In this document: positions 1 to 64,000 of the stretch, one piece after another | Position numbering within the stretch: position 1 is the stretch's first letter | How the letters are laid out: every line of letters starts with the position of its first letter | Virus record (IMG/VR): IMGVR_UViG_3300044568_003163 | Coordinates: 62,001-126,000 of that record | Length of the DNA stretch: 64,000 bases | Reading direction: 5' to 3' (one strand) | Made by a program: the position numbers and the translations under genes | Notes under the pieces: generated by a model | What the model was told of the DNA's origin: nothing | The model's input: only the letters and a program-made list of their open reading frames with translations | Database searches by the model: none

Positions 1-269
1 TCACGGAATTCCTCATCTTTTACGTTTCTCCAAAGATCTGGTGTAACTCCGATAAGTTCACCAGCTAATCCTCTCTTTTCCCACATTGCTTGCATTTTAG
101 CAAGTCCAGCATGTCTCCATGAAGAACTCATTACAATCTTAGCTCCAGTTTCATCTACAATTCGTTTTAGATTGTCCATGAAATGTTGATGGAATATTTG
201 ACCAAACTCATCGTGACCTTGTCCTATCACGTTAAGCACTCCGTCGATATCAAGAAATATTACTTTCAT
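1..269 (-). CDS. HAD-family phosphatase (Swiss-army-knife RNA repair HAD type), partial
   Basis: Manual translation MKVIFLDIDGVLN...IVMSSSWR has the DxDGVL and SSSWR motifs; runs off the window. Confidence 0.8.
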   Translation of the reverse strand, partial: MKVIFLDIDGVLNVIGQGHDEFGQIFHQHFMDNLKRIVDETGAKIVMSSSWRHAGLAKMQAMWEKRGLAGELIGVTPDLWRNVKDEEFR

Positions 270-535
270 AACTTAAAGTATTTGCCTACTTTATCTAGCA
301 TTACCATATCTCGATTATCTTTAAAGGGCAGATCATCAATATCTTCGTATAAGTTTTGAACAAATACGTCTGCTTTATTTTTTGCAATGTAATTATTAAG
401 TTCCTTACGTTTTAAAGCAATTACAATTTCTTTAAGTTCGTCGACAGATAAGCCATCCAAATCACCAGATCCATCACTATAAACTTTGATTTCTCGAGCA
501 AGTGTAATAATAAAATTTGGTGATGATTTAACCAT
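266..535 (-). CDS. hypothetical protein
   Basis: ORF track; overlaps neighbours in operon fashion. Confidence 0.6.
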   Translation of the reverse strand: MVKSSPNFIITLAREIKVYSDGSGDLDGLSVDELKEIVIALKRKELNNYIAKNKADVFVQNLYEDIDDLPFKDNRDMVMLDKVGKYFKL

Positions 536-707
536 TTGATTTGTTCATTACGATTCCTAATTTATTCATATCAGCAAGATTTCCTTTAACATACTTTTTA
601 TTCCATTCTCCGTATGATAGGTTATAATTAATTTCCACCCAAAGATTAAAACCGCCAAACCATCTGCGAGTCCAAAAGTATTTTCCTGTTAGTCTTTTTT
701 CGTTCAT
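528..707 (-). CDS. hypothetical protein (59 aa, not in ORF track)
   Basis: Manual translation MNEKRLTGKYFWTRRWFGG...; fills the gap between adjacent ORFs. Confidence 0.55.
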   Translation of the reverse strand: MNEKRLTGKYFWTRRWFGGFNLWVEINYNLSYGEWNKKYVKGNLADMNKLGIVMNKSNG

Positions 708-1000
708 ATTAATTGGCCGTTTTCAATTTCTTCGGATCTCTTCAATAAACTAACTTCCTTTCTAATTTCACGTCTCCACCATTCCTTTGTAAGCTTAGGA
801 TTATGAATGTCCTTATAAATAGTAAATGCTACTTTAGGTTTTGCAATTTCTATTTCTTCACCCCATAAAATCCATTTCTTACGTTTAGTAATTTCCATAC
901 CATCGTAAAACTCGGTATATTCATAACTGTCGCATTCATTAGCTTCGCATTGAACGGCATATTGAAATTTTCTACCGTCGATTTCTATTTCTTTTAACAT
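704..1000 (-). CDS. hypothetical protein
   Basis: ORF track. Confidence 0.6.
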   Translation of the reverse strand: MLKEIEIDGRKFQYAVQCEANECDSYEYTEFYDGMEITKRKKWILWGEEIEIAKPKVAFTIYKDIHNPKLTKEWWRREIRKEVSLLKRSEEIENGQLI

Positions 1001-1191
1001 TATTCATTAGATATTAAGGCACCTAGCCAAGTTAATTCAAGTCCAACAACAAGTATTCTTCCACCGATAGAGTCAAATAACCACCAATGCATAGGATTAA
1101 AGTCCATAGCAACGAAAGAACCTACTACATAACATGATATATGCAATAGAATATAAAGCGCGAGTTTAAATAGATTTCTCTTCATTATCAA
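1000..1191 (-). CDS. small membrane protein
   Basis: Two hydrophobic segments. Confidence 0.55.
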   Translation of the reverse strand: MIMKRNLFKLALYILLHISCYVVGSFVAMDFNPMHWWLFDSIGGRILVVGLELTWLGALISNE

Positions 1192-1411
1192 GTATTTGAT
1201 TTTGGGTAGTATTAACTGATGCCGGAAATAACATTCGAGTAAGTAACATCATTAAGAACATATCGTTATACGATACGAAAGGTCCATCAAAAATTCTTGG
1301 TACAGTAAGATTCCAAAGAATCATGGTTGGAAATGCAAATACGGCAATTACAATAGCAGCAAGAATAAAATACTGAAAAGTTGCACTTATTCCGAGTAAG
1401 ATTGTCTTCAT
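1166..1411 (-). CDS. small membrane protein
   Basis: Two hydrophobic segments; directly downstream of a promoter cassette. Confidence 0.6.
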   Translation of the reverse strand: MKTILLGISATFQYFILAAIVIAVFAFPTMILWNLTVPRIFDGPFVSYNDMFLMMLLTRMLFPASVNTTQNQILDNEEKSI

Positions 1412-1443
1412 AATAAATAGTTTATTGTTATATGTTTGAAAGA

Positions 1444-1501
1444 GTAAATATAATCAACATTATCTAAAAATGAAAACTTTAGAGCATTTAGTTATTAACA
1501 A
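1444..1501 (-). promoter_or_regulatory. class I promoter cassette (TTGTTAATAAC box + TAnnTTTR -7 element)
   Basis: gttattaacaa at 1491, -7 element at 1445; offset 46. Confidence 0.65.
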
Positions 1502-1508
1502 ATACAAC

Positions 1509-1534
1509 AAAAGCTCAATCTTACGATTAAGCTT
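1509..1534 (-). terminator. intrinsic terminator ending the tRNA array
   Basis: AAAGCTTAATC-GTAA-GATTGAGCTTTT hairpin with U tail on the minus strand. Confidence 0.7.
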
Positions 1535-1592
1535 TATCGAAGGTATATTAGGCCATACCAATAACCAGGACCTTTTCCCTAGGGAAATGTCG

Positions 1593-1675
1593 TGACCAAA
1601 GAGGGACTCGAACCCTCACGCTCAAAGAGCACCAGCTTCTTAGACTGGCGTGTCTACCAATTCCACCACTCGGCC
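1593..1675 (-). tRNA. tRNA-Leu(AAG)
   Basis: Cloverleaf with long variable arm; loop CT-AAG-AA. Confidence 0.85.
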
Positions 1676-1677
1676 GT

Positions 1678-1802
1678 AATGAGCAATCCTATGGAATTAC
1701 TGCAGTTTATCCAAAGGTCGTATATAGCTTGCAGACTAAGATTCTGCTGGATTTTCACCTTCATAAAGCTGGATATCAACGACCCTTATCGCGATTCTCA
1801 TT
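1678..1802 (-). ncRNA. candidate structured ncRNA
   Basis: Nested stems AATGAG/CTCATT, GGTCGT/ACGACC, AGCTT/AAGCT, GCAGA/TCTGC. Confidence 0.5.
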
Positions 1803-1803
1803 G

Positions 1804-1877
1804 TACCCGAGATGGGACTCGAACCCACACTGTACAGGGTTTAAGTCTGATGCCTCTTCCAATTGGGCTACCCGGGC
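1804..1877 (-). tRNA. tRNA-Leu(TAA), short variable loop
   Basis: Cloverleaf; loop CT-TAA-AC; weak anticodon stem. Confidence 0.7.
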
Positions 1878-1880
1878 AAA

Positions 1881-2003
1881 TTAAAGAAGTAAGAAAATGA
1901 ACTCCTTAACAGCTGAACGTTCAATAACTTTAAGAATCATTTTGCTTGTATCTCTAGGATTTGCAACTCCTATAAATTCACAAAATGCTTTTTGTTTATT
2001 CAT
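1881..2003 (-). CDS. 40-aa small ORF
   Basis: MNKQKAFCEFIGVANPRDTSKMILKVIERSAVKEFIFLLL. Confidence 0.4.
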   Translation of the reverse strand: MNKQKAFCEFIGVANPRDTSKMILKVIERSAVKEFIFLLL

Positions 2004-2044
2004 TATTGTTCATTTCAATTTTGTTATTGCATTATTAGGAATAA

Positions 2045-2116
2045 CGATACTATAGGACTCGAACCTATACCTTCCAGCTCGCTCGCCGGAATTCTACCAA
2101 ATTAAACTAAATACCA
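2045..2116 (-). ncRNA. tRNA-like element with non-canonical anticodon loop
   Basis: D arm and T arm (ATAGGTTCGAGTCCTAT) present; 6-nt loop GAGCGA lacks U33. Confidence 0.5.
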
Positions 2117-2153
2117 ACCTTTTTATCTCAATAACAAAAGATGTCCTTCTTTG

Positions 2154-2226
2154 TACCTAAGGAGGGATTCGAACCCACACTGTCATGCTCCTAAGGCATG
2201 TGCCTCTTCCGTTGGGCTACTTAGGC
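2154..2226 (-). tRNA. tRNA-Leu(TAG), short variable loop
   Basis: CATGC-CTTAGGA-GCATG. Confidence 0.85.
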
Positions 2227-2231
2227 AAATT

Positions 2232-2307
2232 GGTAAGTGATGGCCTACTTGTTACCATCTGTCTCTGTTTAGTTGCAACCACTAATCCTGAATGTAGAGA
2301 ACTTACC
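2232..2307 (-). ncRNA. candidate structured ncRNA
   Basis: Closing stem GGTAAGT/ACTTACC with internal hairpins. Confidence 0.4.
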
Positions 2308-2434
2308 TTTTGTTTTATGTTAGCTAATAAACATTGTTTCTAATGTTATTAACATCATCTTTTTAATTTTTGTACATTATAATATACATTAAGCCACAAT
2401 ATGACGTGTTTTGTATATTATAGTGTACATTTTG

Positions 2435-2507
2435 AGCTGACAATCAGGATCGAACTGATGACCTCTTCGATACCAACGAAGTGTTCTTCCAACTGAACTA
2501 TGTCTGC
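2435..2507 (-). tRNA. tRNA-Thr(GGT)
   Basis: CTTCG-TTGGTAT-CGAAG. Confidence 0.85.
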
Positions 2508-2515
2508 ATATTACA

Positions 2516-2612
2516 GGGTTGTTAATTACCTCTTTCGAGGATTTCGGAGTTGAACCGATAGACAAAATTTCAAGTTTCGTGTTTAACCAATAGTTGTTTG
2601 CTGAAACAACCC
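2516..2612 (-). ncRNA. tRNA-core-like RNA without acceptor stem
   Basis: GGGTTGTT/AACAACCC closure around D-like, anticodon-like (CTTGAAA) and T-like arms. Confidence 0.5.
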
Positions 2613-2617
2613 TTTTG

Positions 2618-2691
2618 AGCTGACAGTCAGGATCGAACTGACTCTGTTCCGGGTTACAAATCCGGTGCACCACCATTCATGCGTTGCCAGC
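2618..2691 (-). tRNA. tRNA-Thr(TGT)
   Basis: Loop TT-TGT-AA; cloverleaf. Confidence 0.85.
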
Positions 2692-2701
2692 ATATGTTTC
2701 G

Positions 2702-2772
2702 TTGGGATACTAGGTTTCGAACCTAGGCGGACTGGCTCAAAACCAGTAATGCTACCGTTACATCATATCCCA
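2702..2772 (-). tRNA. tRNA-Gln(TTG)
   Basis: ACTGG-TTTTGAG-CCAGT. Confidence 0.85.
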
Positions 2773-2778
2773 ATGTAG

Positions 2779-2849
2779 TTATCCGAGGTGGATTCGAACC
2801 ACCAATGACTGCACCAAAAACAGTAGTGTTACCGTTACACTATCGGACA
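2779..2849 (-). tRNA. tRNA-Gln(TTG)
   Basis: ACTGT-TTTTGGT-GCAGT. Confidence 0.85.
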
Positions 2850-2850
2850 G

Positions 2851-2924
2851 TGACCATAATAGGATTCGAACCTATAACCGCTGGTTTAGAAAACCAGTGC
2901 TCTATCCAATTGAGCTATATGGCC
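2851..2924 (-). tRNA. tRNA-Arg(TCT)
   Basis: CTGGT-TTTCTAA-ACCAG. Confidence 0.9.
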
Positions 2925-2995
2925 AATTAAGTTCTCCAACCCTGGAACTTATACATATCATCATTAAGCGGTCACATAGAATGTGAGATATGTTG

Positions 2996-3081
2996 AAGAG
3001 AAGATGGGACTCGAACCCACAAACCGAATTAACGGTTAACGGATTAGCAATCCGCTGCAGTACCATTATGCTTACTTCTCT
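2996..3081 (-). tRNA. tRNA-Ser(GCT)
   Basis: GCGGA-TTGCTAA-TCCGT; long variable arm. Confidence 0.9.
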
Positions 3082-3086
3082 ATAAA

Positions 3087-3187
3087 AAGTTAAAGGCAGA
3101 ATTCCAAATCTGCATTTTTATTCTAAAACGAGAATAACGTGAGTTTTATCGATACGTCTATCGAGGCAATTATCACTACTTTAACTT
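3087..3187 (-). ncRNA. candidate multibranch ncRNA
   Basis: AAGTTAAAG/CTTTAACTT closure with three internal hairpins. Confidence 0.45.
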
Positions 3188-3189
3188 AA

Positions 3190-3279
3190 TGGAGGAGAGA
3201 GTGGGATTCGAACCCACGGAACGCTTTCACGCTCAATAGTTTTCAAGACTATCCTAATCAACCTCTCTAGCACCTCTCC
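3190..3279 (-). tRNA. tRNA-Ser(TGA)
   Basis: ATAGT-CTTGAAA-ACTAT; long variable arm; CCA encoded. Confidence 0.9.
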
Positions 3280-3285
3280 ATTATT

Positions 3286-3363
3286 TGGGGTGGAAGACGG
3301 GACTCGAACCCGCGATCTCTAGAACCACAATCTAGCGCTTTAACCAACTAAGCTACAACCACC
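3286..3363 (-). tRNA. tRNA-His(GTG)
   Basis: CTAGA-TTGTGGT-TCTAG; G-1; CCA encoded. Confidence 0.9.
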
Positions 3364-3374
3364 ATGTATAAAAC

Positions 3375-3409
3375 AAAAAAGCTCGATTCATTTGATAGAA
3401 CCGAGCTTT
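3375..3409 (-). terminator. attenuator terminator 1
   Basis: AAAGCTCGGTTC...GAATCGAGCTTTTTT just upstream of tRNA-His. Confidence 0.85.
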
Positions 3410-3443
3410 GCAATTTAGTATTTATATTTTCACATAAGAACCA

Positions 3444-3518
3444 TCACACTTCGGTACTGTTTTCAGATCTTGTTAGATGCTGAAGCGACGTTAACGATAA
3501 TGTACTTGAAGTTCTCAT
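3444..3518 (-). CDS. putative attenuator leader peptide 1 (MRTSSTLSLTSLQHLTRSENSTEV)
   Basis: Lies between promoter and terminator; codons 2-18 are only R/T/S/L/Q/H. Confidence 0.75.
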   Translation of the reverse strand: MRTSSTLSLTSLQHLTRSENSTEV

Positions 3519-3550
3519 TGTTTGTAATTTATTATTTTTTATATATACTG

Positions 3551-3578
3551 TTATATGTCTAAAATTGCTGAGAGTTTC
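3551..3578 (-). promoter_or_regulatory. class II promoter GAAAC-N16-CATATAA
   Basis: Same motif and spacer recur at 6140, 9470, 44907 and 56117. Confidence 0.7.
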
Positions 3579-3603
3579 AAAAAACTTTCAATTTATTTTC
3601 TAG

Positions 3604-3700
3604 TGAAGACAATTGGGATCGAACCAATGGCACGCCTATGTTCCTTATCGATCATACCAATAAGTACTGAAGGTTGCTCTACCAACTGAGCTATATCTTC
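3604..3700 (-). ncRNA. tRNA-like RNA with expanded anticodon domain
   Basis: Intact acceptor, D and T arms; no 7-nt anticodon loop. Confidence 0.65.
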
Positions 3701-3705
3701 ATTTG

Positions 3706-3776
3706 TAGCGGATTAAGGACTCGAACCTCGCCATTGGGTTATGAGCCCGATATGCTACCAATTACACTAAACCGCA
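3706..3776 (-). tRNA. tRNA-Met(CAT), initiator-like, divergent
   Basis: GGG-CTCATAA-CCC; 1:72 mismatch. Confidence 0.65.
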
Positions 3777-3917
3777 AGATGACCTTAAGGATTCGAACCT
3801 TTAACTTGTTTCCTCTTTTAGTTTTGCAAACCTACTCAATTCTACCGTGCCCAATACACTATTGCCAATCGTCATTTTCGAACATGACAGCCTTAAGTTA
3901 ATTACTCTTAAGATTTG

Positions 3918-3989
3918 TAGTCCCACCGGGAATCGAACCCGACTTTTCAGGATGAAAACCTGATGACCTAACCGATAGTCGATAGGACC
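3918..3989 (-). tRNA. tRNA-Glu(TTC)
   Basis: TCAGG-TTTTCAT-CCTGA. Confidence 0.9.
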
Positions 3990-4077
3990 AATTAAGTTAT
4001 ATCAAATTCTCCCGCAGAGATACCGACCCATTGCTGAGCCAGAGAGGACTTGAACCTCTGATTCTCAATAACTAATT
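3990..4077 (-). ncRNA. circularly permuted tRNA-like RNA (YrlA-type topology)
   Basis: Order is stem, T arm, GCAA-capped acceptor-like stem, TA, D-like arm, stem. Confidence 0.55.
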
Positions 4078-4173
4078 TAAAAGAATTAAAGAGTAGAGCT
4101 CTTCAACGATTTCGGCATTTCAGCTGGATCTTTATGCCAACTTCCTAATCCTTAGTCCGTTTAATTCTTGTAG

Positions 4174-4247
4174 TATTATGTACGGGACTCGAACCCGTGT
4201 TATCAACGTGAAAGGCTGACGTCCTAGACCAACTAGACGAACATAAC
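4174..4247 (-). tRNA. tRNA-Glu(TTC)
   Basis: TCAGC-CTTTCAC-GTTGA. Confidence 0.85.
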
Positions 4248-4251
4248 ATTT

Positions 4252-4464
4252 TTAAGCTTCTTCAGAGACAAGTCCTAAAACTTCTTCTCTGTAAATTTTA
4301 TTCAATTCACTTACTTCAATATCGATATTCGTTTGTGGATATCGGTGAAGTAAAATCTTAACTAATCTGATTCGTTTCTCAGCCAAATCTTGATTAAAGT
4401 CCATTTCAATCATTGCATCACTTAAATGAGATTGAATTGCGATTGATAATTTGATAGTTTCCAT
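4252..4464 (-). CDS. hypothetical protein
   Basis: ORF directly after a class I promoter. Confidence 0.65.
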   Translation of the reverse strand: METIKLSIAIQSHLSDAMIEMDFNQDLAEKRIRLVKILLHRYPQTNIDIEVSELNKIYREEVLGLVSEEA

Positions 4465-4488
4465 AATGTGATTGTTTAATTTTAATAA

Positions 4489-4546
4489 GTAAAACTAATC
4501 AATTTAATTGACATATGGAAATTATTTTTCAAAAAGTTATTAACAA
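4489..4546 (-). promoter_or_regulatory. class I promoter cassette
   Basis: Box at 4536; offset 46. Confidence 0.65.
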
Positions 4547-4558
4547 TTTTAAAATAAA

Positions 4559-4732
4559 AAGTTTGTCACCGGCACAGATTGGTGAATACCCAAGTACAAC
4601 CGAATGTACCCGATACCTTACTAACAAAATGAACGGATCTGTGTTTCCTGTATGCGGCAAGTGACCTCCTTCCTTGCTTGTGTTTCCGTATCGATGTGTG
4701 CGGCAACATACCATTTTGAGTTCAACAAACTT
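4559..4732 (-). ncRNA. candidate ~175-nt structured ncRNA
   Basis: AAGTTTGT/ACAAACTT closing stem; GC-richer than flanks; follows tRNA-fMet. Confidence 0.4.
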
Positions 4733-4736
4733 CTTG

Positions 4737-4809
4737 TAGCGGGAGCAGGACTCGAACCTGCGACCTTTGGGTTATGAGCCCACTGAGCTACCAACTGCTC
4801 TATCCCGCA
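4737..4809 (-). tRNA. tRNA-fMet(CAT)
   Basis: GGG-CTCATAA-CCC; unpaired 1:72. Confidence 0.85.
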
Positions 4810-4835
4810 ATATACCTTTTAAGTAGAACCATCAA

Positions 4836-5027
4836 CTATATTTCTGTTGATGATTCTAATTGTCTTAATTTTAAACCTTCTTCAATTGTTTGAATGATGT
4901 CCTCAATTATTTGAGCTCGCGTAACATCAAAGTTACCATTCATTCCATTCAAATCTTTTGCATCAATTGCAATAGATCCTACTGACTTACCGTCTTTCTG
5001 TAATTCAATTACTAATGTATCAAACAT
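4836..5027 (-). CDS. hypothetical protein
   Basis: ORF track; class II-like promoter at 5050-5077. Confidence 0.6.
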   Translation of the reverse strand: MFDTLVIELQKDGKSVGSIAIDAKDLNGMNGNFDVTRAQIIEDIIQTIEEGLKLRQLESSTEI

Positions 5028-5092
5028 AATATAGCTTTTTATTTAATTGTTTTATGCAATTTGAAATAAATTGTTTCTCTTCTTATTAACAT

Positions 5093-5551
5093 CTATCTAC
5101 AGATTCTATCAGCTACATATGAAGCCGAGCATGCATCTGGTTTACATCTAGCGTTATAACCTAATGATTCTACATAACCTAAAGCAGAACGCAGAATTGA
5201 ATTAGATTGATACTTAGGGTCTGGATTAAAATCCAAATCAATAAATGCAGGTTTTTCAATATCATTAGCTTCAAGCCATTGAGCTAATTCAACTGAATCT
5301 TCTACCTCTTTCCAAAGTCTAGTAAATCTATCTAAGATTCTAGGAATTGATTTACGAGAGTAGATAACGTGACCTCCTCGATTACCGTAATGTAAAACAA
5401 TAACCATTGCGTAAATTGTATTTCTTCCAATATTTTGCGAATCTGAACCGATATACATTTTGATGTCTTTACCAGTTGCGAGTTTGTCCTTTAAATAAGG
5501 AATTAAGTCAATTACTTGACCGTTTGTTAACGATTGAAATTTCCGGTCCAT
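5093..5551 (-). CDS. RNase H-like protein, YkuK/DUF458 family
   Basis: IGSDSQ, RLWKEVEDS, IDLDFN and ADR motifs. Confidence 0.8.
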   Translation of the reverse strand: MDRKFQSLTNGQVIDLIPYLKDKLATGKDIKMYIGSDSQNIGRNTIYAMVIVLHYGNRGGHVIYSRKSIPRILDRFTRLWKEVEDSVELAQWLEANDIEKPAFIDLDFNPDPKYQSNSILRSALGYVESLGYNARCKPDACSASYVADRICR

Positions 5552-5571
5552 GATTATTAAATTTATGTTAG

Positions 5572-5642
5572 AGGCGAGTATAGGATTCGAACCTATGTAA
5601 CTGATTTTGCAGACCAGCGCCTAACCGCTCGGCCAACTCGCC
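5572..5642 (-). tRNA. tRNA-Cys(GCA)
   Basis: CTGGT-CTGCAAA-ATCAG; U73. Confidence 0.9.
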
Positions 5643-5647
5643 ATTTG

Positions 5648-5719
5648 TGACTCTAGAGAGACTCGAACTCCCATCTCCTGATCCGTAGTCAAGTGTTCTA
5701 TCCATTGAACTATAGAGCC
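5648..5719 (-). tRNA. tRNA-Arg(ACG)
   Basis: CTTGA-CTACGGA-TCAGG. Confidence 0.9.
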
Positions 5720-5728
5720 ATTATTTTG

Positions 5729-5801
5729 TCGGGAAGACAGGACTCGAACCTGCGGCCTCATGCTCCCAAAGCACGCGATCTACCAACTGATCTACTTCCC
5801 G
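5729..5801 (-). tRNA. tRNA-Pro(TGG)
   Basis: CGTGC-TTTGGGA-GCATG. Confidence 0.9.
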
Positions 5802-5848
5802 TGGCAGAGAGGCTTTTGAAGTGCCCTGCTAGTTCATCTTTTAATTTG

Positions 5849-5922
5849 TCGAATAGACAGGAATCGAACCTGCTAACTGATACGTCCAAGGTACCCGTGC
5901 TTAAAACCTTAGTCACTACTCG
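5849..5922 (-). tRNA. tRNA-Pro(TGG), divergent
   Basis: GGTAC-CTTGGAC-GTATC; atypical D arm. Confidence 0.7.
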
Positions 5923-5931
5923 TTTAAAAAC

Positions 5932-5967
5932 AAAAAAGCCTGAATCGGTTGAATGATTCAGGCTTTT
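5932..5967 (-). terminator. attenuator terminator 2
   Basis: AAAAGCCTGAATC...GATTCAGGCTTTTTT just upstream of tRNA-Pro. Confidence 0.85.
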
Positions 5968-5988
5968 ATATGATGATGTTACTTTATA

Positions 5989-6084
5989 TCATTCAAAAAC
6001 CTGCATACCATTCTCACATGCCTCAGGACGAGGGCATTCTACTGTTAACTGCGATGTTGTTAGTATGTGTGAAAGTATTAACAT
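5989..6084 (-). CDS. putative attenuator leader peptide 2 (MLILSHILTTSQLTVECPRPEACENGMQVFE)
   Basis: Lies between promoter and terminator; E-C-P-R-P-E-A-C-E core. Confidence 0.7.
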   Translation of the reverse strand: MLILSHILTTSQLTVECPRPEACENGMQVFE

Positions 6085-6139
6085 TTTAATTTTTATTAGC
6101 AAAGACTCTTTATCTTTGTTTAGTTCTTTTATATATCTT

Positions 6140-6167
6140 TTATATGTTCCGTTATTGCGGAAGTTTC
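6140..6167 (-). promoter_or_regulatory. class II promoter GAAAC-N16-CATATAA
   Basis: Exact motif. Confidence 0.7.
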
Positions 6168-6316
6168 AAAATTATTTTATTCTTTTCTATTTGTGCTTTA
6201 ATCTTAGCAATCTTTTCTGGACTAGGATTTCTATCTATCGTATACGAAACACCCATCTTGTCCATGTAATCGTAAAGAAGTTGCATATCTTCATTAGTAG
6301 TTTTAGTTGTTTTCAT
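6152..6316 (-). CDS. 54-aa hypothetical protein (not in ORF track)
   Basis: MKTTKTTNEDMQLLYDYMDKMGVSYTIDRNPSPEKIAKIK... Confidence 0.55.
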   Translation of the reverse strand: MKTTKTTNEDMQLLYDYMDKMGVSYTIDRNPSPEKIAKIKAQIEKNKIILKLPQ

Positions 6317-6328
6317 AATAACTATTTG

Positions 6329-6402
6329 AGCGGATATTCGGATTCGAACCGAAACTTCAGACTTGGAAGGCCCACGTGCTAGCCGTTAAACACCATACCC
6401 GC
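6329..6402 (-). tRNA. tRNA-Gly(TCC)
   Basis: TGGGC-CTTCCAA-GTCTG. Confidence 0.85.
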
Positions 6403-6412
6403 ATTTTGTTTG

Positions 6413-6485
6413 AGCAATAAATCAGATTCGAACTGACGACCTCTACCTTGGCAAGGTAATGCTCTACCAACTGAGCTATTATTGC
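6413..6485 (-). tRNA. tRNA-Gly(GCC)
   Basis: TTACC-TTGCCAA-GGTAG. Confidence 0.9.
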
Positions 6486-6552
6486 ATTTGAAGGACTTGC
6501 ACCTTCTGGACATGGTTTGTTTCGCCTAAGTCGCCATGTCAACAGACCCGAG

Positions 6553-6624
6553 AGGGCAGAGTGAGATTCGAACTCACGACCAGTTGATTAACAGTCAACT
6601 GCTCTACCGCTGAGCTATCCACCC
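6553..6624 (-). tRNA. tRNA-Asn(GTT)
   Basis: GTTGA-CTGTTAA-TCAAC. Confidence 0.9.
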
Positions 6625-6630
6625 TTATTG

Positions 6631-6741
6631 CAGGAATGTAAGGAATCGAACCTTAGCATCTTCCGAGACAGGGAGTAATTTATGCAGAATACAATCTTCG
6701 CAGATTGAGTTTTAAGCGTGCTACCATTACACCACATTCCT
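6631..6741 (-). ncRNA. tRNA-like RNA with ~60-nt replacement of the anticodon domain
   Basis: Perfect acceptor, D and T arms; internal CAATCT-GCGA-AGATTG hairpin. Confidence 0.7.
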
Positions 6742-6749
6742 GTATTTTG

Positions 6750-6866
6750 TGGGCTCATATGGGCTCGAACCATAATCTCTTCCTAATGACATCCTACCAT
6801 ACTAAAAAGGAATCGAACCTTAGACTCATTATCGAGAAAGCGCTTTGCCAATTAAGCTAATCGCCC
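6750..6866 (-). ncRNA. tRNA-like RNA with a second T-loop/D-loop inside the anticodon domain
   Basis: TAATGA/TCATTA stem encloses AAGGTTCGATTCCTT and AGTATGGTAG. Confidence 0.65.
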
Positions 6867-6872
6867 ATGTAG

Positions 6873-7004
6873 TGAAGAATCCTAGACTCGAACTAGGAAT
6901 GTCAATTAAGACGCCGGTTTTACATCCTTTAAATTGCTGAATAAACACTTTGCACAGTGTTTGCCTTTTTGGACCGGAGCGTTTACCAATTCCGCCAATT
7001 CTTC
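6873..7004 (-). ncRNA. class II tRNA body with ~54-nt anticodon loop
   Basis: CCGGT/ACCGG stem encloses a long loop ending TGTAAA; variable arm present. Confidence 0.7.
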
Positions 7005-7011
7005 ATTATTG

Positions 7012-7083
7012 TTCTCCCGCTGGGAGTCGAACCCAGCCTCATAGATTAAAAGTCTATTGCCCACACCAGTCTGCTACGAGAGA
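7012..7083 (-). tRNA. tRNA-Lys(TTT)
   Basis: ATAGA-CTTTTAA-TCTAT. Confidence 0.85.
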
Positions 7084-7169
7084 TTGTAAAGTTTTCTATT
7101 GCCAACCTCTCAACAGTGTAGAGTATTGACCTATCTATGTTTTCGCTTCATGTTCATTATATTATTTAG

Positions 7170-7243
7170 TGGCCAAGCCTGGACTCGAACCAGGGACCTT
7201 CGCATTATGAGTGCGCCGCTCTAACCAACTGAGCTACATGGCC
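7170..7243 (-). tRNA. tRNA(CAT), probably Ile2 (lysidine type)
   Basis: Loop CTCATAA; GGCC acceptor resembles Ile2 tRNAs. Confidence 0.75.
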
Positions 7244-7359
7244 AAAAATGTAGGGTTATCCGGTACCTACACTGATTAATGACAATCAGACCATCGTTCA
7301 CCACCTGTAAGAGCCTAACGATAGATACTGTACTTGCTTACACTCAAGTATCCGCTGGG

Positions 7360-7433
7360 TAGCGAGGACCGGGATCGAACCGGCGACCTTTGGTTTATGA
7401 ATCCAATGTTACTACCAACTGAACTACCTCGCC
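7360..7433 (-). tRNA. tRNA-Met(CAT), elongator
   Basis: Loop TTCATAA; GGCG acceptor. Confidence 0.8.
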
Positions 7434-7472
7434 AAATTGTAAGTTTTGAATGGACTTACAACCATTGATAGA

Positions 7473-7703
7473 TTATTGGTGATGAGGAATATACTTTCCG
7501 TTCTTAACTCTAACTGCCAGTTTGGTCACGTTAAAATTCCAACAATCAAATGTACTTAATGCAGATCTTTGTTTTGCAAGACTAATGGCTTGCTTTTCTG
7601 CTTTTTCTCGACCTTCTTCCGTTGTTTCGACGAAAAAAGTGGGAGCCTGAACACCAGTCTTACTGGTAGGAACTACTCTCCAAATTCTCAAATTAGTAAT
7701 CAT
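7473..7703 (-). CDS. hypothetical protein
   Basis: ORF track. Confidence 0.6.
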   Translation of the reverse strand: MITNLRIWRVVPTSKTGVQAPTFFVETTEEGREKAEKQAISLAKQRSALSTFDCWNFNVTKLAVRVKNGKYIPHHQ

Positions 7704-7783
7704 AAGTTTTAGCTAAGCTAGACCTATGAGGAATTGTACGATTTTGTTGACATTTGATTTATATTTTTTTATTATATGTTCGA

Positions 7784-8230
7784 TTAAGCCAGAGATTCAA
7801 TAACCTCTTTTACTAATTTTGTATCGGCAAGACCTGGAAATTTCTTAACGAAAGCACCCATAGTCATACCTATTAATTTTTGTTTGTTTAATTCTAAAAC
7901 AGAACCGAGTAAAACATTAACTTCAGTTTCAATTTCAGCTCTAGTCATTTGCTTTGGCAAGTACTTTTCAATAACACCTAATTCATTAGCTTCAGATTCC
8001 ACTAAATCGAATCGACCAGCTTTTGTAAATTCTTCAATAGATTGTCTACGTTGTTTGATTGTAGAAATTACTGCATTTAGAACTAACTCATCAGTAAGTG
8101 GACCAGCATGCTTTGCCTTTTCAGCATCTTGGATTTTTGCCTTTAATCCACTTAATGCATTCTTCGCAATCGCGTTTTTCTCTTTGAATGCTACTATATA
8201 GTCAGCATTGATTGTTTCTCTTAAATTCAT
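7784..8230 (-). CDS. GatB/YqeY domain protein
   Basis: KQRRQSIEEF..AGRFDL..E..E..VIEKYLPKQM signature. Confidence 0.9.
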   Translation of the reverse strand: MNLRETINADYIVAFKEKNAIAKNALSGLKAKIQDAEKAKHAGPLTDELVLNAVISTIKQRRQSIEEFTKAGRFDLVESEANELGVIEKYLPKQMTRAEIETEVNVLLGSVLELNKQKLIGMTMGAFVKKFPGLADTKLVKEVIESLA

Positions 8231-8246
8231 CTTTACTAATTTTTAG

Positions 8247-8327
8247 TGGGCAACAGTGGACTCGAACCACTCCCGTGAGGACCAGATTTACAGTCTGGCT
8301 GCCGTATCCGAACGACTTTTGCGGCCC
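8247..8327 (-). tRNA. tRNA-Tyr(GTA)
   Basis: CCAGA-CTGTAAA-TCTGG; variable arm; atypical D arm. Confidence 0.8.
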
Positions 8328-8336
8328 ATTATATTG

Positions 8337-8410
8337 TGACTCCTCTGGGACTCGAACCCAGGACTCCCTCATTAAAAGTGAGGTGCTCTAGCCGACTGAG
8401 CTAAGAAGTC
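8337..8410 (-). tRNA. tRNA-Lys(TTT)
   Basis: CCTCA-CTTTTAA-TGAGG. Confidence 0.9.
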
Positions 8411-8420
8411 ATTGTAATAG

Positions 8421-8494
8421 CAGTCCTAACGGAATTCGAATCCGCAATCTCTTCCGTGACAGGGAAGCGTCATACGCCAATATGCTGTAGGACT
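8421..8494 (-). tRNA. tRNA-Asp(GTC)
   Basis: CTTCC-CTGTCAC-GGAAG. Confidence 0.8.
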
Positions 8495-8581
8495 ATATAA
8501 AAATTATTTAGTTTAAGCTCCTTTAAACCATGTAATTTCAGGGAGCTATTTGAGCTTATGCATGGAACTAAATAATAATTG

Positions 8582-8655
8582 CCGAGATGACGGGACTCGA
8601 ACCCGTGACCTTCGCCGTGACAGGGCGACATTGTAACCAACTCTACTACACCTCG
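8582..8655 (-). tRNA. tRNA-Asp(GTC)
   Basis: TCGCC-CTGTCAC-GGCGA. Confidence 0.85.
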
Positions 8656-8714
8656 ATTTCTAATTTCACGCTCACACTATGCAGTTCTATAAATTAGTAA
8701 CAGTCTCATCTGGG

Positions 8715-8788
8715 CTCTCCTGACTGGATTCGAACCAGTAACCCTCACCTTAACAGGGTGTCGCTCTAACCGTTGGAGCTACAGGAGA
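8715..8788 (-). tRNA. tRNA-Asn(GTT)
   Basis: CACC-CTGTTAA-GGTG. Confidence 0.85.
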
Positions 8789-8811
8789 ATATTTGATGTT
8801 TTAATTATAAG

Positions 8812-8869
8812 ACAAATATAAACAATGTCATTGACATATGAAAATATTTAATCAAATAGTTATTAACAA
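8812..8869 (-). promoter_or_regulatory. class I promoter cassette inside the tRNA array
   Basis: TATATTTG at 8813-8820, box at 8859; offset 46. Confidence 0.75.
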
Positions 8870-8873
8870 TTTG

Positions 8874-8945
8874 TGGAGCTACCGGGATTCGAACCCGGAA
8901 TAACAGAGTGCAAGTCTATCGTGATGCCAATTTCACTATAGCCCC
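8874..8945 (-). tRNA. tRNA-Ala(TGC)
   Basis: GGGGCTA acceptor with G3:U70; loop CTTGCAC. Confidence 0.9.
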
Positions 8946-8955
8946 ATTAAATTTG

Positions 8956-9030
8956 TAGGAGATGACGGAATCGAACCGACGACCTTTTGCGTGTAAAACA
9001 AACGCTCTAAACCAACTGAGCTAATCTCCT
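8956..9030 (-). tRNA. tRNA-Val(TAC)
   Basis: TTTGT-TTTACAC-GCAAA. Confidence 0.9.
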
Positions 9031-9036
9031 AAATTG

Positions 9037-9110
9037 TAGGTAATATGAGACTCGAACTCATAACCTCCTCGGTATCAGCGAGGTGCTCTAACCAATTGAG
9101 CTAACTACCT
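9037..9110 (-). tRNA. tRNA-Ile(GAT)
   Basis: CCTCG-CTGATAC-CGAGG. Confidence 0.9.
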
Positions 9111-9117
9111 GTGGCAG

Positions 9118-9188
9118 CACGAATGGAAGGATTCGAACCTTCATCGACGGTTTTGGAGACCGGCATGCTACCATTGCACCACACTCGT
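9118..9188 (-). tRNA. tRNA-Trp(CCA)
   Basis: CGGT-CTCCAAA-ACCG. Confidence 0.9.
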
Positions 9189-9195
9189 ATTTTAG

Positions 9196-9268
9196 TGGTA
9201 AGGGACGGGATCGAACCGTCATCATCGGATTTTCAGTCCGCTGCATAGACCAACTTTGCTACCTCACC
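9196..9268 (-). tRNA. tRNA-Phe(GAA)
   Basis: CGGA-CTGAAAA-TCCG. Confidence 0.9.
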
Positions 9269-9274
9269 AAAAAC

Positions 9275-9308
9275 AAAAAACCTCTGAATTTTTGAAGATT
9301 CAGAGGTT
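9275..9308 (-). terminator. attenuator terminator 3
   Basis: AACCTCTGAAT...ATTCAGAGGTTTTTT just upstream of tRNA-Phe. Confidence 0.85.
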
Positions 9309-9335
9309 AAAGTATATTGTATTAAAATATCGATA

Positions 9336-9434
9336 CTACATCCGAATCACATTGCTATCCACATAATCATTCCCGGCAAACTTAATCGCCCAGTCAAAAT
9401 TCATGTTAATATTTATGTTAGTAGTAGGTATCAT
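9336..9434 (-). CDS. putative attenuator leader peptide 3 (MIPTTNININMNFDWAIKFAGNDYVDSNVIRM)
   Basis: Lies between promoter and terminator; composition matches the downstream tRNA block. Confidence 0.75.
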   Translation of the reverse strand: MIPTTNININMNFDWAIKFAGNDYVDSNVIRM

Positions 9435-9469
9435 TTTATTGATGTTTTAATATTGTTTTATATATACTG

Positions 9470-9497
9470 TTATATGTTCTAAATTTCAAAAAGTTTC
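9470..9497 (-). promoter_or_regulatory. class II promoter GAAAC-N16-CATATAA
   Basis: Exact motif. Confidence 0.7.
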
Positions 9498-9526
9498 AAC
9501 TTATTTTTATATTATTTTAATCTTAG

Positions 9527-10090
9527 TTAGTCCCACCAAGAATCATATTCTTTAGCGAAGATTTCCATTGCTAAAGCAAAGTCTTTACTTCTATTCAAAT
9601 GAGCAATTTTCATACCCATTATGTATTCTTTGTTCTTTTTTCTCAGCTGAGCAGGTGTATATCGCTCATCATTCCTATCCATCAATCTGTGGCAATCTGG
9701 ACGATCTTCGCAAGGAATAGTATAGTAATCTGACTTACCCCATTTAGCGTCATGCTTTTCTCTATATGGCTCGTCGTAGTTATCTTCATGCACTTTCGTT
9801 AATAACTCTAAACATTCAGTCATCGTTCGAATTTGCTTTTCGCGATTCTCATCGACTGTATGGCCATGGTCTTTAACGTATTTGATATGAGCTTTCAACT
9901 TAAAAAGAATTGGTTCCATAATGTAATGGTTATCCCAATCTCTATCTCGCCATACAATAGGCATCCATCGAATTATATTCTTAATTCCTCTCACAAAATC
10001 CTTGGAAGGAATCTTGACGTATTCCTTCCAATAAAATTTTGCATTGTCTACCGCTTCTTCAACGTAGAACTTAATTCGTTCGTTTATCAT
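9527..10090 (-). CDS. conserved phage hypothetical protein
   Basis: W.DRDWD motif and terminal WWD seen in large phages. Confidence 0.65.
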   Translation of the reverse strand: MINERIKFYVEEAVDNAKFYWKEYVKIPSKDFVRGIKNIIRWMPIVWRDRDWDNHYIMEPILFKLKAHIKYVKDHGHTVDENREKQIRTMTECLELLTKVHEDNYDEPYREKHDAKWGKSDYYTIPCEDRPDCHRLMDRNDERYTPAQLRKKNKEYIMGMKIAHLNRSKDFALAMEIFAKEYDSWWD

Positions 10091-10104
10091 ATTGATGTTA
10101 TTGA

Positions 10105-11421
10105 TTAACCTTCAGCTTCTTCGGTATCAATTACTCCAGAATCTTTTACGATTCCTTCAAGTACTTTGAATTCGAAAGACTTGAATTTGAATGTTTTGTT
10201 TACCAAACCACCTTCAATTCTTACACAAACTCCTTCTTTGATATGTCTAGTATCTAAGATAGATGGACCAGTTCCGAATGTTTCGACGGTGTTGCTGAAA
10301 TATTCTCGCAAATCTCTATCATCGAATTTATGAGTGATTGCTTCTAATTCGTTTAAGGTTATCGTAGCAACATGTGGTACAGTTTTTACACCTAATTCAT
10401 TACAACGTTTTACAACATCATTCCAAGCATAATCGATAGATTGACCATCTTCATTAGCAAATGTCATACGGTAAACATAAACCTCAGATTGAGTAGGTTC
10501 ACAACCATAAGAATAAGCCATAGACTTACCGTATTGTTTCGTAAACTCTTTATCACCCATTTTGGTTGTATCAACAGATGGCATAATTGCAGCTCCTGTA
10601 GATTCGTAACCTACAATTTCAAAATAAACGGTTTCACCTTTTCTTAAGTTACCTTTGAATAAGTTCATTGCTTTATCTCGGATGGTTGGGTCATGGAATT
10701 GATTTGCGGATTTTGATTCTCCTAAAACAACTCTACGAGTACCATTCAAATAAGCCCATTCTTTGTCGTTGATAGCTAATCCAAATTTAGTAACAAGTTT
10801 TTCTAACCAACCTAATTCTCTAGTCATTTGAACGTGACCAATACGACCTGAAGTACCGTGAAGTTTTTCAGTAATAATGATGTGTTGACCCTTTTCAAAT
10901 TCGTGGATACTCTTACCAAAGTGTCCGGTATCAAAATGTTCTTTGAACATTACAGAAGATCTAGAAACTCGGGTTTTCTTACCTTGATTTTCTCTAGCAA
11001 TTTTAGCCGTATTTGGATTTACATATTTGTTACAGATAGGTACACCTTTCCATTCGTCAAATTCAAATCCTTCTACATCTAAACCAGTTACCATAATGAA
11101 TCCAAAGTAATGTAATGGAACCCAGAAACCATCAGAGATTTCACCTCTAAATTTTTGAGCTCTTACTCTTCGGTTTGCATCGAACATTCCACCTTTCTCA
11201 TCTTTTCTAGCATTTAACTCGGCATCACGATAAAGGTTGTTTGCTTTACAGAACTCATCGGATAACTGACCATCAGATGGAAAGTAAACTCCTAAATGTC
11301 CTTCTAAAGAATCTAAACCAATTACTACTTGATTACCGTGACAAGTTGCTAATTGAACTTTGTCTGCGTTAGGATGTGGTCTCACGTTTGTCAACCTAGT
11401 GACGATTGCATTGTATGCCAT
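10105..11421 (-). CDS. RNA ligase (DRB0094/Rnl2-like with N-terminal OB-like domain)
   Basis: HPNADK, TEKLHGTS adenylation motif, EGVCVR, FKFKS. Confidence 0.85.
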   Translation of the reverse strand: MAYNAIVTRLTNVRPHPNADKVQLATCHGNQVVIGLDSLEGHLGVYFPSDGQLSDEFCKANNLYRDAELNARKDEKGGMFDANRRVRAQKFRGEISDGFWVPLHYFGFIMVTGLDVEGFEFDEWKGVPICNKYVNPNTAKIARENQGKKTRVSRSSVMFKEHFDTGHFGKSIHEFEKGQHIIITEKLHGTSGRIGHVQMTRELGWLEKLVTKFGLAINDKEWAYLNGTRRVVLGESKSANQFHDPTIRDKAMNLFKGNLRKGETVYFEIVGYESTGAAIMPSVDTTKMGDKEFTKQYGKSMAYSYGCEPTQSEVYVYRMTFANEDGQSIDYAWNDVVKRCNELGVKTVPHVATITLNELEAITHKFDDRDLREYFSNTVETFGTGPSILDTRHIKEGVCVRIEGGLVNKTFKFKSFEFKVLEGIVKDSGVIDTEEAEG

Positions 11422-11445
11422 GATTTCGTATTTTTAATTTATAAG

Positions 11446-11503
11446 ACAAATATAATCAATGTCTTCGACACTTGAAAATAATTTCTCATTAAGTTATTAA
11501 CAA
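11446..11503 (-). promoter_or_regulatory. class I promoter cassette
   Basis: TATATTTG at 11447-11454, box at 11493; offset 46. Confidence 0.75.
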
Positions 11504-11507
11504 TTAG

Positions 11508-11618
11508 TAGTCAGAACAGGATTCGAACCTGTATGGTGTTACCTAGAGTACTCAATACAGAGCGGTAAATCGGTTACGAACCATTACTCTTAGCGTCTTC
11601 CAATTCCGCCACCTGACT
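11508..11618 (-). ncRNA. tRNA-like RNA (Leu-like D arm) with expanded anticodon domain
   Basis: Intact acceptor, D and T arms; AGAGTA/TACTCT stem encloses ~35 nt. Confidence 0.65.
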
Positions 11619-11634
11619 CGATAGAACTAGCCTA

Positions 11635-11985
11635 TCATGATTGTGTAGATTTAATGTACACAATTATTCCAATGATTGAAAGAAAGCACAATGCTAATAC
11701 TGTTATTGCAGGTAAATAATCTTCTTTCTCTCTCCAAATTTTGTAATTATATCGAGGTTCGTTCTGCTTCCACGAATGGTCTTCAGACTTCTCAGACTTA
11801 ACATATTTTTTGTTTAGTTTTTTTAGGGATTTCCTAATTTCCTTTTTACATGGTTCAGCACCACAACAATAAAAAAATGATATATCTGTTTCGCTTATCA
11901 GCTTAGTAGTAGCTTCTTCCTCGCAACAATAACAATAATTTGGTTTCATATTAATACTCTTTAATGAGTACGGTACCATCTCCAT
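11635..11985 (-). CDS. Cys-rich protein with C-terminal TM
   Basis: CxCC and CCxxxxC motifs, hydrophobic tail; true start probably near 11949. Confidence 0.55.
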   Translation of the reverse strand: MEMVPYSLKSINMKPNYCYCCEEEATTKLISETDISFFYCCGAEPCKKEIRKSLKKLNKKYVKSEKSEDHSWKQNEPRYNYKIWREKEDYLPAITVLALCFLSIIGIIVYIKSTQS

Positions 11986-12817
11986 GCTCTAAACAGTCAA
12001 CGCAAAAGATAGTGTCTTTTACTTCTGGCCATCTACCAGCAGTCGGTTCAGTATCGTATTCAGTTACTTTGTGATGGGGTGTATGTCCGATTACTTGGTC
12101 ATAACCTTCTAATGCATCCCATCTTAATCTTCTCGGTCTAATCCAAACAGGACCTGCAAATTCTGAATATCCACCAGAATCTCCATCTACGTTAAATAAA
12201 ATATTTAAACGATATTGCCAAGCTTTATTGATAATCTCATCCGGCCTAAGATTCCAATCTCCTTCAAAATCTGCTTTGAATCGGAAACCGTCTCTTTTAA
12301 CCGTTGCATGCAATTGGCGTAACCAACCATGAGTTACTCCAGCATGAGTCCATAAAGTTCGCTTTAACCTACCATCGATTTCTCTTTCATGATAATATGC
12401 GAAAGTAAATTTGTCGATGTTTTTAGTAAACAACTCTTGAAAATCAAATTTCATTTCAGGTCGATAACCTGAACAGATTTGATCGGCTACAATATATTGA
12501 ATATCGTGATTTCCTAAAAGCAAGACTATTTTGTCTGGATATTCGGTTTTTAAATGTATGATTTCCTCTAGATTTAATTTCATCTCTAGGTTTTGTACAT
12601 CAAATGAATCTACGTAATCTCCAACGAAAACGATTTTATCCATTTCGTTAAAAATAGGATAGGTGTCTTCAAACGCTTCTTTTGCTCCGTTATCTACTTC
12701 CTGTCTCCAGCTATTATAGTCCGTTAGAGAGCCGAATAACACAGTCTTCCAGGTATTTCTTCCGTGGATATCTCCGATAGACATGATTTTCATTGTAGTT
12801 TTCATTTTATGGTTCAT
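11951..12817 (-). CDS. calcineurin-like metallophosphoesterase
   Basis: GDIHG, GDYVD, GNHD, THAG and GHT motifs. Confidence 0.9.
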   Translation of the reverse strand: MNHKMKTTMKIMSIGDIHGRNTWKTVLFGSLTDYNSWRQEVDNGAKEAFEDTYPIFNEMDKIVFVGDYVDSFDVQNLEMKLNLEEIIHLKTEYPDKIVLLLGNHDIQYIVADQICSGYRPEMKFDFQELFTKNIDKFTFAYYHEREIDGRLKRTLWTHAGVTHGWLRQLHATVKRDGFRFKADFEGDWNLRPDEIINKAWQYRLNILFNVDGDSGGYSEFAGPVWIRPRRLRWDALEGYDQVIGHTPHHKVTEYDTEPTAGRWPEVKDTIFCVDCLEHGDGTVLIKEY

Positions 12818-12890
12818 CTTATTTAGTAAACATCGTTCAAGAGATGAACTCTCGTAGATGCCATTTGTACTATGTTATATGCACCAAATA

Positions 12891-13505
12891 TTAATTAGTA
12901 TCAAAAACTGATTTCAAATTTCTCTTCTTAATTATTTCCTTTAGTCGGTCCACATAAGTATGGTCTTCTGCGTAATTTTGTCTCAGATACTCAAAATACT
13001 CTCCTTCAGTTTTAATATCATAAAGGTAAGTAGAGTAATATAGAGCATAGTCTAATAAAGAGTCTTGCCAATTATCGTAATATGCATGATTGCGATGAGT
13101 TCCTTTAGCTAAGTTTGCTCGTTGTGCAGCTTCACGCATTCCAAACATATTATTATTTTCTTTAAAGATAACTGATTTGTAATGTCCAGTTTCTAAATAT
13201 GTTTGTGCCAATACAATATGTGGATATTTAAAATTCAAAGTTTTGATTTTTGCAATCAAAGCAGTTTCCGTAAATTCGTTGTATTCTCTTATAACAATTA
13301 ACTTTTCTTCTTGTGATAGGTTTTTTACTTCTACCCTTGGTGCAGTTGCAAATCCTATCGTAAACATTATTGCTATAATTGCTAGCAAATACTTAACATA
13401 TTTTAAAATGGATATTTTCTCGAAATCTAAGGTTTCTTTGTTAAATCTATACATAATTTTTATTTTCGTTAATACTCTTTTCGAAGTGCTTGGATTACGT
13501 CCCAA
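12891..13505 (-). CDS. membrane-anchored glucosaminidase/muramidase (GH73-like)
   Basis: TM plus AQTYLETG, NNMFGM and YAED; start probably the internal MYRF. Confidence 0.75.
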   Translation of the reverse strand: MGRNPSTSKRVLTKIKIMYRFNKETLDFEKISILKYVKYLLAIIAIMFTIGFATAPRVEVKNLSQEEKLIVIREYNEFTETALIAKIKTLNFKYPHIVLAQTYLETGHYKSVIFKENNNMFGMREAAQRANLAKGTHRNHAYYDNWQDSLLDYALYYSTYLYDIKTEGEYFEYLRQNYAEDHTYVDRLKEIIKKRNLKSVFDTN

Positions 13506-14071
13506 GCATCTTCTAATGCATCATGAGTTACTGCACCAGGAATTCCACCTCGTTCTTTGCATTCGTTCAATGATGGCAATGCATAATCATTTGCCCAATC
13601 TACATAAAGAATAGATGGGTCTAAAATTCTGTTTCTAAACTTAATACATTTCTTAAATGCTGGTAATCTTTCTAGGAACAATTTATCGAAGGTTCCAAAG
13701 TTTTTACCTGCTACGTTAATAGTCAATTGTTCACCATATTCACCGAAACCATTGTCTACTAAGAATTGATGAAGTAAATTTACTGCTTCTGCAGGACTTC
13801 TGAATTCCATACCAGTTTTTTCAATCAACTCACATCTAACATCTTTCTTACTGATTAGGTATTTATTGATGTTTGCAATTAAGTCTTTGTTCATGTTAAT
13901 TGCAAAATGAGAACCTTCAATTCTTTCGTGTAGCAAAGCAACGTGGAATTTAGGAAGCTCCTGATATGGGAGCTTCGTTTTCGTATCTTCTATGATTGCA
14001 CCAATAGAAAGAATTTGGTCGCGTTTAGAATCGATTCCTGTGGTTTCGATGTCGATTGAAACGTATTTCAT
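13469..14071 (-). CDS. DEDDh 3'-5' exonuclease
   Basis: DIETTG, FD and HDALEDA motifs. Confidence 0.85.
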   Translation of the reverse strand: MKYVSIDIETTGIDSKRDQILSIGAIIEDTKTKLPYQELPKFHVALLHERIEGSHFAINMNKDLIANINKYLISKKDVRCELIEKTGMEFRSPAEAVNLLHQFLVDNGFGEYGEQLTINVAGKNFGTFDKLFLERLPAFKKCIKFRNRILDPSILYVDWANDYALPSLNECKERGGIPGAVTHDALEDAWDVIQALRKEY

Positions 14072-14346
14072 TATTTACTTTCTTTAAGGATTACCTCACC
14101 GTTACCGGTTAAATTTAAAACTGATCCTTTATCTTGTTTAAAGGTGTAAGTTTCAGCAGAATCTTTTGCTGTCATTTTACGAGTCAAATACCATAGGTCA
14201 GATTCACCTTTCCAAGTAACATTTACTAATTTTTCTCCAGCCGGTAAATCGACTGAATATGTTCCACCAAAAGATTTTGCTCTTTGATTGTCGGTACATG
14301 ATACCATTACTAATGCCAATGCGGCTACTACAAATAATTTTTTCAT
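14071..14346 (-). CDS. lipoprotein
   Basis: Signal peptide ending MVSC. Confidence 0.75.
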   Translation of the reverse strand: MKKLFVVAALALVMVSCTDNQRAKSFGGTYSVDLPAGEKLVNVTWKGESDLWYLTRKMTAKDSAETYTFKQDKGSVLNLTGNGEVILKESK

Positions 14347-14361
14347 AATTTTAGATTTTAG

Positions 14362-14835
14362 TTATTCAACGATTTCGATTGCTGGTTCGTAAGACTCATC
14401 GTCAAAAGTTTCCATAATAGGTTCAGTTGGAAATTCTTCCTCTTCAACTGCAGCTTTTTTACGAGAAGCTTTAAGAACTGGCAAATACATTTTTAGCGGT
14501 TCGTAATCTTTTTCGATTGGTGTAGATTTACCGCCTAAATCTTTCCATTCTACGTATTTTCTATCTAACTTCATTTGTACAAAATGAGCAGAACATTCCC
14601 AGTAGATAGTTTCACCATCTACCTGTTCGGTAACAATCATGTGTTCGTTAGCCGTCATTCCATGAATTTTGAAGGTTCGGTCATTATGAGTAAACTCAGT
14701 TCCTATGTCTTCGACACTTACTAAATATTTAGTAATTAGGTTTTGTGTGAACACATTTAGTTGTTTTTGGTAATGAGCCGCTAACACTGGTGTTACGTTA
14801 GCCTTTTGTCTCATTAATTCTCGTTCTTTAGCCAT
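14362..14835 (-). CDS. hypothetical protein
   Basis: ORF track; acidic tail. Confidence 0.6.
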   Translation of the reverse strand: MAKERELMRQKANVTPVLAAHYQKQLNVFTQNLITKYLVSVEDIGTEFTHNDRTFKIHGMTANEHMIVTEQVDGETIYWECSAHFVQMKLDRKYVEWKDLGGKSTPIEKDYEPLKMYLPVLKASRKKAAVEEEEFPTEPIMETFDDESYEPAIEIVE

Positions 14836-14864
14836 TTTTTGTTTTAGTTGTTTTTAGTTTATGA

Positions 14865-16064
14865 TTAGTCTTCAATTACTTCTTCGATAAATTGTTCAAC
14901 ATCTGAGTCGAAGTCTTCCTCATCTGGTGTTTTGTCAGTGATACCGAAGATTTTGTTAAACTTAGCTTCTTCAGAAAGTAAGATTTCCTTTTCTTTCTGA
15001 AGACGTTTCTTAATATCATCGTCTCTATCTAGACGTTTTTGGTCGTATTCAACTTCGTTTACGTTATCTAAAGAGAAGTAAATCTTTTCATGTTTAAATC
15101 CTCGACGGTTTTTAGTTACTTTTGCGTATCTATCACCAGAGAATTCAGATGAATATCGAAGTTCAATCATTCCGGTAGTATTGTGTTTTAATTTATTGGA
15201 TCCTACGAAATTACCACCTTTGGTAACTTGTTGAATCGCTAAAAATGAAGTGTATTTGTTTTCGGCATTTTTACCTTTATTGTTTTGGACCATTATATCA
15301 ATCATCCATTTTTCAGCTTGAGTACGATTCATTCCTGAAGAAGCTTGAATAGATTCTTGAACCTCGACGAAGGAGTCGATAAGTATAATATCCCATCCTT
15401 GATTGTAGGTTGATTCTAATACTTCGGCAGCATTATCATCGAGATAATCACAAAGAAATAATGTAGGGATTTTACCGAAAGCTGGATATCGTTGAACATA
15501 ACCAAACATATCGATATCGTTCATTTCGCCTGAGATAAATAAGACCTTTTTAGAAGGGTCGTTTTTCTTGATTTTTGCAAGGATATCAAGAGTTTGAGTA
15601 GATTTACCAATTCCTGGGTCACCTATAATCATGTAGTTTGTAGCAGGATAGATTCCACCTTCAGATGAAAACATATAGTCGATTGAATCGTTAGTTTTCA
15701 TTGGAATAAAGATTGAAGGGTCGTAAGATAAATCAGCAACTTGTACTAAGTTAATTTTTACTGGAGTTTTAATCATAGGATTTACGGTAGAAGTCGAAGT
15801 TTTTCCTTTGAAAGGTACGATGAAATATTCATCTTTTTTATCTGAATTGGATTTTAAAACCCAGTGTTGATTTGAACGATACATTCCTTGGAATGTAAAA
15901 TCAGTGTTTTCGAATTGTTCGCCTATCGTGTATTGATTTGCGAATTTAGAAGCCTGAAAACGTTTTTGGCATTTAATAAGGATTGCGTTTGAAGTTTCGA
16001 TTCTTTCCATAAATAGTGTAATTAGATTAATTTGATATACAAATATAACACATATATTTGACAA
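14865..16064 (-). CDS. RadA/Sms-like RecA-superfamily ATPase
   Basis: GDPGIGKST, ISGEM, ILIDS, QVTKGG..VG..LKH, KNR; true start about 16008. Confidence 0.85.
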   Translation of the reverse strand: MSNICVIFVYQINLITLFMERIETSNAILIKCQKRFQASKFANQYTIGEQFENTDFTFQGMYRSNQHWVLKSNSDKKDEYFIVPFKGKTSTSTVNPMIKTPVKINLVQVADLSYDPSIFIPMKTNDSIDYMFSSEGGIYPATNYMIIGDPGIGKSTQTLDILAKIKKNDPSKKVLFISGEMNDIDMFGYVQRYPAFGKIPTLFLCDYLDDNAAEVLESTYNQGWDIILIDSFVEVQESIQASSGMNRTQAEKWMIDIMVQNNKGKNAENKYTSFLAIQQVTKGGNFVGSNKLKHNTTGMIELRYSSEFSGDRYAKVTKNRRGFKHEKIYFSLDNVNEVEYDQKRLDRDDDIKKRLQKEKEILLSEEAKFNKIFGITDKTPDEEDFDSDVEQFIEEVIED

Positions 16065-16096
16065 TAAAAAATGTTTTGACTAAAAGTTATTAACAA
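16039..16096 (-). promoter_or_regulatory. class I promoter cassette
   Basis: Box at 16086; offset 46. Confidence 0.75.
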
Positions 16097-16102
16097 TTTG
16101 AA

Positions 16103-16318
16103 TTAATAAATTTTTGCAAAAACACTATCGTTGACAAATTCCGAATTTTGATTTATCTCTTCGATCTGTTCATCGGTCATAGGCACTCCATCGTAATCAG
16201 CAGACACAATATAAGCGTCGCAGAAATCTGGATAATCTTTAAAGTCGATATTATCTACTACTACGTTACTGATTTTTTTGACGTCGATTTCTTCTTTAGG
16301 ATTTTTTGAATTTTTCAT
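16103..16318 (-). CDS. small conserved phage protein
   Basis: DYPDFCDAYI motif. Confidence 0.65.
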   Translation of the reverse strand: MKNSKNPKEEIDVKKISNVVVDNIDFKDYPDFCDAYIVSADYDGVPMTDEQIEEINQNSEFVNDSVFAKIY

Positions 16319-16342
16319 AATTGTATTGGTTTAAATTGATAT

Positions 16343-16400
16343 ACAAATATAAGCAAAAAACTCGACATATGGAAATGTCGAGTCATATAGTTATTAACAA
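16343..16400 (-). promoter_or_regulatory. class I promoter cassette with embedded hairpin
   Basis: CTCGACAT..ATGTCGAG; box at 16390. Confidence 0.75.
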
Positions 16401-16425
16401 TAAAATGTATTCAGGCGCTTGTTAA

Positions 16426-16917
16426 TTATTTAATTGTTAAAGTTTTCGGTTTAGCTTCTTCAGCAATTGGAATATCGATGGTCAGTAAACCATGTTCCAT
16501 TTCTGCTTCTGCGAGGCTCAAGTTAAATTTAGACAAAGGTATTCGATAACCTAAGTCAAACGATTTACGGGAAATACCTTTATGGTAGTAGTTTCTCTTT
16601 GTACTCTCTTCAACGTCTTTGTTGTGAGAGATTTTAAGGACATCGCCTTCAATTGAGATGTTGATGTCTTCTTTAGTTAGACCTGTTCCGGCAACTGCAA
16701 AATGTAGGCCGGCTTCATCTTCGTATATGTCTACAGGATGACCAATTCGAGTATCAATCACTGGAGCGAAGAATGAATCGTTGTTAAAGAAGTTTTTAAA
16801 TAAGACGTCAAATGCGTCCATGTCTCTAGTTATTCTAGTGTGTGTCATAGTTCTTAAATCTATTTTTTTTATTTTTGACTCTCGTTCGATGAGTCTTTGA
16901 ATGCGCCTGAGATACAT
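16426..16917 (-). CDS. Hsp20/alpha-crystallin small heat-shock protein
   Basis: PVDIYE, HKGIS.KSF, AEMEHGLLTI. Confidence 0.9.
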   Translation of the reverse strand: MYLRRIQRLIERESKIKKIDLRTMTHTRITRDMDAFDVLFKNFFNNDSFFAPVIDTRIGHPVDIYEDEAGLHFAVAGTGLTKEDINISIEGDVLKISHNKDVEESTKRNYYHKGISRKSFDLGYRIPLSKFNLSLAEAEMEHGLLTIDIPIAEEAKPKTLTIK

Positions 16918-16939
16918 TCATTTTATTTATCTTTGTTGA

Positions 16940-17410
16940 TTAGGCAAGCATATGAAGATTAGTTCTCAAAGCTCCAATAGCAGCATCAAAGGTTTCAAAT
17001 ACCGGTATTCCTGCTCGTGAGCAAATAATATCTACATTACCTTTTCGCCAAAATCCGGTAGGACAACAGACAATTACACGTTGATGAATTGCAGCACATA
17101 CACCTAATTCCATTAATGTGATAGGACTTTTTGTGTCTGGTAAGATATTAAAGAATGCAATATCCGATTCAGTTAATTGAGTCAATTCCCAATTTACTTG
17201 ATGATTGAATTCTGGATTACTTTCCTTTTGTTCCCATGAAGAATCCCAATCATCTCTTCGAGGATTTAAGAAAGTAACATCTTCGTCTTTAAAGATTTCA
17301 GTGATTGCAGTTTGCCAATCTTCGGCAACTCCCATTTCAATGGAACCAGCTAAAAATACGCTGGTTCCATCTATGATTTGGTCTGATGAATTTGGTTTAA
17401 TTACTTGCAT
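16940..17410 (-). CDS. nucleoside 2-deoxyribosyltransferase-like protein
   Basis: VFLAGSI, NPRR, QVNWEL, SPITLMELG. Confidence 0.85.
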   Translation of the reverse strand: MQVIKPNSSDQIIDGTSVFLAGSIEMGVAEDWQTAITEIFKDEDVTFLNPRRDDWDSSWEQKESNPEFNHQVNWELTQLTESDIAFFNILPDTKSPITLMELGVCAAIHQRVIVCCPTGFWRKGNVDIICSRAGIPVFETFDAAIGALRTNLHMLA

Positions 17411-18932
17411 TAGACAATTCCATTACTTTAGCTCGGATAGCTGTTAATGTTGTTCGATTATAGAATTTTCCATTTTCATAAATCGTTTGTAAGATACCCA
17501 TATCTTCTTCAGTGTCGTTACATTGAGTTTGAACTACATAAGTTCCATCAACTTCAACAACTGCACATTTACCCTTTAATGACTTTTTAGTACCATCATC
17601 GGTAATTGGATCTTTAAAGATATCGTAACCTACTCCATTTGCCTCAAACCAAGCACCTTTTGCAGCATAACCGAAAGTATCACGAGTTGTAAATTGATAT
17701 GTGAATGAACCTACACCTAATACAATATTCGTTGAAGCAAATCCTTTAGCTTCTAATCTTTCGTAGATTTGGATTTGTCTTTCTAGATTAATTGAGTCTC
17801 CGTAGATAGCACCAATATGTGGATCTAGAACTTTATAACCTTGTTCGTTGATTGTACCACCAAAGATATCCCAAAGTAATTCAATAACACCTTTAAATTC
17901 TGGCACATAAACATCTTCATCAATTTCTTCGGCAGTTAAAAGTTTATCACCTGATTGGTACATTCCTCTTCCGCAAATAATATCTACCGGATCACCTGAA
18001 TCAGGACGAATAACCAATTTACCGTCACGTGACATGATTTGCTCTTTGTTTGCAGGCAAATACTCAGTAATCAATTTCCATAAGTCGAATGTGTCAGCCA
18101 CAATAGAAAGTATTCCTTTATCAAATTCAGTTAACCAATCAGAAATCATTTGTTGTTCACCTACCGTAAAGATTTTAGTAGTTGATACTGAGTGCTCAGA
18201 AGCATTTACTGAATTGATACAAACTTCGTTTTCTGGTTCGTCATAAAAATAACGAGCACCTGGAATAACTATGATTGAGTCAGATCCTCGGAATGAGAAT
18301 GCATGACCTAATCCAGAAGATAAACTATCCCATGGAGAAAGTCCTCTGGCAGAAAAATCATGACATAAGAAGTCGATTAACCAAGCATTTGCAGGATCAG
18401 TTTTCATTACCCATTTAACAAGGTTTCTACGGTATTGTAATGCATAAGTTGCAGATGTAGCTGGTTTCCAAGCTAAAGAAGAGATAATAGTTTCTAAGTA
18501 CAATGTCAACCAAGCAAAACCTTTAACAGTATTGATGAATGTCATATGAGGTACATTAGGATCAGTTTCAATTCCTTCTGGAAGAGCTTTGATACGAATA
18601 GGTAAGTAACCTAAATCATGGAGTGATTCAAAGTGCGAAGCATCGTAAGGCATACCTAAATATTGAGACATATCCACTCCAAATTGAGTAGCTGTTTCTT
18701 TTGGCATGTCGAAGAAATTTTCTTGCCATTCTGCATGCAACCAACTTACCGTTAATTGATGTCCAACCGAAAGAATTTTATTAACACCTTTTGGTGCATG
18801 TTTTAAACTTCTAGGAATCCAAGTTCCATATAAGAAATCTGTACCAGGAGCAAGCATCCTTTTATGGCCGACTTTGTAACCATCAGAATAAAAAGGAGCA
18901 GGTGCTCGAAATGTTTTTTGTAGTTTTAACAT
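17397..18932 (-). CDS. nadV: nicotinamide phosphoribosyltransferase-like (NAMPT/Namat)
   Basis: DGYKVGH, HDFSARG, ASEHS, IRPDSGDP, IYGDSI, KKSLKG. Confidence 0.9.
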   Translation of the reverse strand: MLKLQKTFRAPAPFYSDGYKVGHKRMLAPGTDFLYGTWIPRSLKHAPKGVNKILSVGHQLTVSWLHAEWQENFFDMPKETATQFGVDMSQYLGMPYDASHFESLHDLGYLPIRIKALPEGIETDPNVPHMTFINTVKGFAWLTLYLETIISSLAWKPATSATYALQYRRNLVKWVMKTDPANAWLIDFLCHDFSARGLSPWDSLSSGLGHAFSFRGSDSIIVIPGARYFYDEPENEVCINSVNASEHSVSTTKIFTVGEQQMISDWLTEFDKGILSIVADTFDLWKLITEYLPANKEQIMSRDGKLVIRPDSGDPVDIICGRGMYQSGDKLLTAEEIDEDVYVPEFKGVIELLWDIFGGTINEQGYKVLDPHIGAIYGDSINLERQIQIYERLEAKGFASTNIVLGVGSFTYQFTTRDTFGYAAKGAWFEANGVGYDIFKDPITDDGTKKSLKGKCAVVEVDGTYVVQTQCNDTEEDMGILQTIYENGKFYNRTTLTAIRAKVMELSNASN

Positions 18933-18953
18933 AATATTGATTTTAATTATAAG

Positions 18954-19010
18954 ACAAATATAAACAATTGCCTCGACATACTAAAATATCGAGGCTTAAG
19001 TTATTAACAA
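18954..19010 (-). promoter_or_regulatory. class I promoter cassette with embedded hairpin
   Basis: Box at 19000; offset 45. Confidence 0.75.
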
Positions 19011-19357
19011 TTAATTCCCTTTTCTTTTAGGAATTGTCGAATCTGATATTCAACCGTAGGGATTATCATACCAGCTTTAACCAAAGACTCTAAACTTTCT
19101 AAATCAGCATTGATGTTAAATCGTTTTAGGATTTCAGCTTTGTGTGCTTCTGGATTTTGATGCTTTGCAACAAAGGCGGGCAAAGCCATTTTAGTAATCG
19201 TATTTGTTTCTAAATCGATAGTGTGAACGTCGTTAGCCGTTGACATATATTTAGCATGATACAATACCCAACGTGGACTTCTCCAAGCTATTTTATTAGA
19301 AGCTCCTTTTCTAATTACTTGACCTCTCGAATTTGTGACTGTGTAAATTTTACTCAT
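19004..19357 (-). CDS. hypothetical protein
   Basis: ORF track. Confidence 0.6.
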   Translation of the reverse strand: MSKIYTVTNSRGQVIRKGASNKIAWRSPRWVLYHAKYMSTANDVHTIDLETNTITKMALPAFVAKHQNPEAHKAEILKRFNINADLESLESLVKAGMIIPTVEYQIRQFLKEKGINC

Positions 19358-19658
19358 TTGGTTTTGTTAATTTAAGTTCTTGACTATCTGTTTCAATTTT
19401 CACTTCGGTTGCATCTGAATTTTTTGAATATTCTTTAAGAAGTTCAATAGTTCCATCAACTCCTTTTTTAATACCTTCATTGTATTTTTGGTCAGAAATT
19501 AACCCAACTCCAATTGCGATTATTAGCCAACCTATCGCAGATTTCCAAGCTGCCAAATGAATAGAAAATGGATTGAATGTTATTGTTGTTTCTGCAATAA
19601 AAAGGAAAGCTGCTATACAGATGATAGAGCTGATAATTAATGATGTGTACATTTTCAT
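19350..19658 (-). CDS. membrane protein
   Basis: Two TM segments. Confidence 0.6.
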   Translation of the reverse strand: MKMYTSLIISSIICIAAFLFIAETTITFNPFSIHLAAWKSAIGWLIIAIGVGLISDQKYNEGIKKGVDGTIELLKEYSKNSDATEVKIETDSQELKLTKPNE

Positions 19659-20326
19659 TATGGTTTATAGTTTACAATTGTTATTTTACAATCTTTTAAT
19701 TCAGTTTGAATGATTTTCTTAACGATTTCCCAATCACCACCAGCAAGTCCACAACCAATTCTAGGGAGACCGATGTGTTTGCCTTTAAATCGATAATTGA
19801 TTTTTTTCATACACATCTCGATAGCAGCATAATCAACTGGATTTTCATCTCCATCTTTATGATTTCTACCGTATTTGTATTGTGTATATGCATTGACTAC
19901 TTCTAATCTTCTGCGTTGGCCATCTTCATCAAAGACATACCAAGCATAATGTTCGATATTTCCTAATTTGGTCATATCACCTTTACGGTCTGGAAAATCC
20001 GTAGATTCTCCATGATATTTTTCAGGGTCATTACAGGAAAATGCCTTTGCCATTTGTGGTGCAATTCCAGCACCCATTTGACAGAAGCAATTGCAGCCAT
20101 GAGCAATCACATCGAAATTAGCTCGTTGAGCCAACTTTATTAAATCACCATCGATTTCTCGGTAATTTGTACCATTCCATTCATGTGGAAATTCTCGCAT
20201 AATTTGATCTGGTGACATATTAAAAAATTGATTGAACTTTAAGTTTGTGCATTTCGTTGTCGTTTGCAAGTGAGAATCCTGCATTGTCTGTTGCATGAAT
20301 AGAATCGGTAGTATAGATTCCATCAA
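19658..20326 (-). CDS. Macro-domain (ADP-ribose-binding/hydrolase) protein
   Basis: GDL, HGCNC..MGAGIA, PRIGCGLAGG; true start probably near 20200-20220. Confidence 0.9.
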   Translation of the reverse strand: MMESILPILFMQQTMQDSHLQTTTKCTNLKFNQFFNMSPDQIMREFPHEWNGTNYREIDGDLIKLAQRANFDVIAHGCNCFCQMGAGIAPQMAKAFSCNDPEKYHGESTDFPDRKGDMTKLGNIEHYAWYVFDEDGQRRRLEVVNAYTQYKYGRNHKDGDENPVDYAAIEMCMKKINYRFKGKHIGLPRIGCGLAGGDWEIVKKIIQTELKDCKITIVNYKP

Positions 20327-21140
20327 ATGTTTCGTTTAAAGGTTTAAGTCCAGCAGAAAATAATCCATGAGTTACTACTAAGAAAATTTTATCATTGAAT
20401 TTATCTTTTGGTCTTTGTAAGCGAATAGCTTTTGCAAGTTCAGTAAAAGTTCTACCACCATCGCAAATATCATCAAGAATAAAGTAAGCTTTGCTATCAG
20501 CATCTTCACCTAGATTAGGCACTTCCGTATGAGTGATTTTACCTGTGGTTATATCTCTATGTTTAGATGCAATTAAGATGTCTTTATTAAAACCTAAAGC
20601 TTCGGCAGCATGATAAACTTTCTTTAGAGCACCTGCATCCGGAGAAACTAACTCAACGTTAGTATAATCACTTTTAGGTAATTTGATTACATTAGCAAAA
20701 TAATCTACTATTGCAAATTGAACAACACCTACATTTGTGAACTTTTCAAAGTTATCTAAACAAGCTTCTAACACATCTGAATGTGGATCTACTACGGTAA
20801 CTTTGTTAAATTTTTGTAGATTGATTATCGGACATACTACATTTTTAAGGTAGTTTACGCTATTTTCTTCGAATCGTCTATCTGACCTAGCTCCTAAAAA
20901 GTAAGGAACGTAAAGTTCAACATGTTCTGAACCTAATTGTCTTAATGTTTGATTAGCCGCAATAATAAGTTCTAAGTCTCTAAATGAATTGAATCGAGAC
21001 TTGATTACTACTCGTTGTAAGGTTTTTTTGAATGCATATCCTTTATTTTCTAAAGTAATCGATTGTTGTCCATCAGGGAATCGAGAGATTTTGAATTGGA
21101 TTTCTGATTTATCAGGGTGTGCTAAATTAAGTACTTTCAT
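20220..21140 (-). CDS. prs: ribose-phosphate pyrophosphokinase-like (Prs/Adps)
   Basis: FPDGQ, PYFLGARSDR, DPHS, SPDAGA, DDICDGGRTF, VTHGLFS. Confidence 0.9.
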   Translation of the reverse strand: MKVLNLAHPDKSEIQFKISRFPDGQQSITLENKGYAFKKTLQRVVIKSRFNSFRDLELIIAANQTLRQLGSEHVELYVPYFLGARSDRRFEENSVNYLKNVVCPIINLQKFNKVTVVDPHSDVLEACLDNFEKFTNVGVVQFAIVDYFANVIKLPKSDYTNVELVSPDAGALKKVYHAAEALGFNKDILIASKHRDITTGKITHTEVPNLGEDADSKAYFILDDICDGGRTFTELAKAIRLQRPKDKFNDKIFLVVTHGLFSAGLKPLNETFDGIYTTDSIHATDNAGFSLANDNEMHKLKVQSIF

Positions 21141-21186
21141 CTGTATAGATTTTATGTAAGTTATATGAACAATTGATTATTAAGTT

Positions 21187-21465
21187 TTAGAATTTGTTGA
21201 ATGCAAATGCACAATAAAAAGTTTCATCATCTAATGTAGAAGTTGAATAGTCATCAATATTATCAGAAAGTTCTTCGATTAACTCATCACTAACTGGAGG
21301 ACTTACATAGAAATTAAAAATCTGCCCATCAATAGATTGAAACATTTCAATGGTATCTATTTGATTGGTATTTTTAAATTCCATTAGCATATCAAATACT
21401 TTAGGATTTAAGTAAGTTTGTTCGTGTTTAGTATGAGCAGTAACCAACGTAATAAATGTTTCCAT
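21187..21465 (-). CDS. hypothetical protein
   Basis: ORF track. Confidence 0.55.
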   Translation of the reverse strand: METFITLVTAHTKHEQTYLNPKVFDMLMEFKNTNQIDTIEMFQSIDGQIFNFYVSPPVSDELIEELSDNIDDYSTSTLDDETFYCAFAFNKF

Positions 21466-22079
21466 TATGCAATGTATAAAATAGTTGGGTTATCTTTATG
21501 TGAGTCCATTTGAGGTAGTTTTCCCATTATCAATAGTTGATTAAGCTTACTGATATTGAATGGACGAGTAATGATATGGAATCCATTTTTAGTAGGTATT
21601 TCAATCATTAGAGGTTCTCTATTTGCTTCTGTTTGCAAATTAGAAATGATTTCCTTTATTTTTTCGATTGCACCAGGAAAGTTCTCATAATCAATCCAAT
21701 CGATATCGATTAACCAAGTTTTATCTGGATCCGAGTGGAATTCACCTGCAATAGATGCATATGAATTTTTGATTGGTCGATAGTTTTCGCTAATGATTAA
21801 ATCAGTAATTCGCTTAAGCATTTGTAAGCCAACTTTTTTAGCATCTCTACGATTTAATCGGAAATATGCTCTGGCGTTTTCATCATTACAAATCTTAATT
21901 ATCTTAGGCATTAGATTATCAAATTGCTCTAATGAATAGATGTAATAATCTCCTAAAACATTCATATCTCGTTCAAGGTCTGGATTGTCCTTTCTACGTT
22001 TAAGTATTTGAAGAAAATAGAAATCGTTAGGCGATTCAAATTTTAAAAGTGGTCTTATTAAGTGGGCATTGTTTATCAT
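21465..22079 (-). CDS. conserved phage protein, possibly AEP/primase-like fold
   Basis: IDID and TKNGFHI resemble AEP motifs I/II. Confidence 0.45.
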   Translation of the reverse strand: MINNAHLIRPLLKFESPNDFYFLQILKRRKDNPDLERDMNVLGDYYIYSLEQFDNLMPKIIKICNDENARAYFRLNRRDAKKVGLQMLKRITDLIISENYRPIKNSYASIAGEFHSDPDKTWLIDIDWIDYENFPGAIEKIKEIISNLQTEANREPLMIEIPTKNGFHIITRPFNISKLNQLLIMGKLPQMDSHKDNPTILYIA

Positions 22080-22088
22080 ATCGTGGGT

Positions 22089-22319
22089 TTAATTAACTTT
22101 AATTTCTAATTCAAATTCGCTGATTTCAATAGCAAATTCTCGTGATATATTTTCGATGTCCTCTATCGAAAGCTCAATCCATTTTTCATCAAAGTAATAT
22201 TCGAAAAATTCTTTACGTTGTCTAAATGAACCAATCAATTGAGGTAGTAATTTTTCGATGAGTTCCTTTTCGAATCCACCAATAACTCCTTCTTTTATTT
22301 GTATTAATCTCTTTATCAT
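22089..22319 (-). CDS. hypothetical protein
   Basis: ORF track. Confidence 0.55.
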   Translation of the reverse strand: MIKRLIQIKEGVIGGFEKELIEKLLPQLIGSFRQRKEFFEYYFDEKWIELSIEDIENISREFAIEISEFELEIKVN

Positions 22320-22501
22320 ATCGTTTGTTTTTATCTGTCAGCTAATCTTTTGAATACGTCAATGTTTTGCATTATTTTCTCGTTTAAGATTTTCATCTTG
22401 TCATCTAAGAATTTTTTGTACTCAGCGTCGTTCTTGAATTGTTTTTTGTCGTAGTTCAATTTCGCAGTCTGTGTCATAATTTTGAAGTATTAATTTATAA
22501 G

Positions 22502-22569
22502 ACAAATATAATCAAAAAGCTCGATACGTGGAAATATCGAGCTTATTATTTTCAAAAAGTTATTAACAA
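22502..22569 (-). promoter_or_regulatory. class I promoter cassette with embedded hairpin
   Basis: Box at 22559; offset 56. Confidence 0.7.
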
Positions 22570-22570
22570 T

Positions 22571-23005
22571 CTAGCGAAGTTCAAATGCAGTTTTTGTGAA
22601 CCTTACGGTTGCAGTTGCATCACAAGCTTCTTTGAACATCTTAAATGGTCGTCCACCTCTAACTGGCCTTCCAGTAGGAGTAGTAAGTTCGGTCCAACCT
22701 GATCTTTCATGATTGTTCGATGTACCCCATAAAATATAATATCGATAACCTTTAGTGTGAGCATTCCAACTAATATTACTACCGAAACGATAAGTGAATT
22801 CCTGAAAATGTCCTAGTTTATCAAACTTAGGTTTAACTTTCGTTTTGATTAAAGCTATATGTCGAGGATGGAATTCACCATCATCAGTTTTTTGCCAAGC
22901 AGAAAAGGTCATCAAAGCTTCTACTGGACCCATTAGCTCATGTCGTATAATTATTTTAGGTTGTTTGAACATTGTATTATTTTTTAAATTGATATAAGAT
23001 TGCAA
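22571..23005 (-). CDS. hypothetical protein
   Basis: ORF track. Confidence 0.55.
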   Translation of the reverse strand: MQSYINLKNNTMFKQPKIIIRHELMGPVEALMTFSAWQKTDDGEFHPRHIALIKTKVKPKFDKLGHFQEFTYRFGSNISWNAHTKGYRYYILWGTSNNHERSGWTELTTPTGRPVRGGRPFKMFKEACDATATVRFTKTAFELR

Positions 23006-23456
23006 TGAACTCGGTGAACGTTACTTGTTTGTCTATCCGTAAAAGGATATTTGCTGCATAAGTAGAATTACCGACATAAACAAAAGGAGCTTTCAGAGTG
23101 CAAATTATGTTTGATGCATATTGTGAATTACCGGAATATAAGTAAGGACCTTTCATATTTGAAATAATGCTCGACTCATAATATGAGTTTTGCTTATATA
23201 CGAATAAATCCTTAGTGGTATAAATTATTTGACCGGTGTAATCGCAATCACATAGATAGATTTTATCACCTTTAATAGTGCATAAAATATCTGAACGATA
23301 TGTAGATTTACCTTTGTACAATTTGCCATCATTTAAAGTAAATAAAATATCCGAATCATAAGTAGAATTTCCTTTGTAGACATAAGTCTGAGCGGCTGCA
23401 ATACAACTTACGAAAAGTAATAAAGCAATGAGTAATTTTTTAATTTGCATTTTCAT
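22977..23456 (-). CDS. secreted repeat protein
   Basis: Signal peptide; repeated YKG.S.Y.S.I units of ~19 aa. Confidence 0.7.
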   Translation of the reverse strand: MKMQIKKLLIALLLFVSCIAAAQTYVYKGNSTYDSDILFTLNDGKLYKGKSTYRSDILCTIKGDKIYLCDCDYTGQIIYTTKDLFVYKQNSYYESSIISNMKGPYLYSGNSQYASNIICTLKAPFVYVGNSTYAANILLRIDKQVTFTEFIAILYQFKK

Positions 23457-24651
23457 AATTTAAAAGTTCGAATGTACGAGTTGAATTCATTAACATTACT
23501 TTACCGTAAGATAATCCAAGAGCAGAGCAACATTGAATATAGTTATTTGGTGATTGACCATCTAAACCAATAAGGTCGAATGTATCAATTAGAGTGTTTA
23601 GTGCATGTAAACCAGTTTTTGATTCGTAAAATACTTTACCTGCAAAATACATCCTAGCTCGATTTGGCATAATACCAGTTTTTACGAAAGGACGTAGAAT
23701 TTTATCTAATTCCTTAATACCAGTATTTGCATTTTTTATACCAGAGAAATCCAATTCGCTTTTAGGATTTGGAGTAGCAGAAATCATATTTTCATAAGCT
23801 TTAATATGCATTAGAGCTTGAGCCCATTCGATTGGTGTATTTTCTAAAGTTAAATTATGTTTACGAGCTTGCATAATAGACATTTCGCGAAAAGCAAATT
23901 GACGTAACATTGATGCATGAACACCTTCGTTTATCGATAAATCCGAACCTGCATTTTTGAAGTTGTTAGCGATTTGATAAAATACATTATGTGGATCAGC
24001 AATACCATTATGTAGCATTGTAGATAATTGGGTTTGACCATCATGTTTATCGCGAGTTTGTGCATATGTTTGTGCAATTTTATAAGCACGGGTAATAACA
24101 TCAGATTGAACGAATTTAGTTACATTTGCCGGAATTGGATATGTTTGTGAAGTTTCTGGAATGTTAACTAAAACGATATTTGAATTCCATGTTAAAGGAA
24201 CGAGAGTTTCGATTGATTTAACATGAGACATCCAACGAGATTTTGCAGTCATTTTGTGACATGTATCATCGACCAAAGCTGAATCGATTATTTCGTAAGG
24301 AATATCTAAATTAAGCAAATCGATAGAATGCCACATTGCAAAAAGAGGTTGGTCAATAACTAATTTAGTAAAACCATAGTTTTTTGCTAAATGATTAATG
24401 TGTGCAATTGGATTAGATTCCTTAAATACAAAGAGTTTACCGCTTTTAGATTGCAAAGAATTATCGAATTGATGCAATGAATGATAGAATGCATCTAAAT
24501 TAGCTTGTGAACATTTTTTGTATATTTGTTGCTCACGTTTACCTGCAAAATAGTAAGGAGAGTAATAAATAAATGTACACTCGCCGGATAATTTAGAAGT
24601 TAATCGAGAATCTTGACGAAATGAATTTGTAATCCAAACTAATGTTTTCAT
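23440..24651 (-). CDS. divergent DNA photolyase/cryptochrome-like protein
   Basis: N-terminal LVW..SFR.D, TGI..LD, G.MPNRARM, DG.SPNN. Confidence 0.7.
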   Translation of the reverse strand: MKTLVWITNSFRQDSRLTSKLSGECTFIYYSPYYFAGKREQQIYKKCSQANLDAFYHSLHQFDNSLQSKSGKLFVFKESNPIAHINHLAKNYGFTKLVIDQPLFAMWHSIDLLNLDIPYEIIDSALVDDTCHKMTAKSRWMSHVKSIETLVPLTWNSNIVLVNIPETSQTYPIPANVTKFVQSDVITRAYKIAQTYAQTRDKHDGQTQLSTMLHNGIADPHNVFYQIANNFKNAGSDLSINEGVHASMLRQFAFREMSIMQARKHNLTLENTPIEWAQALMHIKAYENMISATPNPKSELDFSGIKNANTGIKELDKILRPFVKTGIMPNRARMYFAGKVFYESKTGLHALNTLIDTFDLIGLDGQSPNNYIQCCSALGLSYGKVMLMNSTRTFELLNYENAN

Positions 24652-24710
24652 ATATTTTGTTTAATTTTATAAGACAAATATAAAACAAATTCCCGATACT
24701 TGAAAATTTA

Positions 24711-25127
24711 TTATGTTAAATTTTCAATTTGTTTTACCTTTTCTTGATATTCTTTATATGCAATACTTTTCAAATGGTCTTTATTTTCTTTGAGTAGCTT
24801 TTTAGCTAACAAATCGGCTGCTATATTTACAGGAGCCTTAGTGATTTTATATCCTTCAACCTCGTATGTTGAATGGTCGCAATGCCAATCAATAGAAACA
24901 TGAGTACATCCGATACTCTTCATATTATTTACTAGATTAAGGATATGGTCAATGTGAATCGGTTCGCCGTCGTTATTACCATATCCATTAGTATGATTGA
25001 TTTGATAATCTTCATAGACATCCTCGTCGAAGCCGAATTCATCTCGTAATAAAGAATTAGTATCTTCAGTTTCGTCTACGGTTATTAATTCTTGATTGAT
25101 GTAAAGCAATGGTAATTTGTTATTCAT
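24711..25127 (-). CDS. hypothetical protein
   Basis: ORF track. Confidence 0.6.
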   Translation of the reverse strand: MNNKLPLLYINQELITVDETEDTNSLLRDEFGFDEDVYEDYQINHTNGYGNNDGEPIHIDHILNLVNNMKSIGCTHVSIDWHCDHSTYEVEGYKITKAPVNIAADLLAKKLLKENKDHLKSIAYKEYQEKVKQIENLT

Positions 25128-25857
25128 GTGATGGCATTATTAAGGTTCTTACTTTGTGTACTTTATATGGGTAAATAATTTTGATTAAGAAAGCTGAGAT
25201 TTTAGCAAAAGACCTATCGTCTTTATAATTGTAATGGATGCAATCAATATAACCTAAGCATTTTTTTAAATCCTCAACTTTGGGTTTGTCAGTGTTCATT
25301 AAGTTTTTATAGGCCACATTAAATTCTCGCAAATAATAACTTACCATTCGATGAGTAGGCATAATGTTAACATAACCATCACCATCCTTTTTCCACCATT
25401 CAAATCGATAAGAAAATTTCTTTGGTAGGTATTGCAATTCTAAAGGATAGTTATAACCTTTCTCTCTAGGTTCAACCTTCAATTTATATTTTCCTAGTTT
25501 GAAGGTTTTTTTTCTAGCGGCAATTGCAGATTTGCCTATATTGTAATGATGTTCCCACGAATTCAATGCATAATACATTCCAGATTGGCTTAATTGCTCT
25601 ATTGCTCTATGAGCCTCAGTCCAAGTAACGTTCATCGGTAATTTAGAAGAGTCAATATACATTCCACCATCTTCAATCCAAGAAGCATGCAATTGATGAG
25701 CCAAACACGTTGCGTCAGGACATTGATAGCCATCCTTTAACGAAGGTGTGCCATTAGGATTACATACGTGGTCAGATAAGTCTTCATATCTTTCTTGATG
25801 AGTTATCTCTAATGTTGACGAACATATTGGACACTGCAATTCTTTATTTGTTTCCAT
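25120..25857 (-). CDS. Zn-ribbon-containing hypothetical protein
   Basis: CPIC and CxxxxC motifs. Confidence 0.6.
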   Translation of the reverse strand: METNKELQCPICSSTLEITHQERYEDLSDHVCNPNGTPSLKDGYQCPDATCLAHQLHASWIEDGGMYIDSSKLPMNVTWTEAHRAIEQLSQSGMYYALNSWEHHYNIGKSAIAARKKTFKLGKYKLKVEPREKGYNYPLELQYLPKKFSYRFEWWKKDGDGYVNIMPTHRMVSYYLREFNVAYKNLMNTDKPKVEDLKKCLGYIDCIHYNYKDDRSFAKISAFLIKIIYPYKVHKVRTLIMPSHE

Positions 25858-26019
25858 GATTGTCTTTTTTGTTTTGTTCTCTTAATTTTTCTCCTATTGA
25901 TGTGTTGCCATAAAAGCCATCAAAAAACATTTCTCCACCTTCGTTTCCTATGCATTGAAGTGCACATACGATTAGAAAGGCTATTATAATACCAAATCCT
26001 ATGGTAAAGAAGGTTTCCA

Positions 26020-26568
26020 TTATTGAATTTCAAAAATTTCTTCTAAATAATCCCATAGTGGCTGAGTGTAATGCCCATCAGCATGTAACATTTTTTTGAA
26101 GTGTGCATGTTCTTTTTTGTATTTAGCAAACATAGAACTTCCAGTCATTTTAGAATATTGAGCATTCGCAATTCTATCACATAATTTAACATAAACCGCG
26201 TGTGGAGTTTCATAGATGTCTTTGTAAATAAAATCAGGCATTCTTTCTTCTCGGTCTCTGCCTCTGCCGTAGTTAGTACAAGCTCTTACGATTTCAGCAG
26301 TCATTTTGTTAGTTTGACGTAATACGCTGTTGTAGTTTTCTCTTGCATCTTCGATTAAGTCATGACAATAGCAGGCAGCAATAACCGAATCTACATCAGA
26401 ATCTGGCAAAACGTGCATAAATTTCATACCGTTATTAGCTACCATTCGCAAATGGAATTCATAAGGCAAATACTCGTCATACATATGGTTTGTACCGGCA
26501 TGAGTAGCAATTGCGTAGTTTTTTGCATTTGTAATAAAAATGCTCGGAAATATTCTTGAAGTTTTCAT
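26020..26568 (-). CDS. HD-domain hydrolase (RelA/SpoT hydrolase/Mesh1-like)
   Basis: PY.FH, HDLIED, VKLCDRIAN. Confidence 0.85.
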   Translation of the reverse strand: MKTSRIFPSIFITNAKNYAIATHAGTNHMYDEYLPYEFHLRMVANNGMKFMHVLPDSDVDSVIAACYCHDLIEDARENYNSVLRQTNKMTAEIVRACTNYGRGRDREERMPDFIYKDIYETPHAVYVKLCDRIANAQYSKMTGSSMFAKYKKEHAHFKKMLHADGHYTQPLWDYLEEIFEIQ

Positions 26569-26572
26569 AGTC

Positions 26573-27040
26573 TTAAATTATAGTGTCAATATAAGGTTTC
26601 TTCCATTCCATCCATGGTAGGGTCTCCGAATCTAATTCTCTGAAAACTTTCCAATACTGGAAGAATTTTCTTTCGGAATTATCTTTATAGAATTTCTTTA
26701 ATCGATCATGTTCGTCCATGATTTCTTTTTGGTGCATGATTTTTGATCGTAATTCAGTAATCTTTTCAGGTAAAACTAATAGCGCTTCAACTGCTTCAGC
26801 TGTTGATAATTGTTTACATGCTAAATCAACGATAAGCTCTTTTAAACCTTCACCTCTTTGAATTAACTCATTGATTTTAGGAACCATTTCGTTATGACGT
26901 TCTTTAGCAGCTTCTCGAATTTTATCAAAGTTTTCGTATCTTTCTTGTAGTTCTTTGTCATTAAAATCTTCCATGAATAAATCATAGATTTTTTCAAATG
27001 CGGTTTTCTCTACCTTGGTTTTCTTATTCTTAGTTTCCAT
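26573..27040 (-). CDS. hypothetical coiled-coil protein
   Basis: ORF track. Confidence 0.6.
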   Translation of the reverse strand: METKNKKTKVEKTAFEKIYDLFMEDFNDKELQERYENFDKIREAAKERHNEMVPKINELIQRGEGLKELIVDLACKQLSTAEAVEALLVLPEKITELRSKIMHQKEIMDEHDRLKKFYKDNSERKFFQYWKVFRELDSETLPWMEWKKPYIDTII

Positions 27041-27058
27041 ATTGATTTTATTTATAAG

Positions 27059-27116
27059 ACAAATATAACAAAAAGCCTCGATACATGGAAATGTCGAGGC
27101 TTAAAGTTATTAACAA
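27059..27116 (-). promoter_or_regulatory. class I promoter cassette with embedded hairpin
   Basis: Box at 27106; offset 46. Confidence 0.75.
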
Positions 27117-27117
27117 A

Positions 27118-27618
27118 TTATAGATTAGGGAATTCTAACTTTTTGATTCCGAGATTTTCGAGAACCTCTTTCCAATTAGCAGCATTTGGCATTCCAAAGT
27201 GAATGTGCTTGCCATCGAAATCTGCAACACCATTAGCAATTCTATCGTCAACTAAATAATCACCTTTTACTAGGCCTTTGTTATGACAGAGAATTAATTT
27301 CTTATTAGCAGATTTACCAAAATGCTCTTCAACCCATTTTCTTTTTTCTGCCCAAGCTTCTGGATTAGACCAAGGTGGAGTTGATAAAATATAGGTCTCG
27401 AATTTATCTTGGAGTAAATGCCAAGCTTCGATTGCACCTTCAATAGGCTCTAAGTTTTTATAAGCGTTTGGATGTTTAAATAAACGATGTCCTTTAATAC
27501 CTTCGTTTTCTTCGAGTTCCTTAGCTCGTTTATCAAAATCACATAACACTCCGTCCATATCAATGTACATGATAGGTTTGCTAGTTTTTAAGCTAGCTCT
27601 TAAATAATCTTTTTGCAT
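27118..27618 (-). CDS. 5'(3')-deoxyribonucleotidase (NT5C, HAD)
   Basis: DMDGVLCDF, EK..W, GDYLVDD. Confidence 0.9.
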   Translation of the reverse strand: MQKDYLRASLKTSKPIMYIDMDGVLCDFDKRAKELEENEGIKGHRLFKHPNAYKNLEPIEGAIEAWHLLQDKFETYILSTPPWSNPEAWAEKRKWVEEHFGKSANKKLILCHNKGLVKGDYLVDDRIANGVADFDGKHIHFGMPNAANWKEVLENLGIKKLEFPNL

Positions 27619-27685
27619 TTACGTTAACATATTAAGGATTACCACTACGACAATTCCAATTATTCCTATTATAAATTTTCTCATT

Positions 27686-28018
27686 TTATTGTGTATAAAA
27701 AGACTTGACTTTCTTTACATAACCCTGTTTGTAACCAACGATAGTTCCTTCGTCATTTTCATCATAATTCCAAGTAGGAACTGGTTCAGTATTAAGATAT
27801 GAACGTAAATCTCGATGATGCACTTTCCCATGAATTGCATTGTGTGCAGGATGAGATTCAATAAAAGCACCATCCATACGGTTCCAAAGAACTACTGCCT
27901 GATGTGGCTTTCCAGTTTCCCAAGGCAACCAAACCTCTACGGTATCTCCAGCATAAATCATATTACCGTAAGAATCTCTGCCAACCCAATATGCTTTCTT
28001 GTAGTTTCTAATTGTCAT
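27686..28018 (-). CDS. YopX-like hypothetical protein
   Basis: G.DSYG..IYAGD motif. Confidence 0.45.
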   Translation of the reverse strand: MTIRNYKKAYWVGRDSYGNMIYAGDTVEVWLPWETGKPHQAVVLWNRMDGAFIESHPAHNAIHGKVHHRDLRSYLNTEPVPTWNYDENDEGTIVGYKQGYVKKVKSFYTQ

Positions 28019-28400
28019 ACTTCCATTTTAGTCGTAAATATTCCTTTCTTTCCTTTTCCTCTTCTTTCTCTTTGGCTATTTTAGCAGTAGCTTCCTTGAT
28101 TTGTCTAGCAGTTTCATTGGCCTGTTCAATAAGAATTTTTGCATCTTCAAGAATTTCTTCATCAGACATAAACAAATAATCTGATTTAAAATTCATTGAA
28201 GTTGAATCATAACTACCTCGGAAATATTCATTAGTGTTCAATGAAACTGAATTATCGTAGAAATACAATTCACCGGTATCAGCAAACATTTCCCACATTT
28301 GAAAATTTAATTTGTTTAGAATTTTTGATATTTCGTAAGCTCGTTTCTCTAAAGTTTCTTGATAGCTAATGTGATTTAAGTAATTTTCTTTCGTTATCAT
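28008..28400 (-). CDS. hypothetical protein
   Basis: ORF track. Confidence 0.6.
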   Translation of the reverse strand: MITKENYLNHISYQETLEKRAYEISKILNKLNFQMWEMFADTGELYFYDNSVSLNTNEYFRGSYDSTSMNFKSDYLFMSDEEILEDAKILIEQANETARQIKEATAKIAKEKEEEKERKEYLRLKWKYDN

Positions 28401-28408
28401 ATTTAATA

Positions 28409-29032
28409 TTAGTTAGCTAAACTTCTAAGTTTAGATATTAATTCATCTCTTTCTTTTATATAGTCTCTGGTATCAAAAGTTTCATCGTCGATTAAACGAA
28501 AATCTTCCCAAATATAATTACATTCTTCAAAATCTACAATCTTTTGATTTTCGATTAATTGAATTCCAAAATGTAAAATTCTGAGTGCGTGAAATATTCC
28601 TTTTTTGGCCGAATGTTTCCAATCATCTTTAGCTTGCAAATCGGCAATATGCCAAGAGTTAGAAGCCTTTGTAATGATTTTCTTTATCATTTCTTTATTG
28701 TTCCATTTAGAGACTTTGAATGGCCAGTTAGCTTGAATAACATTTTCTTCAGGAAGTGACAAACATTCTAATGCTGAAATATCATAGTTGTTAATGGCAT
28801 CGATAAATCCACTTCTCGAATAAAGAACTCCTTGAATGGTTCGAGTTTTATTTGATATTGCATTTTGTTTGAATGCTCCACTTTTTAACATCGAACCTTT
28901 CGTGACAATGATGTAATCATGGTCAGAGTCTTCATTTGCCGTACCATAAATTCGGCTACCATATTCATAAATGTTTAGCACATCTTCATCGATACGAAGT
29001 TCGGCTAAAATTCTTTCTGCTTCGGTTACCAT
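28409..29032 (-). CDS. Pol-beta-superfamily nucleotidyltransferase
   Basis: YGSRIYGTANEDSDHD, HALR. Confidence 0.85.
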   Translation of the reverse strand: MVTEAERILAELRIDEDVLNIYEYGSRIYGTANEDSDHDYIIVTKGSMLKSGAFKQNAISNKTRTIQGVLYSRSGFIDAINNYDISALECLSLPEENVIQANWPFKVSKWNNKEMIKKIITKASNSWHIADLQAKDDWKHSAKKGIFHALRILHFGIQLIENQKIVDFEECNYIWEDFRLIDDETFDTRDYIKERDELISKLRSLAN

Positions 29033-29283
29033 GATATTGTATGATAGTCTTGTTCTCTCGGATCTCTAAAATCTCCTTGATTTAGCTTAACAACAAATCC
29101 TCTAGATTCTAATTCTCTCTTCGTCAAGTTATCTAATGAAATAAAAACATTAGCCGACATTTTATTTTCTCTAACTGCAGCTTCAATAAGAGTTTGACAT
29201 TTTTGCAATTGAAGTTTTACCTTTTCTCCTAATACTGCGGTTGCTTTTGTTCTGCACATTTGTGCTGTAAAATTACTGTCCAT
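29026..29283 (-). CDS. hypothetical protein
   Basis: ORF track. Confidence 0.6.
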   Translation of the reverse strand: MDSNFTAQMCRTKATAVLGEKVKLQLQKCQTLIEAAVRENKMSANVFISLDNLTKRELESRGFVVKLNQGDFRDPREQDYHTISW

Positions 29284-30026
29284 TATTTTGCGTGTTTAAA
29301 TGTTGGGTTTAACCAAAGTCCATTAGCAAATATTAATGCTAATAAACCCGGAATTTGATTTTGGTCGATAGAAGTTAACAACTTAATAGTTGCAACGGTA
29401 TCGTGTTTCATCATTTTGAAAAGTTCTTCTCGGATTCTTTCTCCACTAACAGTAGTTCTTAATTTCTCAAGAATTTCTTCTTGTTCCATAGCTTGAAAAA
29501 TTGTGTGATGAATAAGAAATCCTTTAGTGATAGAAAATCTAATAGCTCTTAAGATTCTTAATGGATCGTCCATCATAGTTATCTTAGCATCTAGTGGAGT
29601 TCTTAAGATTTTCATTTCTAAATCTTCTTGACCGTTGAATAAATCGATAATGTTACCATCTACATCTTCAGCCATTGCATTTAGTGTAAAATCTCTTCGC
29701 ATAAGGTCATCTTCAAGAGTACCTAATTCTAGAATAGGTCTTCTAGTTCCTTCCATGTAACCAATTTCTTTTCTGGCCATTACAAAATCAGCATCTAACT
29801 TAGCGAACTTATGATCGGTTGGAAATTTAGCTCGGATAGTAAACATTTCCGGAACAGAAAGAAAGATAGTAAATCCTTGATCAGTCATCCATTTTTCCAT
29901 TTCAGCAAATCCACTTTCTACTGTTTGGTCTAAATTATCGAGTACAAAAGTAAAATCGATATCCTTAGAATTGATTCCTAGGAATGCGTCTCTTACGCAA
30001 CCTCCTACTTTGAATATCTTTGGCAT
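29283..30026 (-). CDS. cca: CCA-adding tRNA nucleotidyltransferase
   Basis: VGGCVRD, DID, RRDFTLNAM, DDPLRILRAIRF, ERI.EE. Confidence 0.9.
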   Translation of the reverse strand: MPKIFKVGGCVRDAFLGINSKDIDFTFVLDNLDQTVESGFAEMEKWMTDQGFTIFLSVPEMFTIRAKFPTDHKFAKLDADFVMARKEIGYMEGTRRPILELGTLEDDLMRRDFTLNAMAEDVDGNIIDLFNGQEDLEMKILRTPLDAKITMMDDPLRILRAIRFSITKGFLIHHTIFQAMEQEEILEKLRTTVSGERIREELFKMMKHDTVATIKLLTSIDQNQIPGLLALIFANGLWLNPTFKHAK

Positions 30027-30050
30027 AATTATGTAGTTTTAATTTATAAG

Positions 30051-30107
30051 ACAAATATAACAAAAAAACTCGATACTTGGAAATATCGAGTCGAAAGTTA
30101 TTAACAA
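30051..30107 (-). promoter_or_regulatory. class I promoter cassette with embedded hairpin
   Basis: Box at 30097; offset 45. Confidence 0.75.
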
Positions 30108-30114
30108 TTTAACG

Positions 30115-32889
30115 TTAACCTACTCCTCCTGCACCAAGTTTTCTAGGTGGCATGTTGGTAAATATCCATCCTGAGCCAGCAGTCGAAATTGCTTGATTAT
30201 TGACACTATTAAGTCCAGCATACCACGTATTAGTAGAAGGTGTTGCAATGCAATGTTGAATATTTAAGTAGTCACAATTTACTACGCCTAAAGGTGATTT
30301 TACGAGGTTAAACCCATTTACAGTATTTCCACTATTTAAAGTTATTAAATTACCAGGTGAGCCATTAACTACGAAATTACCTACGGTGAAAGTACCACCT
30401 TGTGAAAATAATAAAGAATGAGCGGCAGTTCCTATATCAATAAAATTAACACATGATAAAGTCGTGTTTATACCACAAGATCCAGTACTTCCGGCTCTGT
30501 TCCATTGTAATGTATAATATAAAGCGTTAGTTCCTCCTGAGAAATTAACAGAATTTGATGATGAATTCGTTATATTAATTGTTGCAGTTCCTCCATTAAA
30601 AGTTAAATTTGTGGAGTTTACATTCCAAACAGTACCAGTTCCAGTAATTGTCCAAGTACCACTGCCCATTGATATGTATCTCACACCAGTACCAGCGGCG
30701 GCAAAAGTTCCTAAATTATAATTACGAGATCCTTCAGTTATTATGCTTCCTATAGCAAGAGTTAATGTACCACTAACATTCAATGTACCATATGATTGTA
30801 AATTGCCATTTGATATGTTAAGAGTTGGTGTTGTTAGTGTACTATAATAAAGTAAAGAACTCGGAGATGTAGCGTTAGATAATGTTATAGACGATGTTAC
30901 GTTAGCGTTTCCTGTAAATAATACAGCTCCTTGGGCAGAATGAGTTAGAGTTGCAATCGATGCAATTCCAGTAACTTCAACCGAATTACCAAATCCTAAT
31001 ACGCTATTATTTAAAAGCATAGTACCGCTTAGAGTTAAAGAAGAATAAAAATATGTAGTATTACATGCGGTTGAAGTAAATGCCGTACCAGTAAAAGGTC
31101 CGTTAAAATAAACATATGCCGCTGAAGTAACCAGAAATGCAGCATTAGAAGAAAATCCGTCAAAATCTATCATTAACGTATTAGGTCCAGTTACGGAATC
31201 AGTTATTGTAACTGGACCCGTTACGAGAGATTTACCATTTAATGTTACGTATGCTTGATTGGAGCCAGAACCTAATACTGCAAATCCATTAAATATCATA
31301 GTAGGTGTTAATGTTGGAGTTCCTGCCGAAGCTGCAATAGTTAAATTACTACCTATGGTTAAAGTTTGACCTGCCGCATTCGACCAGATTGCGTTTGTAC
31401 CAGAAGAGAATTCTAAAGATTTAATTGTAGCAGTCGAAAATGAAACTGCAGCTCCTCCAGTATTTGTAACATAAATATCAAAGAGACCAGTAGTAGAAGC
31501 TGCTAAAGTTATAGTCGAGCCACCAGAACCACCTAAATAAACTCCGATTTGAGGATAAAAAACTGTATTAAATGATAATGTTCGAGCGACTGATAAAGAA
31601 CTAATAAGATAAACATTATTGATACCTACCGTTAGATTAGCGTTTGTAGCAGAACTAATTAAGGTTCCAGAACCTGATAGATATAAATCATTCGTTAATA
31701 TTGATCGTGGATTTGAGTTAGAACTGGATATAGCACCACAATAAATATCTCCGCCGCTTCCTGTTGTATCTATGGTGCCATTTGTAAGTATAATGCTAGC
31801 AGTTGTAATAAGACTTCCTACAGTTACGATTATTCCGGTAGCATCTGAACCACTAACGGTTATTGCGGAAGTGAAAGATTTATTATATTGATTAGATAAA
31901 TAAAAGGCCTGCACTGCCGTTGGGTTATTAATAGCAATTGGCGGTGATGCGGTGATGGTCATGGCAGAATTAAAAGAAATCGCACCATAATCGCTATTAA
32001 ATGTCATAGTGGATGTACCATTATTCCAATTCATATTTGGCGTTACTCCAGGAGAAGCATATACACCCCAATCAAAATTTTGATACATTGTGGTAGTACC
32101 AAAGTTAATTGATGCGCCACCGGTATTATGACAATAAAAATCATAGAAGTTACCGTTTGCAGTATATGAACCAGTTCCGTTTCCGGTTATATGAAAACTT
32201 ACTTTAAAAGTTCCTCCATATGAGACACTCGCAGTTGTTACCGTATTTGTTATAGTTTTAGTATCCGATGATGTATTTGTAACTTTTACGACAGATCCAT
32301 CGTTCCAACTAAAATTAGTTCCCGACACGTTCCAAACCGTTCCAGAACCGGTCACTGACATTTCATTAAGTTGAATAGTTCTTTCGACCGATCCAGCCGA
32401 AGCAAAACGACCAACGGATACATTGATACCAGGAGAATTTAGTACGATAGCTCCACCACTTAATGTTAGAGTTGCCGTTGGGGACATTGTAAAATTATCG
32501 TAAAAATTCAATACTCCGTTTATTGTGCTAACTGTAATATTAAATGTTACTATTTTTCCGTTAGATATAAAAGCAGAAAATCCGGTAGTTGTTGCAGTTC
32601 CTGTCCACGTAAGTCCCATTGAGGAACCTAAAACTATTGCATTATTACATGATACGTTTGCAGTGCCTGCTAATGTACCAGTAAATCCTGTACAATCAAG
32701 AGTTTGAAATGAGGAAGCAAGTGCGATAGTTAATGTACCTGAGCCTGATTCAGCGGTTAAATAAACATCGTCTGCTATAGTTGGTACAGTAGTAGTCCCT
32801 AGAGTACCACCTGGTCCATTATACCAGTTTGCTGCAGTTGACCACAATCCACTCCCGTTACCCGCTACATACCAATACTTAGCTGCCAT
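30115..32889 (-). CDS. large G/S/T/N-rich beta-solenoid protein (fibre/adhesin-like)
   Basis: 924 aa; internally repeated G.GTVWN and S..R.I units. Confidence 0.65.
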   Translation of the reverse strand: MAAKYWYVAGNGSGLWSTAANWYNGPGGTLGTTTVPTIADDVYLTAESGSGTLTIALASSFQTLDCTGFTGTLAGTANVSCNNAIVLGSSMGLTWTGTATTTGFSAFISNGKIVTFNITVSTINGVLNFYDNFTMSPTATLTLSGGAIVLNSPGINVSVGRFASAGSVERTIQLNEMSVTGSGTVWNVSGTNFSWNDGSVVKVTNTSSDTKTITNTVTTASVSYGGTFKVSFHITGNGTGSYTANGNFYDFYCHNTGGASINFGTTTMYQNFDWGVYASPGVTPNMNWNNGTSTMTFNSDYGAISFNSAMTITASPPIAINNPTAVQAFYLSNQYNKSFTSAITVSGSDATGIIVTVGSLITTASIILTNGTIDTTGSGGDIYCGAISSSNSNPRSILTNDLYLSGSGTLISSATNANLTVGINNVYLISSLSVARTLSFNTVFYPQIGVYLGGSGGSTITLAASTTGLFDIYVTNTGGAAVSFSTATIKSLEFSSGTNAIWSNAAGQTLTIGSNLTIAASAGTPTLTPTMIFNGFAVLGSGSNQAYVTLNGKSLVTGPVTITDSVTGPNTLMIDFDGFSSNAAFLVTSAAYVYFNGPFTGTAFTSTACNTTYFYSSLTLSGTMLLNNSVLGFGNSVEVTGIASIATLTHSAQGAVLFTGNANVTSSITLSNATSPSSLLYYSTLTTPTLNISNGNLQSYGTLNVSGTLTLAIGSIITEGSRNYNLGTFAAAGTGVRYISMGSGTWTITGTGTVWNVNSTNLTFNGGTATINITNSSSNSVNFSGGTNALYYTLQWNRAGSTGSCGINTTLSCVNFIDIGTAAHSLLFSQGGTFTVGNFVVNGSPGNLITLNSGNTVNGFNLVKSPLGVVNCDYLNIQHCIATPSTNTWYAGLNSVNNQAISTAGSGWIFTNMPPRKLGAGGVG

Positions 32890-32896
32890 ATTAAAA

Positions 32897-33259
32897 TTAT
32901 GTTATAGGATCTTCAGAAGGAGGAGTTTCTTCGATAGGAGTTTCTTCGATAGGAGTTTCTTCGATAGGAGTTTCTTCGATAGGAGTTTCTTCGATAGGAG
33001 TTTCTTCTATGATTGCTCGAGTTAAATTCAATTGAGCTATCACATAATCTTCGAGTACTGAATCATCCGTACCCCATTGCAAAACTATTTCATGAGGAAT
33101 TATCATAGATCCTTCGAAGGTTTTATCATCACCTATTAATTTCCAAAATACTTCAACAGTATCTGGAAAAAGAGGAAATGAATTAACTGTTACCTCTAGT
33201 GAATCTATATTCCACCCTAAAGGATATGTGAAAGTAGAAATTGGTTGAATATTTGCCAT
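32897..33259 (-). CDS. hypothetical virion-associated protein with (IEETP)n tail
   Basis: ORF track. Confidence 0.6.
   Translation of the reverse strand: MANIQPISTFTYPLGWNIDSLEVTVNSFPLFPDTVEVFWKLIGDDKTFEGSMIIPHEIVLQWGTDDSVLEDYVIAQLNLTRAIIEETPIEETPIEETPIEETPIEETPIEETPPSEDPIT
32921..33010. repeat. 15-bp tandem repeat x6 (AGGAGTTTCTTCGAT)
   Basis: Directly visible; in frame. Confidence 0.95.
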
Positions 33260-33261
33260 CG

Positions 33262-33708
33262 TTATTTATAGAATATGTTTATGTTTAAATCGTTTAATGC
33301 TACTGCAACTGTATCGGTGTCAGCTATTCCAGTAGTTGTAGATATTGCAATTCCAGTAGAAAAATTAATACCTGCTGGATATGATACGTTTGCTCCTGAT
33401 AAAGGTGGAATAACTACCGAAAAATAAACCGATGCTCCGGCTGTAGGTGTACCCGCATTATTATGAAAGGCAACTTTTCTAGCAGAACCATTGTTATTAT
33501 AGATGTACCATCCAGTTACTTTCCCGGCACTAGATTTTATATTTGTTAGATTAGTTGAGGCAGCAGAAACTAGGTGAAATGCCGTAGCTCCACCAGTAGC
33601 AACCTCTTGTAAGGAAACATTTACCGTTGATTGATCTGGAGCTATAACAACCGGAGAAGAATTCGCTGAAGCCGTTGGTCCATTTGGATTATTAGGATTG
33701 TATGCCAT
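33262..33708 (-). CDS. putative virion structural/decoration protein
   Basis: Beta-rich; GI.FSTGI motif; fibre-module context. Confidence 0.5.
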   Translation of the reverse strand: MAYNPNNPNGPTASANSSPVVIAPDQSTVNVSLQEVATGGATAFHLVSAASTNLTNIKSSAGKVTGWYIYNNNGSARKVAFHNNAGTPTAGASVYFSVVIPPLSGANVSYPAGINFSTGIAISTTTGIADTDTVAVALNDLNINIFYK

Positions 33709-33721
33709 TTTATTTTTTATT

Positions 33722-34879
33722 TTATATTACCCACCAGTTTGCGTTATCTGAAACTAAAGTAATTGATTCATATATTTTGTTTATTACTGCAGTAAGTCCA
33801 TCATCTATCGTTTGAGTAGAAAATGCATCAACAGTAATTGGTGGAGTACCATCTATTTTTTTAATTACTAATGTTGAAGTATTATCAATTGCAGTAGGTA
33901 GATTAACTTGAAAAGCTCCTCCAGAAGTATTACATTTTAAAATAAAGGTTCCTGCAGTTGCACTTATATTATATGTAGTAGATGCAGAATCAATTACATA
34001 ACCGCTAACACCTCCTGTTCCAGCAGGACCGGTAGCACCTTGAGGACCAGTAGCACCAACTGGACCGGTTATACCAATTCCGGTAGCTCCATTAAGACCA
34101 TCGTTTCCAGTAGGTCCAGTAGGTCCATTAAGGCCAGTAGGTCCAGTTTGACCTACTCCAGTAGCACCAGTAATTCCGATAAGACCAGTAGCACCGATAG
34201 GACCTTGAAGTCCAGTAGCACCAGTTTGTCCATTATTACCAGTAGGACCTTGAAGTCCAGTAGCACCAGTAGGACCTTGAAGTCCAGTAGCACCAGTAGG
34301 ACCTTGAAGTCCAGTAGCACCAGTTTGTCCATTATTACCGGTAGAACCTTGAATTCCAGTAGAACCAGTTTGTCCATCGTTTCCAGTAGGACCTATTCCA
34401 CCAGTCATTCCAATAGCTCCAGTTTGTCCATCATTTCCGGTAGCACCTTGAAGGCCATTGTTTCCGGTAGGACCAGTAGCTCCGGCTACACCAGGATTTC
34501 CTGTAGCACCAGTAGCTCCAATTTGACCATCATTTCCTGTAGCACCAGTAAGACCGATTTGACCATCATTTCCAGTAGGACCGGTAGGTCCAGTTACACC
34601 TGCACCGGTTGGACCGATTTGTCCATTATTTCCAGTAGGACCGGTAGGTCCTTGAATTCCAGTAGCTCCGGTTTCACCAGCACCAGTAGAACCAGTAGCA
34701 CCTTTATTTCCGTCTACCCCTGTAGGACCGGTAGCTCCTGTTTGACCTCTACTTGCTTGTAAAGTTATAGGATTACCGAGTCCATCATAATAATTTCCGT
34801 TTCCGTCTGTTTGTAAAAGATTACCAAAAGAGTTTGATACGAACTGATTGGTTAAATCAAAATCTTGATTTTGTGGCAT
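33722..34879 (-). CDS. collagen-like (Gly-X-Y) fibre protein
   Basis: About 245 aa of GPT/GAT/GQT repeats plus a C-terminal domain. Confidence 0.9.
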
Positions 34880-34881
34880 TG

Positions 34882-35418
34882 TTATCTAATATTAGAAATT
34901 CTAACTCCAACTTTTGGTGCGGTCTCAACCGATTCCGTAACCTTAACCGTTACTTTCTTAGAGCTAGTAGCTACAAAAGTATCTTCCCAAGGATTAAATA
35001 CCATGTCATCAGCTATAACTTCAAGTTTTATTTTTCCTATCTCATTTTCTAACAGAAAATTCATTTTACGTAAAGGTATTTCACAATGTCCTTTATCGTC
35101 AATAGTACCTTCAAACATATAAGTCATATCCTTACTTTCAATAATAACTCTAGCCTTACTATTTGCTGGATTAGCTCCTGATATTTCCATATCACAAATA
35201 AACGTTTCAGTTTTATCTCTAAATACTTTATATCCGGTAACAGGTTCTTCAACTATAGGTGTGATAGATTCCTGTATTTTTTGAGGTTCTCTGATTGGTG
35301 GAGTATTGATTTCCGGCTTTTCATCGATAACAACCGTTTCTAATACAGGTTCGTTTTCAATGGATTCGGTAGATCTTTCTTTAGCTAATTTAGCCATGAA
35401 TGTTTCGAAACTTTCCAT
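34882..35418 (-). CDS. hypothetical protein
   Basis: ORF track. Confidence 0.6.
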
Positions 35419-35436
35419 TTAGTGTGTTGCTTTTTG

Positions 35437-35805
35437 TTATATATCCTTCCTACTAATGTGAGTAAGTTTTACTTGCGGTTTAAGGACTTCTTCAATAGTT
35501 CGATCTATTTCAGTCAAAGTCATTACGCATTCAGGATTTCTTTCTTTTAATTGATGAGATGTAATACCATTAACTCTACATATAAGATTGACGAATTTCT
35601 TATATTCTTTACCGGTTAAGGCTTGCTTTACTATTTCCTGTGGCGGCAAATAAACATGCTTAGCTGCCGGATTTGTTAAATTTGCATTTACTCCTCCTAA
35701 TGCATCACGAACTTTTATCGTAATTGCTACATCATCCCATGTATAATATGCACCTATCCATTCCTCATTCAAATTAGACCATTTGAAATATATCTTTTCG
35801 TCCAT
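35437..35805 (-). CDS. hypothetical protein
   Basis: ORF track. Confidence 0.6.
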   Translation of the reverse strand: MDEKIYFKWSNLNEEWIGAYYTWDDVAITIKVRDALGGVNANLTNPAAKHVYLPPQEIVKQALTGKEYKKFVNLICRVNGITSHQLKERNPECVMTLTEIDRTIEEVLKPQVKLTHISRKDI

Positions 35806-35835
35806 TTCTATTATATGTTAATAACTTCAAAAAGA

Positions 35836-36309
35836 TTATTTAGGAGTATCGTATTTTTCGAGAATAGATGTCATCTTTTTTAGTATAGGCTTTTGATTTA
35901 CAGGCACTATAGTTTTCTTAATTTGTACAATAGGTTCAGGTTCTCGAACGCTTCTCAAAACTCGAATAGTATCGTAAGGATTGTCTCTTTCTATTTCGTT
36001 AACTTCGGGTCTTCGTACTAAAGTTCTTTCGACTAGAGTTTGAGGTTTAAGTGAGAGCATACTATCTAAAAGGCGTTTTACTTCTAAAATATCTTTTGTC
36101 TTTTTATTGCTATCATCCATTATTTGATTATTCAATTTTAGTTGATTAGCATAAGTAACCATCATTGAATCATATTGAGTAGATATTGATAAACAATCGT
36201 CAGTTTTAAAATACGAAGTACCTATAGCAGTCATCGAACTAAAGATAACTGCTATGATAAATGCCCATATTCTTTGTTTTGGTGTTAGTGATTTTATAAC
36301 TTCAAACAT
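35836..36309 (-). CDS. N-terminally anchored coiled-coil protein (spanin-like?)
   Basis: One TM plus coiled coil; lysis context. Confidence 0.4.
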   Translation of the reverse strand: MFEVIKSLTPKQRIWAFIIAVIFSSMTAIGTSYFKTDDCLSISTQYDSMMVTYANQLKLNNQIMDDSNKKTKDILEVKRLLDSMLSLKPQTLVERTLVRRPEVNEIERDNPYDTIRVLRSVREPEPIVQIKKTIVPVNQKPILKKMTSILEKYDTPK

Positions 36310-36317
36310 AATTAAAA

Positions 36318-36935
36318 TTATTTGTATGGCGCATATTTAGGTAGGCCCTTAACTCTAACGCAACGTAGAATTTGTTTTCTTTGTTTGCCAGTGGATTCGT
36401 AACTCACATGAACCCAATTTGGATTTATATCATTACCATATTCCCATATAAGCTGGTCAAATTCTAAATTATCTTTAATAAAATCAAAGACCATTTTATT
36501 AGTAATTCCTGTACCTGCAGAATCTTGGTCTAAATCTAAAGCTTCACCAGTACTGTGTTGTGAAGTTAAAGATGCTCCTGGTGTAGCAGCATTTAGGGCT
36601 TTGCTTCTATATCCCGAAGATATTAAAATAGGTTTACCAAAATGTAAACGAATAGGTTCAAAAACCTTTTCGGCTATTAATTTCAAATTAGCCAAATGTT
36701 CAGGAGATGGGGTATTGTCTATTCCAAGGCGTTTTGCTTCACCGGAATTAGTTACTTCGCTAAGCGAAAGGTGTGCACTTAATTTCATAGGATATATTAT
36801 TTTTCTGTCTTCTAATTCTTCCGTTATGATTCGATTCATCATAATTTGAGCATCATCAGGTTTAACACCGGCACGAATTAACATCGATAGTATCTTCATG
36901 CCAAATTCCATTTGGTCATCTGATAATCTTGACAT
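36318..36935 (-). CDS. peptidase M15A (Zn D-Ala-D-Ala type)
   Basis: SSGYRS, SQH..GEALD, WVHVS. Confidence 0.9.
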   Translation of the reverse strand: MSRLSDDQMEFGMKILSMLIRAGVKPDDAQIMMNRIITEELEDRKIIYPMKLSAHLSLSEVTNSGEAKRLGIDNTPSPEHLANLKLIAEKVFEPIRLHFGKPILISSGYRSKALNAATPGASLTSQHSTGEALDLDQDSAGTGITNKMVFDFIKDNLEFDQLIWEYGNDINPNWVHVSYESTGKQRKQILRCVRVKGLPKYAPYK

Positions 36936-36941
36936 CGCTAT

Positions 36942-37517
36942 TTAGCTATTTTTATTCTCGGATGCATATTTTACACCCATAATCGTACCTACGATAGAGA
37001 ATGCGTTTGTGAGTAGAATACCAAACATATTAGACCAAGTCGAACCTATGATTTGAGTGTCTTTACCAGTAAACATTGCAACACTGTACATAATCGTTGT
37101 TATTATTCCAACGCTCATAATTACAACTAAAGCTACTTTGACGATTGTTCCAATTAATTCAGTTTGTGATTTTTTCTGAATAATATCTAAGTCGTTTAAA
37201 GCTGCGTCTTTTGCTACTAATGCCTCAGTTTTAGAATTCTCTGCTTCTTGAAGAGCAATCTTAAGGTCTTCGTTTATACGTATGTTTTCTTCCTCGGATG
37301 CTAATAATTCTCGATTTCTTTCTTGTACTTGTTTAGTAACTTCTAATCGTTTCCTTCTAGCATCTTTGTCCTTTTCTAAAGCCGTTGAAAGATAATCTGA
37401 AAATTCTTTATCACCTTCTTCGGGCTCTATAACTTTAAGTAAGTTACCTTCAATAGCAACTCGTTTAGTCTTTTGAATTTCAAGTAAAAAATCTCGGATT
37501 ACTTTATTTACTTTCAT
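36942..37517 (-). CDS. coiled-coil plus 2-TM membrane protein
   Basis: Two C-terminal TMs; translationally coupled to the receiver gene. Confidence 0.65.
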   Translation of the reverse strand: MKVNKVIRDFLLEIQKTKRVAIEGNLLKVIEPEEGDKEFSDYLSTALEKDKDARRKRLEVTKQVQERNRELLASEEENIRINEDLKIALQEAENSKTEALVAKDAALNDLDIIQKKSQTELIGTIVKVALVVIMSVGIITTIMYSVAMFTGKDTQIIGSTWSNMFGILLTNAFSIVGTIMGVKYASENKNS

Positions 37518-37948
37518 TATTTATAAACTTTGAACGGCGCAGTTCTATTTTTATAACCTTCAAAATCTTTTTTAAATTCCTCTAGTCTAGGTTCGATGTC
37601 GTCAGATTTGATTATCCAGAATTGAGCTCCAGATTTAACGGCTTTTGCTTGTTCTTCTGGCTCATTAGATGATGAGATGATTCCAATAACCACGTTATTA
37701 CCATACTCAAAGTTTATCTTACGAATAAGCTCGATACCATCATACGAAGAACCTATGATATTAAGATCTACGAAAACACATTCAGGTTTTCCTTCAGGAT
37801 CTTTTTGCCAACCTGAAAATAGTTTAGCAGCTTCGTCTGAGCTATCTATAGACTCAAGAGAAAGTGAAATATCTAAAAGACTGCAAGCGTCTTCGAAAAC
37901 TAAGTGAAAAAGACTTTCGTCATCTACTAGTAAAATTGAATCAATCAT
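37517..37948 (-). CDS. stand-alone response regulator receiver
   Basis: LLVDD, FVDLN (phospho-Asp), ISSS, conserved Lys. Confidence 0.9.
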   Translation of the reverse strand: MIDSILLVDDESLFHLVFEDACSLLDISLSLESIDSSDEAAKLFSGWQKDPEGKPECVFVDLNIIGSSYDGIELIRKINFEYGNNVVIGIISSSNEPEEQAKAVKSGAQFWIIKSDDIEPRLEEFKKDFEGYKNRTAPFKVYK

Positions 37949-37960
37949 TTTTGTTTTATG

Positions 37961-39886
37961 TTATTTTAATTTGATTTTCATTTGTGTGCCTATCTCTGGC
38001 AGTTTATTACATTTAATGGTAAAGCCATGTTCACTTAAAATTGCAATACATATATTAAGGCCTAATCCGGTTCCTGATTCTGCTTGTCCTTCTTTCCTTA
38101 CATACGGTTTAGATAGATAATCGAAATCTGCTTGACTTAATCCTCTACCGTTATCTTCAATAAAGAGAGTATCTTCAACTCGATAAATTTTAACAAATTT
38201 ACTATTACTGTCATTGTATTTCAATCCATTACGAATAAGATTATCAATTGATGTACAAAATAAGGCTTCATTAACATCCAATTCTCCTAAGTCTTCTAAA
38301 ATTACTTGAGGTCGATATGCAGTTGCAGAAAGATAATCCTCTAATATAAGCTTAAGATTGCAATTAACTCGATCAAGTACAACATCCTTCTTTACCAAAT
38401 TTGTAAATTCATAAACTCCTTTATAAACTTTTTGAGTGTGTCGCAGACCTTCTTTAATCATCTTAAGAGGTGCTTCAATCTTCAACTCTTTTATTTGTTC
38501 TTCCGTGAGTCTACGTTCTAACGAAGATAAACCTCGAGGCATATATGTGTTAATTCCACTATGCATATCATGTCGAAGAATTTTAGCAGCATGTTCAAGA
38601 TAAGTGTTTTTCTTTTCAATCTCTATCTGCTGATTATAGCTTTGAGTAACATCAGTAGCAATTTTCATTATTCGATAAGGTTTACCATCAATACCAATAA
38701 CCGGATTATAAGTTGCTTGTAGATAAATTAAATTTCCATCTTTTTTCTTTCTGATAATTTCTCCACTAAAGAATTTTCCTGTTCGTAGAGTTTCCCAAAA
38801 TTTTTGATATTCATTTGATTCGACAAATTCATCCTCTACGAATATGCTATGATGTTTACCTACGATTTCTTCGAATTTATCGTATCCCATAGTATTTAAG
38901 AAAAGTGAATTAGCAAATATTATATTACCTCCTAAGTCGAATTCAATAACCGCATTAGATTGATTAATTGCAGTCATTCTATTATGTATTTCGTTCTCTT
39001 TGTTTTTTAATTGAGTAACATCTTGTCGGATAGACATAAATCCTAATATGGTTCCGTCATCGTCGAAATTGCACTTTATAAAAGTATCTACATAATACAA
39101 TGAGCCATTTTTTGCTCGGTTTGTACAGATAGCATTCCAAATTTTCTTTTCTTTGACTACTGTCCTATACATATCAGACCAAAATTCCTTAGGATGTTCA
39201 CCTGAATTTACAACATTATGGTCAAGGCCTATCACTTCATCTATCGTATATCCAGAAATATCACAAAACTTTTGATTTACATATGTTATCTTTCCTTTAG
39301 AATCAGCCATTGAAATGATTGCTGATGTATCGAGAAATTTTTCTAGTTCTATCATTTGACTCGATAACTTTTTAGATTCTTTAACAGAATAAGCAAATGA
39401 ATACAGAGACGAAAGTATTTGAGCAAAATGAATTTCCTCAGTTTTCCATATTCTAGGGGATAGACTTTCAATACAAATAACCCCAATCAACGATCCACTA
39501 TACCAAATTGGTACATCTAACATCGATTTAACACCCAGAGGTTTTAGATAACCTTCAAGAAAACACGATGTGGCAGGATGATTTTCTGCATCATTAGCAA
39601 CAATGATTGGATTTTCTTCCAGTGATAAAAAATATGATTCGAAATCTTTTTTATGTAAAATAATATCTTGATAAAAGGCATCTTCTAATTTTATATAAAG
39701 TTGTTGAAGGATGATAGAATCTCGGTCCTCGTTAAACAACCATATAGATGTTCGATCAGCTGAAACACTATCTACAACTTCCTTAACCACCAATTTAGCT
39801 CCTTCCATAATATTACCTTTATAAAATAATTCATTTGAAGATTGATGTACTAATACCTCAGTTAAAATTTCTGAGTATGATTTCAT
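37961..39886 (-). CDS. cytoplasmic GAF-PAS-PAS sensor histidine kinase
   Basis: GAF (SMLDVPI), two PAS/PAC, H-box RHDM, NLIRNGLKY, EDNGRG, GTGLGL. Confidence 0.9.
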   Translation of the reverse strand: MKSYSEILTEVLVHQSSNELFYKGNIMEGAKLVVKEVVDSVSADRTSIWLFNEDRDSIILQQLYIKLEDAFYQDIILHKKDFESYFLSLEENPIIVANDAENHPATSCFLEGYLKPLGVKSMLDVPIWYSGSLIGVICIESLSPRIWKTEEIHFAQILSSLYSFAYSVKESKKLSSQMIELEKFLDTSAIISMADSKGKITYVNQKFCDISGYTIDEVIGLDHNVVNSGEHPKEFWSDMYRTVVKEKKIWNAICTNRAKNGSLYYVDTFIKCNFDDDGTILGFMSIRQDVTQLKNKENEIHNRMTAINQSNAVIEFDLGGNIIFANSLFLNTMGYDKFEEIVGKHHSIFVEDEFVESNEYQKFWETLRTGKFFSGEIIRKKKDGNLIYLQATYNPVIGIDGKPYRIMKIATDVTQSYNQQIEIEKKNTYLEHAAKILRHDMHSGINTYMPRGLSSLERRLTEEQIKELKIEAPLKMIKEGLRHTQKVYKGVYEFTNLVKKDVVLDRVNCNLKLILEDYLSATAYRPQVILEDLGELDVNEALFCTSIDNLIRNGLKYNDSNSKFVKIYRVEDTLFIEDNGRGLSQADFDYLSKPYVRKEGQAESGTGLGLNICIAILSEHGFTIKCNKLPEIGTQMKIKLK

Positions 39887-39898
39887 ATTTTGATATTT

Positions 39899-40711
39899 TT
39901 ATTTTAGTAGGGAGTAATATTCCTTGAAATGTTTTAGCCTATCAGCTAATCCTATGGTACCACCGTTTACTCTTTTAGTTACTGCAGTAACTGTTGCATC
40001 GTCCGCTCCTTTGTCGCATATGGACCATAGTTTATTTGAATCAAAAAAGAATGCTGCAGAAGCTAATGGATATTTAGTCGCAACTAAATCTGGAGTAGCA
40101 ATACAATCTTCACCGATAAATTTAGTAAAGTTAGTGTAGTTAGATTTTCCTGTTAATTGAATGAAACCTCTTCCTCTGAATTTGAATCCTTCACGAGAAG
40201 CCTCATCACCATTACCCATTCTAGATGCATAAACTCTAGAAGCAATTTTCTCTGGTTGTCTTGCATATAAATCAGACATATTTCCAGGAAAGTACTTTCC
40301 AAATATTTTCTTCAAACCATCTGCCGAGTAATTTACATTTTCAGTAACTGCCTTAAATCCACCTGACTCATGGCCACATTGAGCTAAGAAATGAGCTAAT
40401 CTTAATGGAGTAGTGATGTTGAATTTTTTGGCAGTATCAGGAATTTGAGCAATAACTGAATCTGGTACGTGACCTTTTAATTTGTCTAATTTAAAAGGAG
40501 ATGTAGGAATTGGTGTAGACGATGTAGTAATTGCTTGGATTTTACTCCAAGTAGCATCACCAACAAATCCATCTGCAGTTAATCCATTCTTAGATTGAAA
40601 GTCTTTAACCGCCTTTTCTGTGCCTGGACCGAAGTCACCATCAGCACTCAAACCCAAAGCTTTTTGTAAAGCTATTACGTCTGGACTAGTAGAACCTATT
40701 TTAAGTAGCAT
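39899..40711 (-). CDS. endolysin: PG-binding domain + GH19
   Basis: DGDFGPGT..AV..FQ; FLAQCGHESGG, RGRGFIQLTG, VNGG..G..DR. Confidence 0.9.
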   Translation of the reverse strand: MLLKIGSTSPDVIALQKALGLSADGDFGPGTEKAVKDFQSKNGLTADGFVGDATWSKIQAITTSSTPIPTSPFKLDKLKGHVPDSVIAQIPDTAKKFNITTPLRLAHFLAQCGHESGGFKAVTENVNYSADGLKKIFGKYFPGNMSDLYARQPEKIASRVYASRMGNGDEASREGFKFRGRGFIQLTGKSNYTNFTKFIGEDCIATPDLVATKYPLASAAFFFDSNKLWSICDKGADDATVTAVTKRVNGGTIGLADRLKHFKEYYSLLK

Positions 40712-40896
40712 AGATAAATTTATTTTAAATATCTATCTCTTATAGGCAATAAAATCTATTTATACATTAGATTAAATGTCTTTGGTTGGGTCCTTGGCTC
40801 GGCTGGGCTTTGCCTCGGAATAAACTTCTTCAATTTCCTCGAATCCAAGTAATCGTTATATGCATCTTGGATACGGAGAGTTTCGAAATTGAAAAT

Positions 40897-41244
40897 TTAT
40901 TTTAGAAAAATTTGTATTGCCAGAATGACAAACGAAAGAAAAACGCAAAGACCATTTTTGAAGTCTAGGCCTTGTTTGAGGATGAGGAGAGTAAGAATAA
41001 AGAAGATGATTGTTCCAGTGATTGTAGGAATAATTCTCGAAGGCCATATCTGCGAATCAAATCCTTCGTATAAATGACCTACTCCTAGAATGAATAAGTA
41101 AGAAACCGTAGTTCCAAAAACTATTGATATGAGAAGACGATAATCGTTGACTTCAGGCCAGATGAATTGTGAATTAGTTTGAAACCAAATTAAGACTTGG
41201 CCTATTGCACAATATAAAATTCCTATAAGGATATGTTTATTCAT
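40897..41244 (-). CDS. 4-TM small membrane protein (SMR/EamA-like)
   Basis: Four hydrophobic helices in 115 aa. Confidence 0.55.
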   Translation of the reverse strand: MNKHILIGILYCAIGQVLIWFQTNSQFIWPEVNDYRLLISIVFGTTVSYLFILGVGHLYEGFDSQIWPSRIIPTITGTIIFFILTLLILKQGLDFKNGLCVFLSFVILAIQIFLK

Positions 41245-41359
41245 CGTTTTCTAAAAGTTTCAATTATAGAGACGATTTCTCCCAATACCACGATTATAAA
41301 TATTGCTATGCAAATAGATACTCCTTGATGATTTTCTATTGAGGTTAATATTTCTTCCA

Positions 41360-41584
41360 TTATTCAGGATTTATGATTTCTACTATTTTCCATCTATCAG
41401 TTTTCTGACAGATTACAATTTGTTTTTGTGCTAAAATTTTACCTAACCAAATTGATTTTTCTTCGTTAGCTAGATAAGTCTTAACTTCTTCTAGAGTTTT
41501 GAATGTCTTATGGGTTTTTAATAACACGGTAAGACCTGAACTATAAGAATCATAAGCGTATAATTTGAATTTAGTTTCTTCCAT
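41360..41584 (-). CDS. hypothetical protein
   Basis: ORF track. Confidence 0.55.
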   Translation of the reverse strand: MEETKFKLYAYDSYSSGLTVLLKTHKTFKTLEEVKTYLANEEKSIWLGKILAQKQIVICQKTDRWKIVEIINPE

Positions 41585-42285
41585 TACAATTGTTGAGCTT
41601 TACGTTTGATTTCATCTTTTGTTGCTTCTAATTTCTTCAACGATTTTTTGATTTTTTCTAATGCAAAATCATTTGAAATTTCTTTCATCCAAAGTTTATG
41701 AGTTTCTTTGGCCTCTTTCGTGGATTCTTCTAGGAATGAATAAACATTAAGACCCCAATGAGGCGTGAACTTAACGAATTCCATTTTAAACATTGCCGTT
41801 TTGTAAAGACCAAATCTATTTGCATAACGAGGATTTCTTCGAGAATTATAATTTTTATATCGTTGTATTATGATTGATGGTGATTTATTTTCGTAATTTT
41901 CGAGTTCATTTACATATCGTTCTATGAGCTCGTGGGCTAATGAAAAATCTACATACACATCTTTTATTTGTGCATAGATAGGAGATTGTTTATCTTCTGG
42001 TGCTATATAACCAAGCAACATATTAGGTCCACCATCCCAACCATTGTTAGGCTCGAAATTAGAAGAGTATTTATTAAGAATGGTTCGGTCACCCTTTTTG
42101 ATGTGACATTCCTCATTTTCCATTTCTTTACCAACACTAATAATAAATTCTTTAAGCGTACTTTCGTAGAAATTTACATTTTCTTTATGAAGACGATATC
42201 TTTCAGTTTCAATTTCTTGAGCTTTCTTAATTGCCTCAAGTTTTTTGATTCGTCGTTTATCTCGGATGAATTGAAATATACCCAT
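41584..42285 (-). CDS. hypothetical protein
   Basis: ORF track. Confidence 0.6.
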   Translation of the reverse strand: MGIFQFIRDKRRIKKLEAIKKAQEIETERYRLHKENVNFYESTLKEFIISVGKEMENEECHIKKGDRTILNKYSSNFEPNNGWDGGPNMLLGYIAPEDKQSPIYAQIKDVYVDFSLAHELIERYVNELENYENKSPSIIIQRYKNYNSRRNPRYANRFGLYKTAMFKMEFVKFTPHWGLNVYSFLEESTKEAKETHKLWMKEISNDFALEKIKKSLKKLEATKDEIKRKAQQL

Positions 42286-42578
42286 TATTTTAAAGATTTA
42301 ACTTGTGATTCGATTTCGTTGTACATTGCTTCAACTAATTTGTTTGAACGTTTGTCGTAGTGAATACAAGTAGATGCATGAATTACTGTGGCATGATTAT
42401 CTCTTCCGTGTTGTTTAGCAATGGCAAGTAAATTAAGGCCGGTATTAAATCTTGAAAAGTACATTGACAAATGTCGTGCTTGAACTACGTTAGCTTTCCT
42501 TGAAGGAGAATTGATTTGACTGATTGAGATTCCAGTTACTTGCGAAACGATAGTTTGAATTTGTGGTACTGTTGACAT
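42285..42578 (-). CDS. stand-alone DnaA C-terminal (domain IV) DNA-binding protein
   Basis: SR...V.ARH.SMY..R and RDNHATVIHA match the DnaA signature RDHTTV.HA. Confidence 0.85.
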   Translation of the reverse strand: MSTVPQIQTIVSQVTGISISQINSPSRKANVVQARHLSMYFSRFNTGLNLLAIAKQHGRDNHATVIHASTCIHYDKRSNKLVEAMYNEIESQVKSLK

Positions 42579-42655
42579 AATGTATTTGTTTAAGAATTAT
42601 AAGTAAAACTAATCATTTTTTGCGACATAAAGAAATAAAAACTGTTAAATTAATG

Positions 42656-43030
42656 TTAAAGTTTTTCATAATGATGTTGAGCCCAATATGCAGGACCTCC
42701 ATAATAAGTACAGATTTCTTCACCAATTTCTATATCTCGAATAGCAAAAAAGGTTACGGCTTTATGGTCTCTAGGAAATTTCCAAGATGCATTATTTTTA
42801 TCTGCATGATTGTAGATGCAACCATATCCGAAAGGAATAATGTACTCAAAATCTCGACCGTTCGTAGGTAATATGAACCGATAATCTAAGAGCAAATCAC
42901 CATCCTTAGGAATAATCACATAATGGCATTCCTCAATAATTTCATCTTTAAGGATTTTTTCAGTAGCGAATACACCTAATCCTTTACCTTCGGTATGGTC
43001 GATTTTTATTTTTGTAGGAACTTTAAACAT
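42656..43030 (-). CDS. SET-domain methyltransferase
   Basis: KGLGVFA, YNH...N, RDI..GEEI..YYG. Confidence 0.9.
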   Translation of the reverse strand: MFKVPTKIKIDHTEGKGLGVFATEKILKDEIIEECHYVIIPKDGDLLLDYRFILPTNGRDFEYIIPFGYGCIYNHADKNNASWKFPRDHKAVTFFAIRDIEIGEEICTYYGGPAYWAQHHYEKL

Positions 43031-43198
43031 GTCTTAATTTTATTTGATATTTGTAGGCGAACGTAACGGTTTGACCACGTTCTAAGGCCTTAATAAAATT
43101 TGAATATCTCCATGGTAAAAAAATCATATTGAAATAAACAAAGCAATATTCTAAATTACTTAGTTCTTTATATTTACGGCAACATACACATCTACTCA

Positions 43199-43498
43199 TT
43201 ATATCATCGATTTAATTTGTTCTAAAGCATTTTCTCCTTTAATAGCCGCAATACCATCTCGGATAAATATTGCTCGGTCATAATATTCTCTTTCGGCAAA
43301 CCAAGTTTCCATGTTTTTTAGGATTCTTAATTTTTTTTCTTCGGAGAATTCTACTTGTTTGTTCCAATTTTCTACTCCTGCTTTATATACAATATCATAA
43401 GCAGCAATAACAGAAAGTTCCATGTCAATTTCAAATTGTTCTTTTGCTTTAACAATGTCTAGTGGATCTAGTTCGTCGTTCATAAAATCGTTTTCCAT
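43199..43498 (-). CDS. hypothetical protein with UVR-like tail
   Basis: EYYDRA..IRD. Confidence 0.5.
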   Translation of the reverse strand: MENDFMNDELDPLDIVKAKEQFEIDMELSVIAAYDIVYKAGVENWNKQVEFSEEKKLRILKNMETWFAEREYYDRAIFIRDGIAAIKGENALEQIKSMI

Positions 43499-43500
43499 AA

Positions 43501-43737
43501 TTATATTTTAGTTTGATTATCTACTAATTGAGCTTTAAAGATTGCTCTTACCATATAGATGGCAGAGAATAAAAATGCAAAGAAACATGCAGATTCGATA
43601 GGATTAAGATATGCAAGATATAAAATTCCAATTGCAAAAATTACAGCTTTTGAAAATGCAAGTCCGCATATGATTGAAATGGATAATATAGCTATCCATG
43701 ATAGAGAATTAATCCAATTCGATATTTTGATTTTCAT
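43501..43737 (-). CDS. membrane protein
   Basis: Hydrophobic; follows a promoter cassette. Confidence 0.55.
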   Translation of the reverse strand: MKIKISNWINSLSWIAILSISIICGLAFSKAVIFAIGILYLAYLNPIESACFFAFLFSAIYMVRAIFKAQLVDNQTKI

Positions 43738-43759
43738 AATTTGAAGTTTTAATTATAGT

Positions 43760-43816
43760 GTAAATATAACAAAAAAACTCGATACTAAAAAATATCGAGT
43801 CGAAAGTTATTAACAA
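43760..43816 (-). promoter_or_regulatory. class I promoter cassette with embedded hairpin
   Basis: Box at 43806; offset 45. Confidence 0.75.
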
Positions 43817-44889
43817 TTGTACTTAAAGAATTCTGAGAACTTTTCTTTATAGAATTCGATATCCTTAGATAATTTGACATAATCCGAACATTTGTAAATT
43901 TCCTTGATTGCTGATTCATAATCGATAGTTTCTATCAAAGATTTAATTCCATCCATACTCACTACATATTTATCGAACAATTTCGATAATTCCGGATAGT
44001 GTTGAAGTCCTATCTTATATTGAGTTTCTTCATGAATTAAAGGTATCGTTTTCATTGCCAATGCCTCGTAAAAACGAACTGAACTAAAATGATTTTTATC
44101 GTATGATGGAACGATTAAAGTAAACTTAGACTTACATAAGAATTCGTTATAAATTCTATTGTTTACCATGTTGTCTCGCTTTTTAAATTTGTCTTTTACA
44201 AAAACGTTAAATCCTTTGATTGATTGTAGTTCAATAAGCGAATCTGATAAATGAGCTCTATCTTTACTTAATACCGTACAACCAAAGGTAAAATCTTCGG
44301 TCTTTCTTTCAATCGGTAAGTCCTTCTTAAAAATAAATCCATATTCCACGTATGGAAGATATTTTAAGTTAGTTTCTGGCGAATCATAAAAGTAAAAACG
44401 ATTTTTTATTGCATCATATTCATGAGGATCCGATACTATATGCAAAGCCTCAATTCCTTTAATTTCGGTAATGTAATAGTTTGTTAGTATTCCTCTAGTC
44501 GAATGAAAGACAATATTAAATTTGTTTAAGTACTCATCGTCTTCTAAAGAATTTTTGTAATGTAATTCTGATTTTGTATCTCCACCTAATCGATGGTCAC
44601 CCATTATATTTAAGTAAAAAACTAAATATCTATCGATTGAATATTTTTCAATAATAGAATCTATAGAAGCCCAATAGGCTTTCCATGATTTACCCTTTTC
44701 GGTTTTAACAATTGTAATATTTTTAACGTTTGCCACATTAGGAAAACTACGTAAAAATGTACTATCGCTATATCGATTAATAATGTAGTAGTGATTAACT
44801 TCGTCAAGCTCAATAAATTTAATATATGAGTTGAATTTGTTTGCCTCAAATCGAGACAGTGCTTTATCAAAGTTTAGTAATATGTTCAT
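43810..44889 (-). CDS. putative GT-B glycosyltransferase
   Basis: SKFTL.V...S.RFYEALA...PL C-terminal motif. Confidence 0.6.
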   Translation of the reverse strand: MNILLNFDKALSRFEANKFNSYIKFIELDEVNHYYIINRYSDSTFLRSFPNVANVKNITIVKTEKGKSWKAYWASIDSIIEKYSIDRYLVFYLNIMGDHRLGGDTKSELHYKNSLEDDEYLNKFNIVFHSTRGILTNYYITEIKGIEALHIVSDPHEYDAIKNRFYFYDSPETNLKYLPYVEYGFIFKKDLPIERKTEDFTFGCTVLSKDRAHLSDSLIELQSIKGFNVFVKDKFKKRDNMVNNRIYNEFLCKSKFTLIVPSYDKNHFSSVRFYEALAMKTIPLIHEETQYKIGLQHYPELSKLFDKYVVSMDGIKSLIETIDYESAIKEIYKCSDYVKLSKDIEFYKEKFSEFFKYNC

Positions 44890-44913
44890 TTACTCTTCTT
44901 TTTTGTTTATATG

Positions 44914-46527
44914 CTAGGATTTAGCAAGAGTTTCTTTCTTTGCTAATGCAATTCCTATTTTCTTTCCTTCTTCAACATCTGAAGGATAATGAACTCCTGA
45001 TAGGATTCTTGAGTTACCTATTTTATCAGCCAATTCACTCAATGAATTAGCTAAATGAGGATATTTGTTTGCTAACATACAAGCCATATAATGAGCACCA
45101 CATGAATGCCCAGAAGGAAACGAATATGTGTTTGATGTAGTTCCACTTAAAGGAACTATGTTATGAGACATATATGGTCTAAGTCTTTGCCAAGCAACTT
45201 TCATGTTATTCACTAATTCAATATTGCCGTCATGCTTCCATAAGTCTTTTAATTCTTTCATTGAAGGTTTTTCTCCTCTGATGGTTAACCATTGATAGAA
45301 AAGTTCAGGTGGCGAATCATTTGCAGCAAGTGCAAATTTTTTATCTTCTTCGGTAGCTCTCTTCATTTCACTCTTAACTAATCCAATTTCATGATTATCT
45401 TCGATTGTAAGATTTCCAGCTGGTGGCATTTTACCTAAGAAGTTATGATGTAAGGTGTTTGAAATTTCTTCTGGCAAAAATGAATAATCAGCACCAACAC
45501 CCGGTGCATCAGTAGCCCATTCTTCGTTTATGCTTTCAAATAGAGGAGTTTCTTCTAATGCAATAAGTAAACCTATTCCATCTTTAGCCATCTTCCAATG
45601 AAATCCCGGTTTTATGTTATCTTTTATCAATTCAACATAAACTCTACCTCTCTTATTTAATTTACCTTCTTCGGTTTCTTCTCCAGGAGAATCAGCACCT
45701 ACAAAATAAACTGTAACTGAAGGATGGAGATTTAGATACTCTTCGATGATAGCTTGGATAGTAGAAAAAACTTTACTAACCTCAGTCATAGAAGATAATC
45801 CATTACCAGCAGATTTTAATTTATCAGATTCAAAGAAACATAAAGTAGATTTTAAAGCTAACGCATTAAACTTAACGATGTAATGGTCGCTTGAACCTGA
45901 AAATTGAACTCTGGAATTACCATGATTACTAGCTATAATAGTCCATGGATATTTAAAATCAGTAAGCTTTCTTTCGTTTAAAGAATTTTTAGTATTTGCC
46001 ATGTAATTCAATCTCATTCCTTTAGGAATGCCTTGATAAACTCCTTCGTTCTTTTTAAGGAATTTATTTTCACAATAATTTACCCATTTAGAGAATATGT
46101 CAATAGGAGTTCGATGGCCATTATTTTCGTAGTTTTGATAGAATGTACCTATTCCGTGTTTTAGGAAATATATGTTACTTTCTTTAGGGACTATGTCATC
46201 GTCGTTTCTACCAAATACTATGGTATTGACTGCACGTTTAGTTCCCATTCTAACTATTGGGTCGAATGATCGACTATGGACTGCCGGATTAAAAAGTAAT
46301 GTAGGTATTCCGGTTAATGTGCCTATGCAATAAGCAAACCAACCACCCATAGAAGAACCTATTAGGAGATCGATTTTATTTTTCTTAACTTCGGCTAAGG
46401 TTTTTTCGAAAAGTCCGTTGTCGTGATAGTCCATTGGTGGATCGTAAACATAATCAAACTTTTCTAAGAATTCGTTTTTGTCAGTTTTAGGTGAGGACTC
46501 AAGTCCATGGAAGAATGCAACTCGCAT
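44914..46527 (-). CDS. fusion: YqiA-like esterase + unknown domain + PAP2 phosphatase
   Basis: HGLES and GSSMGG; K....RLRP, SFPSGH, SRILSGVHYPSD. Confidence 0.8.
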   Translation of the reverse strand: MRVAFFHGLESSPKTDKNEFLEKFDYVYDPPMDYHDNGLFEKTLAEVKKNKIDLLIGSSMGGWFAYCIGTLTGIPTLLFNPAVHSRSFDPIVRMGTKRAVNTIVFGRNDDDIVPKESNIYFLKHGIGTFYQNYENNGHRTPIDIFSKWVNYCENKFLKKNEGVYQGIPKGMRLNYMANTKNSLNERKLTDFKYPWTIIASNHGNSRVQFSGSSDHYIVKFNALALKSTLCFFESDKLKSAGNGLSSMTEVSKVFSTIQAIIEEYLNLHPSVTVYFVGADSPGEETEEGKLNKRGRVYVELIKDNIKPGFHWKMAKDGIGLLIALEETPLFESINEEWATDAPGVGADYSFLPEEISNTLHHNFLGKMPPAGNLTIEDNHEIGLVKSEMKRATEEDKKFALAANDSPPELFYQWLTIRGEKPSMKELKDLWKHDGNIELVNNMKVAWQRLRPYMSHNIVPLSGTTSNTYSFPSGHSCGAHYMACMLANKYPHLANSLSELADKIGNSRILSGVHYPSDVEEGKKIGIALAKKETLAKS

Positions 46528-46603
46528 AAGTGGTATTTATTTATAGTACAAATATAATCATTTTCCTATTCAATAGGAAATTAAATTGAATTAATTATTA
46601 ACA

Positions 46604-47197
46604 TTATGCTCTTGGTCGTCCTAACATAATTTTGTCGTGAGCTCCACCAGCAATATTTCTAGTGTACCAACCATCACCAGAAGCATCTGGCATAGTACCA
46701 ATCCATTGAACTTGTTTACCTAAAACTTTAGTAACTACATCAATATCAGTTACTACTGGCACATCATATTTGTTGATTAAGATTTCCGCGATTTTACCAG
46801 AAACTTCGATATAGAATCCCATCTTTTTAAGGTCGACTCCTCTAGCTTCAATGTAAGCACGTTTAGCATCTTTGGTTCCGTCATGTCCTACTCCTGAGAA
46901 TTTAACTCCAAATTTAGTTCTTTGACCAAACATTACCATATCAAAATCTCTGGTTCCGTGAATATCTTCACCTTCCCAATAATTCCAATCTGGATCTGCA
47001 AACACATCTTCAGGAGATTTTATTTTAATGTGACCTCCAATTTCGGCATATGCCGTTTGTATCAAATCGAAAAATTCTCCAGCTAATTCTGGATATTTCT
47101 TATGATTGAATAGTAAAGCCTTTCCTCTTGGTGGTTTTAAATCACCAGAAGAAGTTATTTCGTTTACGTACTCTTCGTATTTTTTAAATGTTGTCAT
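46604..47197 (-). CDS. CTS-like-peptide protein, unknown domain
   Basis: MTTFKKYEEYVNE; resembles the next gene. Confidence 0.65.
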   Translation of the reverse strand: MTTFKKYEEYVNEITSSGDLKPPRGKALLFNHKKYPELAGEFFDLIQTAYAEIGGHIKIKSPEDVFADPDWNYWEGEDIHGTRDFDMVMFGQRTKFGVKFSGVGHDGTKDAKRAYIEARGVDLKKMGFYIEVSGKIAEILINKYDVPVVTDIDVVTKVLGKQVQWIGTMPDASGDGWYTRNIAGGAHDKIMLGRPRA

Positions 47198-47751
47198 TTT
47201 AATTTACCGTATATTCGTTTTGTAATTCGTTTTCCTGCTTTTGAAAGAAATCTAGAGTAATATCCGTCTTCTTCCATTTGTGGTTGTTTATGCTTACCTA
47301 CAATATTTTGAATTACTTCAAAATCATCTACTACTGGAACTTTAGAATCCACTAAGATTTCTTCCATTCTTTTCGATGCTTCGATAAACCAACCTTTAGT
47401 ATTTACTAAGTCAATAACTTTCGTTATCAATTCTCGTTTAGCACCTTTCTTTTCGTTAGTACCTAATAGAGCAATCTTGTTTCCATAAGCAGTTTCCTTA
47501 TAAATAATGAATGCATCTGGTTTGTGATCGGAATCTACGTCTTTTAGATAAGTAGCTTTATATTTCGTCTTTAATTCATGAGCATCATCAGCAGAAAAAT
47601 CTAGACCTTCTTTAGAATATGTATCGGTGTACATTTTCCAAATTAAGTCTTCTGCCTCTTTATCTAATTTAGACATATCAATATTAACCCACTTACCAGT
47701 AGGAATCGACATTTCACTTACAAATTCGTTATATTTTTTAAATTGTGTCAT
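47194..47751 (-). CDS. CTS-like-peptide protein, apparent paralog of 46604
   Basis: MTQFKKYNEFVSE; shares G.(F/Y)IE.S, VPVV.D and DG.Y.R. Confidence 0.65.
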   Translation of the reverse strand: MTQFKKYNEFVSEMSIPTGKWVNIDMSKLDKEAEDLIWKMYTDTYSKEGLDFSADDAHELKTKYKATYLKDVDSDHKPDAFIIYKETAYGNKIALLGTNEKKGAKRELITKVIDLVNTKGWFIEASKRMEEILVDSKVPVVDDFEVIQNIVGKHKQPQMEEDGYYSRFLSKAGKRITKRIYGKLK

Positions 47752-48218
47752 TTTATTAGTTTTACCGATTTTTTAGGTTCAATTACAACTACATTAGTTG
47801 TACGTATATATTTGTTTCCTTTTACTGGATGACTTCCGGCATCCATAATATTTTGAAAGACTATTCCATCAAAACCTTTATCTATAGCTGCTCTAACAAA
47901 ATGGTCAGTCTTTATAGATTTAATTTCAGGATTTGGTTTGTATCTATCGAAATCTTCGGGTTTCATTCCTAATTTTTTAGCTTCGGCTTTTGCAGCTATC
48001 TCAGGTAACCACCAACCTTCAGCTGAACTAAAATCTAAAGTAACAAATTTCTTAAGGATGATTTGATATGGTCCAGTAACCTTTCCGTAAGATTGTGCTA
48101 TTAATAAACTATCAGTAAAATATATTGGTTTGTTAAAATCTACATCTCCACCATGATACATCAAATCAAATTTTTCTGATTCGTTTAAGAACTCGTCATA
48201 TTTTTTAAATGTCGTCAT
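47748..48218 (-). CDS. CTS-like-peptide protein, ADP-ribosyltransferase-like
   Basis: MYHGG, IYFTDS..A..YG, GFDGIV. Confidence 0.6.
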   Translation of the reverse strand: MTTFKKYDEFLNESEKFDLMYHGGDVDFNKPIYFTDSLLIAQSYGKVTGPYQIILKKFVTLDFSSAEGWWLPEIAAKAEAKKLGMKPEDFDRYKPNPEIKSIKTDHFVRAAIDKGFDGIVFQNIMDAGSHPVKGNKYIRTTNVVVIEPKKSVKLIK

Positions 48219-48610
48219 TAATCTCCAGTTCCTTTGTATATTATTTTAATTGCCTTAGCAGGAATATTTTCAAATGTAATTATACGTTTGTCTTTCAAAT
48301 CAAAATTTGGATCTACGTACCATATATTCTTAAGATTAGTTGTATCTATTTGATAGATGTCATCATCATAAGTTGAATCCCACCAATCTTTCTTATTATC
48401 ACTATTAACTGCAAATATAACTTTGCCATCAATATTGGTGTCAGATAACCAAGTCTCACTTTTACCTTTAGTAATCAATCCTTCTTTAGAAATAATATTT
48501 CTATAATGAGGATTTGATGTATGATATAAGTATCTGTTTGGTTTTACTTCAATTAAGCGAGAATTAGCACTTTCATTTATCCATTTTTCGTATAGAGGCA
48601 AATTTCTCAT
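48218..48610 (-). CDS. CTS-like-peptide protein, ART/Tpt1-like
   Basis: YLYHTS....I.KEGL, IF, IP...I. Confidence 0.55.
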   Translation of the reverse strand: MRNLPLYEKWINESANSRLIEVKPNRYLYHTSNPHYRNIISKEGLITKGKSETWLSDTNIDGKVIFAVNSDNKKDWWDSTYDDDIYQIDTTNLKNIWYVDPNFDLKDKRIITFENIPAKAIKIIYKGTGD

Positions 48611-49008
48611 ATCTTTGCTTTAAGTATTTTCATATTAATAGCCTTGTCTCCTTTTATGATTTGTGATGCTATTCGATGATGTCCATCAAAAACGATTACT
48701 GTTCCATTTTTAAATTGTACACCAGTAGGCATTTCGGTCTTTTTACTTTTTGAATATAAATTAACCGTAGTTGAATTCAAATAATCTTGATTTGGAACTA
48801 TTTTGTTTATGTCTATAGATAAAGTTTTAGCTTTATCGAATGCCTTAATTTTTAAATTTGCGTTATCCTCTTCATCGTATCCTAATTCAGATCTCCAAAA
48901 ATCCTTCATATCTAAATATGAATCCGTAGTCATCTTTTGTTTGAATACGTTTAACAATTTCGTATTATCCTCATTAAGCCAGTCTTCATATATAGGCAAA
49001 TTTCTCAT
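48607..49008 (-). CDS. CTS-like-peptide protein, ParB/sulfiredoxin-like
   Basis: I.P.Q, VFDGHHR. Confidence 0.7.
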   Translation of the reverse strand: MRNLPIYEDWLNEDNTKLLNVFKQKMTTDSYLDMKDFWRSELGYDEEDNANLKIKAFDKAKTLSIDINKIVPNQDYLNSTTVNLYSKSKKTEMPTGVQFKNGTVIVFDGHHRIASQIIKGDKAINMKILKAKI

Positions 49009-50090
49009 TACAGAAGATTCTTTTTAGCTCTTTTTATATATTCGGTAACTAAACCTCGGATTTTGTTCATTGCCGCTATTGCAGCCGGAGTTTCAGCCTT
49101 ATTGAATTTAGGAGAGTTATAAGCTTCCATCATTCCTTTCTCATATTGTTTTACTACTGCCTGCATAAATTCTTTTGCCGACTTATATTTTAAAACAGTA
49201 CCAAATTCTCCTATTTGTTCAAGAGTATCAGCCACCGCTAATATTCCATCACACAAATCATCAAATGTAGGAGAATCAGGATTAACACCTTTCCATTGTT
49301 GTAATGATTCAGAAGGCACAAAAGGCTTTCCAGGATTAGATTGGTCCCAAAAGAATCTAGCAATATCCATCATAAAAGTAGACGAACTTAAAGTAATTAA
49401 TCGATCTTCAACATTTGAACGTTTAGAATAAGGCACCATTAAATCACCTTGAAATCTTGCTCTAATTCCTCTTGGTTGTATTGAAATTTCTAAAGCCTCA
49501 CCGAATGACGAGTATAACTTACCAATTACAAATCCTTTAACGTTTTTCTCTGGAGTAAAACGGAAAACTGCCCATGATGAATATTCTTTATGAGTTACCA
49601 CTAAGTCCACTTGCACATAACCTATTTCACCAGTTCTTAAAGGAACTGTTACTAATAATTTTAGAGATGCATCAGTAGAAATAGATTTTGTTTCTTCTAC
49701 GTCTATACCTTCAGGTGTTTCAGCTTCTAGCCACATTAGCAGCTCTTGATTATACAATTTAACAGTAGCAATCTCATCAGCTCGTGGATCTTTACTTGTA
49801 AGTTTAAGTACCGGATATGCGATCATGTAATCTACATCTCCGTATAATTTTTCAGGTTGATTTTTTAAATCATCTTCCCACCAAGTACCAGATCCTATAG
49901 GCTTCAAAAAGTCTAAAGATGGTAATTCCAATTCTCGTAAATGTCCATTGAAATCTTCGGAAATCCTAGCTACGACCTTCGTTACTTTTTGGATAACGTC
50001 TGGAGTTAAAGGAGTTTCCTGAGTTTTAGTAGTTGACCAACCGCCTTCGTTGATAGTCAACCATTCGTTATATAGTTGTAAGTTTCTCAT
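49008..50090 (-). CDS. CTS-like-peptide protein, nucleotidyltransferase-like
   Basis: IGSG...GDVD...VQVDL. Confidence 0.65.
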   Translation of the reverse strand: MRNLQLYNEWLTINEGGWSTTKTQETPLTPDVIQKVTKVVARISEDFNGHLRELELPSLDFLKPIGSGTWWEDDLKNQPEKLYGDVDYMIAYPVLKLTSKDPRADEIATVKLYNQELLMWLEAETPEGIDVEETKSISTDASLKLLVTVPLRTGEIGYVQVDLVVTHKEYSSWAVFRFTPEKNVKGFVIGKLYSSFGEALEISIQPRGIRARFQGDLMVPYSKRSNVEDRLITLSSSTFMMDIARFFWDQSNPGKPFVPSESLQQWKGVNPDSPTFDDLCDGILAVADTLEQIGEFGTVLKYKSAKEFMQAVVKQYEKGMMEAYNSPKFNKAETPAAIAAMNKIRGLVTEYIKRAKKNLL

Positions 50091-50097
50091 AATTTTG

Positions 50098-50463
50098 TTA
50101 TTCTATTAACTTTTCTACATAAGTGCAGGTTTCTCCTGCATCAAATCCCTTTTCGATAAGTAGTGATAGTGAGGCCGGTTTACACCAAGCATATACAAGC
50201 CAACCTGAATATTTACTTTGTACGTATTCCCATCGAGTATTCCAAAGTTTTCTAAAGATTCCTTTTCTTCTATGCTCTTCTTGTACCCAGGCATCTAAGA
50301 ATTTAATCTTCTGATCCTTTTCTCTTTCCATATAGATATGGCCTACAATATCACCATTTATCATTGCAATCCAAGTTTCTAATTGCTGGGCATTGCTCTT
50401 TAGGTGAATTATTTTTATATCTTCTATAAAAGAATTCGATACTTCATTCAAAACATTACTCAT
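50098..50463 (-). CDS. GNAT acetyltransferase
   Basis: V.EEHRRKGI, KGF. Confidence 0.75.
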   Translation of the reverse strand: MSNVLNEVSNSFIEDIKIIHLKSNAQQLETWIAMINGDIVGHIYMEREKDQKIKFLDAWVQEEHRRKGIFRKLWNTRWEYVQSKYSGWLVYAWCKPASLSLLIEKGFDAGETCTYVEKLIE

Positions 50464-50479
50464 TATATTTATAAGTTTC

Positions 50480-50776
50480 TCATATTGCAGGTAAAGACAA
50501 ATCTAATGTTTCTGGTATGTGTTTATATTTGTTGTAAACGTTATTAGACACTATGTAGGATTTGATAAATCTTTCCATTTCTGCAATACTACCAAAGGTA
50601 TGACCTCCGAAATCGATATCAATTCCTTTATAAAATGGAGTATAATTTGCAACAGTACGACCAGCTTGTTTTTGCTCTCTTTGTTTTTTCCAAATAATTC
50701 CGTCATTACCTTTTACTTCATCTGGCCATTTAGTAGATTCGTTAAGAAACTCGTCGTATTTTTTAAATTGTGTCAT
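50480..50776 (-). CDS. CTS-like-peptide hypothetical protein
   Basis: MTQFKKYDEFLNE. Confidence 0.65.
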   Translation of the reverse strand: MTQFKKYDEFLNESTKWPDEVKGNDGIIWKKQREQKQAGRTVANYTPFYKGIDIDFGGHTFGSIAEMERFIKSYIVSNNVYNKYKHIPETLDLSLPAI

Positions 50777-50777
50777 A

Positions 50778-51521
50778 TTATTTAGTATTTCTTTTTAACC
50801 ACTGATTAAATGATTCGGTTATTTTAGTTAGGGTTGCTTTATACGTAGCCTTAAAATCTTTTGGTTCTTGAATATAACCTTCGGCAGTTTCGTCATGTAA
50901 ATCAGAAGTCCATTGCCAATGAAAACATAATTCATTAGGCACATCAAATCCATAAAATTTAAGGACTTGCTTTTGTTTTTCTAATTCCGTACCGCCATTC
51001 CAATTGTGACCAGTTAAAACAATACCAGCTAATTTACCTTCTAAAATATTATTTTCTTCTAGGGTAGTCCATCGATTTTCTAACCAATTTAAGCGTTCGA
51101 TTAGTTTTTGATAGACTGCGTTAACTGAACCCCATCGAATCGAACCTAAAAATATAACGGCATCAGCTTCTAATAAAGGTTTGCTCACTTTCCAAAGTTC
51201 ATCGTCTTTGTGATTAATAGAAGCCCAACAACGATGACATCCACTCGGATTTTTAGTTGCATCTTTTAGTATGGAATCTTTTACTCCACATGAATTTCCT
51301 TTTGAAGTAGAAACATTACCTTCGCATTGATAGATGTGCAATTTAGTAACGTCGACAATTTCGCAAGTAGATGAACCTAATTCATCTTGAATCATTTGTG
51401 CCAATTGAGAGGACTTAGGAATATCATCACTACCTTCCCATCGAGTCGATGTGGTAAGTAGGAGTACCTTCTTTCCTCTGAGATGAGTGGTCAATCTTTG
51501 TAAATCGTGGTTGCTATTCAT
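50778..51521 (-). CDS. flavodoxin/NADPH-dependent FMN reductase-like
   Basis: TSTR, C.GN, ADAVIF.GSIRWG....QKLIERL. Confidence 0.8.
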   Translation of the reverse strand: MNSNHDLQRLTTHLRGKKVLLLTTSTRWEGSDDIPKSSQLAQMIQDELGSSTCEIVDVTKLHIYQCEGNVSTSKGNSCGVKDSILKDATKNPSGCHRCWASINHKDDELWKVSKPLLEADAVIFLGSIRWGSVNAVYQKLIERLNWLENRWTTLEENNILEGKLAGIVLTGHNWNGGTELEKQKQVLKFYGFDVPNELCFHWQWTSDLHDETAEGYIQEPKDFKATYKATLTKITESFNQWLKRNTK

Positions 51522-51522
51522 A

Positions 51523-52173
51523 TTATTTAGATGTCCAAACTACTCCACCACCACCATCTTCGATATGGAATTTAGCTTTTGGATATTTTCTTTTCATGTC
51601 TTCGTATTTAGCCGGAATCAAGTCTCGGATTTTAATGTCATTTGATTGACCAACTACCTTTCCATATTCTAAAGCAACAATAGACCAAGGTCCGTTATCA
51701 CCAGTTTTTACGCCTTTCATCATCACTGCCCAAACTCCTTCGTTAACAACAGATTCGTTACGCATATCTGCTAGATATGCATCGGTTAAATCGGTTATTA
51801 GGTCTAGCAATTCGTTTTTCTTATTAATATTTAACCCGGCCATATCGATAATATCATCGATTTCCTTTGCAACCTCTTTTACCTCTTTATCAGAGTTTCT
51901 ATAATAATCGGTTAGAGACATTGCCTCATTAATAGAAGATTCATTATAAGGAATTACTCCTAATTTTTGATCGGCTTTAGCGATCATATCCTCTACCTTT
52001 TTACAAGCAGATTGAATGCCTTTTAAAGCAACAATCCATTTAGGAGCTGATATGTCCTTCTTTAATAGCTCATCGATTTTATCTTGAAGGTTAGTTATGT
52101 CACTCCCAATTTCATCAAAAATAAAATATTGACCTTCGTTTAAGAATTCTTCGTATGTTTGTAAGTTTTTCAT
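51523..52173 (-). CDS. CTS-like-peptide multi-segment protein
   Basis: MKNLQTYEEFLNE plus internal NESSINE and NESVVNE. Confidence 0.65.
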   Translation of the reverse strand: MKNLQTYEEFLNEGQYFIFDEIGSDITNLQDKIDELLKKDISAPKWIVALKGIQSACKKVEDMIAKADQKLGVIPYNESSINEAMSLTDYYRNSDKEVKEVAKEIDDIIDMAGLNINKKNELLDLITDLTDAYLADMRNESVVNEGVWAVMMKGVKTGDNGPWSIVALEYGKVVGQSNDIKIRDLIPAKYEDMKRKYPKAKFHIEDGGGGVVWTSK

Positions 52174-52571
52174 TATTTGTAATTTTTATTTAAGTACCAA
52201 TTAATATCCTCTTTAGCATAACCTAAAAGCTCGCCAATTCTTTTGCTCTCCTGTTTAGTAGCCTCATATGATAAATATCCGCCATATTTATTAGCAATCT
52301 TTGCTAATTCTTTAGCTTTTTTCTCGGCACCTTTATTAAAATAAATATAAGCGTCGAATGGATTTCCTGGTAATTTGATTGTTCCTAAGTTGTGAGTCTT
52401 AACCAAATCCCAAAATTCATCTATACTTAAATCAACTGTGGTTTTTAAAGTAATAAATCCTAAATCTCTCTTTCCGTCTATAACAGTTTGTACCGCACTT
52501 TTATCTCGGTGGGCTTCTTCTGCCTTAATAGTTTCGTTTACGAATTCGTCGTATGTAGGAATGTGTTTCAT
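52173..52571 (-). CDS. CTS-like-peptide hypothetical protein
   Basis: MKHIPTYDEFVNE; IGELLGY. Confidence 0.65.
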   Translation of the reverse strand: MKHIPTYDEFVNETIKAEEAHRDKSAVQTVIDGKRDLGFITLKTTVDLSIDEFWDLVKTHNLGTIKLPGNPFDAYIYFNKGAEKKAKELAKIANKYGGYLSYEATKQESKRIGELLGYAKEDINWYLNKNYK

Positions 52572-53110
52572 TATATTTTTCCGGCTTTTACTCTATCTCT
52601 AGAAACGCTGTTGATGTATTTTAATTCATCTGCATTTAGTTTAGGAGCAATTAGTTTTTTCCATTGACCTTCTTGTTTAGCTCTTGGTAATTGCAAAAAT
52701 TCAATAACGTCTTGGTCATCTTTTAACTTGCTAATTATCGATTGGACTGCTTTATCTCGCCAATGTTCTTTCCACCACATTTTCAAATCATCAACTGGGT
52801 GAAAATCTACTCTATTAGCTAACAGTGCAATTTGTCCTCCAATTGCAGCAGCCTGTAACATAAGGATTGCAGTCATTGCATCTTCATTTAAGAATTCTTC
52901 GGATTCTTTTAAATATCCTTCGTCACTCCAACCAGCTATAAAAGAGATATCTCCTTTTGCTCGGCCTTCTAAAAATTTCACCTTTGTATTTTGATTTTTA
53001 CCTAAATCAATAACTTCAAATTTACCTAATTTAGGGTGAGTGTAAATTTTGCCAACGATAAAATTAGATTTCTCGTTTAAGAATTCCTCGTATGTTTGTA
53101 AGTTTCTCAT
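52571..53110 (-). CDS. CTS-like-peptide two-segment protein
   Basis: MRNLQTYEEFLNE; internal ESEEFLNE. Confidence 0.65.
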   Translation of the reverse strand: MRNLQTYEEFLNEKSNFIVGKIYTHPKLGKFEVIDLGKNQNTKVKFLEGRAKGDISFIAGWSDEGYLKESEEFLNEDAMTAILMLQAAAIGGQIALLANRVDFHPVDDLKMWWKEHWRDKAVQSIISKLKDDQDVIEFLQLPRAKQEGQWKKLIAPKLNADELKYINSVSRDRVKAGKI

Positions 53111-53244
53111 TATCTTCCTTGTCCTTTGTATTTTTTAGGCTTTTCTTCTTTAGGCCCAAAGTGTTTTTTGGCTTTGCCAGTACTCTTCGTTTTAGTTATC
53201 TTAACCGAAGTAGTTGTAGTTGATTTGCTTTTAGTAGCGGCCAT
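53110..53244 (-). CDS. 44-aa highly basic peptide (not in ORF track)
   Basis: MAATKSKSTTTTSVKITKTKSTGKAKKHFGPKEEKPKKYKGQGR; stop overlaps the next start. Confidence 0.65.
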   Translation of the reverse strand: MAATKSKSTTTTSVKITKTKSTGKAKKHFGPKEEKPKKYKGQGR

Positions 53245-53385
53245 GGTGTTACATGATATTTTTATTTTTGCGTTTTATTCATTTAGAGTTCACCAGATAA
53301 ACGATTTACTGGTGTTATAATACCTACTAACCAGAGAACAATTTTTAAACGTGGATTACACGATTTCTCTTACTAATCAGTGGTT

Positions 53386-53802
53386 TTATTGTATGTCTTC
53401 TTTTCTGTATTCTGGTGCAATTGTTGCAGCCGGTAATTGAGTAGCTAAATCAGTCGTACCTTCATTAACCGTAGCCTTATAACCAAATTTTGATCGTAAA
53501 GCTTTAATTGCGGCAATAGCCTTTGCTTCATCTTCGAAGGAGTCGTCCATAAAAATAGAAATTTGTTCAGGTGCTAAATCTTCAGCACCGTTTTTCATTT
53601 TTAAAGGCGATATAGTAACATTAACAATAGCGGCAAAGTTATTTCTCATTGTTCCCGCAACTCCACCCTCAACAACTACACATTGATTTTCATCGAAGTG
53701 TAGTGCGTCTTTCCAACATGATTTCCATGTCTTATTAGCCGGAGTAGCTGATTGAAATTTAGCACCATCAGCTAAAAATTCGTTTAGAGATTCATGTAAC
53801 AT
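53386..53802 (-). CDS. CTS-like-peptide hypothetical protein
   Basis: MLHESLNEFL. Confidence 0.6.
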   Translation of the reverse strand: MLHESLNEFLADGAKFQSATPANKTWKSCWKDALHFDENQCVVVEGGVAGTMRNNFAAIVNVTISPLKMKNGAEDLAPEQISIFMDDSFEDEAKAIAAIKALRSKFGYKATVNEGTTDLATQLPAATIAPEYRKEDIQ

Positions 53803-53805
53803 AAT

Positions 53806-54141
53806 CTATTTAGGTGACCATTCTTTTTTGTCAAAATCTTCGATGTTTAACATGGCTTGTATCGACTTTTCAAAATGAATATTTACTCGACCCCAAAAAA
53901 ATCCAGTAGTAGGAGCAAATTCCGTATTCCAAAATTTACGATCTCTCAATCTATCCAAACAATCTTTTGTAACTCCTTTTGGATCGTCATAGACGATATT
54001 AAGATAGCCATTTACATCCTCAGTTCTAAACTTAATTTTACTAGAAAATCCATGTAAAGCTTGTAAGATGTCAATTAAATCATTTGCAGTTCCTCTACCT
54101 TCATTTAAGAAAGTTTCTAGTGATTCGTGTAATGAGCTCAT
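53806..54141 (-). CDS. CTS-like-peptide hypothetical protein
   Basis: MSSLHESLETFLNE. Confidence 0.6.
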   Translation of the reverse strand: MSSLHESLETFLNEGRGTANDLIDILQALHGFSSKIKFRTEDVNGYLNIVYDDPKGVTKDCLDRLRDRKFWNTEFAPTTGFFWGRVNIHFEKSIQAMLNIEDFDKKEWSPK

Positions 54142-54635
54142 TATTTGATGTATTTTTTTCTAATAATTTCCTCAGCCTTTTCAATCTCTTTCGGAGACCA
54201 ACCATAGAGCTTACCTATCTCGGTGGCAACCTCTAATGGGTCGTCTGAAGTCTTAAATTGATTGATGTGCATTTTAATGGTTGCATCATTTACCGGTTGT
54301 TTGCTCTCATTTAAGAAGGCTTCAAAGCTTTCCATAAGATTACTTGATTCGCTCACTTCTGCTTCATATACAGTTCCTATTACATCACTAGCATTACTAA
54401 ATTTCTTAATGTGACTACTCACATCCTTTAGCTTTTTGATAATAGCATCTAATTCTTTAGGGTCAACATCATTACCGGAAGTAACTCGATCGGTAAATAC
54501 ATTTAACTTTATGCGAGCTACGAATAGTTCGGTTTTGACTACATCTTTCGGTAATCGATAGAAAGTTCCTTCGTTCATAATATTATTTCTTGCTCCAAAG
54601 TAAATCTGAAAAATCCGAGTACATGTACTTGTCAA
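54141..54635 (-). CDS. multi-segment hypothetical protein
   Basis: Likely start MNEG near 54578; internal LMESFEAFLNE. Confidence 0.6.
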   Translation of the reverse strand: MTSTCTRIFQIYFGARNNIMNEGTFYRLPKDVVKTELFVARIKLNVFTDRVTSGNDVDPKELDAIIKKLKDVSSHIKKFSNASDVIGTVYEAEVSESSNLMESFEAFLNESKQPVNDATIKMHINQFKTSDDPLEVATEIGKLYGWSPKEIEKAEEIIRKKYIK

Positions 54636-54963
54636 TTAGAGAATTCTCTAGTTTTTTAAATTTTTGTTGTTGGTCAGCTTTACCTAAATAAGGATTTCCT
54701 TCGGTTTGAAGTTTTATCTGATGAGTTAATTCATGTAAGATAGCTTGTTCCGGATCAACCATTCTCGACAAATCAAATGAGATATAAAGAGCTTGATTTG
54801 TCTTAGCATTGTAAGAAGTACATGCACCACCATGAGCAACCTTTTCAAATTTCAAAGGTAATTCCTTAACTCTCTCAGCTTTACATACCGCAGAATAGTA
54901 AGCCTTAACATTAGCTTGACTAACGGCTTCATTAAGAAACTCTTCTAATGATTCGTGTAACAT
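54583..54963 (-). CDS. CTS-like-peptide protein, HExxH metallopeptidase-like
   Basis: MLHESLEEFLNE; ILHELTH. Confidence 0.6.
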   Translation of the reverse strand: MLHESLEEFLNEAVSQANVKAYYSAVCKAERVKELPLKFEKVAHGGACTSYNAKTNQALYISFDLSRMVDPEQAILHELTHQIKLQTEGNPYLGKADQQQKFKKLENSLIDKYMYSDFSDLLWSKK

Positions 54964-54965
54964 AA

Positions 54966-55169
54966 TTATTTCTTTTGTTCTAAGCCATCACTATAAGCCC
55001 AACGAATAGCTGAAAATACATCAGCAGCTAAAGGAGAATTAAATGTCGAACCTTTCATTGACAACCCGAATTTCTTAAATTGTTTAAATGCCTGAATAGC
55101 ATATTCTCTCGCTTCATCATCACCGGAAGATTCAATTAAATACTCGTCGTATGTTGGTAAGTTTTTCAT
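54966..55169 (-). CDS. CTS-like-peptide small protein
   Basis: MKNLPTYDEYLIE. Confidence 0.6.
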   Translation of the reverse strand: MKNLPTYDEYLIESSGDDEAREYAIQAFKQFKKFGLSMKGSTFNSPLAADVFSAIRWAYSDGLEQKK

Positions 55170-55223
55170 TGTAGCAACTTCTTTTTTATTATGTATCTCA
55201 GACTCCCTCGATTAGCTATCGAA

Positions 55224-55592
55224 CTATTTCCCAGTTTTCTTCAAGTCCTGAGGCCCCGAGGAGGCTTTTTCCGCAGCCAACACCTCAACGGCACTAATCA
55301 AATCGACGACCTCTTGACAGTCCTCGTATTCCTCCTCTTCTACTCGATGGTCTAAAATCTTACCTAAAGCCGTAATAGCATCAGTCAATCGGATAGACAC
55401 CCATACTGACGAATAAGTTTCAATACACCAGATTTCCAAACACATATCGGTCGTACTCCGGAATTCTAACATCCGCTTACACCCGAGTACAATTTGACTA
55501 TGAATAAATGATTTATCTTTAATAGCATTCTCCACTTCATCCAATGTCTTACAATAGAGACGAGTCCACTTTTGTTCCTTAGTTATAACCAT
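55224..55592 (-). CDS. hypothetical protein with UVR-like tail
   Basis: EEEYEDC. Confidence 0.55.
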   Translation of the reverse strand: MVITKEQKWTRLYCKTLDEVENAIKDKSFIHSQIVLGCKRMLEFRSTTDMCLEIWCIETYSSVWVSIRLTDAITALGKILDHRVEEEEYEDCQEVVDLISAVEVLAAEKASSGPQDLKKTGK

Positions 55593-55715
55593 GTTCTACC
55601 GATGATTAAACCTGTCAGCAACCCTGCTAGATAGGTAATTAACATGAGCCTAATCCAGAAAGAAGGCGTTTTTACTTTTATGTGTATCATATTATATGTA
55701 TCGCATTACAACTGA

Positions 55716-56096
55716 TTAAGATGAGCAAGCGGTGTAGTACATGATACAAATAACAACCGCATGTAAGAATTGGTCGAATCCAAATAAAATCCAATGCCAT
55801 TTAGAGGCTGGAGATTGTACAATTGGAAACCATACATTCATCCGACCTTTCCATAAGTCAATCAGAAAATGCGATAACAATTGAAACATAACCAAATTAA
55901 ACCAAAGGGCGAAGGTCATCTGACCAAATGCTAATACAATAGCCATGAGGGTAGCATGAACGGCAGCATGGGCAAAGATAGGGAGTAGAGGCTTACCGAC
56001 AGCTTTAGCATTAAGCATCCAAGAGGTCGATAACCAAGTAAAGTCAGCTAAAAAGTGACAGAAGAAGAGGGCAATAAGTAAGTAGCAATTATCCAT
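55716..56096 (-). CDS. DUF3307-family membrane protein
   Basis: HFLADF, H...H, SHFLID..K, DQFLH. Confidence 0.85.
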   Translation of the reverse strand: MDNCYLLIALFFCHFLADFTWLSTSWMLNAKAVGKPLLPIFAHAAVHATLMAIVLAFGQMTFALWFNLVMFQLLSHFLIDLWKGRMNVWFPIVQSPASKWHWILFGFDQFLHAVVICIMYYTACSS

Positions 56097-56116
56097 AGAG
56101 TATTAATTTATAGTAA

Positions 56117-56144
56117 TTATATGAAGGCGCCGCGGATGAGTTTC
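56117..56144 (-). promoter_or_regulatory. class II promoter GAAAC-N16-CATATAA
   Basis: Exact motif, 20 nt upstream of the DUF3307 start. Confidence 0.7.
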
Positions 56145-56149
56145 GAGGG

Positions 56150-57075
56150 CCACTCGAATTCCCTGAAAAAAATTTTATGACAGTGATTTTAGGCCGAAAG
56201 TTTAACCAGTGTTAGGGTTGGGCTTTAGCCGGCCACAGATCTATTTCCAGAGCGAAAAGTGCCTGGAATTGCATGCCCACAGGGCCCGGCACAAATCCTC
56301 CGCGTCATTAACGCAACTCAGGGATCCTATGACCTGAGGCCTTTCTAGCTTCTCAAAAAGTCACCTCGGGAAAAGTTGATAGCTAGGTCACTTTCTCCAC
56401 TCTCTTCGACCTCGAGCTCTCTTAGGCTACTCGCCACCTTCTCTACCCTAATCCTCCCTTCTACTCCCTCAAGGTGTAGCACCTCTACTCTCCTACCCTA
56501 CTTCTACTCTTAAGGCTACCTACCTCTCTACCCCTCTACTCTCTTAGACCTTCCTCTACTAGCTACTACACTCTTATTGCCTATTTGCCTTTCTACTACG
56601 CTACGCTTACTCTATAAAGAGAGCCTACCTATACGTATGTAATGCACTCTATACGAGAGCCTCTATCTAGTGTGTAGTGTTAGGTAGTTATAACAGGTGA
56701 AGGTGGCAAGGGTAGGGAGTGATGTAGGAGTACGTACACTAGGGTGGTGGTAGAGCCTCGCTACCCTACGAGTGTTGTGGACTGGTAAGGTTAGAAGGCT
56801 GCTGACTGGTACGTACCTGAGTGGCTACCTGTCTGGTACGTGTCTGAGGTGACTGCCAGGGTCAACCTGGGTGGTCCTAGACAGTCCCTGGGATGACCTA
56901 GGAGTGGTCCTGGAGGTACGTACCTGGAGTACGTGTCTAGAAGTGGTCCTAGAGTGGTCCCTGGAGAAAGTTAATATATGGCCGTCTCGGAATGAACCTG
57001 GAGAAAGCCACTAAACCCCTCAAAGGCCATATATATTTGACTATATATGGCCTAAGATTCGATCAAATTAAAAAA
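56150..57075. other. GC-rich non-coding region with a strand-skew switch
   Basis: No ORF of 60 aa or more; C/T-rich half then G-rich half; short repeats. Confidence 0.7.
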
Positions 57076-57079
57076 TCAC

Positions 57080-58168
57080 TTAGAATGGTTGATTTAGGAC
57101 CAAATTAGCGGTATCAAAGTTTTTGGCAAGTATATCACCTGCAACCATTTGTAAGTGTGTATCAGAATTGGCTTTTTTCTCAAAGCCATAATTATGTGAT
57201 GCGAAATCAGTTACTCCATTAATGACATCCCATACTGAAACTCCTGTTCTTAGATTAGCCTTTTGTTTGGCATTTAACTTAGTAGTATCTAAATTAGCAC
57301 CATGTATTCTATTATATGTGTTTTTATGGCCTTTGAAAAACATCTCTAACTCATTTTGTTGGATATTAGAGTTATTAAGGAGTAAATTAGCACCTTGCTC
57401 TAGCTCTAATAGTGAGGCAGGAGTATTAATAGCTTCAATAACCTTTTGGTTAAATGCGGTAGGTACGAAATTCATTTTTTCGATACGTTCCATATGCTCA
57501 TAAAATTCTTGCCATGTTCTTGCATCCATACTACGAAGATTGAAGGACTCATCGAATGCTCTTAAGACATTACCATTTGTACATACTAGACGGTCCATAT
57601 AAGGGTCAGCCTGGAGTCCATTTGCCGTTCTGGCCAAAGATATACCAGTTTGAAATACCTCATTGGATAGGTTTTCCACTTGGTGTTGATTACCTTGACC
57701 ATTAATTGCTCTTATATAGATATTACCATTTCCTTTATTGAAATCGGTTGAGGTAATTTCCAAATTATGAGTATTGGCTAGACGTTCGAAAGTATCAAAG
57801 TATGTTTCAGCAGAGATAATGGCTGAAGCACCTTCTTTTTGTATACGTGAGATAATACGATCGGGTGTAACTGCTATAGTTACTTGCATAGACTTGTTTT
57901 GGCCAATTGCATTTTTTAGGGAATTTAAAAACATTTGAGCTCCATCTTCACCTACTGATGAGGTAAGATTTTTTAATCCAGTTGAGGAGAATCCTACTAT
58001 CTGAAGTAAGTCTTTAATAGCTTGTCGGTCGACTCCTAATTTTAGACCATTGAATTCTACTAGGTCCATAGTAATAAATCTTAAATCCGTAAGAGCAATA
58101 GTTTTTCTTAGGGGTTGATTGCGTAGGCTGGTTTCTTTGAAATTAGCGTACTGTGCTTGTGATATCAT
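57080..58168 (-). CDS. DUF932/DUF945-like protein
   Basis: RLVCTNG and WDVINGVT motifs. Confidence 0.7.
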   Translation of the reverse strand: MISQAQYANFKETSLRNQPLRKTIALTDLRFITMDLVEFNGLKLGVDRQAIKDLLQIVGFSSTGLKNLTSSVGEDGAQMFLNSLKNAIGQNKSMQVTIAVTPDRIISRIQKEGASAIISAETYFDTFERLANTHNLEITSTDFNKGNGNIYIRAINGQGNQHQVENLSNEVFQTGISLARTANGLQADPYMDRLVCTNGNVLRAFDESFNLRSMDARTWQEFYEHMERIEKMNFVPTAFNQKVIEAINTPASLLELEQGANLLLNNSNIQQNELEMFFKGHKNTYNRIHGANLDTTKLNAKQKANLRTGVSVWDVINGVTDFASHNYGFEKKANSDTHLQMVAGDILAKNFDTANLVLNQPF

Positions 58169-58209
58169 ATTGAATGAATTTTTTTGTGTCCTGATGGACT
58201 AGTTATGTA

Positions 58210-58485
58210 TTACAGTTTCGGTGCTTCAACTTTGGTACTTGGTTTTAACTTAATAAAGTAGGATGTTTCCATCGTAGATACTCTAATAGATTTCTGACCA
58301 TTTGTTTCGTCAAATACAACTGCTTTTACCGCTTCATATCCTTTGCATAAGTCTCTTACAAGGCCGATTGCAATGATAGGTTCTTTCGCATTGTTTTGAA
58401 CCAATTGTTTGATTTTGAAATACTGATCTTTTCTTAAACGGTTAGTTACTGGAACCTCATCGTTAACACTTTCTGGTCTTGCCAT
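58210..58485 (-). CDS. hypothetical protein
   Basis: ORF track. Confidence 0.6.
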   Translation of the reverse strand: MARPESVNDEVPVTNRLRKDQYFKIKQLVQNNAKEPIIAIGLVRDLCKGYEAVKAVVFDETNGQKSIRVSTMETSYFIKLKPSTKVEAPKL

Positions 58486-58524
58486 AGTTTTCTTATTTTA
58501 TATGATTAATTTGATAATTAGTTT

Positions 58525-58788
58525 TTAGTAAAAGTAGCCATTGTGAACAATTTGTATAGCTTGTTCGTATTGTTGACCGACTTTTTCTTGTCCTTCTGAA
58601 CCTAAGTAAGAAGGAGTAATTTCTAAGATGCATGTTCCTTTAACAGTATCGATACTCACTAACTTTGACCTTAAGGTAGCAGAATGATTATCTGGACCGA
58701 TTTTTCCTATTACGGATTGAAGGTCGTAAGCCATTCTGTTAATAGTTTGTTGTTGGTACTCAGCGAATTTTGAATCGGACATAAACAT
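58525..58788 (-). CDS. hypothetical protein
   Basis: Has its own class I promoter at 58810-58877 (offset 56). Confidence 0.6.
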   Translation of the reverse strand: MFMSDSKFAEYQQQTINRMAYDLQSVIGKIGPDNHSATLRSKLVSIDTVKGTCILEITPSYLGSEGQEKVGQQYEQAIQIVHNGYFY

Positions 58789-58981
58789 AATATGTGTTTT
58801 TAATTATAAGTAAATCTAATCATTTTAGGCGAAACTAGGAAATGATTTGTGCATTATTTTCAAAAAGTTATTAACAATTGAGAGGTGTAGCATATCGATT
58901 TAATGCTCTTAATATTTACTCGGTGAGCACCTCTCAATGTTAATTATCAGTTTACATATTGTAAGTGTTGAGGTTTACAAA

Positions 58982-59272
58982 TTATTTCACTAAGAACCTT
59001 GAAGCTCCAGTTCTTCTTGACTCAACGATTTCAGATAAAATGTTTTTGGTATTTACCACTTGTACGTAGTTTTTTCTAGCGTATAATTGAACAAATACTT
59101 TTCTAGACATATTAATGGTTTTCTCAACGATTGCGTTGGTAGTAGTCATTTGGATTGCATTTTCGTTTAAGGCAGTAATCTCGAAAATGTTGTTAGCACC
59201 ATTACGGATAATTTGACCTTTTGCAATTGTAGCGTTGATTGTTGTTTCTGAGGTAGTGTTGATTGTTGTCAT
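58982..59272 (-). CDS. hypothetical protein
   Basis: Has its own promoter near 59300. Confidence 0.6.
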   Translation of the reverse strand: MTTINTTSETTINATIAKGQIIRNGANNIFEITALNENAIQMTTTNAIVEKTINMSRKVFVQLYARKNYVQVVNTKNILSEIVESRRTGASRFLVK

Positions 59273-59470
59273 AATGAATAAGTTGTTGTTTTTAATTATA
59301 AGTAAATCTAATCATTATTGGCGATACTTGAAAATAAAAACTGTTAAATTTTTGTTAAAGTTTTGAAACTTTTTTGGTCAGCCAGATTATCAAAAGGCAG
59401 GTAATAACACTAGCTATTACAAAGCCTAAGAATAAGCCCATGACCTGGATGGCTATAGTAAATGGATCCA

Positions 59471-59845
59471 TTAGTAGAAAAGAGATAAAAGGTTATTGTA
59501 ATCCGCAGGAGTAGACACTCTAAATGTCTTCATATCTGGTACACAAGTTCCTTTATAATCATCAGTACTGTACTTAGCTTTTGCAAGTTCCATTGCCTCT
59601 TCTTTAGTGTGAGCATATTCACTGTTCCAACCTCCACCTTCAAAGTTAAATAAGAATTCGTATTTAGCTGAGGTAGCCTTTTCTAATTGGTTGATGACGT
59701 CTTGATTTTCAGCCATTTGCTCGAGAATTTCGTTTTCCATTACATCAGATAATTCCATTACATTACACATAGCGTGCATATTAATGTTACGATTCTTAAG
59801 GATAATAATTCTTTCTAAAGCTGATTGTCTCTGTGCTTGTGTCAT
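59471..59845 (-). CDS. hypothetical protein
   Basis: ORF track. Confidence 0.6.
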   Translation of the reverse strand: MTQAQRQSALERIIILKNRNINMHAMCNVMELSDVMENEILEQMAENQDVINQLEKATSAKYEFLFNFEGGGWNSEYAHTKEEAMELAKAKYSTDDYKGTCVPDMKTFRVSTPADYNNLLSLFY

Positions 59846-59969
59846 GATTATTTTATTTTGTTAAAGGTTTTATATAGTCGAAAAAAACTCGTTTTTAAGG
59901 AAATTCTTTGATTGATATTCAAATTACCGTGAATGGTATAAAAATGCTTTAATGCCATAATGTATATTA

Positions 59970-60320
59970 TTAGTTAATGAATGATCCGTTTTCGTCGATT
60001 AGGTTTAGGTTATCTAGAGTCTCATAACCAAGAGGAGTAATGTGCATGGTTCCATAAGCATCGGGAGACCAATAAGGATTACGGGTTTTGTTTCCGTCCT
60101 TGTCGATGTTAAATTTTTTCTCACCTTCTTGGATATTGACAAGACCTTTAGTAGATAGTGAAGCGAAAACTCCACCTCTTTTACTTTTAGGTATTGAACA
60201 GGCATCGTACACTGAGAAATCCCATAAGATAGATTCTCGTCCATTTTCATAGAAATCCGAGTAAGTAATAGATTTCAGAGCAAGTAGCTCGAGGTCGGTA
60301 AGGGTGATTGGAGTTGTCAT
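59970..60320 (-). CDS. winged-helix-like small protein
   Basis: GVFASL..KGLV...IT..G pattern; own promoter at 60344-60411 (offset 56). Confidence 0.5.
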   Translation of the reverse strand: MTTPITLTDLELLALKSITYSDFYENGRESILWDFSVYDACSIPKSKRGGVFASLSTKGLVNIQEGEKKFNIDKDGNKTRNPYWSPDAYGTMHITPLGYETLDNLNLIDENGSFIN

Positions 60321-60744
60321 AACGTATTGTTTTAATTTGATAAGTAAAACTAATCATTTTAGGCGACAAATGGAAATGTTTCGGCAACTATTTTTAGAAA
60401 GTTATTAACAATTTAGAGTGGCCGAAGTTGTGAAAAACCAGGTAGTAGACTAGCTGATGTTGTACTAGGGTTGATAAAAGCCACAAAAAGCCAGACGGGA
60501 GTCTAGCTGGGTGTATAAAGGTGAATCGGATTTCGCTTCGCCGGTATTGTGGGTGAGCCATTAGGCCTTTCTGGTATTGGAGTACTTTGCATTTTATTGA
60601 CGACGGCGAGTATCGAACGAGCTCATCTATTACATTTTTGTCTGCTCGGTGGACTAGGAGTAATAATCTTTCATTGAAATGCTCCTCCTCGCACGGGTGC
60701 ACGATAGGCACACATGTGCTGGAGTGGCTTACTTACTCGCTACC

Positions 60745-60969
60745 CTACTGCATGTTTCTAAAATCATCATCATTAGGTCCTTCTATTAGGATTCTTATTA
60801 CATGATATACGAATAGGCAGATAGCTATAGGCCATAATAAGATGAGATTGATACGTTCACTATTAGACTTGATTTGATATTCTTGTATAGCTGTAGACTT
60901 TAATATAAGTTCTGCTATGATAGAGACTATTGAGCCTATTACTAGATAGATGGAGATGTTGTATAACAT
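60745..60969 (-). CDS. 2-TM membrane protein
   Basis: Two hydrophobic segments; LLWP. Confidence 0.6.
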   Translation of the reverse strand: MLYNISIYLVIGSIVSIIAELILKSTAIQEYQIKSNSERINLILLWPIAICLFVYHVIRILIEGPNDDDFRNMQ

Positions 60970-61018
60970 TTTTATTATTTAGTGGTGGTAGGAATTTTTA
61001 TTTTGTGGCGAACGGTCG

Positions 61019-61480
61019 CTAGGATGACTTGGTAGCCGCGTTCCTGGAGAGCATTTCGTTGATAATTTTAACTTCGACTTGATGGTGGATGCTCTTCTTG
61101 TATTTAGTCGTTGACCATTTATGAGAACGGTCAACAAAGATGATTGGATTTGGTAGCTCCTTACCGGTAAATGGTTGATCGATATAATCGTCACCTAAAA
61201 ACCGGACTGATGTTGGATTGTCCTTCATCCAATTGAGAAATCCTTCTTCGGTATGATAAACTCCTATCTGGTCAACGGATCTCAATTCTAATAAGATAAC
61301 AGCTCTCTCTTCGACTGAGAGTACAGGTGCTAATTTATGAGGTCTTTCTGCGGATGGGTCGACATGTATTAAGACAACGAGTTTTTCGCAATGTGCTTTC
61401 GCATCGCCAAATAACTTAATGTAACCAGGATGTATCACATCAAAGGCACCGGCTACAAAGCCTACTTCGTATTTTTTCAT
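61019..61480 (-). CDS. cytidylyltransferase-like (TagD/RfaE family)
   Basis: GAFDVIHPGY, EER, GDDY, STT. Confidence 0.85.
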   Translation of the reverse strand: MKKYEVGFVAGAFDVIHPGYIKLFGDAKAHCEKLVVLIHVDPSAERPHKLAPVLSVEERAVILLELRSVDQIGVYHTEEGFLNWMKDNPTSVRFLGDDYIDQPFTGKELPNPIIFVDRSHKWSTTKYKKSIHHQVEVKIINEMLSRNAATKSS

Positions 61481-61683
61481 AGATTTCTAGCTTTTAACAT
61501 GGCATCGGCTATCTTATAGCTTTCTGCGGCTCGGCTATCGTAGTTTGTTAACACTGAGCCATATTTTGCAGTAAATCCTTGCATTGCGGCTGCCGCAAAA
61601 TAATCTCTTAAGGACATGCCAGAATATTCTTCTTGTACAGTATCAGCTGGAAATGCGTTAGGGTTAGGTGGTTTTGTTTCCAT
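61477..61683 (-). CDS. conserved phage protein
   Basis: GMSLRDYFAA.AMQ...ADAML motif. Confidence 0.75.
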   Translation of the reverse strand: METKPPNPNAFPADTVQEEYSGMSLRDYFAAAAMQGFTAKYGSVLTNYDSRAAESYKIADAMLKARNL

Positions 61684-61970
61684 TAAAATTTAATTTGATT
61701 GTTAGTAAATAGCTTTTCAGTTTGTCGAACGATGGCTTCTTCATAAGTTTCTTCTCGGTCCTTCTTCCACCATTTCGTATGTTTAACCATTTCTCGTTTA
61801 ACGATGTTTTCGTCACCTCGTTGTTCGGTTTCTAATGCGCCAAAGTTGACAAGTCCAGCTTCTAAATAGCCTAAATGTGCATATAGAGCAGGAGTGCCCA
61901 TATGGTCTCTTTTGGTTTTGAGTGTATTATAGCAATATTGCAAGTGGCTGAGAGTAAGTTTATTCTCCAT
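61683..61970 (-). CDS. hypothetical protein
   Basis: ORF track. Confidence 0.55.
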   Translation of the reverse strand: MENKLTLSHLQYCYNTLKTKRDHMGTPALYAHLGYLEAGLVNFGALETEQRGDENIVKREMVKHTKWWKKDREETYEEAIVRQTEKLFTNNQIKF

Positions 61971-61973
61971 AAT

Positions 61974-62183
61974 TTATTTCTTGTTAGCGGGTTCGAATGT
62001 TGACGTATACCAATTTTTGTCGTATAAACCTTTTGGCCATTCTTTTGATTCGATTACAACACCTTGAAATTCTTTACTCGAGTAGTTGCAGGTAGTTTCA
62101 GTACACATAATTATAGTGTTACCTGATTTGTTTGTGTATAATTCTCCTTTTAGGAAAACTTTTCTTTCTATAAAATCTTCCAT
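61974..62183 (-). CDS. hypothetical protein
   Basis: ORF track. Confidence 0.55.
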   Translation of the reverse strand: MEDFIERKVFLKGELYTNKSGNTIIMCTETTCNYSSKEFQGVVIESKEWPKGLYDKNWYTSTFEPANKK

Positions 62184-62186
62184 ATC

Positions 62187-62762
62187 TTATTGGTTTTCGT
62201 CATAATATCCGTAATCTACTCCTGTGCAATCGACGCATCTATCGCATTGTTCTAAACATTGTTCGTCATAATCTACCTTATCGCCGCAATAGAAGTTTCT
62301 TTTGCGTTTGCTGTTTTCTAGCTTTTCAGTTTCATATTTAGTTAAAATCCATCTAACATTCGTTTCCGTATCTTTGCCTTCTAGGCCAGCTTCAACGATA
62401 TTGTATTGGTTGTAGCCGGCATTATAAGCTCTTCGCATTAACTCTAAAATATCTACATTGGTTAGGCTGAAAGTTTTTTGTGCTAATTTATAACCATCAA
62501 TAAATGATAGTTCATCTCCATATTGATTTCTTTCAACCGATGATAGTAAATAATTTTCAGCAAGTTTATCAAGTGTTTCTTGTTTAGGTTCTTCTAATGT
62601 AATTTCCTTCAATGATTGTAATTCTATAATACTTCGATTTCCAAAACCTATTTGTTTTAATTTTCGAGGTTCTATGTTAATAGCCTCTTCGAAAGTTATA
62701 TTAAATTGTTTAAAGGAATTTTCTAACCTTGCCGATATTTCTTGTTCGTTGTTATTTGTCAT
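62187..62762 (-). CDS. mosaic hypothetical protein; N-terminus resembles RNAP alpha-CTD
   Basis: ISARLENS...GFGNRSI.EL pattern. Confidence 0.45.
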   Translation of the reverse strand: MTNNNEQEISARLENSFKQFNITFEEAINIEPRKLKQIGFGNRSIIELQSLKEITLEEPKQETLDKLAENYLLSSVERNQYGDELSFIDGYKLAQKTFSLTNVDILELMRRAYNAGYNQYNIVEAGLEGKDTETNVRWILTKYETEKLENSKRKRNFYCGDKVDYDEQCLEQCDRCVDCTGVDYGYYDENQ

Positions 62763-63174
62763 CTTCTATATCTTTAGGTCCACATTCACATGTTGTAGTG
62801 TGTCCACAATAGCATTTTATTTCGATTGTATCTTCGATGCAAGTACATGACTCTAATGCTGTATTGCAATCATTACATACTTTTGGCAGCCATTTGATGT
62901 TGGCAAGTATTTCTCTAGCTCTATCATTACTCTTTTTGAATAGCTCTTGACCTTTAAATTTGTCGATGAATTCTTTAAGTTTAGCCTTCTTGTCGTCGTT
63001 AAAGACTTCTTCGTGAGTAATTTCCCTTTTAGAAACTTTCGATTCTTCTTCATCTACTTCCGTGATAGATGAGATTTTGAAATTGTATCTTTTTATCCAA
63101 CTAGCTAATTCACTAGATTCCATTGTTGATACTGAACTACCAAATTCGGTAAAATATCTGACTGCTACTTTCAT
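62752..63174 (-). CDS. Cys-rich hypothetical protein
   Basis: CYCGHT..C.C. Confidence 0.55.
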   Translation of the reverse strand: MKVAVRYFTEFGSSVSTMESSELASWIKRYNFKISSITEVDEEESKVSKREITHEEVFNDDKKAKLKEFIDKFKGQELFKKSNDRAREILANIKWLPKVCNDCNTALESCTCIEDTIEIKCYCGHTTTCECGPKDIEDDK

Positions 63175-63262
63175 ATTAATTTATTATGACATTATGACAT
63201 ACATTACTATTTCTACAAATATTATAAATAAGGCAAACATACAGATTGCAAATTTATCGTCA

Positions 63263-63802
63263 CTACTCAACCGTTTCACTTGTTCTGCGTTTTGGTTGAT
63301 GCTTAGCTAAACGCATTTCAATTTTGTTGACTAACTTTAGATTTTTGTACATTTCTATATTGTCAAGGTATTTTTGATGTCCGGCTTTTGCCACTTTAAT
63401 TAAATCCGATTCTTCAGCATCGGTAAGTTCATAAACTAAATCACCACATTGAATTTTTGTTACAAAATTCCATTCTCGTTCACATAATACAATATTCGGA
63501 CGAAGAAACCTTTTCTTAAAGATTGTTTCCTTTTCGTTAATATTTGTGCTAGTGTATACTCGAATGTCAGGTTCACCATCAGGAAATTTCAAACTAAAAG
63601 AAAGAATGTCTCGTTCAAAATATTCTCTTTTAGGGTAAGCACCATTATCTACTGCAATGTCAGTTAACCATTTAGTGCAATAATTACCTTTCCATGTCGG
63701 ATCACATCCACCAACAATACTATTGATGGTGTCTTTAAATACTGACTTGTCGGTCATACCCTCAATTTCGAGATGAATTAGTCTTAGTAGTTTTTCTTTC
63801 AT
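63263..63802 (-). CDS. hypothetical protein
   Basis: ORF track. Confidence 0.6.
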   Translation of the reverse strand: MKEKLLRLIHLEIEGMTDKSVFKDTINSIVGGCDPTWKGNYCTKWLTDIAVDNGAYPKREYFERDILSFSLKFPDGEPDIRVYTSTNINEKETIFKKRFLRPNIVLCEREWNFVTKIQCGDLVYELTDAEESDLIKVAKAGHQKYLDNIEMYKNLKLVNKIEMRLAKHQPKRRTSETVE

Positions 63803-64000
63803 GATTACTTGTTTCTTGATTTTAATAATTCAACTGCTATTTCGATACCATCTAACTTAGCTTCGTAATAACCTATGGCATTGTCGTCTGTAGTTTCCTC
63901 TTCTCCTTCTTGTAAATAAGAATATACATCGGCAATAAAGGTAGGTTGACCTTCTAATGTGTGACCTTCATATGTTACTTGAACAATAATATCATGTTCA

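Follow-up and report, generated by a model that had tools for sequence, protein, structure and literature searches.

The first 9.3 kb of the DNA analysed here (referred to as the window, a stretch of 64,000 nt covering positions 62,001 to 126,000 of IMG/VR record IMGVR_UViG_3300044568_003163) contain 35 tRNA genes as predicted by ARAGORN, all on the minus strand, and the question raised by this locus is how a giant phage might control the output of such an array. Why phages carry tRNAs at all is still debated, with codon usage, loss of host tRNAs and escape from tRNA-cleaving defence systems all being discussed (PMC11025619, PMC11464382, PMC11555353), and the regulation of phages' own tRNA genes is an essentially unknown field. 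An earlier note on this DNA had claimed that a leader-peptide attenuator, listing the amino acids of the tRNA block downstream, precedes the largest block of the array; judged by sequence analysis, the layout, the listing rule, the reading frame and the pairing that this claim entails all held. We suggest that the element is probably a ribosome-mediated transcription attenuator that sets the transcription of a phage tRNA block, with a leader that tests the decoding of every amino acid served by that block.

The unit occupies positions 9498-9269 on the minus strand, directly before tRNA-Phe (9268-9195), and is composed of four elements in sequence: a promoter-like motif, a 32-codon ORF, an 8-bp antiterminator segment and an intrinsic terminator. 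An RNA ligase gene (11421-10105) and a 187-aa ORF (10090-9527) lie upstream of the array on the same strand. The promoter-like motif, TGAAAC-N18-TATAA (9498-9470), continues into AGTATATATAAAA down to ~9456 and is presumed to mark the start of the leader transcript. Four copies of it are present in 64 kb, compared to 0.8 expected, and three of the four are located 35-60 nt upstream of the window's three leader ATGs; related promoter-like motifs also precede the leaders in L005, L014, L033 and L037 (numbers of this kind refer to related loci in other phage contigs). The fourth copy (28484-28456, minus strand) is found where one gene ends, ~55 nt ahead of the start codon of an ordinary gene, with no leader-terminator unit in between.

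The leader ORF, hereafter L3 (9434-9336), consists of 32 codons and a TAG stop and encodes MIPTTNININMNFDWAIKFAGNDYVDSNVIRM, a peptide with no match in Pfam. Its last four sense codons contain the core GAUUCGGA (9348-9341) of the putative antiterminator 5' strand (9349-9337). After a spacer of 27 nt between stop codon and terminator comes the terminator hairpin (9308-9279), with an 11-bp stem and an 8-nt loop, which when folded alone reaches -14.2 kcal/mol (z = -4.1); it is directly followed by the U-tract TTTTTTGTTTTT (9278-9269), and the gap between the terminator and tRNA-Phe is 11 nt. No match at all to Rfam was obtained for 9269-9498. Two traits of the attenuator class can be recognised in this arrangement, namely a short ORF framed by start and stop codons between a promoter-like motif and a terminator, and a Rho-independent terminator between the leader ORF and the first gene to be regulated.

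Codons 6-26 of L3 (9419-9357), the putative sensing core, specify every amino acid for which the downstream block has a tRNA, 11 in total, and no others. As the earlier note had it, the stretch keeps to the amino acids of that block: residues 6-26 comprise N, I, M, F, D, W, A, K, G, Y and V, exactly those carried by the 16 tRNAs encoded from 9268 to 6328; the reported absence of L, Q, H, E and C extends to the whole peptide, and the reported ATA codons are found at positions 2 and 7. The full peptide contains five residues outside the set (P3, T4, T5, S27 and R31). Against the phage's own amino-acid composition, of which the set of this block accounts for 59%, the 26 of 31 residues that belong to the set give a binomial P = 2.8e-3, and the in-set count combined with coverage of all 11 types gives P ~7e-4. 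The in-set run of 21 residues has P ~1e-4, for a stretch that was chosen after the fact.

The layout of motif, ORF, terminator and tRNA genes occurs in three copies in the window, with the same promoter-like motif in each, and all of the features concerned are on the minus strand. L3 is followed by block A (9268-6328), a series of 16 tRNA genes (Phe, Trp, Ile, Val, Ala, Asn, Asp x2, Lys, Tyr, Met-CAU x2, Lys, Asn, Gly x2) which also includes a YqeY-like ORF (8230-7784), a 76-aa ORF (7703-7473) and an insertion-bearing tRNA-like gene (6741-6631). Sister unit 2 (6168-5934), made up of a promoter-like motif at 6168-6140, a leader ORF at 6084-5989 and a terminator at 5967-5934, stands before block B (5922-3705; Pro x2, Arg-ACG, Cys, Met, Glu x2, Met). 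Behind sister unit 1 (3579-3378; motif 3579-3551, leader ORF 3518-3444, terminator 3409-3378) lies block C (3362-1592; His, Ser x2, Arg-UCU, Gln x2, Thr x2, Leu x3), and the tRNA region is closed by a terminator at 1535-1510. The terminators of units 2 and 1 are strong, and are located 12-16 nt upstream of tRNA-Pro and tRNA-His, respectively.

Both sister leaders also reflect the tRNA genes behind them. In the leader of unit 1, 17 consecutive residues are drawn from the six amino acids of block C only (simulated P<5e-6). The unit 2 leader (5989-6084) contains ECPRPE.CE, preceded by a run of block-C amino acids, and covers both the block B set and the block C set. The listing of B together with C, the latter standing behind the next attenuator, suggests nested or hierarchical control.

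Related loci were collected from contigs of uncultured phages in IMG/VR and in freshwater (lake) metagenomes, with the ligase, the YqeY-like protein and an RNase H-like protein as anchors. A leader-terminator unit is present in all loci in which the beginning of a tRNA array was captured, i.e. L003, L005, L014, L023-L025, L027, L033, L037-L039, L045, L050, L053, L056, L058, L062, L068, L086 and L087. No unit was detected in the arrays of L089 and L090, where the fetched DNA does not reach back to the first tRNA gene or the sequence around that point is of a different kind. Removal of near-duplicates left 13 units, three from the window and ten from relatives, which represent fewer than 13 independent events because several of them are homologous. 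In all 13, the spacer from leader stop to terminator measures 21-34 nt and the terminator stem 10-14 bp; the first tRNA follows 8-28 nt past the terminator in 9 of 12 measured units and after 93-617 nt in the other three. The L3 ORF itself is conserved in L003, L027, L037, L005, L038 and L068, with length changes that keep the frame.

A megablast search with positions 9000-12000 against GenBank phages returned no match, and the closest cultured phage by RNA ligase protein, Vibrio phage 2.275.O (46% identity), has no tRNAs adjoining its ligase. The YqeY and RNA ligase neighbourhoods of Xanthomonas phage XacN1 and Bacillus phage Kirov contain no tRNA genes, and therefore no cultured example of the unit was found. 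When the 187-aa neighbouring gene was used as an anchor, only the same phage and one close relative were recovered. Between tRNA genes of two of the relatives there are paralogous ORFs of ~210 aa (L005, 3271-3903 and 4281-4916; L014, 17371-18009), whose N-terminus appears GIY-YIG-like by eye, and which are probably homing endonucleases that reshuffle the arrays.

Across the units, each leader covers the full amino-acid set of its own block (13/13 units), compared to 37/156 for non-cognate leader-block pairs, with no case of a block amino acid missing from the leader core. Altogether 268 of 377 leader residues belong to the set of the leader's own block, while 1e5 permutations of leaders among blocks gave a mean of 173 and a maximum of 249. 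For the seven units first tested, the true assignment of leaders to blocks was the best of all 5040 permutations, and with 12-13 units the observed value was not reached in 1e5 to 2e5 permutations. Codons cognate to the downstream supply, a further trait of the attenuator class, are present at permutation P<1e-5, in the form of a list of many amino acids with no single run.

The content of the leader shifts along with that of the block from one phage to another, as can be seen for Trp, Cys, Glu, Gln and Pro. The block of L005 has Cys and Pro beside His, Ser, Gln, Arg, Thr and Leu, and its leader gains C and P; in L068, Gln, Arg and Glu are served by the block and Trp is not, and the leader correspondingly contains Q, R and E and lacks W. 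The leader core of L058, whose block encodes tRNAs for Phe, Val, Trp and Ile, is made up of these four amino acids and A, and in L045, with a single block of 19 amino-acid types, a 48-aa leader holds all 20 amino acids. Concordance between leader and block is perfect for Cys, Asp and Phe. There are two exceptions for Trp, of which that in L005 is explained by the near-identical contig L038, which does carry a Trp tRNA, and that in L037 concerns a block which runs off the contig end. The listing rule also correctly predicted the start in L087: counted from its ATG, the ORF is too short to cover the block, and extension to an in-frame GTG start gives a 42-residue leader covering all 15 types. 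Such predictive use means that the rule could help in annotating tRNA arrays and in detecting tRNA genes missed by programs.

This signal is specific to the frame and to the middle part of the leaders. The fraction of in-set residues is 0.71 in the leader frame versus 0.39-0.53 in the other five frames, and residues outside the set make up 56% of positions 2-5, where a recurring MKT/MQT/MRT-like start is seen, 52% of the last five codons and 19% of the core. The richness of the last five codons in such residues can be attributed to the constraint imposed by the putative antiterminator pairing. The match does not have to be exact, as L003, a 91%-identical relative, keeps an identical L3 leader in front of a block shortened to Phe, Trp, Ile and others; the shortened block (L003 4343-7600) joins sequence matching the end of block B, which suggests a recent deletion, with an assembly join as a further possibility. 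At the level of codons, 74 leader codons can be decoded by block tRNAs under strict wobble rules, compared to 58.7 expected (z = 3.2), and no excess is seen under relaxed wobble rules; codon-anticodon matching is only suggestive, since it is significant under the strict rules only. Examples of it are the AGA in the leader of unit 1, corresponding to tRNA-Arg-UCU in block C, and the CGT in the leader of unit 2, corresponding to tRNA-Arg-ACG in block B.

The pairing described in the earlier note was likewise confirmed: on the minus strand, GAUUCGGA (9348-9341) is complementary to UCUGAAUC (9304-9297) over 8 bp, one of them G-U. The target is the loop-proximal part of the terminator 5' arm, and the two segments pair in the predicted fold once the terminator 3' arm is withheld. 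Under the same treatment, the minimum-energy fold pairs the leader 3' end with the terminator 5' arm in each of the seven units first examined. By itself the L3 antiterminator, at -10.3 kcal/mol (z = -0.4), is unremarkable and weaker than the terminator; the case for it is comparative, and comes from covariation across related loci. A multiple alignment of the divergent leaders was too poor in the stems for column-wise counting of pairs, and a permutation test on duplexes across units was therefore used. The duplexes of each leader tail with its own 5' arm sum to -136.7 kcal/mol, while 1e5 permutations yielded a mean of -83.7 and a best value of -132.1 (P<1e-5). The best tail-arm duplex is positioned at -21 to +4 nt of the stop codon in 11 of 12 units and just past the stop in the twelfth. 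Stem sequences vary between units, and the leader tails vary along with them; in L027, a change of CGG to CAG in the antiterminator converts a G-U pair into A-U.

We then considered the ribosome in the form of a masking fold. With the A site placed at codons 1-25 of L3, the model sequesters ~80% of the terminator 5' arm, and from codon 26 to the stop codon ~20%, so that the predicted switch at codon 25/26 falls at the end of the in-set run. Most other units switch like L3 in this model; sister unit 1 shows no clear switch. Pairing, permutation and masking model together point to an antiterminator which would exclude the terminator depending on the position of the ribosome, as is typical of the attenuator class. 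The full-length fold of the L3 unit contains a hairpin inside the ORF and no pairing that sequesters 9348-9341, and shows no clear anti-antiterminator or pause (1:2) hairpin.

Leader translation, on which this scheme depends, would have to start without a Shine-Dalgarno (SD) sequence, which is absent from the leaders as it is from 41 of the 44 large minus-strand genes of the phage (an SD-like 4-mer is found in 3/44). Leader starts and ordinary genes share an A-rich upstream context. As the ordinary genes are also devoid of SD sequences, their absence is no objection to translation of the leaders. The host apparently uses SD-independent initiation, and our guess is that it belongs to the Bacteroidota. 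In many genes of the phage the ATG is preceded, at a distance of 10-15 nt, by a TGTCTTATAAAT-like motif that may represent a phage-specific promoter giving very short 5' UTRs. Terminators after ordinary genes (16359-16384, 18970-18995, 22518-22543, 30067-30092 and 43776-43801, minus strand) share a near-identical stem, GACTCGATAT...ATATCGAGTT, and form a family that differs from the terminators of the leader units.

On the basis of these observations, we propose the following sequence of events. Transcription would begin at the promoter-like motif near 9498-9456, and a ribosome would translate the 32-codon leader as RNA polymerase nears the terminator at 9308-9279. If charged tRNA for a codon of the core is scarce (about codons 2-25, with at least one codon per amino acid), decoding would slow and the ribosome stall upstream of 9348; GAUUCGGA would be left free to pair with the terminator 5' arm, the hairpin would be blocked, and polymerase would read through into tRNA-Phe and the 15 tRNA genes behind it. 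With fast decoding, the ribosome would reach the last codons or the stop and cover GAUUCGGA, the terminator would form and the transcript would end at 9278-9269. The outcome would be a negative feedback loop in which phage tRNA is made when decoding capacity is low, and which shuts off once supply is restored. We infer translation of the leader, coupling between polymerase and ribosome and a response in this direction, with read-through rising upon slow decoding of leader codons. Since the list equals the block content, the natural signal would be decoding capacity for the listed amino acids, that is, tRNA supply and not amino-acid supply, and the output would be a larger amount of just those tRNAs. 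Low capacity could follow the loss or cleavage of host tRNA; given the nearby RNA ligase and YqeY-like genes and recent literature on tRNA-cleaving defences and how phage tRNAs counteract them (PMC11464382, PMC11555353), host tRNA loss is a plausible trigger.

The closest competing explanation retains the attenuator and changes its input: the signal would be amino-acid starvation or the general rate of translation, with the list acting as a broad codon sample. A stalled ribosome cannot tell a missing tRNA from an uncharged one, charging is what classical attenuators sense, and the geometry of the antiterminator is compatible with either signal. We nevertheless consider this unlikely, as a general sensor has no need of a block-specific list, while a single genome here has three lists matching three blocks, lists track block content across phages, and extra tRNA gives no relief from amino-acid starvation. 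A model of the T-box kind, in which leader codons pair with tRNA anticodons and the RNA senses tRNA directly without a ribosome, would also place an element with cognate codons before tRNA-related genes. It is highly improbable in view of a list bounded by start and stop codons, a signal confined to one reading frame, and a stop-to-terminator distance conserved at 21-34 nt, as expected if the position of a ribosome is read; neither a T-box nor any other Rfam family was found in the element.

Could the composition of the leader then be devoid of regulatory meaning? The ORF might encode a functional micropeptide, followed by a leaky terminator or by a hairpin for processing or insulation, and it is true that residue order is partly conserved between the window, L037 and L005 (an NF.WA..FA.GN..Y pattern) and that strong hairpins before tRNAs could serve RNA processing. 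However, this would leave unexplained the full coverage of the block in 13/13 units, the way in which W, C, P, E and Q come and go with the matching tRNA genes and the complementarity between the ORF tail and its own terminator arm, and with a peptide lacking any Pfam match we regard it as very unlikely. Least credible of all is a spurious AT-rich ORF that happens to lie beside a terminator. AT-rich genomes generally encode much N, I, K, F, Y and D, the block-A set is more than half of the background, and the 21-residue stretch was picked post hoc, but the run of 21 has a P of the order of 1e-4 for the L3 unit alone, the signal is frame-specific, and the permutation tests (best of 5040; none in 1e5 to 2e5) effectively reject chance.

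In the attenuators of bacterial amino-acid operons (trp, his, phe, leu, thr and ilvGMEDA), too, regulatory codons stand in a short leader ORF that is translated, an intrinsic terminator precedes the first gene under control, and ribosome position decides whether an alternative antiterminator helix forms. Leaders of thr and ilv mix two or three amino acids. Theirs are, however, runs of single amino acids, whereas the phage leaders list 4-20, mostly once to a few times each, in a list equal to the content of the downstream tRNA block; also, no 1:2 anti-antiterminator is evident here. The theory of leader-peptide attenuation has been set out elsewhere (PMC1183508). Attenuators of this class act on biosynthetic or aminoacyl-tRNA synthetase genes, while the present unit is followed by 16 tRNA genes together with a YqeY-like ORF and a small unassigned ORF, and it is because the regulated genes are tRNA genes that the element differs from known attenuators as a new variant. 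The best reading of the sequence data is classical ribosome-mediated attenuation in a new variant, applied to tRNA genes.

The pheST attenuator of E. coli places phenylalanyl-tRNA synthetase under leader-peptide control by the supply of charged tRNA. Like the phage units, it is a leader-peptide attenuator on a component of the decoding apparatus, but it involves one amino acid, a protein-coding target and a cellular gene. T-boxes resemble the phage units in coupling tRNA status to terminator read-through upstream of tRNA-related genes, and differ in that no ribosome takes part, the specifier codon and the T-box sequence binding the tRNA directly; the phage units instead have a framed ORF. No T-box match was obtained with Rfam over positions 1-10200 at E<=1, and none of the Rfam leader families matched at gathering score. 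Unit 2 gave sub-threshold matches to Thr_leader (25.2 bits vs 55) and to the trpB motif (29.7 vs a threshold of 59); over the region, tRNAs and sub-threshold terminator-like matches were the only other returns.

T4, T5 and other tRNA-rich phages likewise have tRNA arrays with small ORFs, homing-endonuclease genes and their own promoters and terminators. To our knowledge, no leader-peptide control has been described for tRNA clusters of the T4/T5 type. Our full-text search of non-subscription literature, phage-tRNA papers included, found no leader-peptide control of tRNA genes. Strong promoters of phage tRNA genes have been described (PMC11555353).

If our reading is correct, attenuation has here been put to a new use, as a supply-and-demand controller for tRNAs themselves, and an infecting phage would adjust its tRNA output to the condition of the host tRNA pool. 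In slightly more guarded terms, we also think it likely that leaders of this catalogue type ('tRNA-demand sensors'), with one or more codons for each amino acid of the block behind them, gate tRNA blocks by attenuation, one block at a time and only in response to slow decoding of the matching codons, can be nested, and are spread across diverse freshwater jumbo-phage lineages; the slowing could follow host tRNA depletion or the action of an anticodon-nuclease defence. As compact parts, the units could be used in reporters of decoding capacity for a chosen amino acid.

Several further features of the arrays were noted. Rfam detected three tRNA-like genes beyond the default ARAGORN run, all on the minus strand (2618-2691, 3603-3700 and 6631-6741). 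The first has a UGU (Thr) anticodon by eye; the other two, with insertions of ~25-40 nt, are perhaps intron-containing or degenerate. The CAU tRNAs of block B (3705-3776 and 4736-4809, minus strand) have GGG/CCC anticodon stems and are initiator-like, and those of block A (7169-7243 and 7356-7434, minus strand) are without such stems. In the tRNA at 7169-7243, the CAUAAU loop context resembles by eye that of tRNA-Ile2, a label given to it in the earlier note and one which we take to be plausible. Anticodon loops of 8 nt, for which ARAGORN reports four-base anticodons (agcg, ctga, gaaa), occur in tRNAs of the window and relatives (window 2044-2116, minus strand; L003 6971-7057; L024 14181-14257; L086 8615; L087 13980), and the arrays of relatives also include a UUA suppressor-like tRNA and a UCA tRNA called as SeC. 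Elsewhere on the minus strand of the window, the phage encodes a GAF-PAS-PAS sensor histidine kinase-like protein (37961-39886), a nicotinate phosphoribosyltransferase (17397-18932) and a collagen-repeat protein (33722-34879).

Follow-up and report, generated by a model that had tools for sequence, protein, structure and literature searches.

Gene content of the locus

We analysed a window of 64,000 nucleotides (positions 62,001 to 126,000 of IMG/VR record IMGVR_UViG_3300044568_003163) from the 294-kb genome of an uncultured lake-water phage. An ORF check placed six genes on the minus strand between positions 35,836 and 40,711, and two small membrane ORFs lie directly upstream of the first of them.

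41241-41360, minus strand: 39-aa ORF with one TM segment (sequence read, hydropathy)
40897-41244, minus strand: g115, 115 aa, about four TM segments (hydropathy)
39899-40711, minus strand: GH19 endolysin, 270 aa (Pfam, PHROG)
37961-39886, minus strand: soluble sensor histidine kinase, 641 aa (Pfam, motifs, PDB matches)
37517-37948, minus strand: stand-alone receiver, 143 aa (Pfam, alignment A2)
36942-37517, minus strand: TM191, 191 aa, proposed output/effector (alignment A1, AF2 model, hydropathy)
36318-36935, minus strand: Peptidase_M15_3 protein, 205 aa (Pfam, PHROG)
35836-36309, minus strand: 157-aa protein with one N-terminal TM segment (hydropathy)

Read 5' to 3' in gene order, the six genes are separated by 12, 12, -1 (a TAATG overlap), 6 and 8 nt. 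A preliminary description of this DNA had proposed a six-gene, lysis-like order with gaps of 13 bp or less and intact catalytic motifs. Both statements agree with our data, as all genes share one strand, no gap exceeds 12 nt, and the GH19 glutamates, the kinase boxes, the receiver quintet and the M15 metal motif are all present.

Wall hydrolases and flanking membrane ORFs

The 270-aa endolysin combines PG_binding_1 (50.7 bits) with Glyco_hydro_19 (PF00182, 33.7 bits, cut-off 25.5), matches the endolysin family PHROG 181 (7.5e-67) and displays its catalytic glutamates, E115 and E124, in the expected motifs. Its gene shares 68-70% DNA identity with endolysin genes of Flavobacterium and Cellulophaga phages. 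Hydropathy analysis of the protein revealed no TM, signal or SAR segment, indicating that this cytoplasmic enzyme can reach the wall only through a membrane lesion. The 205-aa protein harbors Peptidase_M15_3 (PF08291, 52.2 bits), matches the endolysin family PHROG 894 (2.2e-26) and contains the H/D/H metal motif (H127, D134, H176). This predicted cell-wall peptidase could be a second endolysin or, since its gene adjoins tail-fibre genes, a virion-associated lysin; in two relatives (L101 and L102) the M15 gene lies between TM191 and the tail-fibre-side genes. The locus does not display a pinholin/SAR-endolysin arrangement, as neither the GH19 nor the M15 protein has a hydrophobic N-terminal segment.

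The single N-terminal TM segment of the 157-aa ORF gives it an i-spanin-like architecture by hydropathy. We rejected it as a spanin because no o-spanin or lipoprotein ORF is embedded in it or adjacent to it, and tblastn found homologues only in 100%-identical contigs, so that it is not conserved in relatives.

The module probably reaches upstream, to the 4-TM and 39-aa ORFs. The g115 protein has no Pfam or PHROG match and is unrelated to Phage_holin_4_1 (hhalign probability 0.2%). Its homologues come after TM191 in four relatives (L077-L080) and after Phage_holin_4_1 in cassettes of the fused type described below. It is likely part of the lysis cassette and possibly a holin-type protein. The 39-aa ORF carries its TM segment at residues 15-33 and overlaps a neighbouring gene at both its start and its stop. 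Sequence reading and hydropathy make it a possible small lysis-cassette membrane protein, a membership that we regard as tentative.

A soluble kinase and a stand-alone receiver

The kinase contains a GAF domain (residues 31-163), two PAS domains (189-292 and 322-409) and HATPase_c (547-640) according to Pfam, and hydropathy detected no TM segment.

39796-39398, minus strand: kinase GAF (Pfam)
39322-39011, minus strand: kinase PAS1, closest to FAD-binding redox PAS domains
38923-38660, minus strand: kinase PAS2 (Pfam)
38572-38570, minus strand: putative phospho-acceptor His439 of the kinase (H-box-like motif)
38248-37967, minus strand: kinase HATPase_c (PF02518)
37768-37766, minus strand: phospho-acceptor Asp61 of the receiver (alignment A2)

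The ATPase domain scores 43.4 bits and carries an N box at 549, G1 at 578 and G2 at 605. Pfam HisKA was not matched at E 0.01. The H-box-like motif with His439 is conserved and, used as a search pattern, retrieved hundreds of homologues, and the surrounding region aligns to the DHp-CA part of solved kinases (PDB matches KdpD, QseC, CpxA and HK853). Related kinases occur at more than 595 viral loci. The closest solved relatives of PAS1 are MmoS (PAS-A, 3.5e-28), Aer (8.2e-17) and NifL (4.3e-11), all FAD-binding redox sensors to which PAS1 is homologous overall. In contrast to the PAS2 type, which is universal and also occurs in cytoplasmic chemoreceptors, PAS1 and GAF are missing from many relatives. 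Because the sensor is cytoplasmic and PAS1 resembles FAD redox sensors, the signal is presumably the state of the host, possibly its flavin/redox or energy state.

The receiver consists of Response_reg (PF00072, 35.3 bits) and no other domain, followed by a conserved 28-residue C-terminal extension. D9, D10, D61, S92 and K114 are invariant in 37 homologues, whose alignment (A2) has a mean column identity of 81%; identity across the clade is 68-96%. Its nearest solved structure is a single-domain regulator of Cytophaga (3ilh). The kinase and receiver genes are adjacent, separated by a median of 5.5 nt across relatives, and they form the only such pair that we found in the 294-kb genome. A second HATPase_c match in this genome belongs to a GyrB-like topoisomerase and not to another kinase.

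TM191 is a conserved two-helix membrane protein

Hydropathy places the TM segments of TM191 at residues 121-139 and 164-182, and the AF2 model (pLDDT 83.8) displays a long helix (37-150) followed by a second one (155-189). The topology is N-in/C-in.

37517-37341, minus strand: TM191 N-terminal input domain, residues 1-59
37340-37158, minus strand: TM191 heptad-registered stalk, residues 60-120
37157-36969, minus strand: TM191 TM hairpin, residues 121-183

TM2 is nearly invariant (alignment A1) and the periplasmic loop is also extremely conserved. TM2 displays a small-xxx-small zipper (G166, T170, S174 and T178, plus G177xxxG181). Between its anchors the stalk measures 60, 67, 81, 88 or 95 residues, and all 173 sequences share one heptad phase; by this pattern the stalk is of the signalling type. 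TM191 matches neither Pfam nor PHROG, and its 58 homologues gave no consistent family match, so that by these searches it belongs to no described holin family. The TM191 family has thousands of metagenomic members and 116 representatives in 1.84 billion proteins; none were found in cultured phages and only eight in MAG contigs, which look misbinned. Together the sequence comparisons indicate that the membrane protein TM191 is both new and very conserved.

The trio is conserved, and sensor domains fuse to its membrane part

About 155 IMG/VR loci keep the order and strand of kinase, receiver and TM191, while the genes on either side differ. Among 82 unique receiver-TM191 pairs, 65 (79%) have a receiver stop that overlaps the TM191 start, and in 81 the two lie at most 8 nt apart, supporting the prediction that the three genes form a conserved, translationally coupled unit. 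Synteny in other phages was one of the checks that the preliminary description had named, and a common bacterial cassette unlinked to lysis genes was one of the findings that would have spoken against it. We found no bacterial homologues of the cassette, so that the trio is not a bacterial cassette, and by its distribution the TM191 family is phage-only.

Other phages encode the same membrane part in one protein with a sensor. These fused-type proteins include PAS-PAS-stalk-hairpin forms (L166, 385 aa; L168, 371 aa), PAS-stalk-hairpin forms of about 250 aa and a GAF-stalk-hairpin form of 360 aa (P0247). Residues 60/81-191 of TM191 are homologous to the GAF- and PAS-fused proteins, whose hairpin part is 57-59% identical to that of TM191 (E 5e-42 and 2e-59). 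Likewise, the fused GAF is 60% identical to the GAF of the present kinase (E 2e-76), and the fused PAS domains are of the PAS2 type. The distance from PAS to anchor is constant in 180 of 181 fused proteins, and in AF2 models one unbroken helix joins PAS2 or the N-domain to TM1. None of five fused-type genomes, of which four are at least 90% complete, encodes a receiver, and each of the four split-type genomes examined encodes exactly one. That GAF and PAS domains are fused to the stalk-hairpin where kinase and receiver are lacking argues that TM191 is the output of the sensor. In two other loci (L133 and L104) TM191 is retained in the same synteny and kinase and receiver are absent, suggesting that the effector can stand alone.

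The kinase and receiver could instead act on host pathways, as a phosphate sink or by cross-talk with host regulators, with TM191 merely a co-inherited neighbour. Single-domain receivers can serve as phosphate sinks, and the 68-96% receiver identity is expected of a protein fitting a conserved partner. We nevertheless hold this to be improbable, given the fusion of sensor domains to the stalk-hairpin in phages devoid of kinase and receiver, the stop-start overlap in 79% of pairs and the lack of bacterial homologues of the cassette.

The trio is linked to lysis genes

Among the unique loci, 46 of 67 of the split type and 30 of 35 of the fused type have a peptidoglycan hydrolase gene no more than 3 kb away; these loci are phylogenetically related, so that the counts are not independent events. 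Chance would give about 6%, a rough expectation from the two hydrolase genes in the 294 kb of this genome. Five hydrolase families (GH19, M15, GH24, Amidase_2 and phrog_3000-type) are interchangeable, and neither the position nor the strand of the hydrolase gene is constant. We detected Phage_holin_4_1 in 28 of 159 loci of the split type and in 22 of 80 of the fused type, and the TM module of relatives lies beside Phage_holin_4_1 and/or c5/c7-type 2-TM genes. Complete cassettes, with a holin or small 2-TM protein, an i-/o-spanin-like pair and an endolysin, were found in L166, L187 and L250, the spanin-like pair of L250 consisting of a TM/coiled-coil protein and a lipoprotein. In L187 the fused gene starts at the last base of an upstream ORF encoding a 145-aa 3-TM protein, which we read as holin-like from its sequence. 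Together the data support the view that the trio occurs among lysis genes far oftener than chance predicts.

The same neighbourhoods could arise from a general clustering of membrane and late genes around a sensor-controlled effector whose job is not lysis: it could exclude superinfecting phages, modulate proton-motive force or ion flux during infection, or anchor a phage structure at the membrane. TM191 lacks a holin-family match, and the very strong conservation of TM2 and the periplasmic loop suggests that the partner is fixed, possibly a host membrane protein that is itself conserved. In addition, no wall hydrolase was recognised within 3 kb at 21 of the 67 split-type loci, and one lineage (L058, L104 and L133) is located among unrelated genes. 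However, inheritance alone would hardly yield linkage to five hydrolase families in varied orientations, to holins and to spanin-like pairs, and the junction in L187 joins the fused gene to a putatively holin-like ORF. Thus, we consider a non-lysis function unlikely.

A proposed sensor-gated lysis-control module

We propose, with a probability of about 60%, that the locus encodes a sensor-gated lysis-control module in which a cytoplasmic sensor gates a membrane lysis effector by phosphorelay. The soluble GAF-PAS-PAS kinase would sense a cytoplasmic cue and phosphorylate the receiver. The receiver, produced in 1:1 coupling with TM191, would contact the TM191 N-terminal domain, and the signal would pass along the rigid, heptad-registered coiled-coil stalk to the two-helix hairpin. 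The zipper face of the hairpin would control membrane permeabilisation and so set when the GH19 and M15 hydrolases reach the wall. Both the phosphotransfer and the receiver-TM191 binding are presumed steps.

What TM191 does to the membrane, and in which direction, is likewise what we infer. The preliminary description had named phosphorelay control of a holin-like protein. Its control part gains from the conserved trio, the lysis linkage and the sensor-hairpin fusions, and its holin label fares less well, as TM191 matches no holin family. TM191 could itself be the holin of this phage, with the phosphorelay setting the trigger time, as first suggested. It is a two-TM protein encoded between the GH19 and M15 genes, as expected of a small membrane protein beside an endolysin, and its 191 aa lie at the upper end of the holin size range. 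Its N-in/C-in hairpin with a small-xxx-small zipper resembles pore-forming helices. Neither Phage_holin_4_1, nor a c5/c7-type small 2-TM protein, nor any other known holin family was found in the 294-kb genome, and since neither the GH19 nor the M15 protein carries an export signal, a hole is needed. In contrast, two other candidate membrane proteins (g115 and the 39-aa ORF) are encoded directly upstream of the endolysin, and TM191 is conserved far beyond what is usual for holins, which tend to diverge fast. Where holins and small 2-TM proteins co-occur with the module, TM191 is not needed as the holin, and the canonical Phage_holin_4_1 beside it makes a regulator or antiholin role at least as likely. 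Within the overall reading, we therefore tentatively place a regulator or antiholin slightly ahead of a hole-former, which we regard as possible though doubtful.

Since relatives fuse sensor domains directly to the membrane protein, these phages probably sense the condition of the infected cell and time its lysis accordingly.

Relation to known systems

In T4 lysis inhibition (holin T, antiholins RI and RIII), information likewise adjusts lysis timing via accessory proteins whose target is a membrane lysis protein and whose genes lie among or close to the lysis genes. However, T4 employs no kinase, receiver, PAS or GAF, has no sequence relation to the present module, and senses superinfection in the periplasm, whereas the sensor described here is cytoplasmic and coupled by phosphorelay or direct fusion. 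Class II holins such as the pinholin S21 68, with its antiholin S21 71, share with TM191 the two-TM N-in/C-in hairpin with a glycine-zipper-like face and follow the same holin/antiholin logic as we propose. They differ in their length of about 70 aa, SAR endolysin partner and dual-start antiholin, whereas TM191 has a 120-residue cytoplasmic input domain plus stalk and endolysins without a SAR segment; Pfam and PHROG detected no homology between them.

LytSR, which controls lrgAB/cidAB, also links a two-component system to holin/antiholin-like membrane proteins. In contrast to the membrane kinase LytS and to LytR, which acts on transcription through a LytTR DNA-binding domain, the present system is phage-encoded, has a soluble kinase and would act by protein-protein control. 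We rejected LytSR-LrgAB-type control because the receiver has no LytTR output, in line with the absence of a DNA-binding output domain noted in the preliminary description. As in CheY-type regulators, a receiver-only protein with an intact catalytic quintet necessarily delivers its output by protein contact, but here a phage membrane protein would take the place of the flagellar switch as partner, and the nearest solved relatives are of the Rcp/3ilh type rather than CheY. Phage VP882 encodes the PAS receptor VqmA-Phi, a transcription factor on the lysogeny switch that triggers the lytic programme. There too a chemical cue, read by a PAS sensor that the phage itself encodes, allows the killing of the host to be timed, whereas here the sensor would be wired to a lysis-cassette membrane protein of an apparently lytic jumbo phage.

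A sensor kinase and a membrane hairpin encoded between lysis enzymes

All six ORFs claimed by the preliminary description were found on reading the sequence, with the short spacing it had reported (12, 12, -1, 6 and 8 nt between successive ORFs).

35836-40711, minus strand: six-ORF cluster of GH19 endolysin, kinase, receiver, TM191, M15 peptidase and a 157-aa ORF
36942-37517, minus strand: TM191, a 191-aa protein with N-domain, stalk and a hairpin of two transmembrane (TM) segments
40897-41244, minus strand: g115, a 115-aa protein with about four TM segments
41241-41360, minus strand: 39-aa single-TM ORF, its stop/start overlapping that of g115, the two lying just upstream of the endolysin

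Pfam and PHROGs bear out the domain calls: PG_binding_1 and GH19 in the endolysin, M15_3 in the peptidase, and GAF, two PAS domains (PAS1 and PAS2) and HATPase_c in the kinase, which is soluble as stated, having no TM segment. The catalytic motifs are likewise intact, comprising the GH19 glutamates, the M15 metal motif, the kinase boxes (H-box His at 439; N, G1 and G2 boxes present) and the receiver quintet D9, D10, D61, S92 and K114, which is invariant among 37 homologues. Pfam HisKA does not match the kinase, but the corresponding region aligns with DHp-CA of kinases of known structure. The receiver matches Response_reg only, in agreement with the claim that it lacks a DNA-binding output domain. 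The 191-aa and 157-aa proteins have no Pfam or PHROG match, and neither the GH19 nor the M15 enzyme carries an export signal. No terminator-like site was found inside the cluster by a promoter/terminator scan that gave counts under the shuffled expectation and is ill-suited to Bacteroidota-type promoters.

The M15 peptidase is possibly a virion lysin. No o-spanin is embedded in or adjoins the 157-aa ORF, and a spanin role for this unconserved protein is unsupported. Elsewhere in the 294-kb genome we found neither another kinase nor another receiver. The one further HATPase_c protein (C1:214843-216672, outside the window; equal to L161:151-1977) was rejected as a second kinase, since it is GyrB/topoisomerase II-like and has DNA_gyraseB and Toprim domains. 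Family searches of limited sensitivity, in which the PF00072 route missed the receiver, detected in this genome no SLT, Amidase_2, M23 or GH24 enzyme and no holin of clusters c10, c5, c7 or other small-TM clusters. Homologues of g115 come after Phage_holin_4_1 genes in some relatives (the fused-type cassettes described below); g115 was rejected as a divergent Phage_holin_4_1 (hhalign probability 0.2%).

The trio is kept together in related phages

Synteny in other phages had been named as a check. IMG/VR searches returned more than 595 related stretches with the kinase as query and more than 256 with TM191, and 159 loci were examined for gene order by tblastn and ORF clustering. The order and strand of kinase, receiver and TM191 are kept almost without exception, and the genes flanking this trio differ widely. 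Compared with the window proteins, the receivers are 68-96% identical, the TM191 homologues 43-91% and the kinases 51-80%. The sensor part of the kinase is modular: GAF-PAS-PAS as in the window, PAS-PAS, or PAS alone. Of 82 unique pairs, 65 have the stop of the receiver overlapping the start of TM191, and 81 have the two within 8 nt. Such stop/start overlap usually points to coupled, stoichiometric synthesis.

One lineage keeps TM191, in the synteny of the related locus L058, and lacks kinase and receiver:

L133:5574-6230: TM191 homologue with N-domain, without kinase or receiver
L104:3150-3806: TM191 homologue with N-domain, without kinase or receiver

The 177-kb record of this lineage, which is 74% complete, yielded no receiver. 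Since TM191 persists here alone, it has a function that does not depend on kinase and receiver, and the two-component system seems to be a control added onto it.

Several loci (L014-L017, L035, L091, L105, L162) have two tandem kinase paralogues upstream of receiver and TM191, which suggests two sensory inputs into one receiver; the ORF between the kinases (cluster c35) encodes about 200 aa with a signal peptide and a coiled coil. In marine relatives (L136, L138, L143, L144, L155, L159) a c92 gene is inserted between receiver and TM191; its product is about 162 aa long and combines two TM segments with a coiled coil. One freshwater lineage carries near the trio two genes classified by reading alone: a DnaK/Hsp70-like protein of about 620 aa a few genes away (c16, e.g. 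L064) and a protein of about 277 aa resembling an amino-acid ligase or tRNA synthetase (c18, e.g. L030).

The preliminary description had also raised the possibility that the trio is a common bacterial cassette. This was rejected, as 185,579 species genomes gave 8 matches. All eight contigs come from MAGs, of eight different phyla, and have phage-type neighbours, as is typical of misbinned phage DNA.

Sensor domains are fused directly to the hairpin in other phages

Four of the eight MAG contigs encode, without kinase domain or receiver, a single ORF in which two PAS domains are joined to the stalk and TM191 hairpin, and the same PAS-PAS-stalk-hairpin ORF occurs in 281 IMG/VR stretches. In the fused protein of locus L166 the PAS domains are of the PAS2 type, and its C-terminal part is 59% identical to TM191 residues 81-190 (E 5e-42). 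An exhaustive profile search with the hairpin module yielded only 116 representatives among 1.84 billion proteins, always with the module C-terminal; they include one-PAS forms (~250-300 aa) and a GAF form, P0247 (360 aa). The GAF domain of P0247 is 60% identical to that of the window kinase (E 2e-76), and the rest is 57% identical to TM191 residues 60-191, with an insertion of 35 residues (five heptads). P0247 reads as if all that lies between the kinase GAF and the TM191 stalk had been deleted.

Five fused-type phage genomes contain no receiver; four of these are at least 90% complete, and terminal repeats are present in two. Split-type control genomes, in which the three genes are separate, contain exactly one in four of four. 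The distance from PAS to the sequence anchor is fixed in 180 of 181 fused proteins. AlphaFold2 (AF2) predicts an unbroken helix from the last PAS strand into TM1, with a mean pLDDT of 68 (80-90 in the PAS domains, lower in the helical part).

An alignment of 58 diverse TM191 homologues displays a conserved N-domain (about residues 1-60), a stalk of variable length and a highly conserved hairpin. Between two bracketing anchors the stalk measures 60, 67, 81, 88 or 95 residues, differing by whole heptads in 173 of 173 sequences, and TM1-loop spacing is constant. Conservation of register is a property of signal-carrying coiled coils, such as those of chemoreceptors and sensor kinases. In the AF2 model of TM191 (mean pLDDT 83.8), a helix that starts at residue 37 runs unbroken into TM1, and residues 155-189 form the return helix. 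Because there is no signal peptide, the topology is N-in/C-in; the N-domain and stalk are therefore cytoplasmic and reachable by the receiver. Complex prediction of the receiver with TM191 residues 1-125 scored 0.35 (control 0.19), which we weighed neither for nor against binding.

Lysis genes recur beside both types of locus

Hydrolases of several families recur beside the trio in relatives: GH19, M15, GH24 lysozyme (PF00959, 152 bits), PG_binding_1-Amidase_2 and a phrog_3000-type putative hydrolase. Phage_holin_4_1 holins (34.6 and 45.2 bits; cut-off 22.2) and a family of two-TM proteins of about 80 aa, whose clusters c5 and c7 are homologous (hhalign probability 96.9%), also recur there. 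When only matches that cover at least half of the query and only loci with enough flank are counted, 46 of 67 unique split-type loci have a hydrolase within 3 kb of the module, upstream or downstream and on either strand. By gene count, one is found within four genes in 41 of 70 loci and is directly adjacent in 25. The only hydrolase genes of the window genome are the two of this cluster, so the chance expectation is roughly 6%; as the loci are related, the counts are not independent events. The turnover of hydrolase family and position nonetheless argues that the linkage is being maintained.

Fused-type loci have same-strand lysis-type genes in 76 of 80 cases and a hydrolase within 3 kb in 30 of the 35 unique loci with enough flank. 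Two cassettes read in order:

L166: small 2-TM protein, PAS-PAS-hairpin, GH19, Phage_holin_4_1, TM/coiled-coil protein, signal-peptide protein
L250: lipoprotein, GAF-hairpin, c5-type 2-TM protein, TM/coiled-coil protein, lipoprotein, GH19, glucosaminidase

The TM/coiled-coil protein and lipoprotein of L250 resemble an i-/o-spanin pair. In L187 a 145-aa ORF with three TM segments, holin-like by reading of its sequence, ends on the base at which the fused gene starts, and an M15 peptidase follows.

Hole-former or regulator

The sensor domains and the hairpin are, we infer, functionally coupled, with the hairpin as part of the lysis apparatus. The N-domain is the part of TM191 that is replaced in the fusions, and in the window the signal would run from kinase to receiver to this N-domain. 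We put at about one half the probability that aquatic jumbo phages possess an undescribed class of lysis protein, a hairpin acting as holin or antiholin and set post-translationally by a cytoplasmic GAF/PAS sensor, either fused or through kinase and receiver.

The hairpin could itself form the hole. The N-in/C-in topology, endolysins devoid of export signals and the absence of a recognised holin from this genome fit such a role, as does the zipper face of the hairpin: the second TM helix is almost invariant, with two invariant asparagines, a small-xxx-small face (G166, T170, S174, T178) and G177xxxG181. Alternatively it could be a regulator or antiholin, as suggested by the canonical holins and small 2-TM proteins that adjoin its gene in relatives and by the unusually high conservation of TM191.

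The closest relatives of PAS1 are the FAD-binding redox sensors MmoS, Aer and NifL, so that redox or energy state is a plausible candidate for the signal; this is only a lead, and PAS1 and GAF are dispensable, being absent in many relatives.

A new family in a proposed lysis-timing control

Burst size and phage fitness are decided by the timing of lysis, which is known to be controlled by the clock of the holin itself, by dual-start antiholins and by lysis inhibition of the T4/N4 type. To our knowledge, none of these uses classical signal-transduction domains. T4 lysis inhibition, the S21 pinholin/antiholin and bacterial LytSR-LrgAB each have one aspect in common with the module and differ from it in parts and wiring. 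Literature searches on phage-encoded kinases, PAS/antiholin and lysis timing turned up no account of a phage lysis cassette that carries a two-component system or a PAS/GAF sensor. A survey of jumbo phages reported only a divergent cRec domain, unrelated to kinases (PMC7824862). We rate the module as probable lysis-timing control, a known kind, built on a new protein family without a Pfam entry.

TM191 and its 58 homologues gave no consistent match in Pfam or PHROGs, and the automatic Atlas label 'GLE1-like' found no support in these scans; source names for the family are generic or misleading automatic labels only. The family includes at least 7,894 clusters at 90% identity in the TM191 length range and 3,028 in the range 212-674 aa, which overlaps the first, so the counts are not additive. 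By tblastn, GenBank phages contain no TM191 homologue, the family being absent from the cultured phages there, and match the kinase and the fused protein at the PAS level only.

If the proposed role is right, the lysis clock would read the infected cell's metabolic, redox or energy state, and phages could condition the final step of infection on the host's internal state. This would be the first two-component system known to govern phage lysis through a protein-protein output, and a rare receiver domain with a membrane protein as output. With thousands of family members in lakes and seas, such control would matter for the release of carbon by viruses in aquatic systems. The sensor-gated effector, which comes in three wiring variants (phosphorelay, PAS fusion, GAF fusion), could provide synthetic biology with a compact modular switch from ligand to membrane permeabilisation. 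Because fusions occur in nature, a few constructs would suffice for a direct test of the hypothesis.

Genome setting and probable host

The window spans bases 62001-126000 of a single viral contig of 294,034 bp with 32.8% GC and an estimated completeness of 91% (CheckV). Nearly all genes of the window are on the minus strand. Near-identical DNA comes from lake-water metagenomes of many studies, and no RNA run is among the sequencing runs with this region. The host is probably a freshwater member of the Bacteroidota, because the closest DNA matches of the GH19 gene are endolysin genes of Flavobacterium and Cellulophaga phages (68-70% identity).

1592-9268: 35 tRNA genes
2044-2116, minus strand: tRNA with a four-base anticodon (agcg) inside the tRNA array (ARAGORN)
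29283-30026, minus strand: tRNA nucleotidyltransferase, CCA-adding type (PHROG 24229, 1.5e-64)
32897-33259, minus strand: 120-aa ORF with seven tandem repeats of five residues at its end, rich in Pro, Ile, Glu and Thr
33722-34879, minus strand: 385-aa ORF neighbouring the repeat ORF, a collagen-like G-X-Y tail-fibre protein (PHROG 6320, 1.2e-68)

The tRNA at 2044-2116 could be frameshift-suppressor-like or an artefact of prediction, and a phage-encoded tRNA nucleotidyltransferase fits the large tRNA set.

Follow-up and report, generated by a model that had tools for sequence, protein, structure and literature searches.

Genes of the array and their shared leader

Positions 44914-55169 of the window, i.e. 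the 64,000-nucleotide stretch of viral DNA analysed here, contain 19 tandem ORFs on the minus strand, and 15-16 of these carry a leader with the consensus M-x2-[IL]-x2-[FY]-x-[ED]-[FWY]-[LIV]-N-E, the final Glu being P1. The features are listed from the first gene of the array onwards, with leader PSSM scores in bits; G1 and G2 are two related genomes.

54966-55169, minus strand: 67-aa ORF, first gene of the array; leader MKNLPTYDEYLIE followed by S (20.0 bits)
54583-54963, minus strand: 126-aa SprT/M78-like zincin candidate; leader MLHESLEEFLNE followed by A (23.2 bits)
54141-54578, minus strand: 145-aa ORF starting with MNE; internal leader MESFEAFLNE followed by S, residues 82-91 (23.1 bits)
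53806-54141, minus strand: 111-aa ORF; leader variant MSSLHESLETFLNE followed by G; repeat family D7
53386-53802, minus strand: 138-aa ORF; leader variant MLHESLNEFLAD followed by G, Asp replacing Glu at P1; homologue in G2
53110-53244, minus strand: 44-aa Lys-rich basic ORF; no leader; its stop overlaps the start ATG of the gene that follows
52571-53110, minus strand: 179-aa ORF; leader MRNLQTYEEFLNE followed by K (26.3 bits)
52173-52571, minus strand: 132-aa ORF; leader MKHIPTYDEFVNE followed by T; G1 homologue 70% identical
51523-52173, minus strand: 216-aa ORF; leader MKNLQTYEEFLNE followed by G
50778-51521, minus strand: 247-aa NADPH-dependent FMN reductase/flavodoxin-like protein; no leader; kept in G1 and G2
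50480-50776, minus strand: 98-aa ORF; leader MTQFKKYDEFLNE followed by S (26.4 bits)
50464-50484, minus strand: truncated leader start ATG AGA AAC TTA TAA (M-R-N-L-stop), edge of the GNAT cassette
50098-50463, minus strand: 121-aa GNAT acetyltransferase; N-terminus only MSNVLNE
49008-50090, minus strand: 360-aa Pol-beta-type nucleotidyltransferase (NTase) candidate; leader MRNLQLYNEWLTINE followed by G; G1 homologue 62% identical
48607-49008, minus strand: 133-aa ParB/Srx-like protein; leader MRNLPIYEDWLNE followed by D
48218-48610, minus strand: 130-aa Tpt1/KptA-type ART-fold protein; leader MRNLPLYEKWINE followed by S
47748-48218, minus strand: 156-aa probable ART-PolyVal family ADP-ribosyltransferase; leader MTTFKKYDEFLNE followed by S
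47194-47751, minus strand: 185-aa ORF, paralogue of 46604-47197; leader MTQFKKYNEFVSE followed by M; homologue in G1
46604-47197, minus strand: 197-aa ORF; leader MTTFKKYEEYVNE followed by I; homologue in G2
44914-46527, minus strand: 537-aa fusion of UPF0227 esterase (N-terminal) and PAP2 phosphatase (C-terminal); no N-terminal leader

In eleven ORFs, the N-terminal leader scores 17.7-26.4 bits (starts at 55169, 54963, 53110, 52571, 52173, 50776, 49008, 48610, 48218, 47751 and 47197). Together with the three visible sub-threshold variants (starts at 54141, 53802 and 50090 for MSSLHESLETFLNE, MLHESLNEFLAD and MRNLQLYNEWLTINE, respectively), the internal copy in the ORF at 54141-54578 and the MSNVLNE of the GNAT protein, this gives 15-16 leader genes. 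The internal copy has an in-frame ATG at 54335, and the ORF would be either a two-part precursor or a gene beginning at this ATG. A second, internal leader copy is also present in the ORF at 52571-53110 (ending EEFLNE at residue 76 and followed by D; 11.4 bits), and within the ORF at 51523-52173 there are two more [LIV]NE sites, whose last residues are 83 and 145. The three ORFs that lack an N-terminal leader (50778-51521, 44914-46527 and 53110-53244) count against the capsid-targeting reading developed below.

Leader genes form about seven clusters, including this array. Genome-wide, about 50 otherwise unrelated proteins of this 294-kb freshwater phage share one 13-residue N-terminal leader; thus, the original prediction of an array of about 16 proteins with a common peptide holds for this locus, while its scope was too narrow because the leader is found genome-wide and throughout the clade. 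In a six-frame scan of the genome with the leader PSSM, which was trained on the leader genes themselves, 54 matches of at least 12 bits, the cut-off used, were found compared to three in reversed sequences. Two PSSM-independent checks agree with this result, i.e. a fixed regular expression gave 46 matches, 41 of which adjoin a start Met, all on the coding strand, and a degenerate DNA pattern gave 30 matches compared to none with the reversed pattern. Thus, the leader is not due to chance. Among 47 leaders, P1 is invariably Glu, P3 invariably L/I/V and P4 invariably F/W/Y, while P7 is F/Y in 45 and P2 Asn in 42. P10, P7, P4 and P3 are the hydrophobic positions, and the leader is acidic and amphipathic, resembling neither Sec nor lipoprotein signals.

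Likeness to the capsid-targeting peptide of T4

In T4, the records of IPII and IPIII contain the peptide MKTYQEFIAE followed by A. Mutagenesis of this capsid-targeting sequence (CTS) established that Y4 and F7 are needed for targeting and I8 and E10 for processing, and that Asp at P1 stops processing and leaves targeting (PMC9026906). The most conserved positions of the leader, P7, P4, P3 and P1, align with T4 residues 4, 7, 8 and 10, and the leader ends in [LIV]-x-E; the resemblance to the T4 CTS that was part of the original prediction therefore covers the four residues proven by mutagenesis. The leader of one tagged gene, which reads MKKLPTYEEFIAE, illustrates how close the two peptides can be. 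A DNA pattern applied to T4 as a control gave five matches in all, with ipII, ipIII and gp61.1 among them, and the same pattern gave 0-3 matches in five other T4-type phages compared to 41 in this phage.

The similarities extend beyond the peptide. As here, the N-terminal tag of IPI, IPII and IPIII is short, contains the key residues T-Y-x-E-F-[LI]-x-E and terminates in the gp21 motif [LI]-x-E; the small proteins that carry it are unrelated and evolve fast, the genome encodes a gp21-type protease, and the loci are variable with conserved 5' ends as exchange points. By contrast, T4 has only three to four tagged genes compared to about 50 here, and in the phage studied here the cargo includes recognisable enzymes and the scaffold is fused to the protease. 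Moreover, the T4 rule does not include Asn at P2, whereas P2 is an almost invariant Asn in the 13-residue leader described here, which counts against the match. To our knowledge, no documented T4-type phage packages nearly as many as fifty species, and this also counts against the capsid-targeting reading.

The genome encodes a prohead protease that fits the leader. It matches Peptidase_S77 (PF03420; 49.9 bits), is 28% identical to T4 gp21 (E 3e-13), and its GELDHP and ISSRAAG motifs align with the catalytic His and Ser motifs of gp21, both intact. The protease forms a fusion with a long scaffold region that has eight [LIV]NE sites. The head module contains seven leader genes, and the capsid protein, which is only distantly related to gp23, has the N-terminus MYLINE followed by Q, a feature that is kept in relatives. 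Based on the T4 residue match, the [LIV]-x-E end, the gp21-type protease, the leaders in the head module and the unrelated cargo described below, all parts of the capsid-targeting reading that can be tested in sequence are supported. We therefore suggest, with a probability of about 0.75, that the leader functions as a propeptide for capsid targeting, as in the T4 internal proteins.

Alternatively, the peptide could be an address or a switch that acts elsewhere, i.e. in export, in targeting to a membrane or an intracellular compartment, as a degron, or as a zymogen lock that is cut outside the capsid. An N-terminal extension could hold toxic enzymes inactive until cleavage; however, the acidic, amphipathic leader is not of the Sec or lipoprotein type, the scaffold-fused prohead protease is the only protease in the genome with matching specificity, the site is common to the capsid protein and its head-module neighbours, and the leader agrees residue for residue with the capsid address established experimentally in T4. 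We consider a destination other than the capsid very unlikely.

Cargo proteins and their proposed route

With the leaders removed, BLASTP sorts the 47 tagged proteins into 45 unrelated families, in agreement with the proposal that the cargo domains are mutually unrelated, and an hhalign alignment of two cargo families covers the leader only. The cargo identities originally proposed for the array are supported to varying degrees. The 121-aa protein matches Pfam Acetyltransf_1 (26.2 bits; cut-off 20.7), i.e. GNAT; the NTase is supported by Atlas neighbours (0.97), the NTP_transf_2 cluster (0.96) and a GS...DVD motif in its translation; the ParB-like protein by the ParB_N cluster (0.94, Atlas neighbours) and a DGHHR motif; and the HExxH peptidase, a SprT/M78-like candidate, by a HELTH motif and Atlas neighbours at 0.90-0.92. 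The two ART-like proteins are a probable ART-PolyVal protein and an ART fold of the Tpt1/KptA type. The 156-aa protein itself scores 20.2 bits against PF18760 (ART-PolyVal), below the cut-off of 31.2, while 16 of its 19 homologues match this family (best E 2.9e-8). For the 130-aa protein, a structure search, one of the checks suggested with the original prediction, identified the ART fold of the Tpt1/KptA type: in the AlphaFold model (pLDDT 79), residues 18-128 form the ADP-ribosyltransferase-fold lobe of Tpt1/KptA and only the leader, residues 1-16, is disordered, with the fold match starting at residue 18. Foldseek aligned the model to residues ~88-184 of Tpt1, the C-terminal NAD-binding lobe (probability 1.00; TM by query 0.52-0.57), and the protein matches PHROG 5470 (E 2.5e-4). 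A full Tpt1/KptA RNA 2'-phosphotransferase was rejected because the protein has only 130 aa, the match covers the C-terminal half only and the N-terminal RNA-binding lobe is absent.

T4 Alt is a packaged ADP-ribosyltransferase with a short N-terminal propeptide that is removed by gp21 (PMC9026906). As in the case of Alt, which is carried in the head, the two proteins described here are ART-fold proteins and predicted head cargo; however, they are small single domains and not Alt homologues. Outside the window, 34 of 36 tagged proteins have no recognisable domain. PADLOC gave no match, and an anti-defence role of the cargo thus has no direct support.

The distribution of cleavage-type sites bears on how the tagged proteins might be used. 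[LIV]NE occurs 189 times compared to 86 expected, while control tripeptides are near 1.0, and past the leader its density per 1000 residues is 4.09 in tagged proteins compared to 1.39 in others; this enrichment is in line with the capsid-targeting reading. Such sites also raise the possibility that the leader marks proteins of the prohead core, mostly scaffolds that are chopped by the protease and gone before DNA entry, rather than delivered effectors. In T4, gp22, gp67 and gp68 are assembly scaffolds of this kind, which are chopped by the protease and leave the head before the DNA enters. The three-fold enrichment of internal sites, the presence of 2-3 sites in several array ORFs, the seven tagged genes within the head module and the lack of recognisable domains in most tagged proteins outside the window are all in line with this possibility. 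By contrast, the GNAT, NTase, ParB-like, HExxH and both ART-fold proteins have exactly one [LIV]NE-type site, at the end of the leader, as in the retained T4 IPs and Alt; enzymes make poor sense as throwaway scaffold; and the tagged proteins are Lys-rich (10.9% compared to 7.8%), like the DNA-associated T4 internal proteins. On balance, we regard it as unlikely that the tag mostly marks transient scaffolds.

Because a tag near-identical to the proven capsid-targeting peptide of T4 is present on about 50 proteins, this phage probably packs an unusually large enzyme kit into its head for delivery to the host, and the best reading is a greatly expanded, modular T4-type internal-protein system. 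In this model, the tagged proteins would be made late in infection and the amphipathic leader would recruit them to the protease-scaffold core as the prohead assembles, and the shell would then enclose them. Subsequently, the gp21-type prohead protease would cleave behind the invariant Glu of [LIV]-N-E and so remove the leader, and the mature proteins would remain in the head beside the DNA. Upon infection, at least the enzymes among them are predicted to enter the host, where they may then act. Because the tag is portable, unrelated genes could become virion cargo simply by acquiring it.

Other systems that load or deliver many proteins share some of these characteristics. The large phages phiKZ, 201phi2-1 and SPN3US package tens of proteins, many of which are processed after Glu by a gp21-related protease and have redundant cleavage sites in their propeptides (PMC9026906). 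As in these phages, many packaged proteins are predicted here and a gp21-type protease is encoded; however, they cleave at S/A-x-E and have long, non-uniform propeptides without a common portable address, whereas the tag described here is uniform, 13 residues long and ends in [LIV]-N-E. An assignment to the phiKZ-type inner-body/ejection proteins (S/A/G-x-E, gp175-type protease) was rejected, since P3 is always L/I/V and the head genes are of the gp23/gp21 type. The polyvalent proteins of phages and conjugative elements described by Iyer et al. 2017 (PMC5512222) contain domains for which delivery alongside the DNA is predicted. They share the domain vocabulary of the array (ART-PolyVal, GNAT, ParB-like, zincin peptidase, NTase) and differ in stringing these domains together in one giant polypeptide. 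Polyvalent proteins, with 2-15 effector domains per polypeptide, were rejected for the array because its genes are separate, encode 98-360 aa and each have their own tag, the 537-aa ORF being the only one with two Pfam domains. This esterase-PAP2 fusion, which has [LIV]NE sites between its two domains (last residues 185 and 335), is possibly the one exception to the separate-gene layout. Finally, encapsulins also load diverse cargo into an HK97-fold shell by means of a short terminal peptide that is sufficient for loading. Unlike in the system proposed here, these peptides attach to the shell itself and are not known to be cut off by a maturation protease, and encapsulins are not known to package DNA or to inject their contents.

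Cassette exchange, relatives and implications

Tagged genes are in variable loci, with cassette joints and homology breaks at the leaders. For instance, a ~97%-identical lake strain lacks exactly two cassettes, ParB and GNAT, with breakpoints in leader-coding DNA; the ParB joint (48610 to 49008) runs from start codon to start codon, and the GNAT joint is at 50078 to 50472. The truncated leader at 50464-50484 belongs to repeat family D5 and repeats, at 90% identity, the initial 12-13 nt of the leader of the NTase, and in other lake contigs homology to the ORF at 51523-52173 ends exactly at the end of the leader (52135). Adjacent leaders can be 84-90% identical in DNA. We propose that the gain, loss and swapping of cassettes may rely on homology provided by the leader-coding DNA.

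The DNA upstream of the leader genes is not conserved. These upstream regions are A-rich and lack a Shine-Dalgarno sequence. No late-promoter signal could be assigned, which counts against the capsid-targeting reading: TATAAATA is no commoner than chance, and a sigma-70 scan gave the same result as shuffled controls.

The cassette deletions and homology breaks, the 84-90% identity of neighbouring leaders and the A-rich upstream regions without Shine-Dalgarno sequence would all fit a repeated 5' end that is mainly a DNA or RNA element, i.e. a recombination joint or a translation-initiation region for a non-Shine-Dalgarno host, with a functionless peptide. We consider this highly improbable, because the residues are fixed family-wide while the variation at synonymous positions is that predicted from codon usage: at identical leader residues, identity at the third codon position is 0.56, which is not higher than the 0.39-0.77 predicted. 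Moreover, the L/I/V position is encoded by nine different codons, the invariant residues are codons 7-13, away from the start codon, and the peptide logo persists across genomes with capsid proteins that are just 55-77% identical. These data indicate that selection on the leader acts at the peptide level, with synonymous sites randomised.

The same leader logo is present on 27 tagged genes in G1 and 24 in G2. Of the 47 tagged genes, only 15 are matched by a homologue in G1 and 14 in G2, and the array is a syntenic locus of variable content in relatives. A distinct lineage has its own leader dialect on unrelated neighbouring genes, and about six short leaders of the form MK.FF[IV]NE, followed by A, occur in the cultured Chryseobacterium phage MA9V-1, the head module included. 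Virion proteomics were not found for this phage or MA9V-1. The phage is uncultured, and its nearest cultured relatives infect Bacteroidota. Because the leader pattern is not enriched in the more distant Bacteroidota jumbo phages pT24 and Lak, the likeness to T4 could reflect convergence on a similar protease specificity and not shared ancestry.

Proteins that enter the host together with the phage genome act ahead of all phage gene expression. They include the best-known counter-defence and host-takeover factors, for instance T4 IPI and Alt, and their detection normally depends on cultured phages and virion proteomics. In the uncultured phage lineage described here, the complete set appears to be marked by a simple sequence tag. 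Tentatively, and at somewhat less than even odds, we speculate that the T4 capsid address has become a general plug-and-play system in this clade of huge freshwater phages. About one-ninth of the genes, ~9% of the proteome, would then be loaded into the head as a pre-made, fast-changing host-takeover kit, and leader DNA would double as a recombination joint between co-occurring phages. The data also suggest that the T4 capsid-targeting rule, which is in use for T4 engineering, may work far outside the T-even phages. If the plug-and-play reading is true, the injected proteome of uncultivated phages would be readable directly from sequence, providing a sequence-only route to candidate injected proteins in metagenomic huge phages and a large pool of uncharacterised small proteins and enzymes for screens against bacterial defences. 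The system would also be a natural example of how a portable address, together with recombination at its coding sequence, can diversify the payload of a virion.

A leader peptide shared by unrelated proteins

The array consists of 19 close-packed ORFs, which are separated by a median of a few bases and often overlap as ATGA or TAATG. The array, features within it and other features of the window are as follows.

Features of the window (window coordinates)
44914-55169, minus strand: the array
54141-54578: array ORF with one further leader copy internally, at an in-frame ATG
53386-53802, minus strand: ORF whose leader terminates in Asp (FLAD), not Glu
53110-53244, minus strand: leaderless 44-aa basic ORF, very rich in Lys and Thr, located at the array's sole large gap, with a stop codon overlapping the ATG of the following gene
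55716-58168: region upstream of the array with GC up to 41.5%, holding a 126-aa membrane-like ORF with no homologues in two related genomes and a 362-aa ORF kept in both
1593-11618, minus strand: tRNA block of 35-37 genes
2044-2116: aragorn tRNA call with a four-base anticodon, also a weak tRNA in Rfam (36 bits)

Eleven of the 19 ORFs start with a 13-residue leader of the form M-[KRT]-[NTH]-[LIF]-x-[TK]-[YF]-[ED]-[ED]-[FWY]-[LVI]-N-E, and these score 17.7-26.4 bits against a position matrix for this leader. Recognisable variants are present in three ORFs (MSSLHESLETFLNE, MLHESLNEFLAD, MRNLQLYNEWLTINE), and the GNAT gene product begins with just MSNVLNE. The FMN reductase, a 537-aa esterase-PAP2 fusion and the 44-aa basic ORF, which may encode a small internal or DNA-binding peptide, have no N-terminal leader. 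Because leaders, variants, the internal copy and MSNVLNE add up accordingly, the original prediction of about 16 leader genes in the array was correct. The implied confinement to the array was not: in the crude gene set, 47 of the 431 genes, accounting for 8.6% of all residues, bear the leader, or about 52 once non-ATG and internal starts are included, and they form approximately seven clusters, of which the array is one.

A fixed regular expression matched the genome 46 times, always on the coding strand and in 41 cases adjoining a start Met. The position matrix gave 54 matches of at least 12 bits versus three in reversed sequences; since these same genes served as its training set, checks independent of it are important. 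With a degenerate DNA pattern for [FY]-x-[ED]-F-[LIV]-N-E, there were 30 matches versus none with the reversed pattern. The proteome has a 2.2-fold excess of the terminal tripeptide [LIV]NE and no such excess of five control tripeptides, and beyond the leader the density of [LIV]NE is three times higher in tagged, i.e. leader-bearing, proteins than in others (4.09 versus 1.39 per 1000 residues). Frequently, a second [LIV]NE site lies 2-6 residues past the first; redundant sites of a comparable kind have been described for phiKZ (PMC9026906).

With the leader removed, the 47 mature parts fall into 45 families by BLASTP, and a profile-profile comparison of two cargo families gave an alignment confined to the leader. 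The DNA upstream of leader genes is not conserved. Where residues are identical, 56% of pairs also agree at the third codon position, which is no excess over the 39-77% expected from codon usage, and the residue at P3 (counting N-ward from P1, the Glu before the predicted cut) is encoded by nine different codons. These data show that the tag is the only element common to the tagged proteins and that selection acts on the peptide. Genome-wide, the leader Tyr and Phe residues favour C-ending codons (TAC 15/19; TTC 24/40 at P4) compared with a genome usage of about 30%; tRNA-Tyr(GTA) and tRNA-Phe(GAA) are among the tRNAs of the phage.

No late-promoter signal could be assigned: a promoter and terminator scan equalled shuffled controls, the T4 late-promoter word TATAAATA occurs 11 times in the window with 11.3 expected, and upstream k-mer enrichment is uninformative because the median spacer of leader genes is 3 nt. 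Two copies of TATAAATA, at 46538-46545 and 50466-50473 (minus strand), lie directly upstream of the leaderless PAP2 and GNAT genes, and the latter copy is part of a truncated leader remnant.

Correspondence to the T4 capsid-targeting sequence

The N-termini of T4 IPIII and IPII, as read from the T4 record, are MKTYQEFIAE/A (the slash marks the cut). In T4, these ten residues are enough for packaging, with residues 4 and 7 serving targeting and residues 8 and 10 processing, and the prohead protease gp21 cleaves after L/I-x-E (PMC9026906, a review of Black's work). The four functional T4 residues align with the four most conserved leader positions, i.e. P7 (F/Y in 45/47), P4 (F/W/Y in 47/47), P3 (L/I/V in 47/47) and P1 (E in 47/47). 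In one tagged gene outside the window, the leader reads MKKLPTYEEFIAE. An Asp at the position equivalent to P1 stops processing in T4 and still permits packaging (PMC9026906); the FLAD protein might therefore be packaged uncut.

The phage encodes a gp21-type prohead protease (Pfam Peptidase_S77) with 28% identity to T4 gp21 (E 3e-13), in which GELDHP and ISSRAAG align to the catalytic His and Ser motifs. Fused to this protease is a helical scaffold region of ~440 residues with eight [LIV]NE sites. In the head module, the order is portal, protease-scaffold and capsid protein, and seven leader-bearing genes are present, one of them between the protease and the capsid protein. The gp23-type capsid protein (Pfam Gp23, E 2.4e-36) itself begins with MYLINE/Q, which is kept in relatives as x-[LF]-INE/[AS]. 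Among the 36 tagged proteins outside the window, one weakly matches the PHROG 'internal head protein' (E 6e-4). A complex prediction of the 637-aa protease-scaffold with leader residues 1-30 scored 0.00, which weighs neither for nor against binding, and a search of the genome with PF17634 (T4 gp67) gave no matches, as did the controls for the same search. The leader is predicted to bind the core and to be cut off, and the mature proteins to be kept in the head and injected; they may also act against host defences. The head module also contains a 119-aa ORF (genome 251797-252156, minus strand), kept in relatives, which by eye resembles a T4 gp55-like late sigma factor and is a candidate for this function.

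For calibration, a relaxed DNA pattern matched this phage 41 times, T4 five times and five other T4-type phages (147-229 kb) 0-3 times. Three of the five T4 matches are N-terminal, i.e. ipII, ipIII and the hypothetical gp61.1. The latter (AF158101, 18966-19130; 54 aa) starts with MKTFKEFIKE, which looks like the capsid-targeting sequence of IPII and IPIII.

Cargo enzymes and probable cassette exchange

The enzymatic identities proposed for the cargo were largely borne out. The GNAT protein scores above the Pfam cut-off. Both ART-like proteins were recovered: the 156-aa protein is itself sub-threshold for ART-PolyVal, and 16 of its 19 close homologues match (best E 2.9e-8), suggesting that it belongs to this family; its single-sequence AlphaFold model (pLDDT 40) is unusable. 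The 130-aa protein was modelled from a 50-sequence alignment (pLDDT 79), with residues 1-16 as the sole disordered segment and structural matches beginning at residue 18. In Foldseek, its mature domain matches the ART-fold lobe of Tpt1/KptA that binds NAD (probability 1.00, TM 0.52-0.57), followed at lower scores by classical ART toxins. As this lobe is matched and the RNA-binding lobe of Tpt1 is absent, the protein is best described as an ART-superfamily domain. Motifs and Atlas neighbours back the remaining proposals as candidates, i.e. ParB/Srx (133 aa; DGHHR motif, ParB_N neighbours, 0.94), nucleotidyltransferase (NTase, 360 aa; GS...DVD motif, 0.97) and HExxH peptidase (grouping with SprT-like and M78 zincins, 0.90-0.92). 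Searches of PDB sequences with the NTase, the ART and the profile of the 130-aa family yielded spurious or weak matches only, Pfam searches of the mature parts at E up to 1 added nothing reliable, and PADLOC gave no relevant matches. Outside the window, 34 of 36 tagged proteins have no Pfam family.

The enzymes have exactly one [LIV]NE site each, at the leader end, which would fit retention rather than degradation. The last ORF of the array, the fusion of a UPF0227 esterase and a PAP2 phosphatase, has sites that end between the two domains, at residues 185 and 335, and may, speculatively, be processed into parts. This set of domains is the vocabulary of 'polyvalent proteins', for which injection by phages and plasmids has been proposed (PMC5512222); in this phage, the set is spread over individually tagged single genes.

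Both relatives have loci syntenic with the array. The flanks are kept in them, and the array shares with them the FMN reductase, the NTase and a small number of ORFs. The two ART-fold genes, ParB, GNAT, the zincin and the PAP2 fusion are found in this phage alone. The DNA repeat families of the array coincide exactly with the leader-coding 5' ends (61-90% identity). We aligned contigs of four lake metagenomes to window 46601-52600, and in a ~97%-identical lake strain this region contains two joints. At 48610 to 49008, exactly the ParB cassette is gone, start codon to start codon, and the leaders at this joint share their first 15 nt. At 50078 to 50472, the GNAT cassette is gone, within a 13-nt microhomology. 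In the window, a truncated leader start, ATG AGA AAC TTA TAA, stands ahead of GNAT and duplicates the NTase leader start, which accounts for GNAT having no proper leader. In several contigs, the match ends at 52135, the final base of a leader, and the sequences differ from there on. Because each joint is represented by one metagenomic contig, the evidence that leaders are cassette exchange points is good but not conclusive. Exchange at such points was reportedly proposed for T-even IP loci by Repoila et al. in 1994.

Host, relatives and the range of the system

The window lies within one viral contig of 294,034 bp (GC 32.8%), on which 423 of 431 crude gene calls share a strand. An alternative genetic code was rejected, as coding density under table 11 is 93% and the tRNAs include no suppressor. 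Upstream of start codons, the sequence is A-rich and has no Shine-Dalgarno motif. Across 21 kb, the array is 100% identical in two other IMG/VR assemblies, and an IMG/VR search with the NTase gave only this same phage, in two copies with 100% identity. The array is present in at least 24 lake-water metagenome runs; this is a real, widespread freshwater phage. A megablast search with the array found no match among cultured phages. The closest named relatives of the capsid protein are in LR756500, an uncultured 462-kb phage (56% identity), and the Lak phages of Prevotella (36%), followed by Tenacibaculum phage pT24 and Chryseobacterium phage MA9V-1 (34%); because of these relatives, the host is likely a member of the Bacteroidota.

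In the two related genomes (capsid proteins 74-77% identical), 27 and 24 genes are tagged, and the logo is the same. Tagged genes have homologues there in 15/47 and 14/47 cases, versus 166/384 and 158/384 for other genes. Relatives of 430-460 kb have 9-10 pattern matches versus one in controls. The 130-aa cargo has 284 metagenomic homologues whose domains are 68-90% identical and whose leaders diverge into dialects, e.g. MRYIKLYESFLN and MKDLKQFIKTTIREFLNE; in one such lineage, unrelated neighbour genes share the lineage's own dialect (MKWLRKFELFKES, MKYLKKYISFKES and others). The tag thus appears to follow the phage rather than the cargo.

With the relaxed DNA pattern, pT24, MA9V-1 and Lak-B6 are at control level, with no enrichment in pT24 and Lak-B6. 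Because pT24 and Lak are without the pattern, the likeness to T4 may reflect convergence on one protease specificity and not descent. MA9V-1 (OR050627.1) has approximately six short leaders of the form MK.FF[IV]NE/A, two of them in the head module, and its capsid protein carries WSEFINE/A.

Short leaders of MA9V-1, examples (positions in OR050627.1)
122538
126205
95824
106131
154509
176213

We suggest that the 13-residue form is confined to the closer clade and that MA9V-1 uses a shorter dialect. The protease-scaffold fusion of MA9V-1 has 1347 aa. The paper on this phage reports an SDS gel alone. MA9V-1 is a cultured phage and a possible experimental model.

In the literature searched, the concept is described for T-even phages, and we found no report of families this size in huge phages. 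The leader and its cargo are predicted to constitute a T4-type internal-protein system, with its capsid-targeting sequence, in an uncultured huge phage of Bacteroidota type. This system would be more than ten times larger than in T4, and its units would be exchangeable cassettes of a leader plus a cargo.
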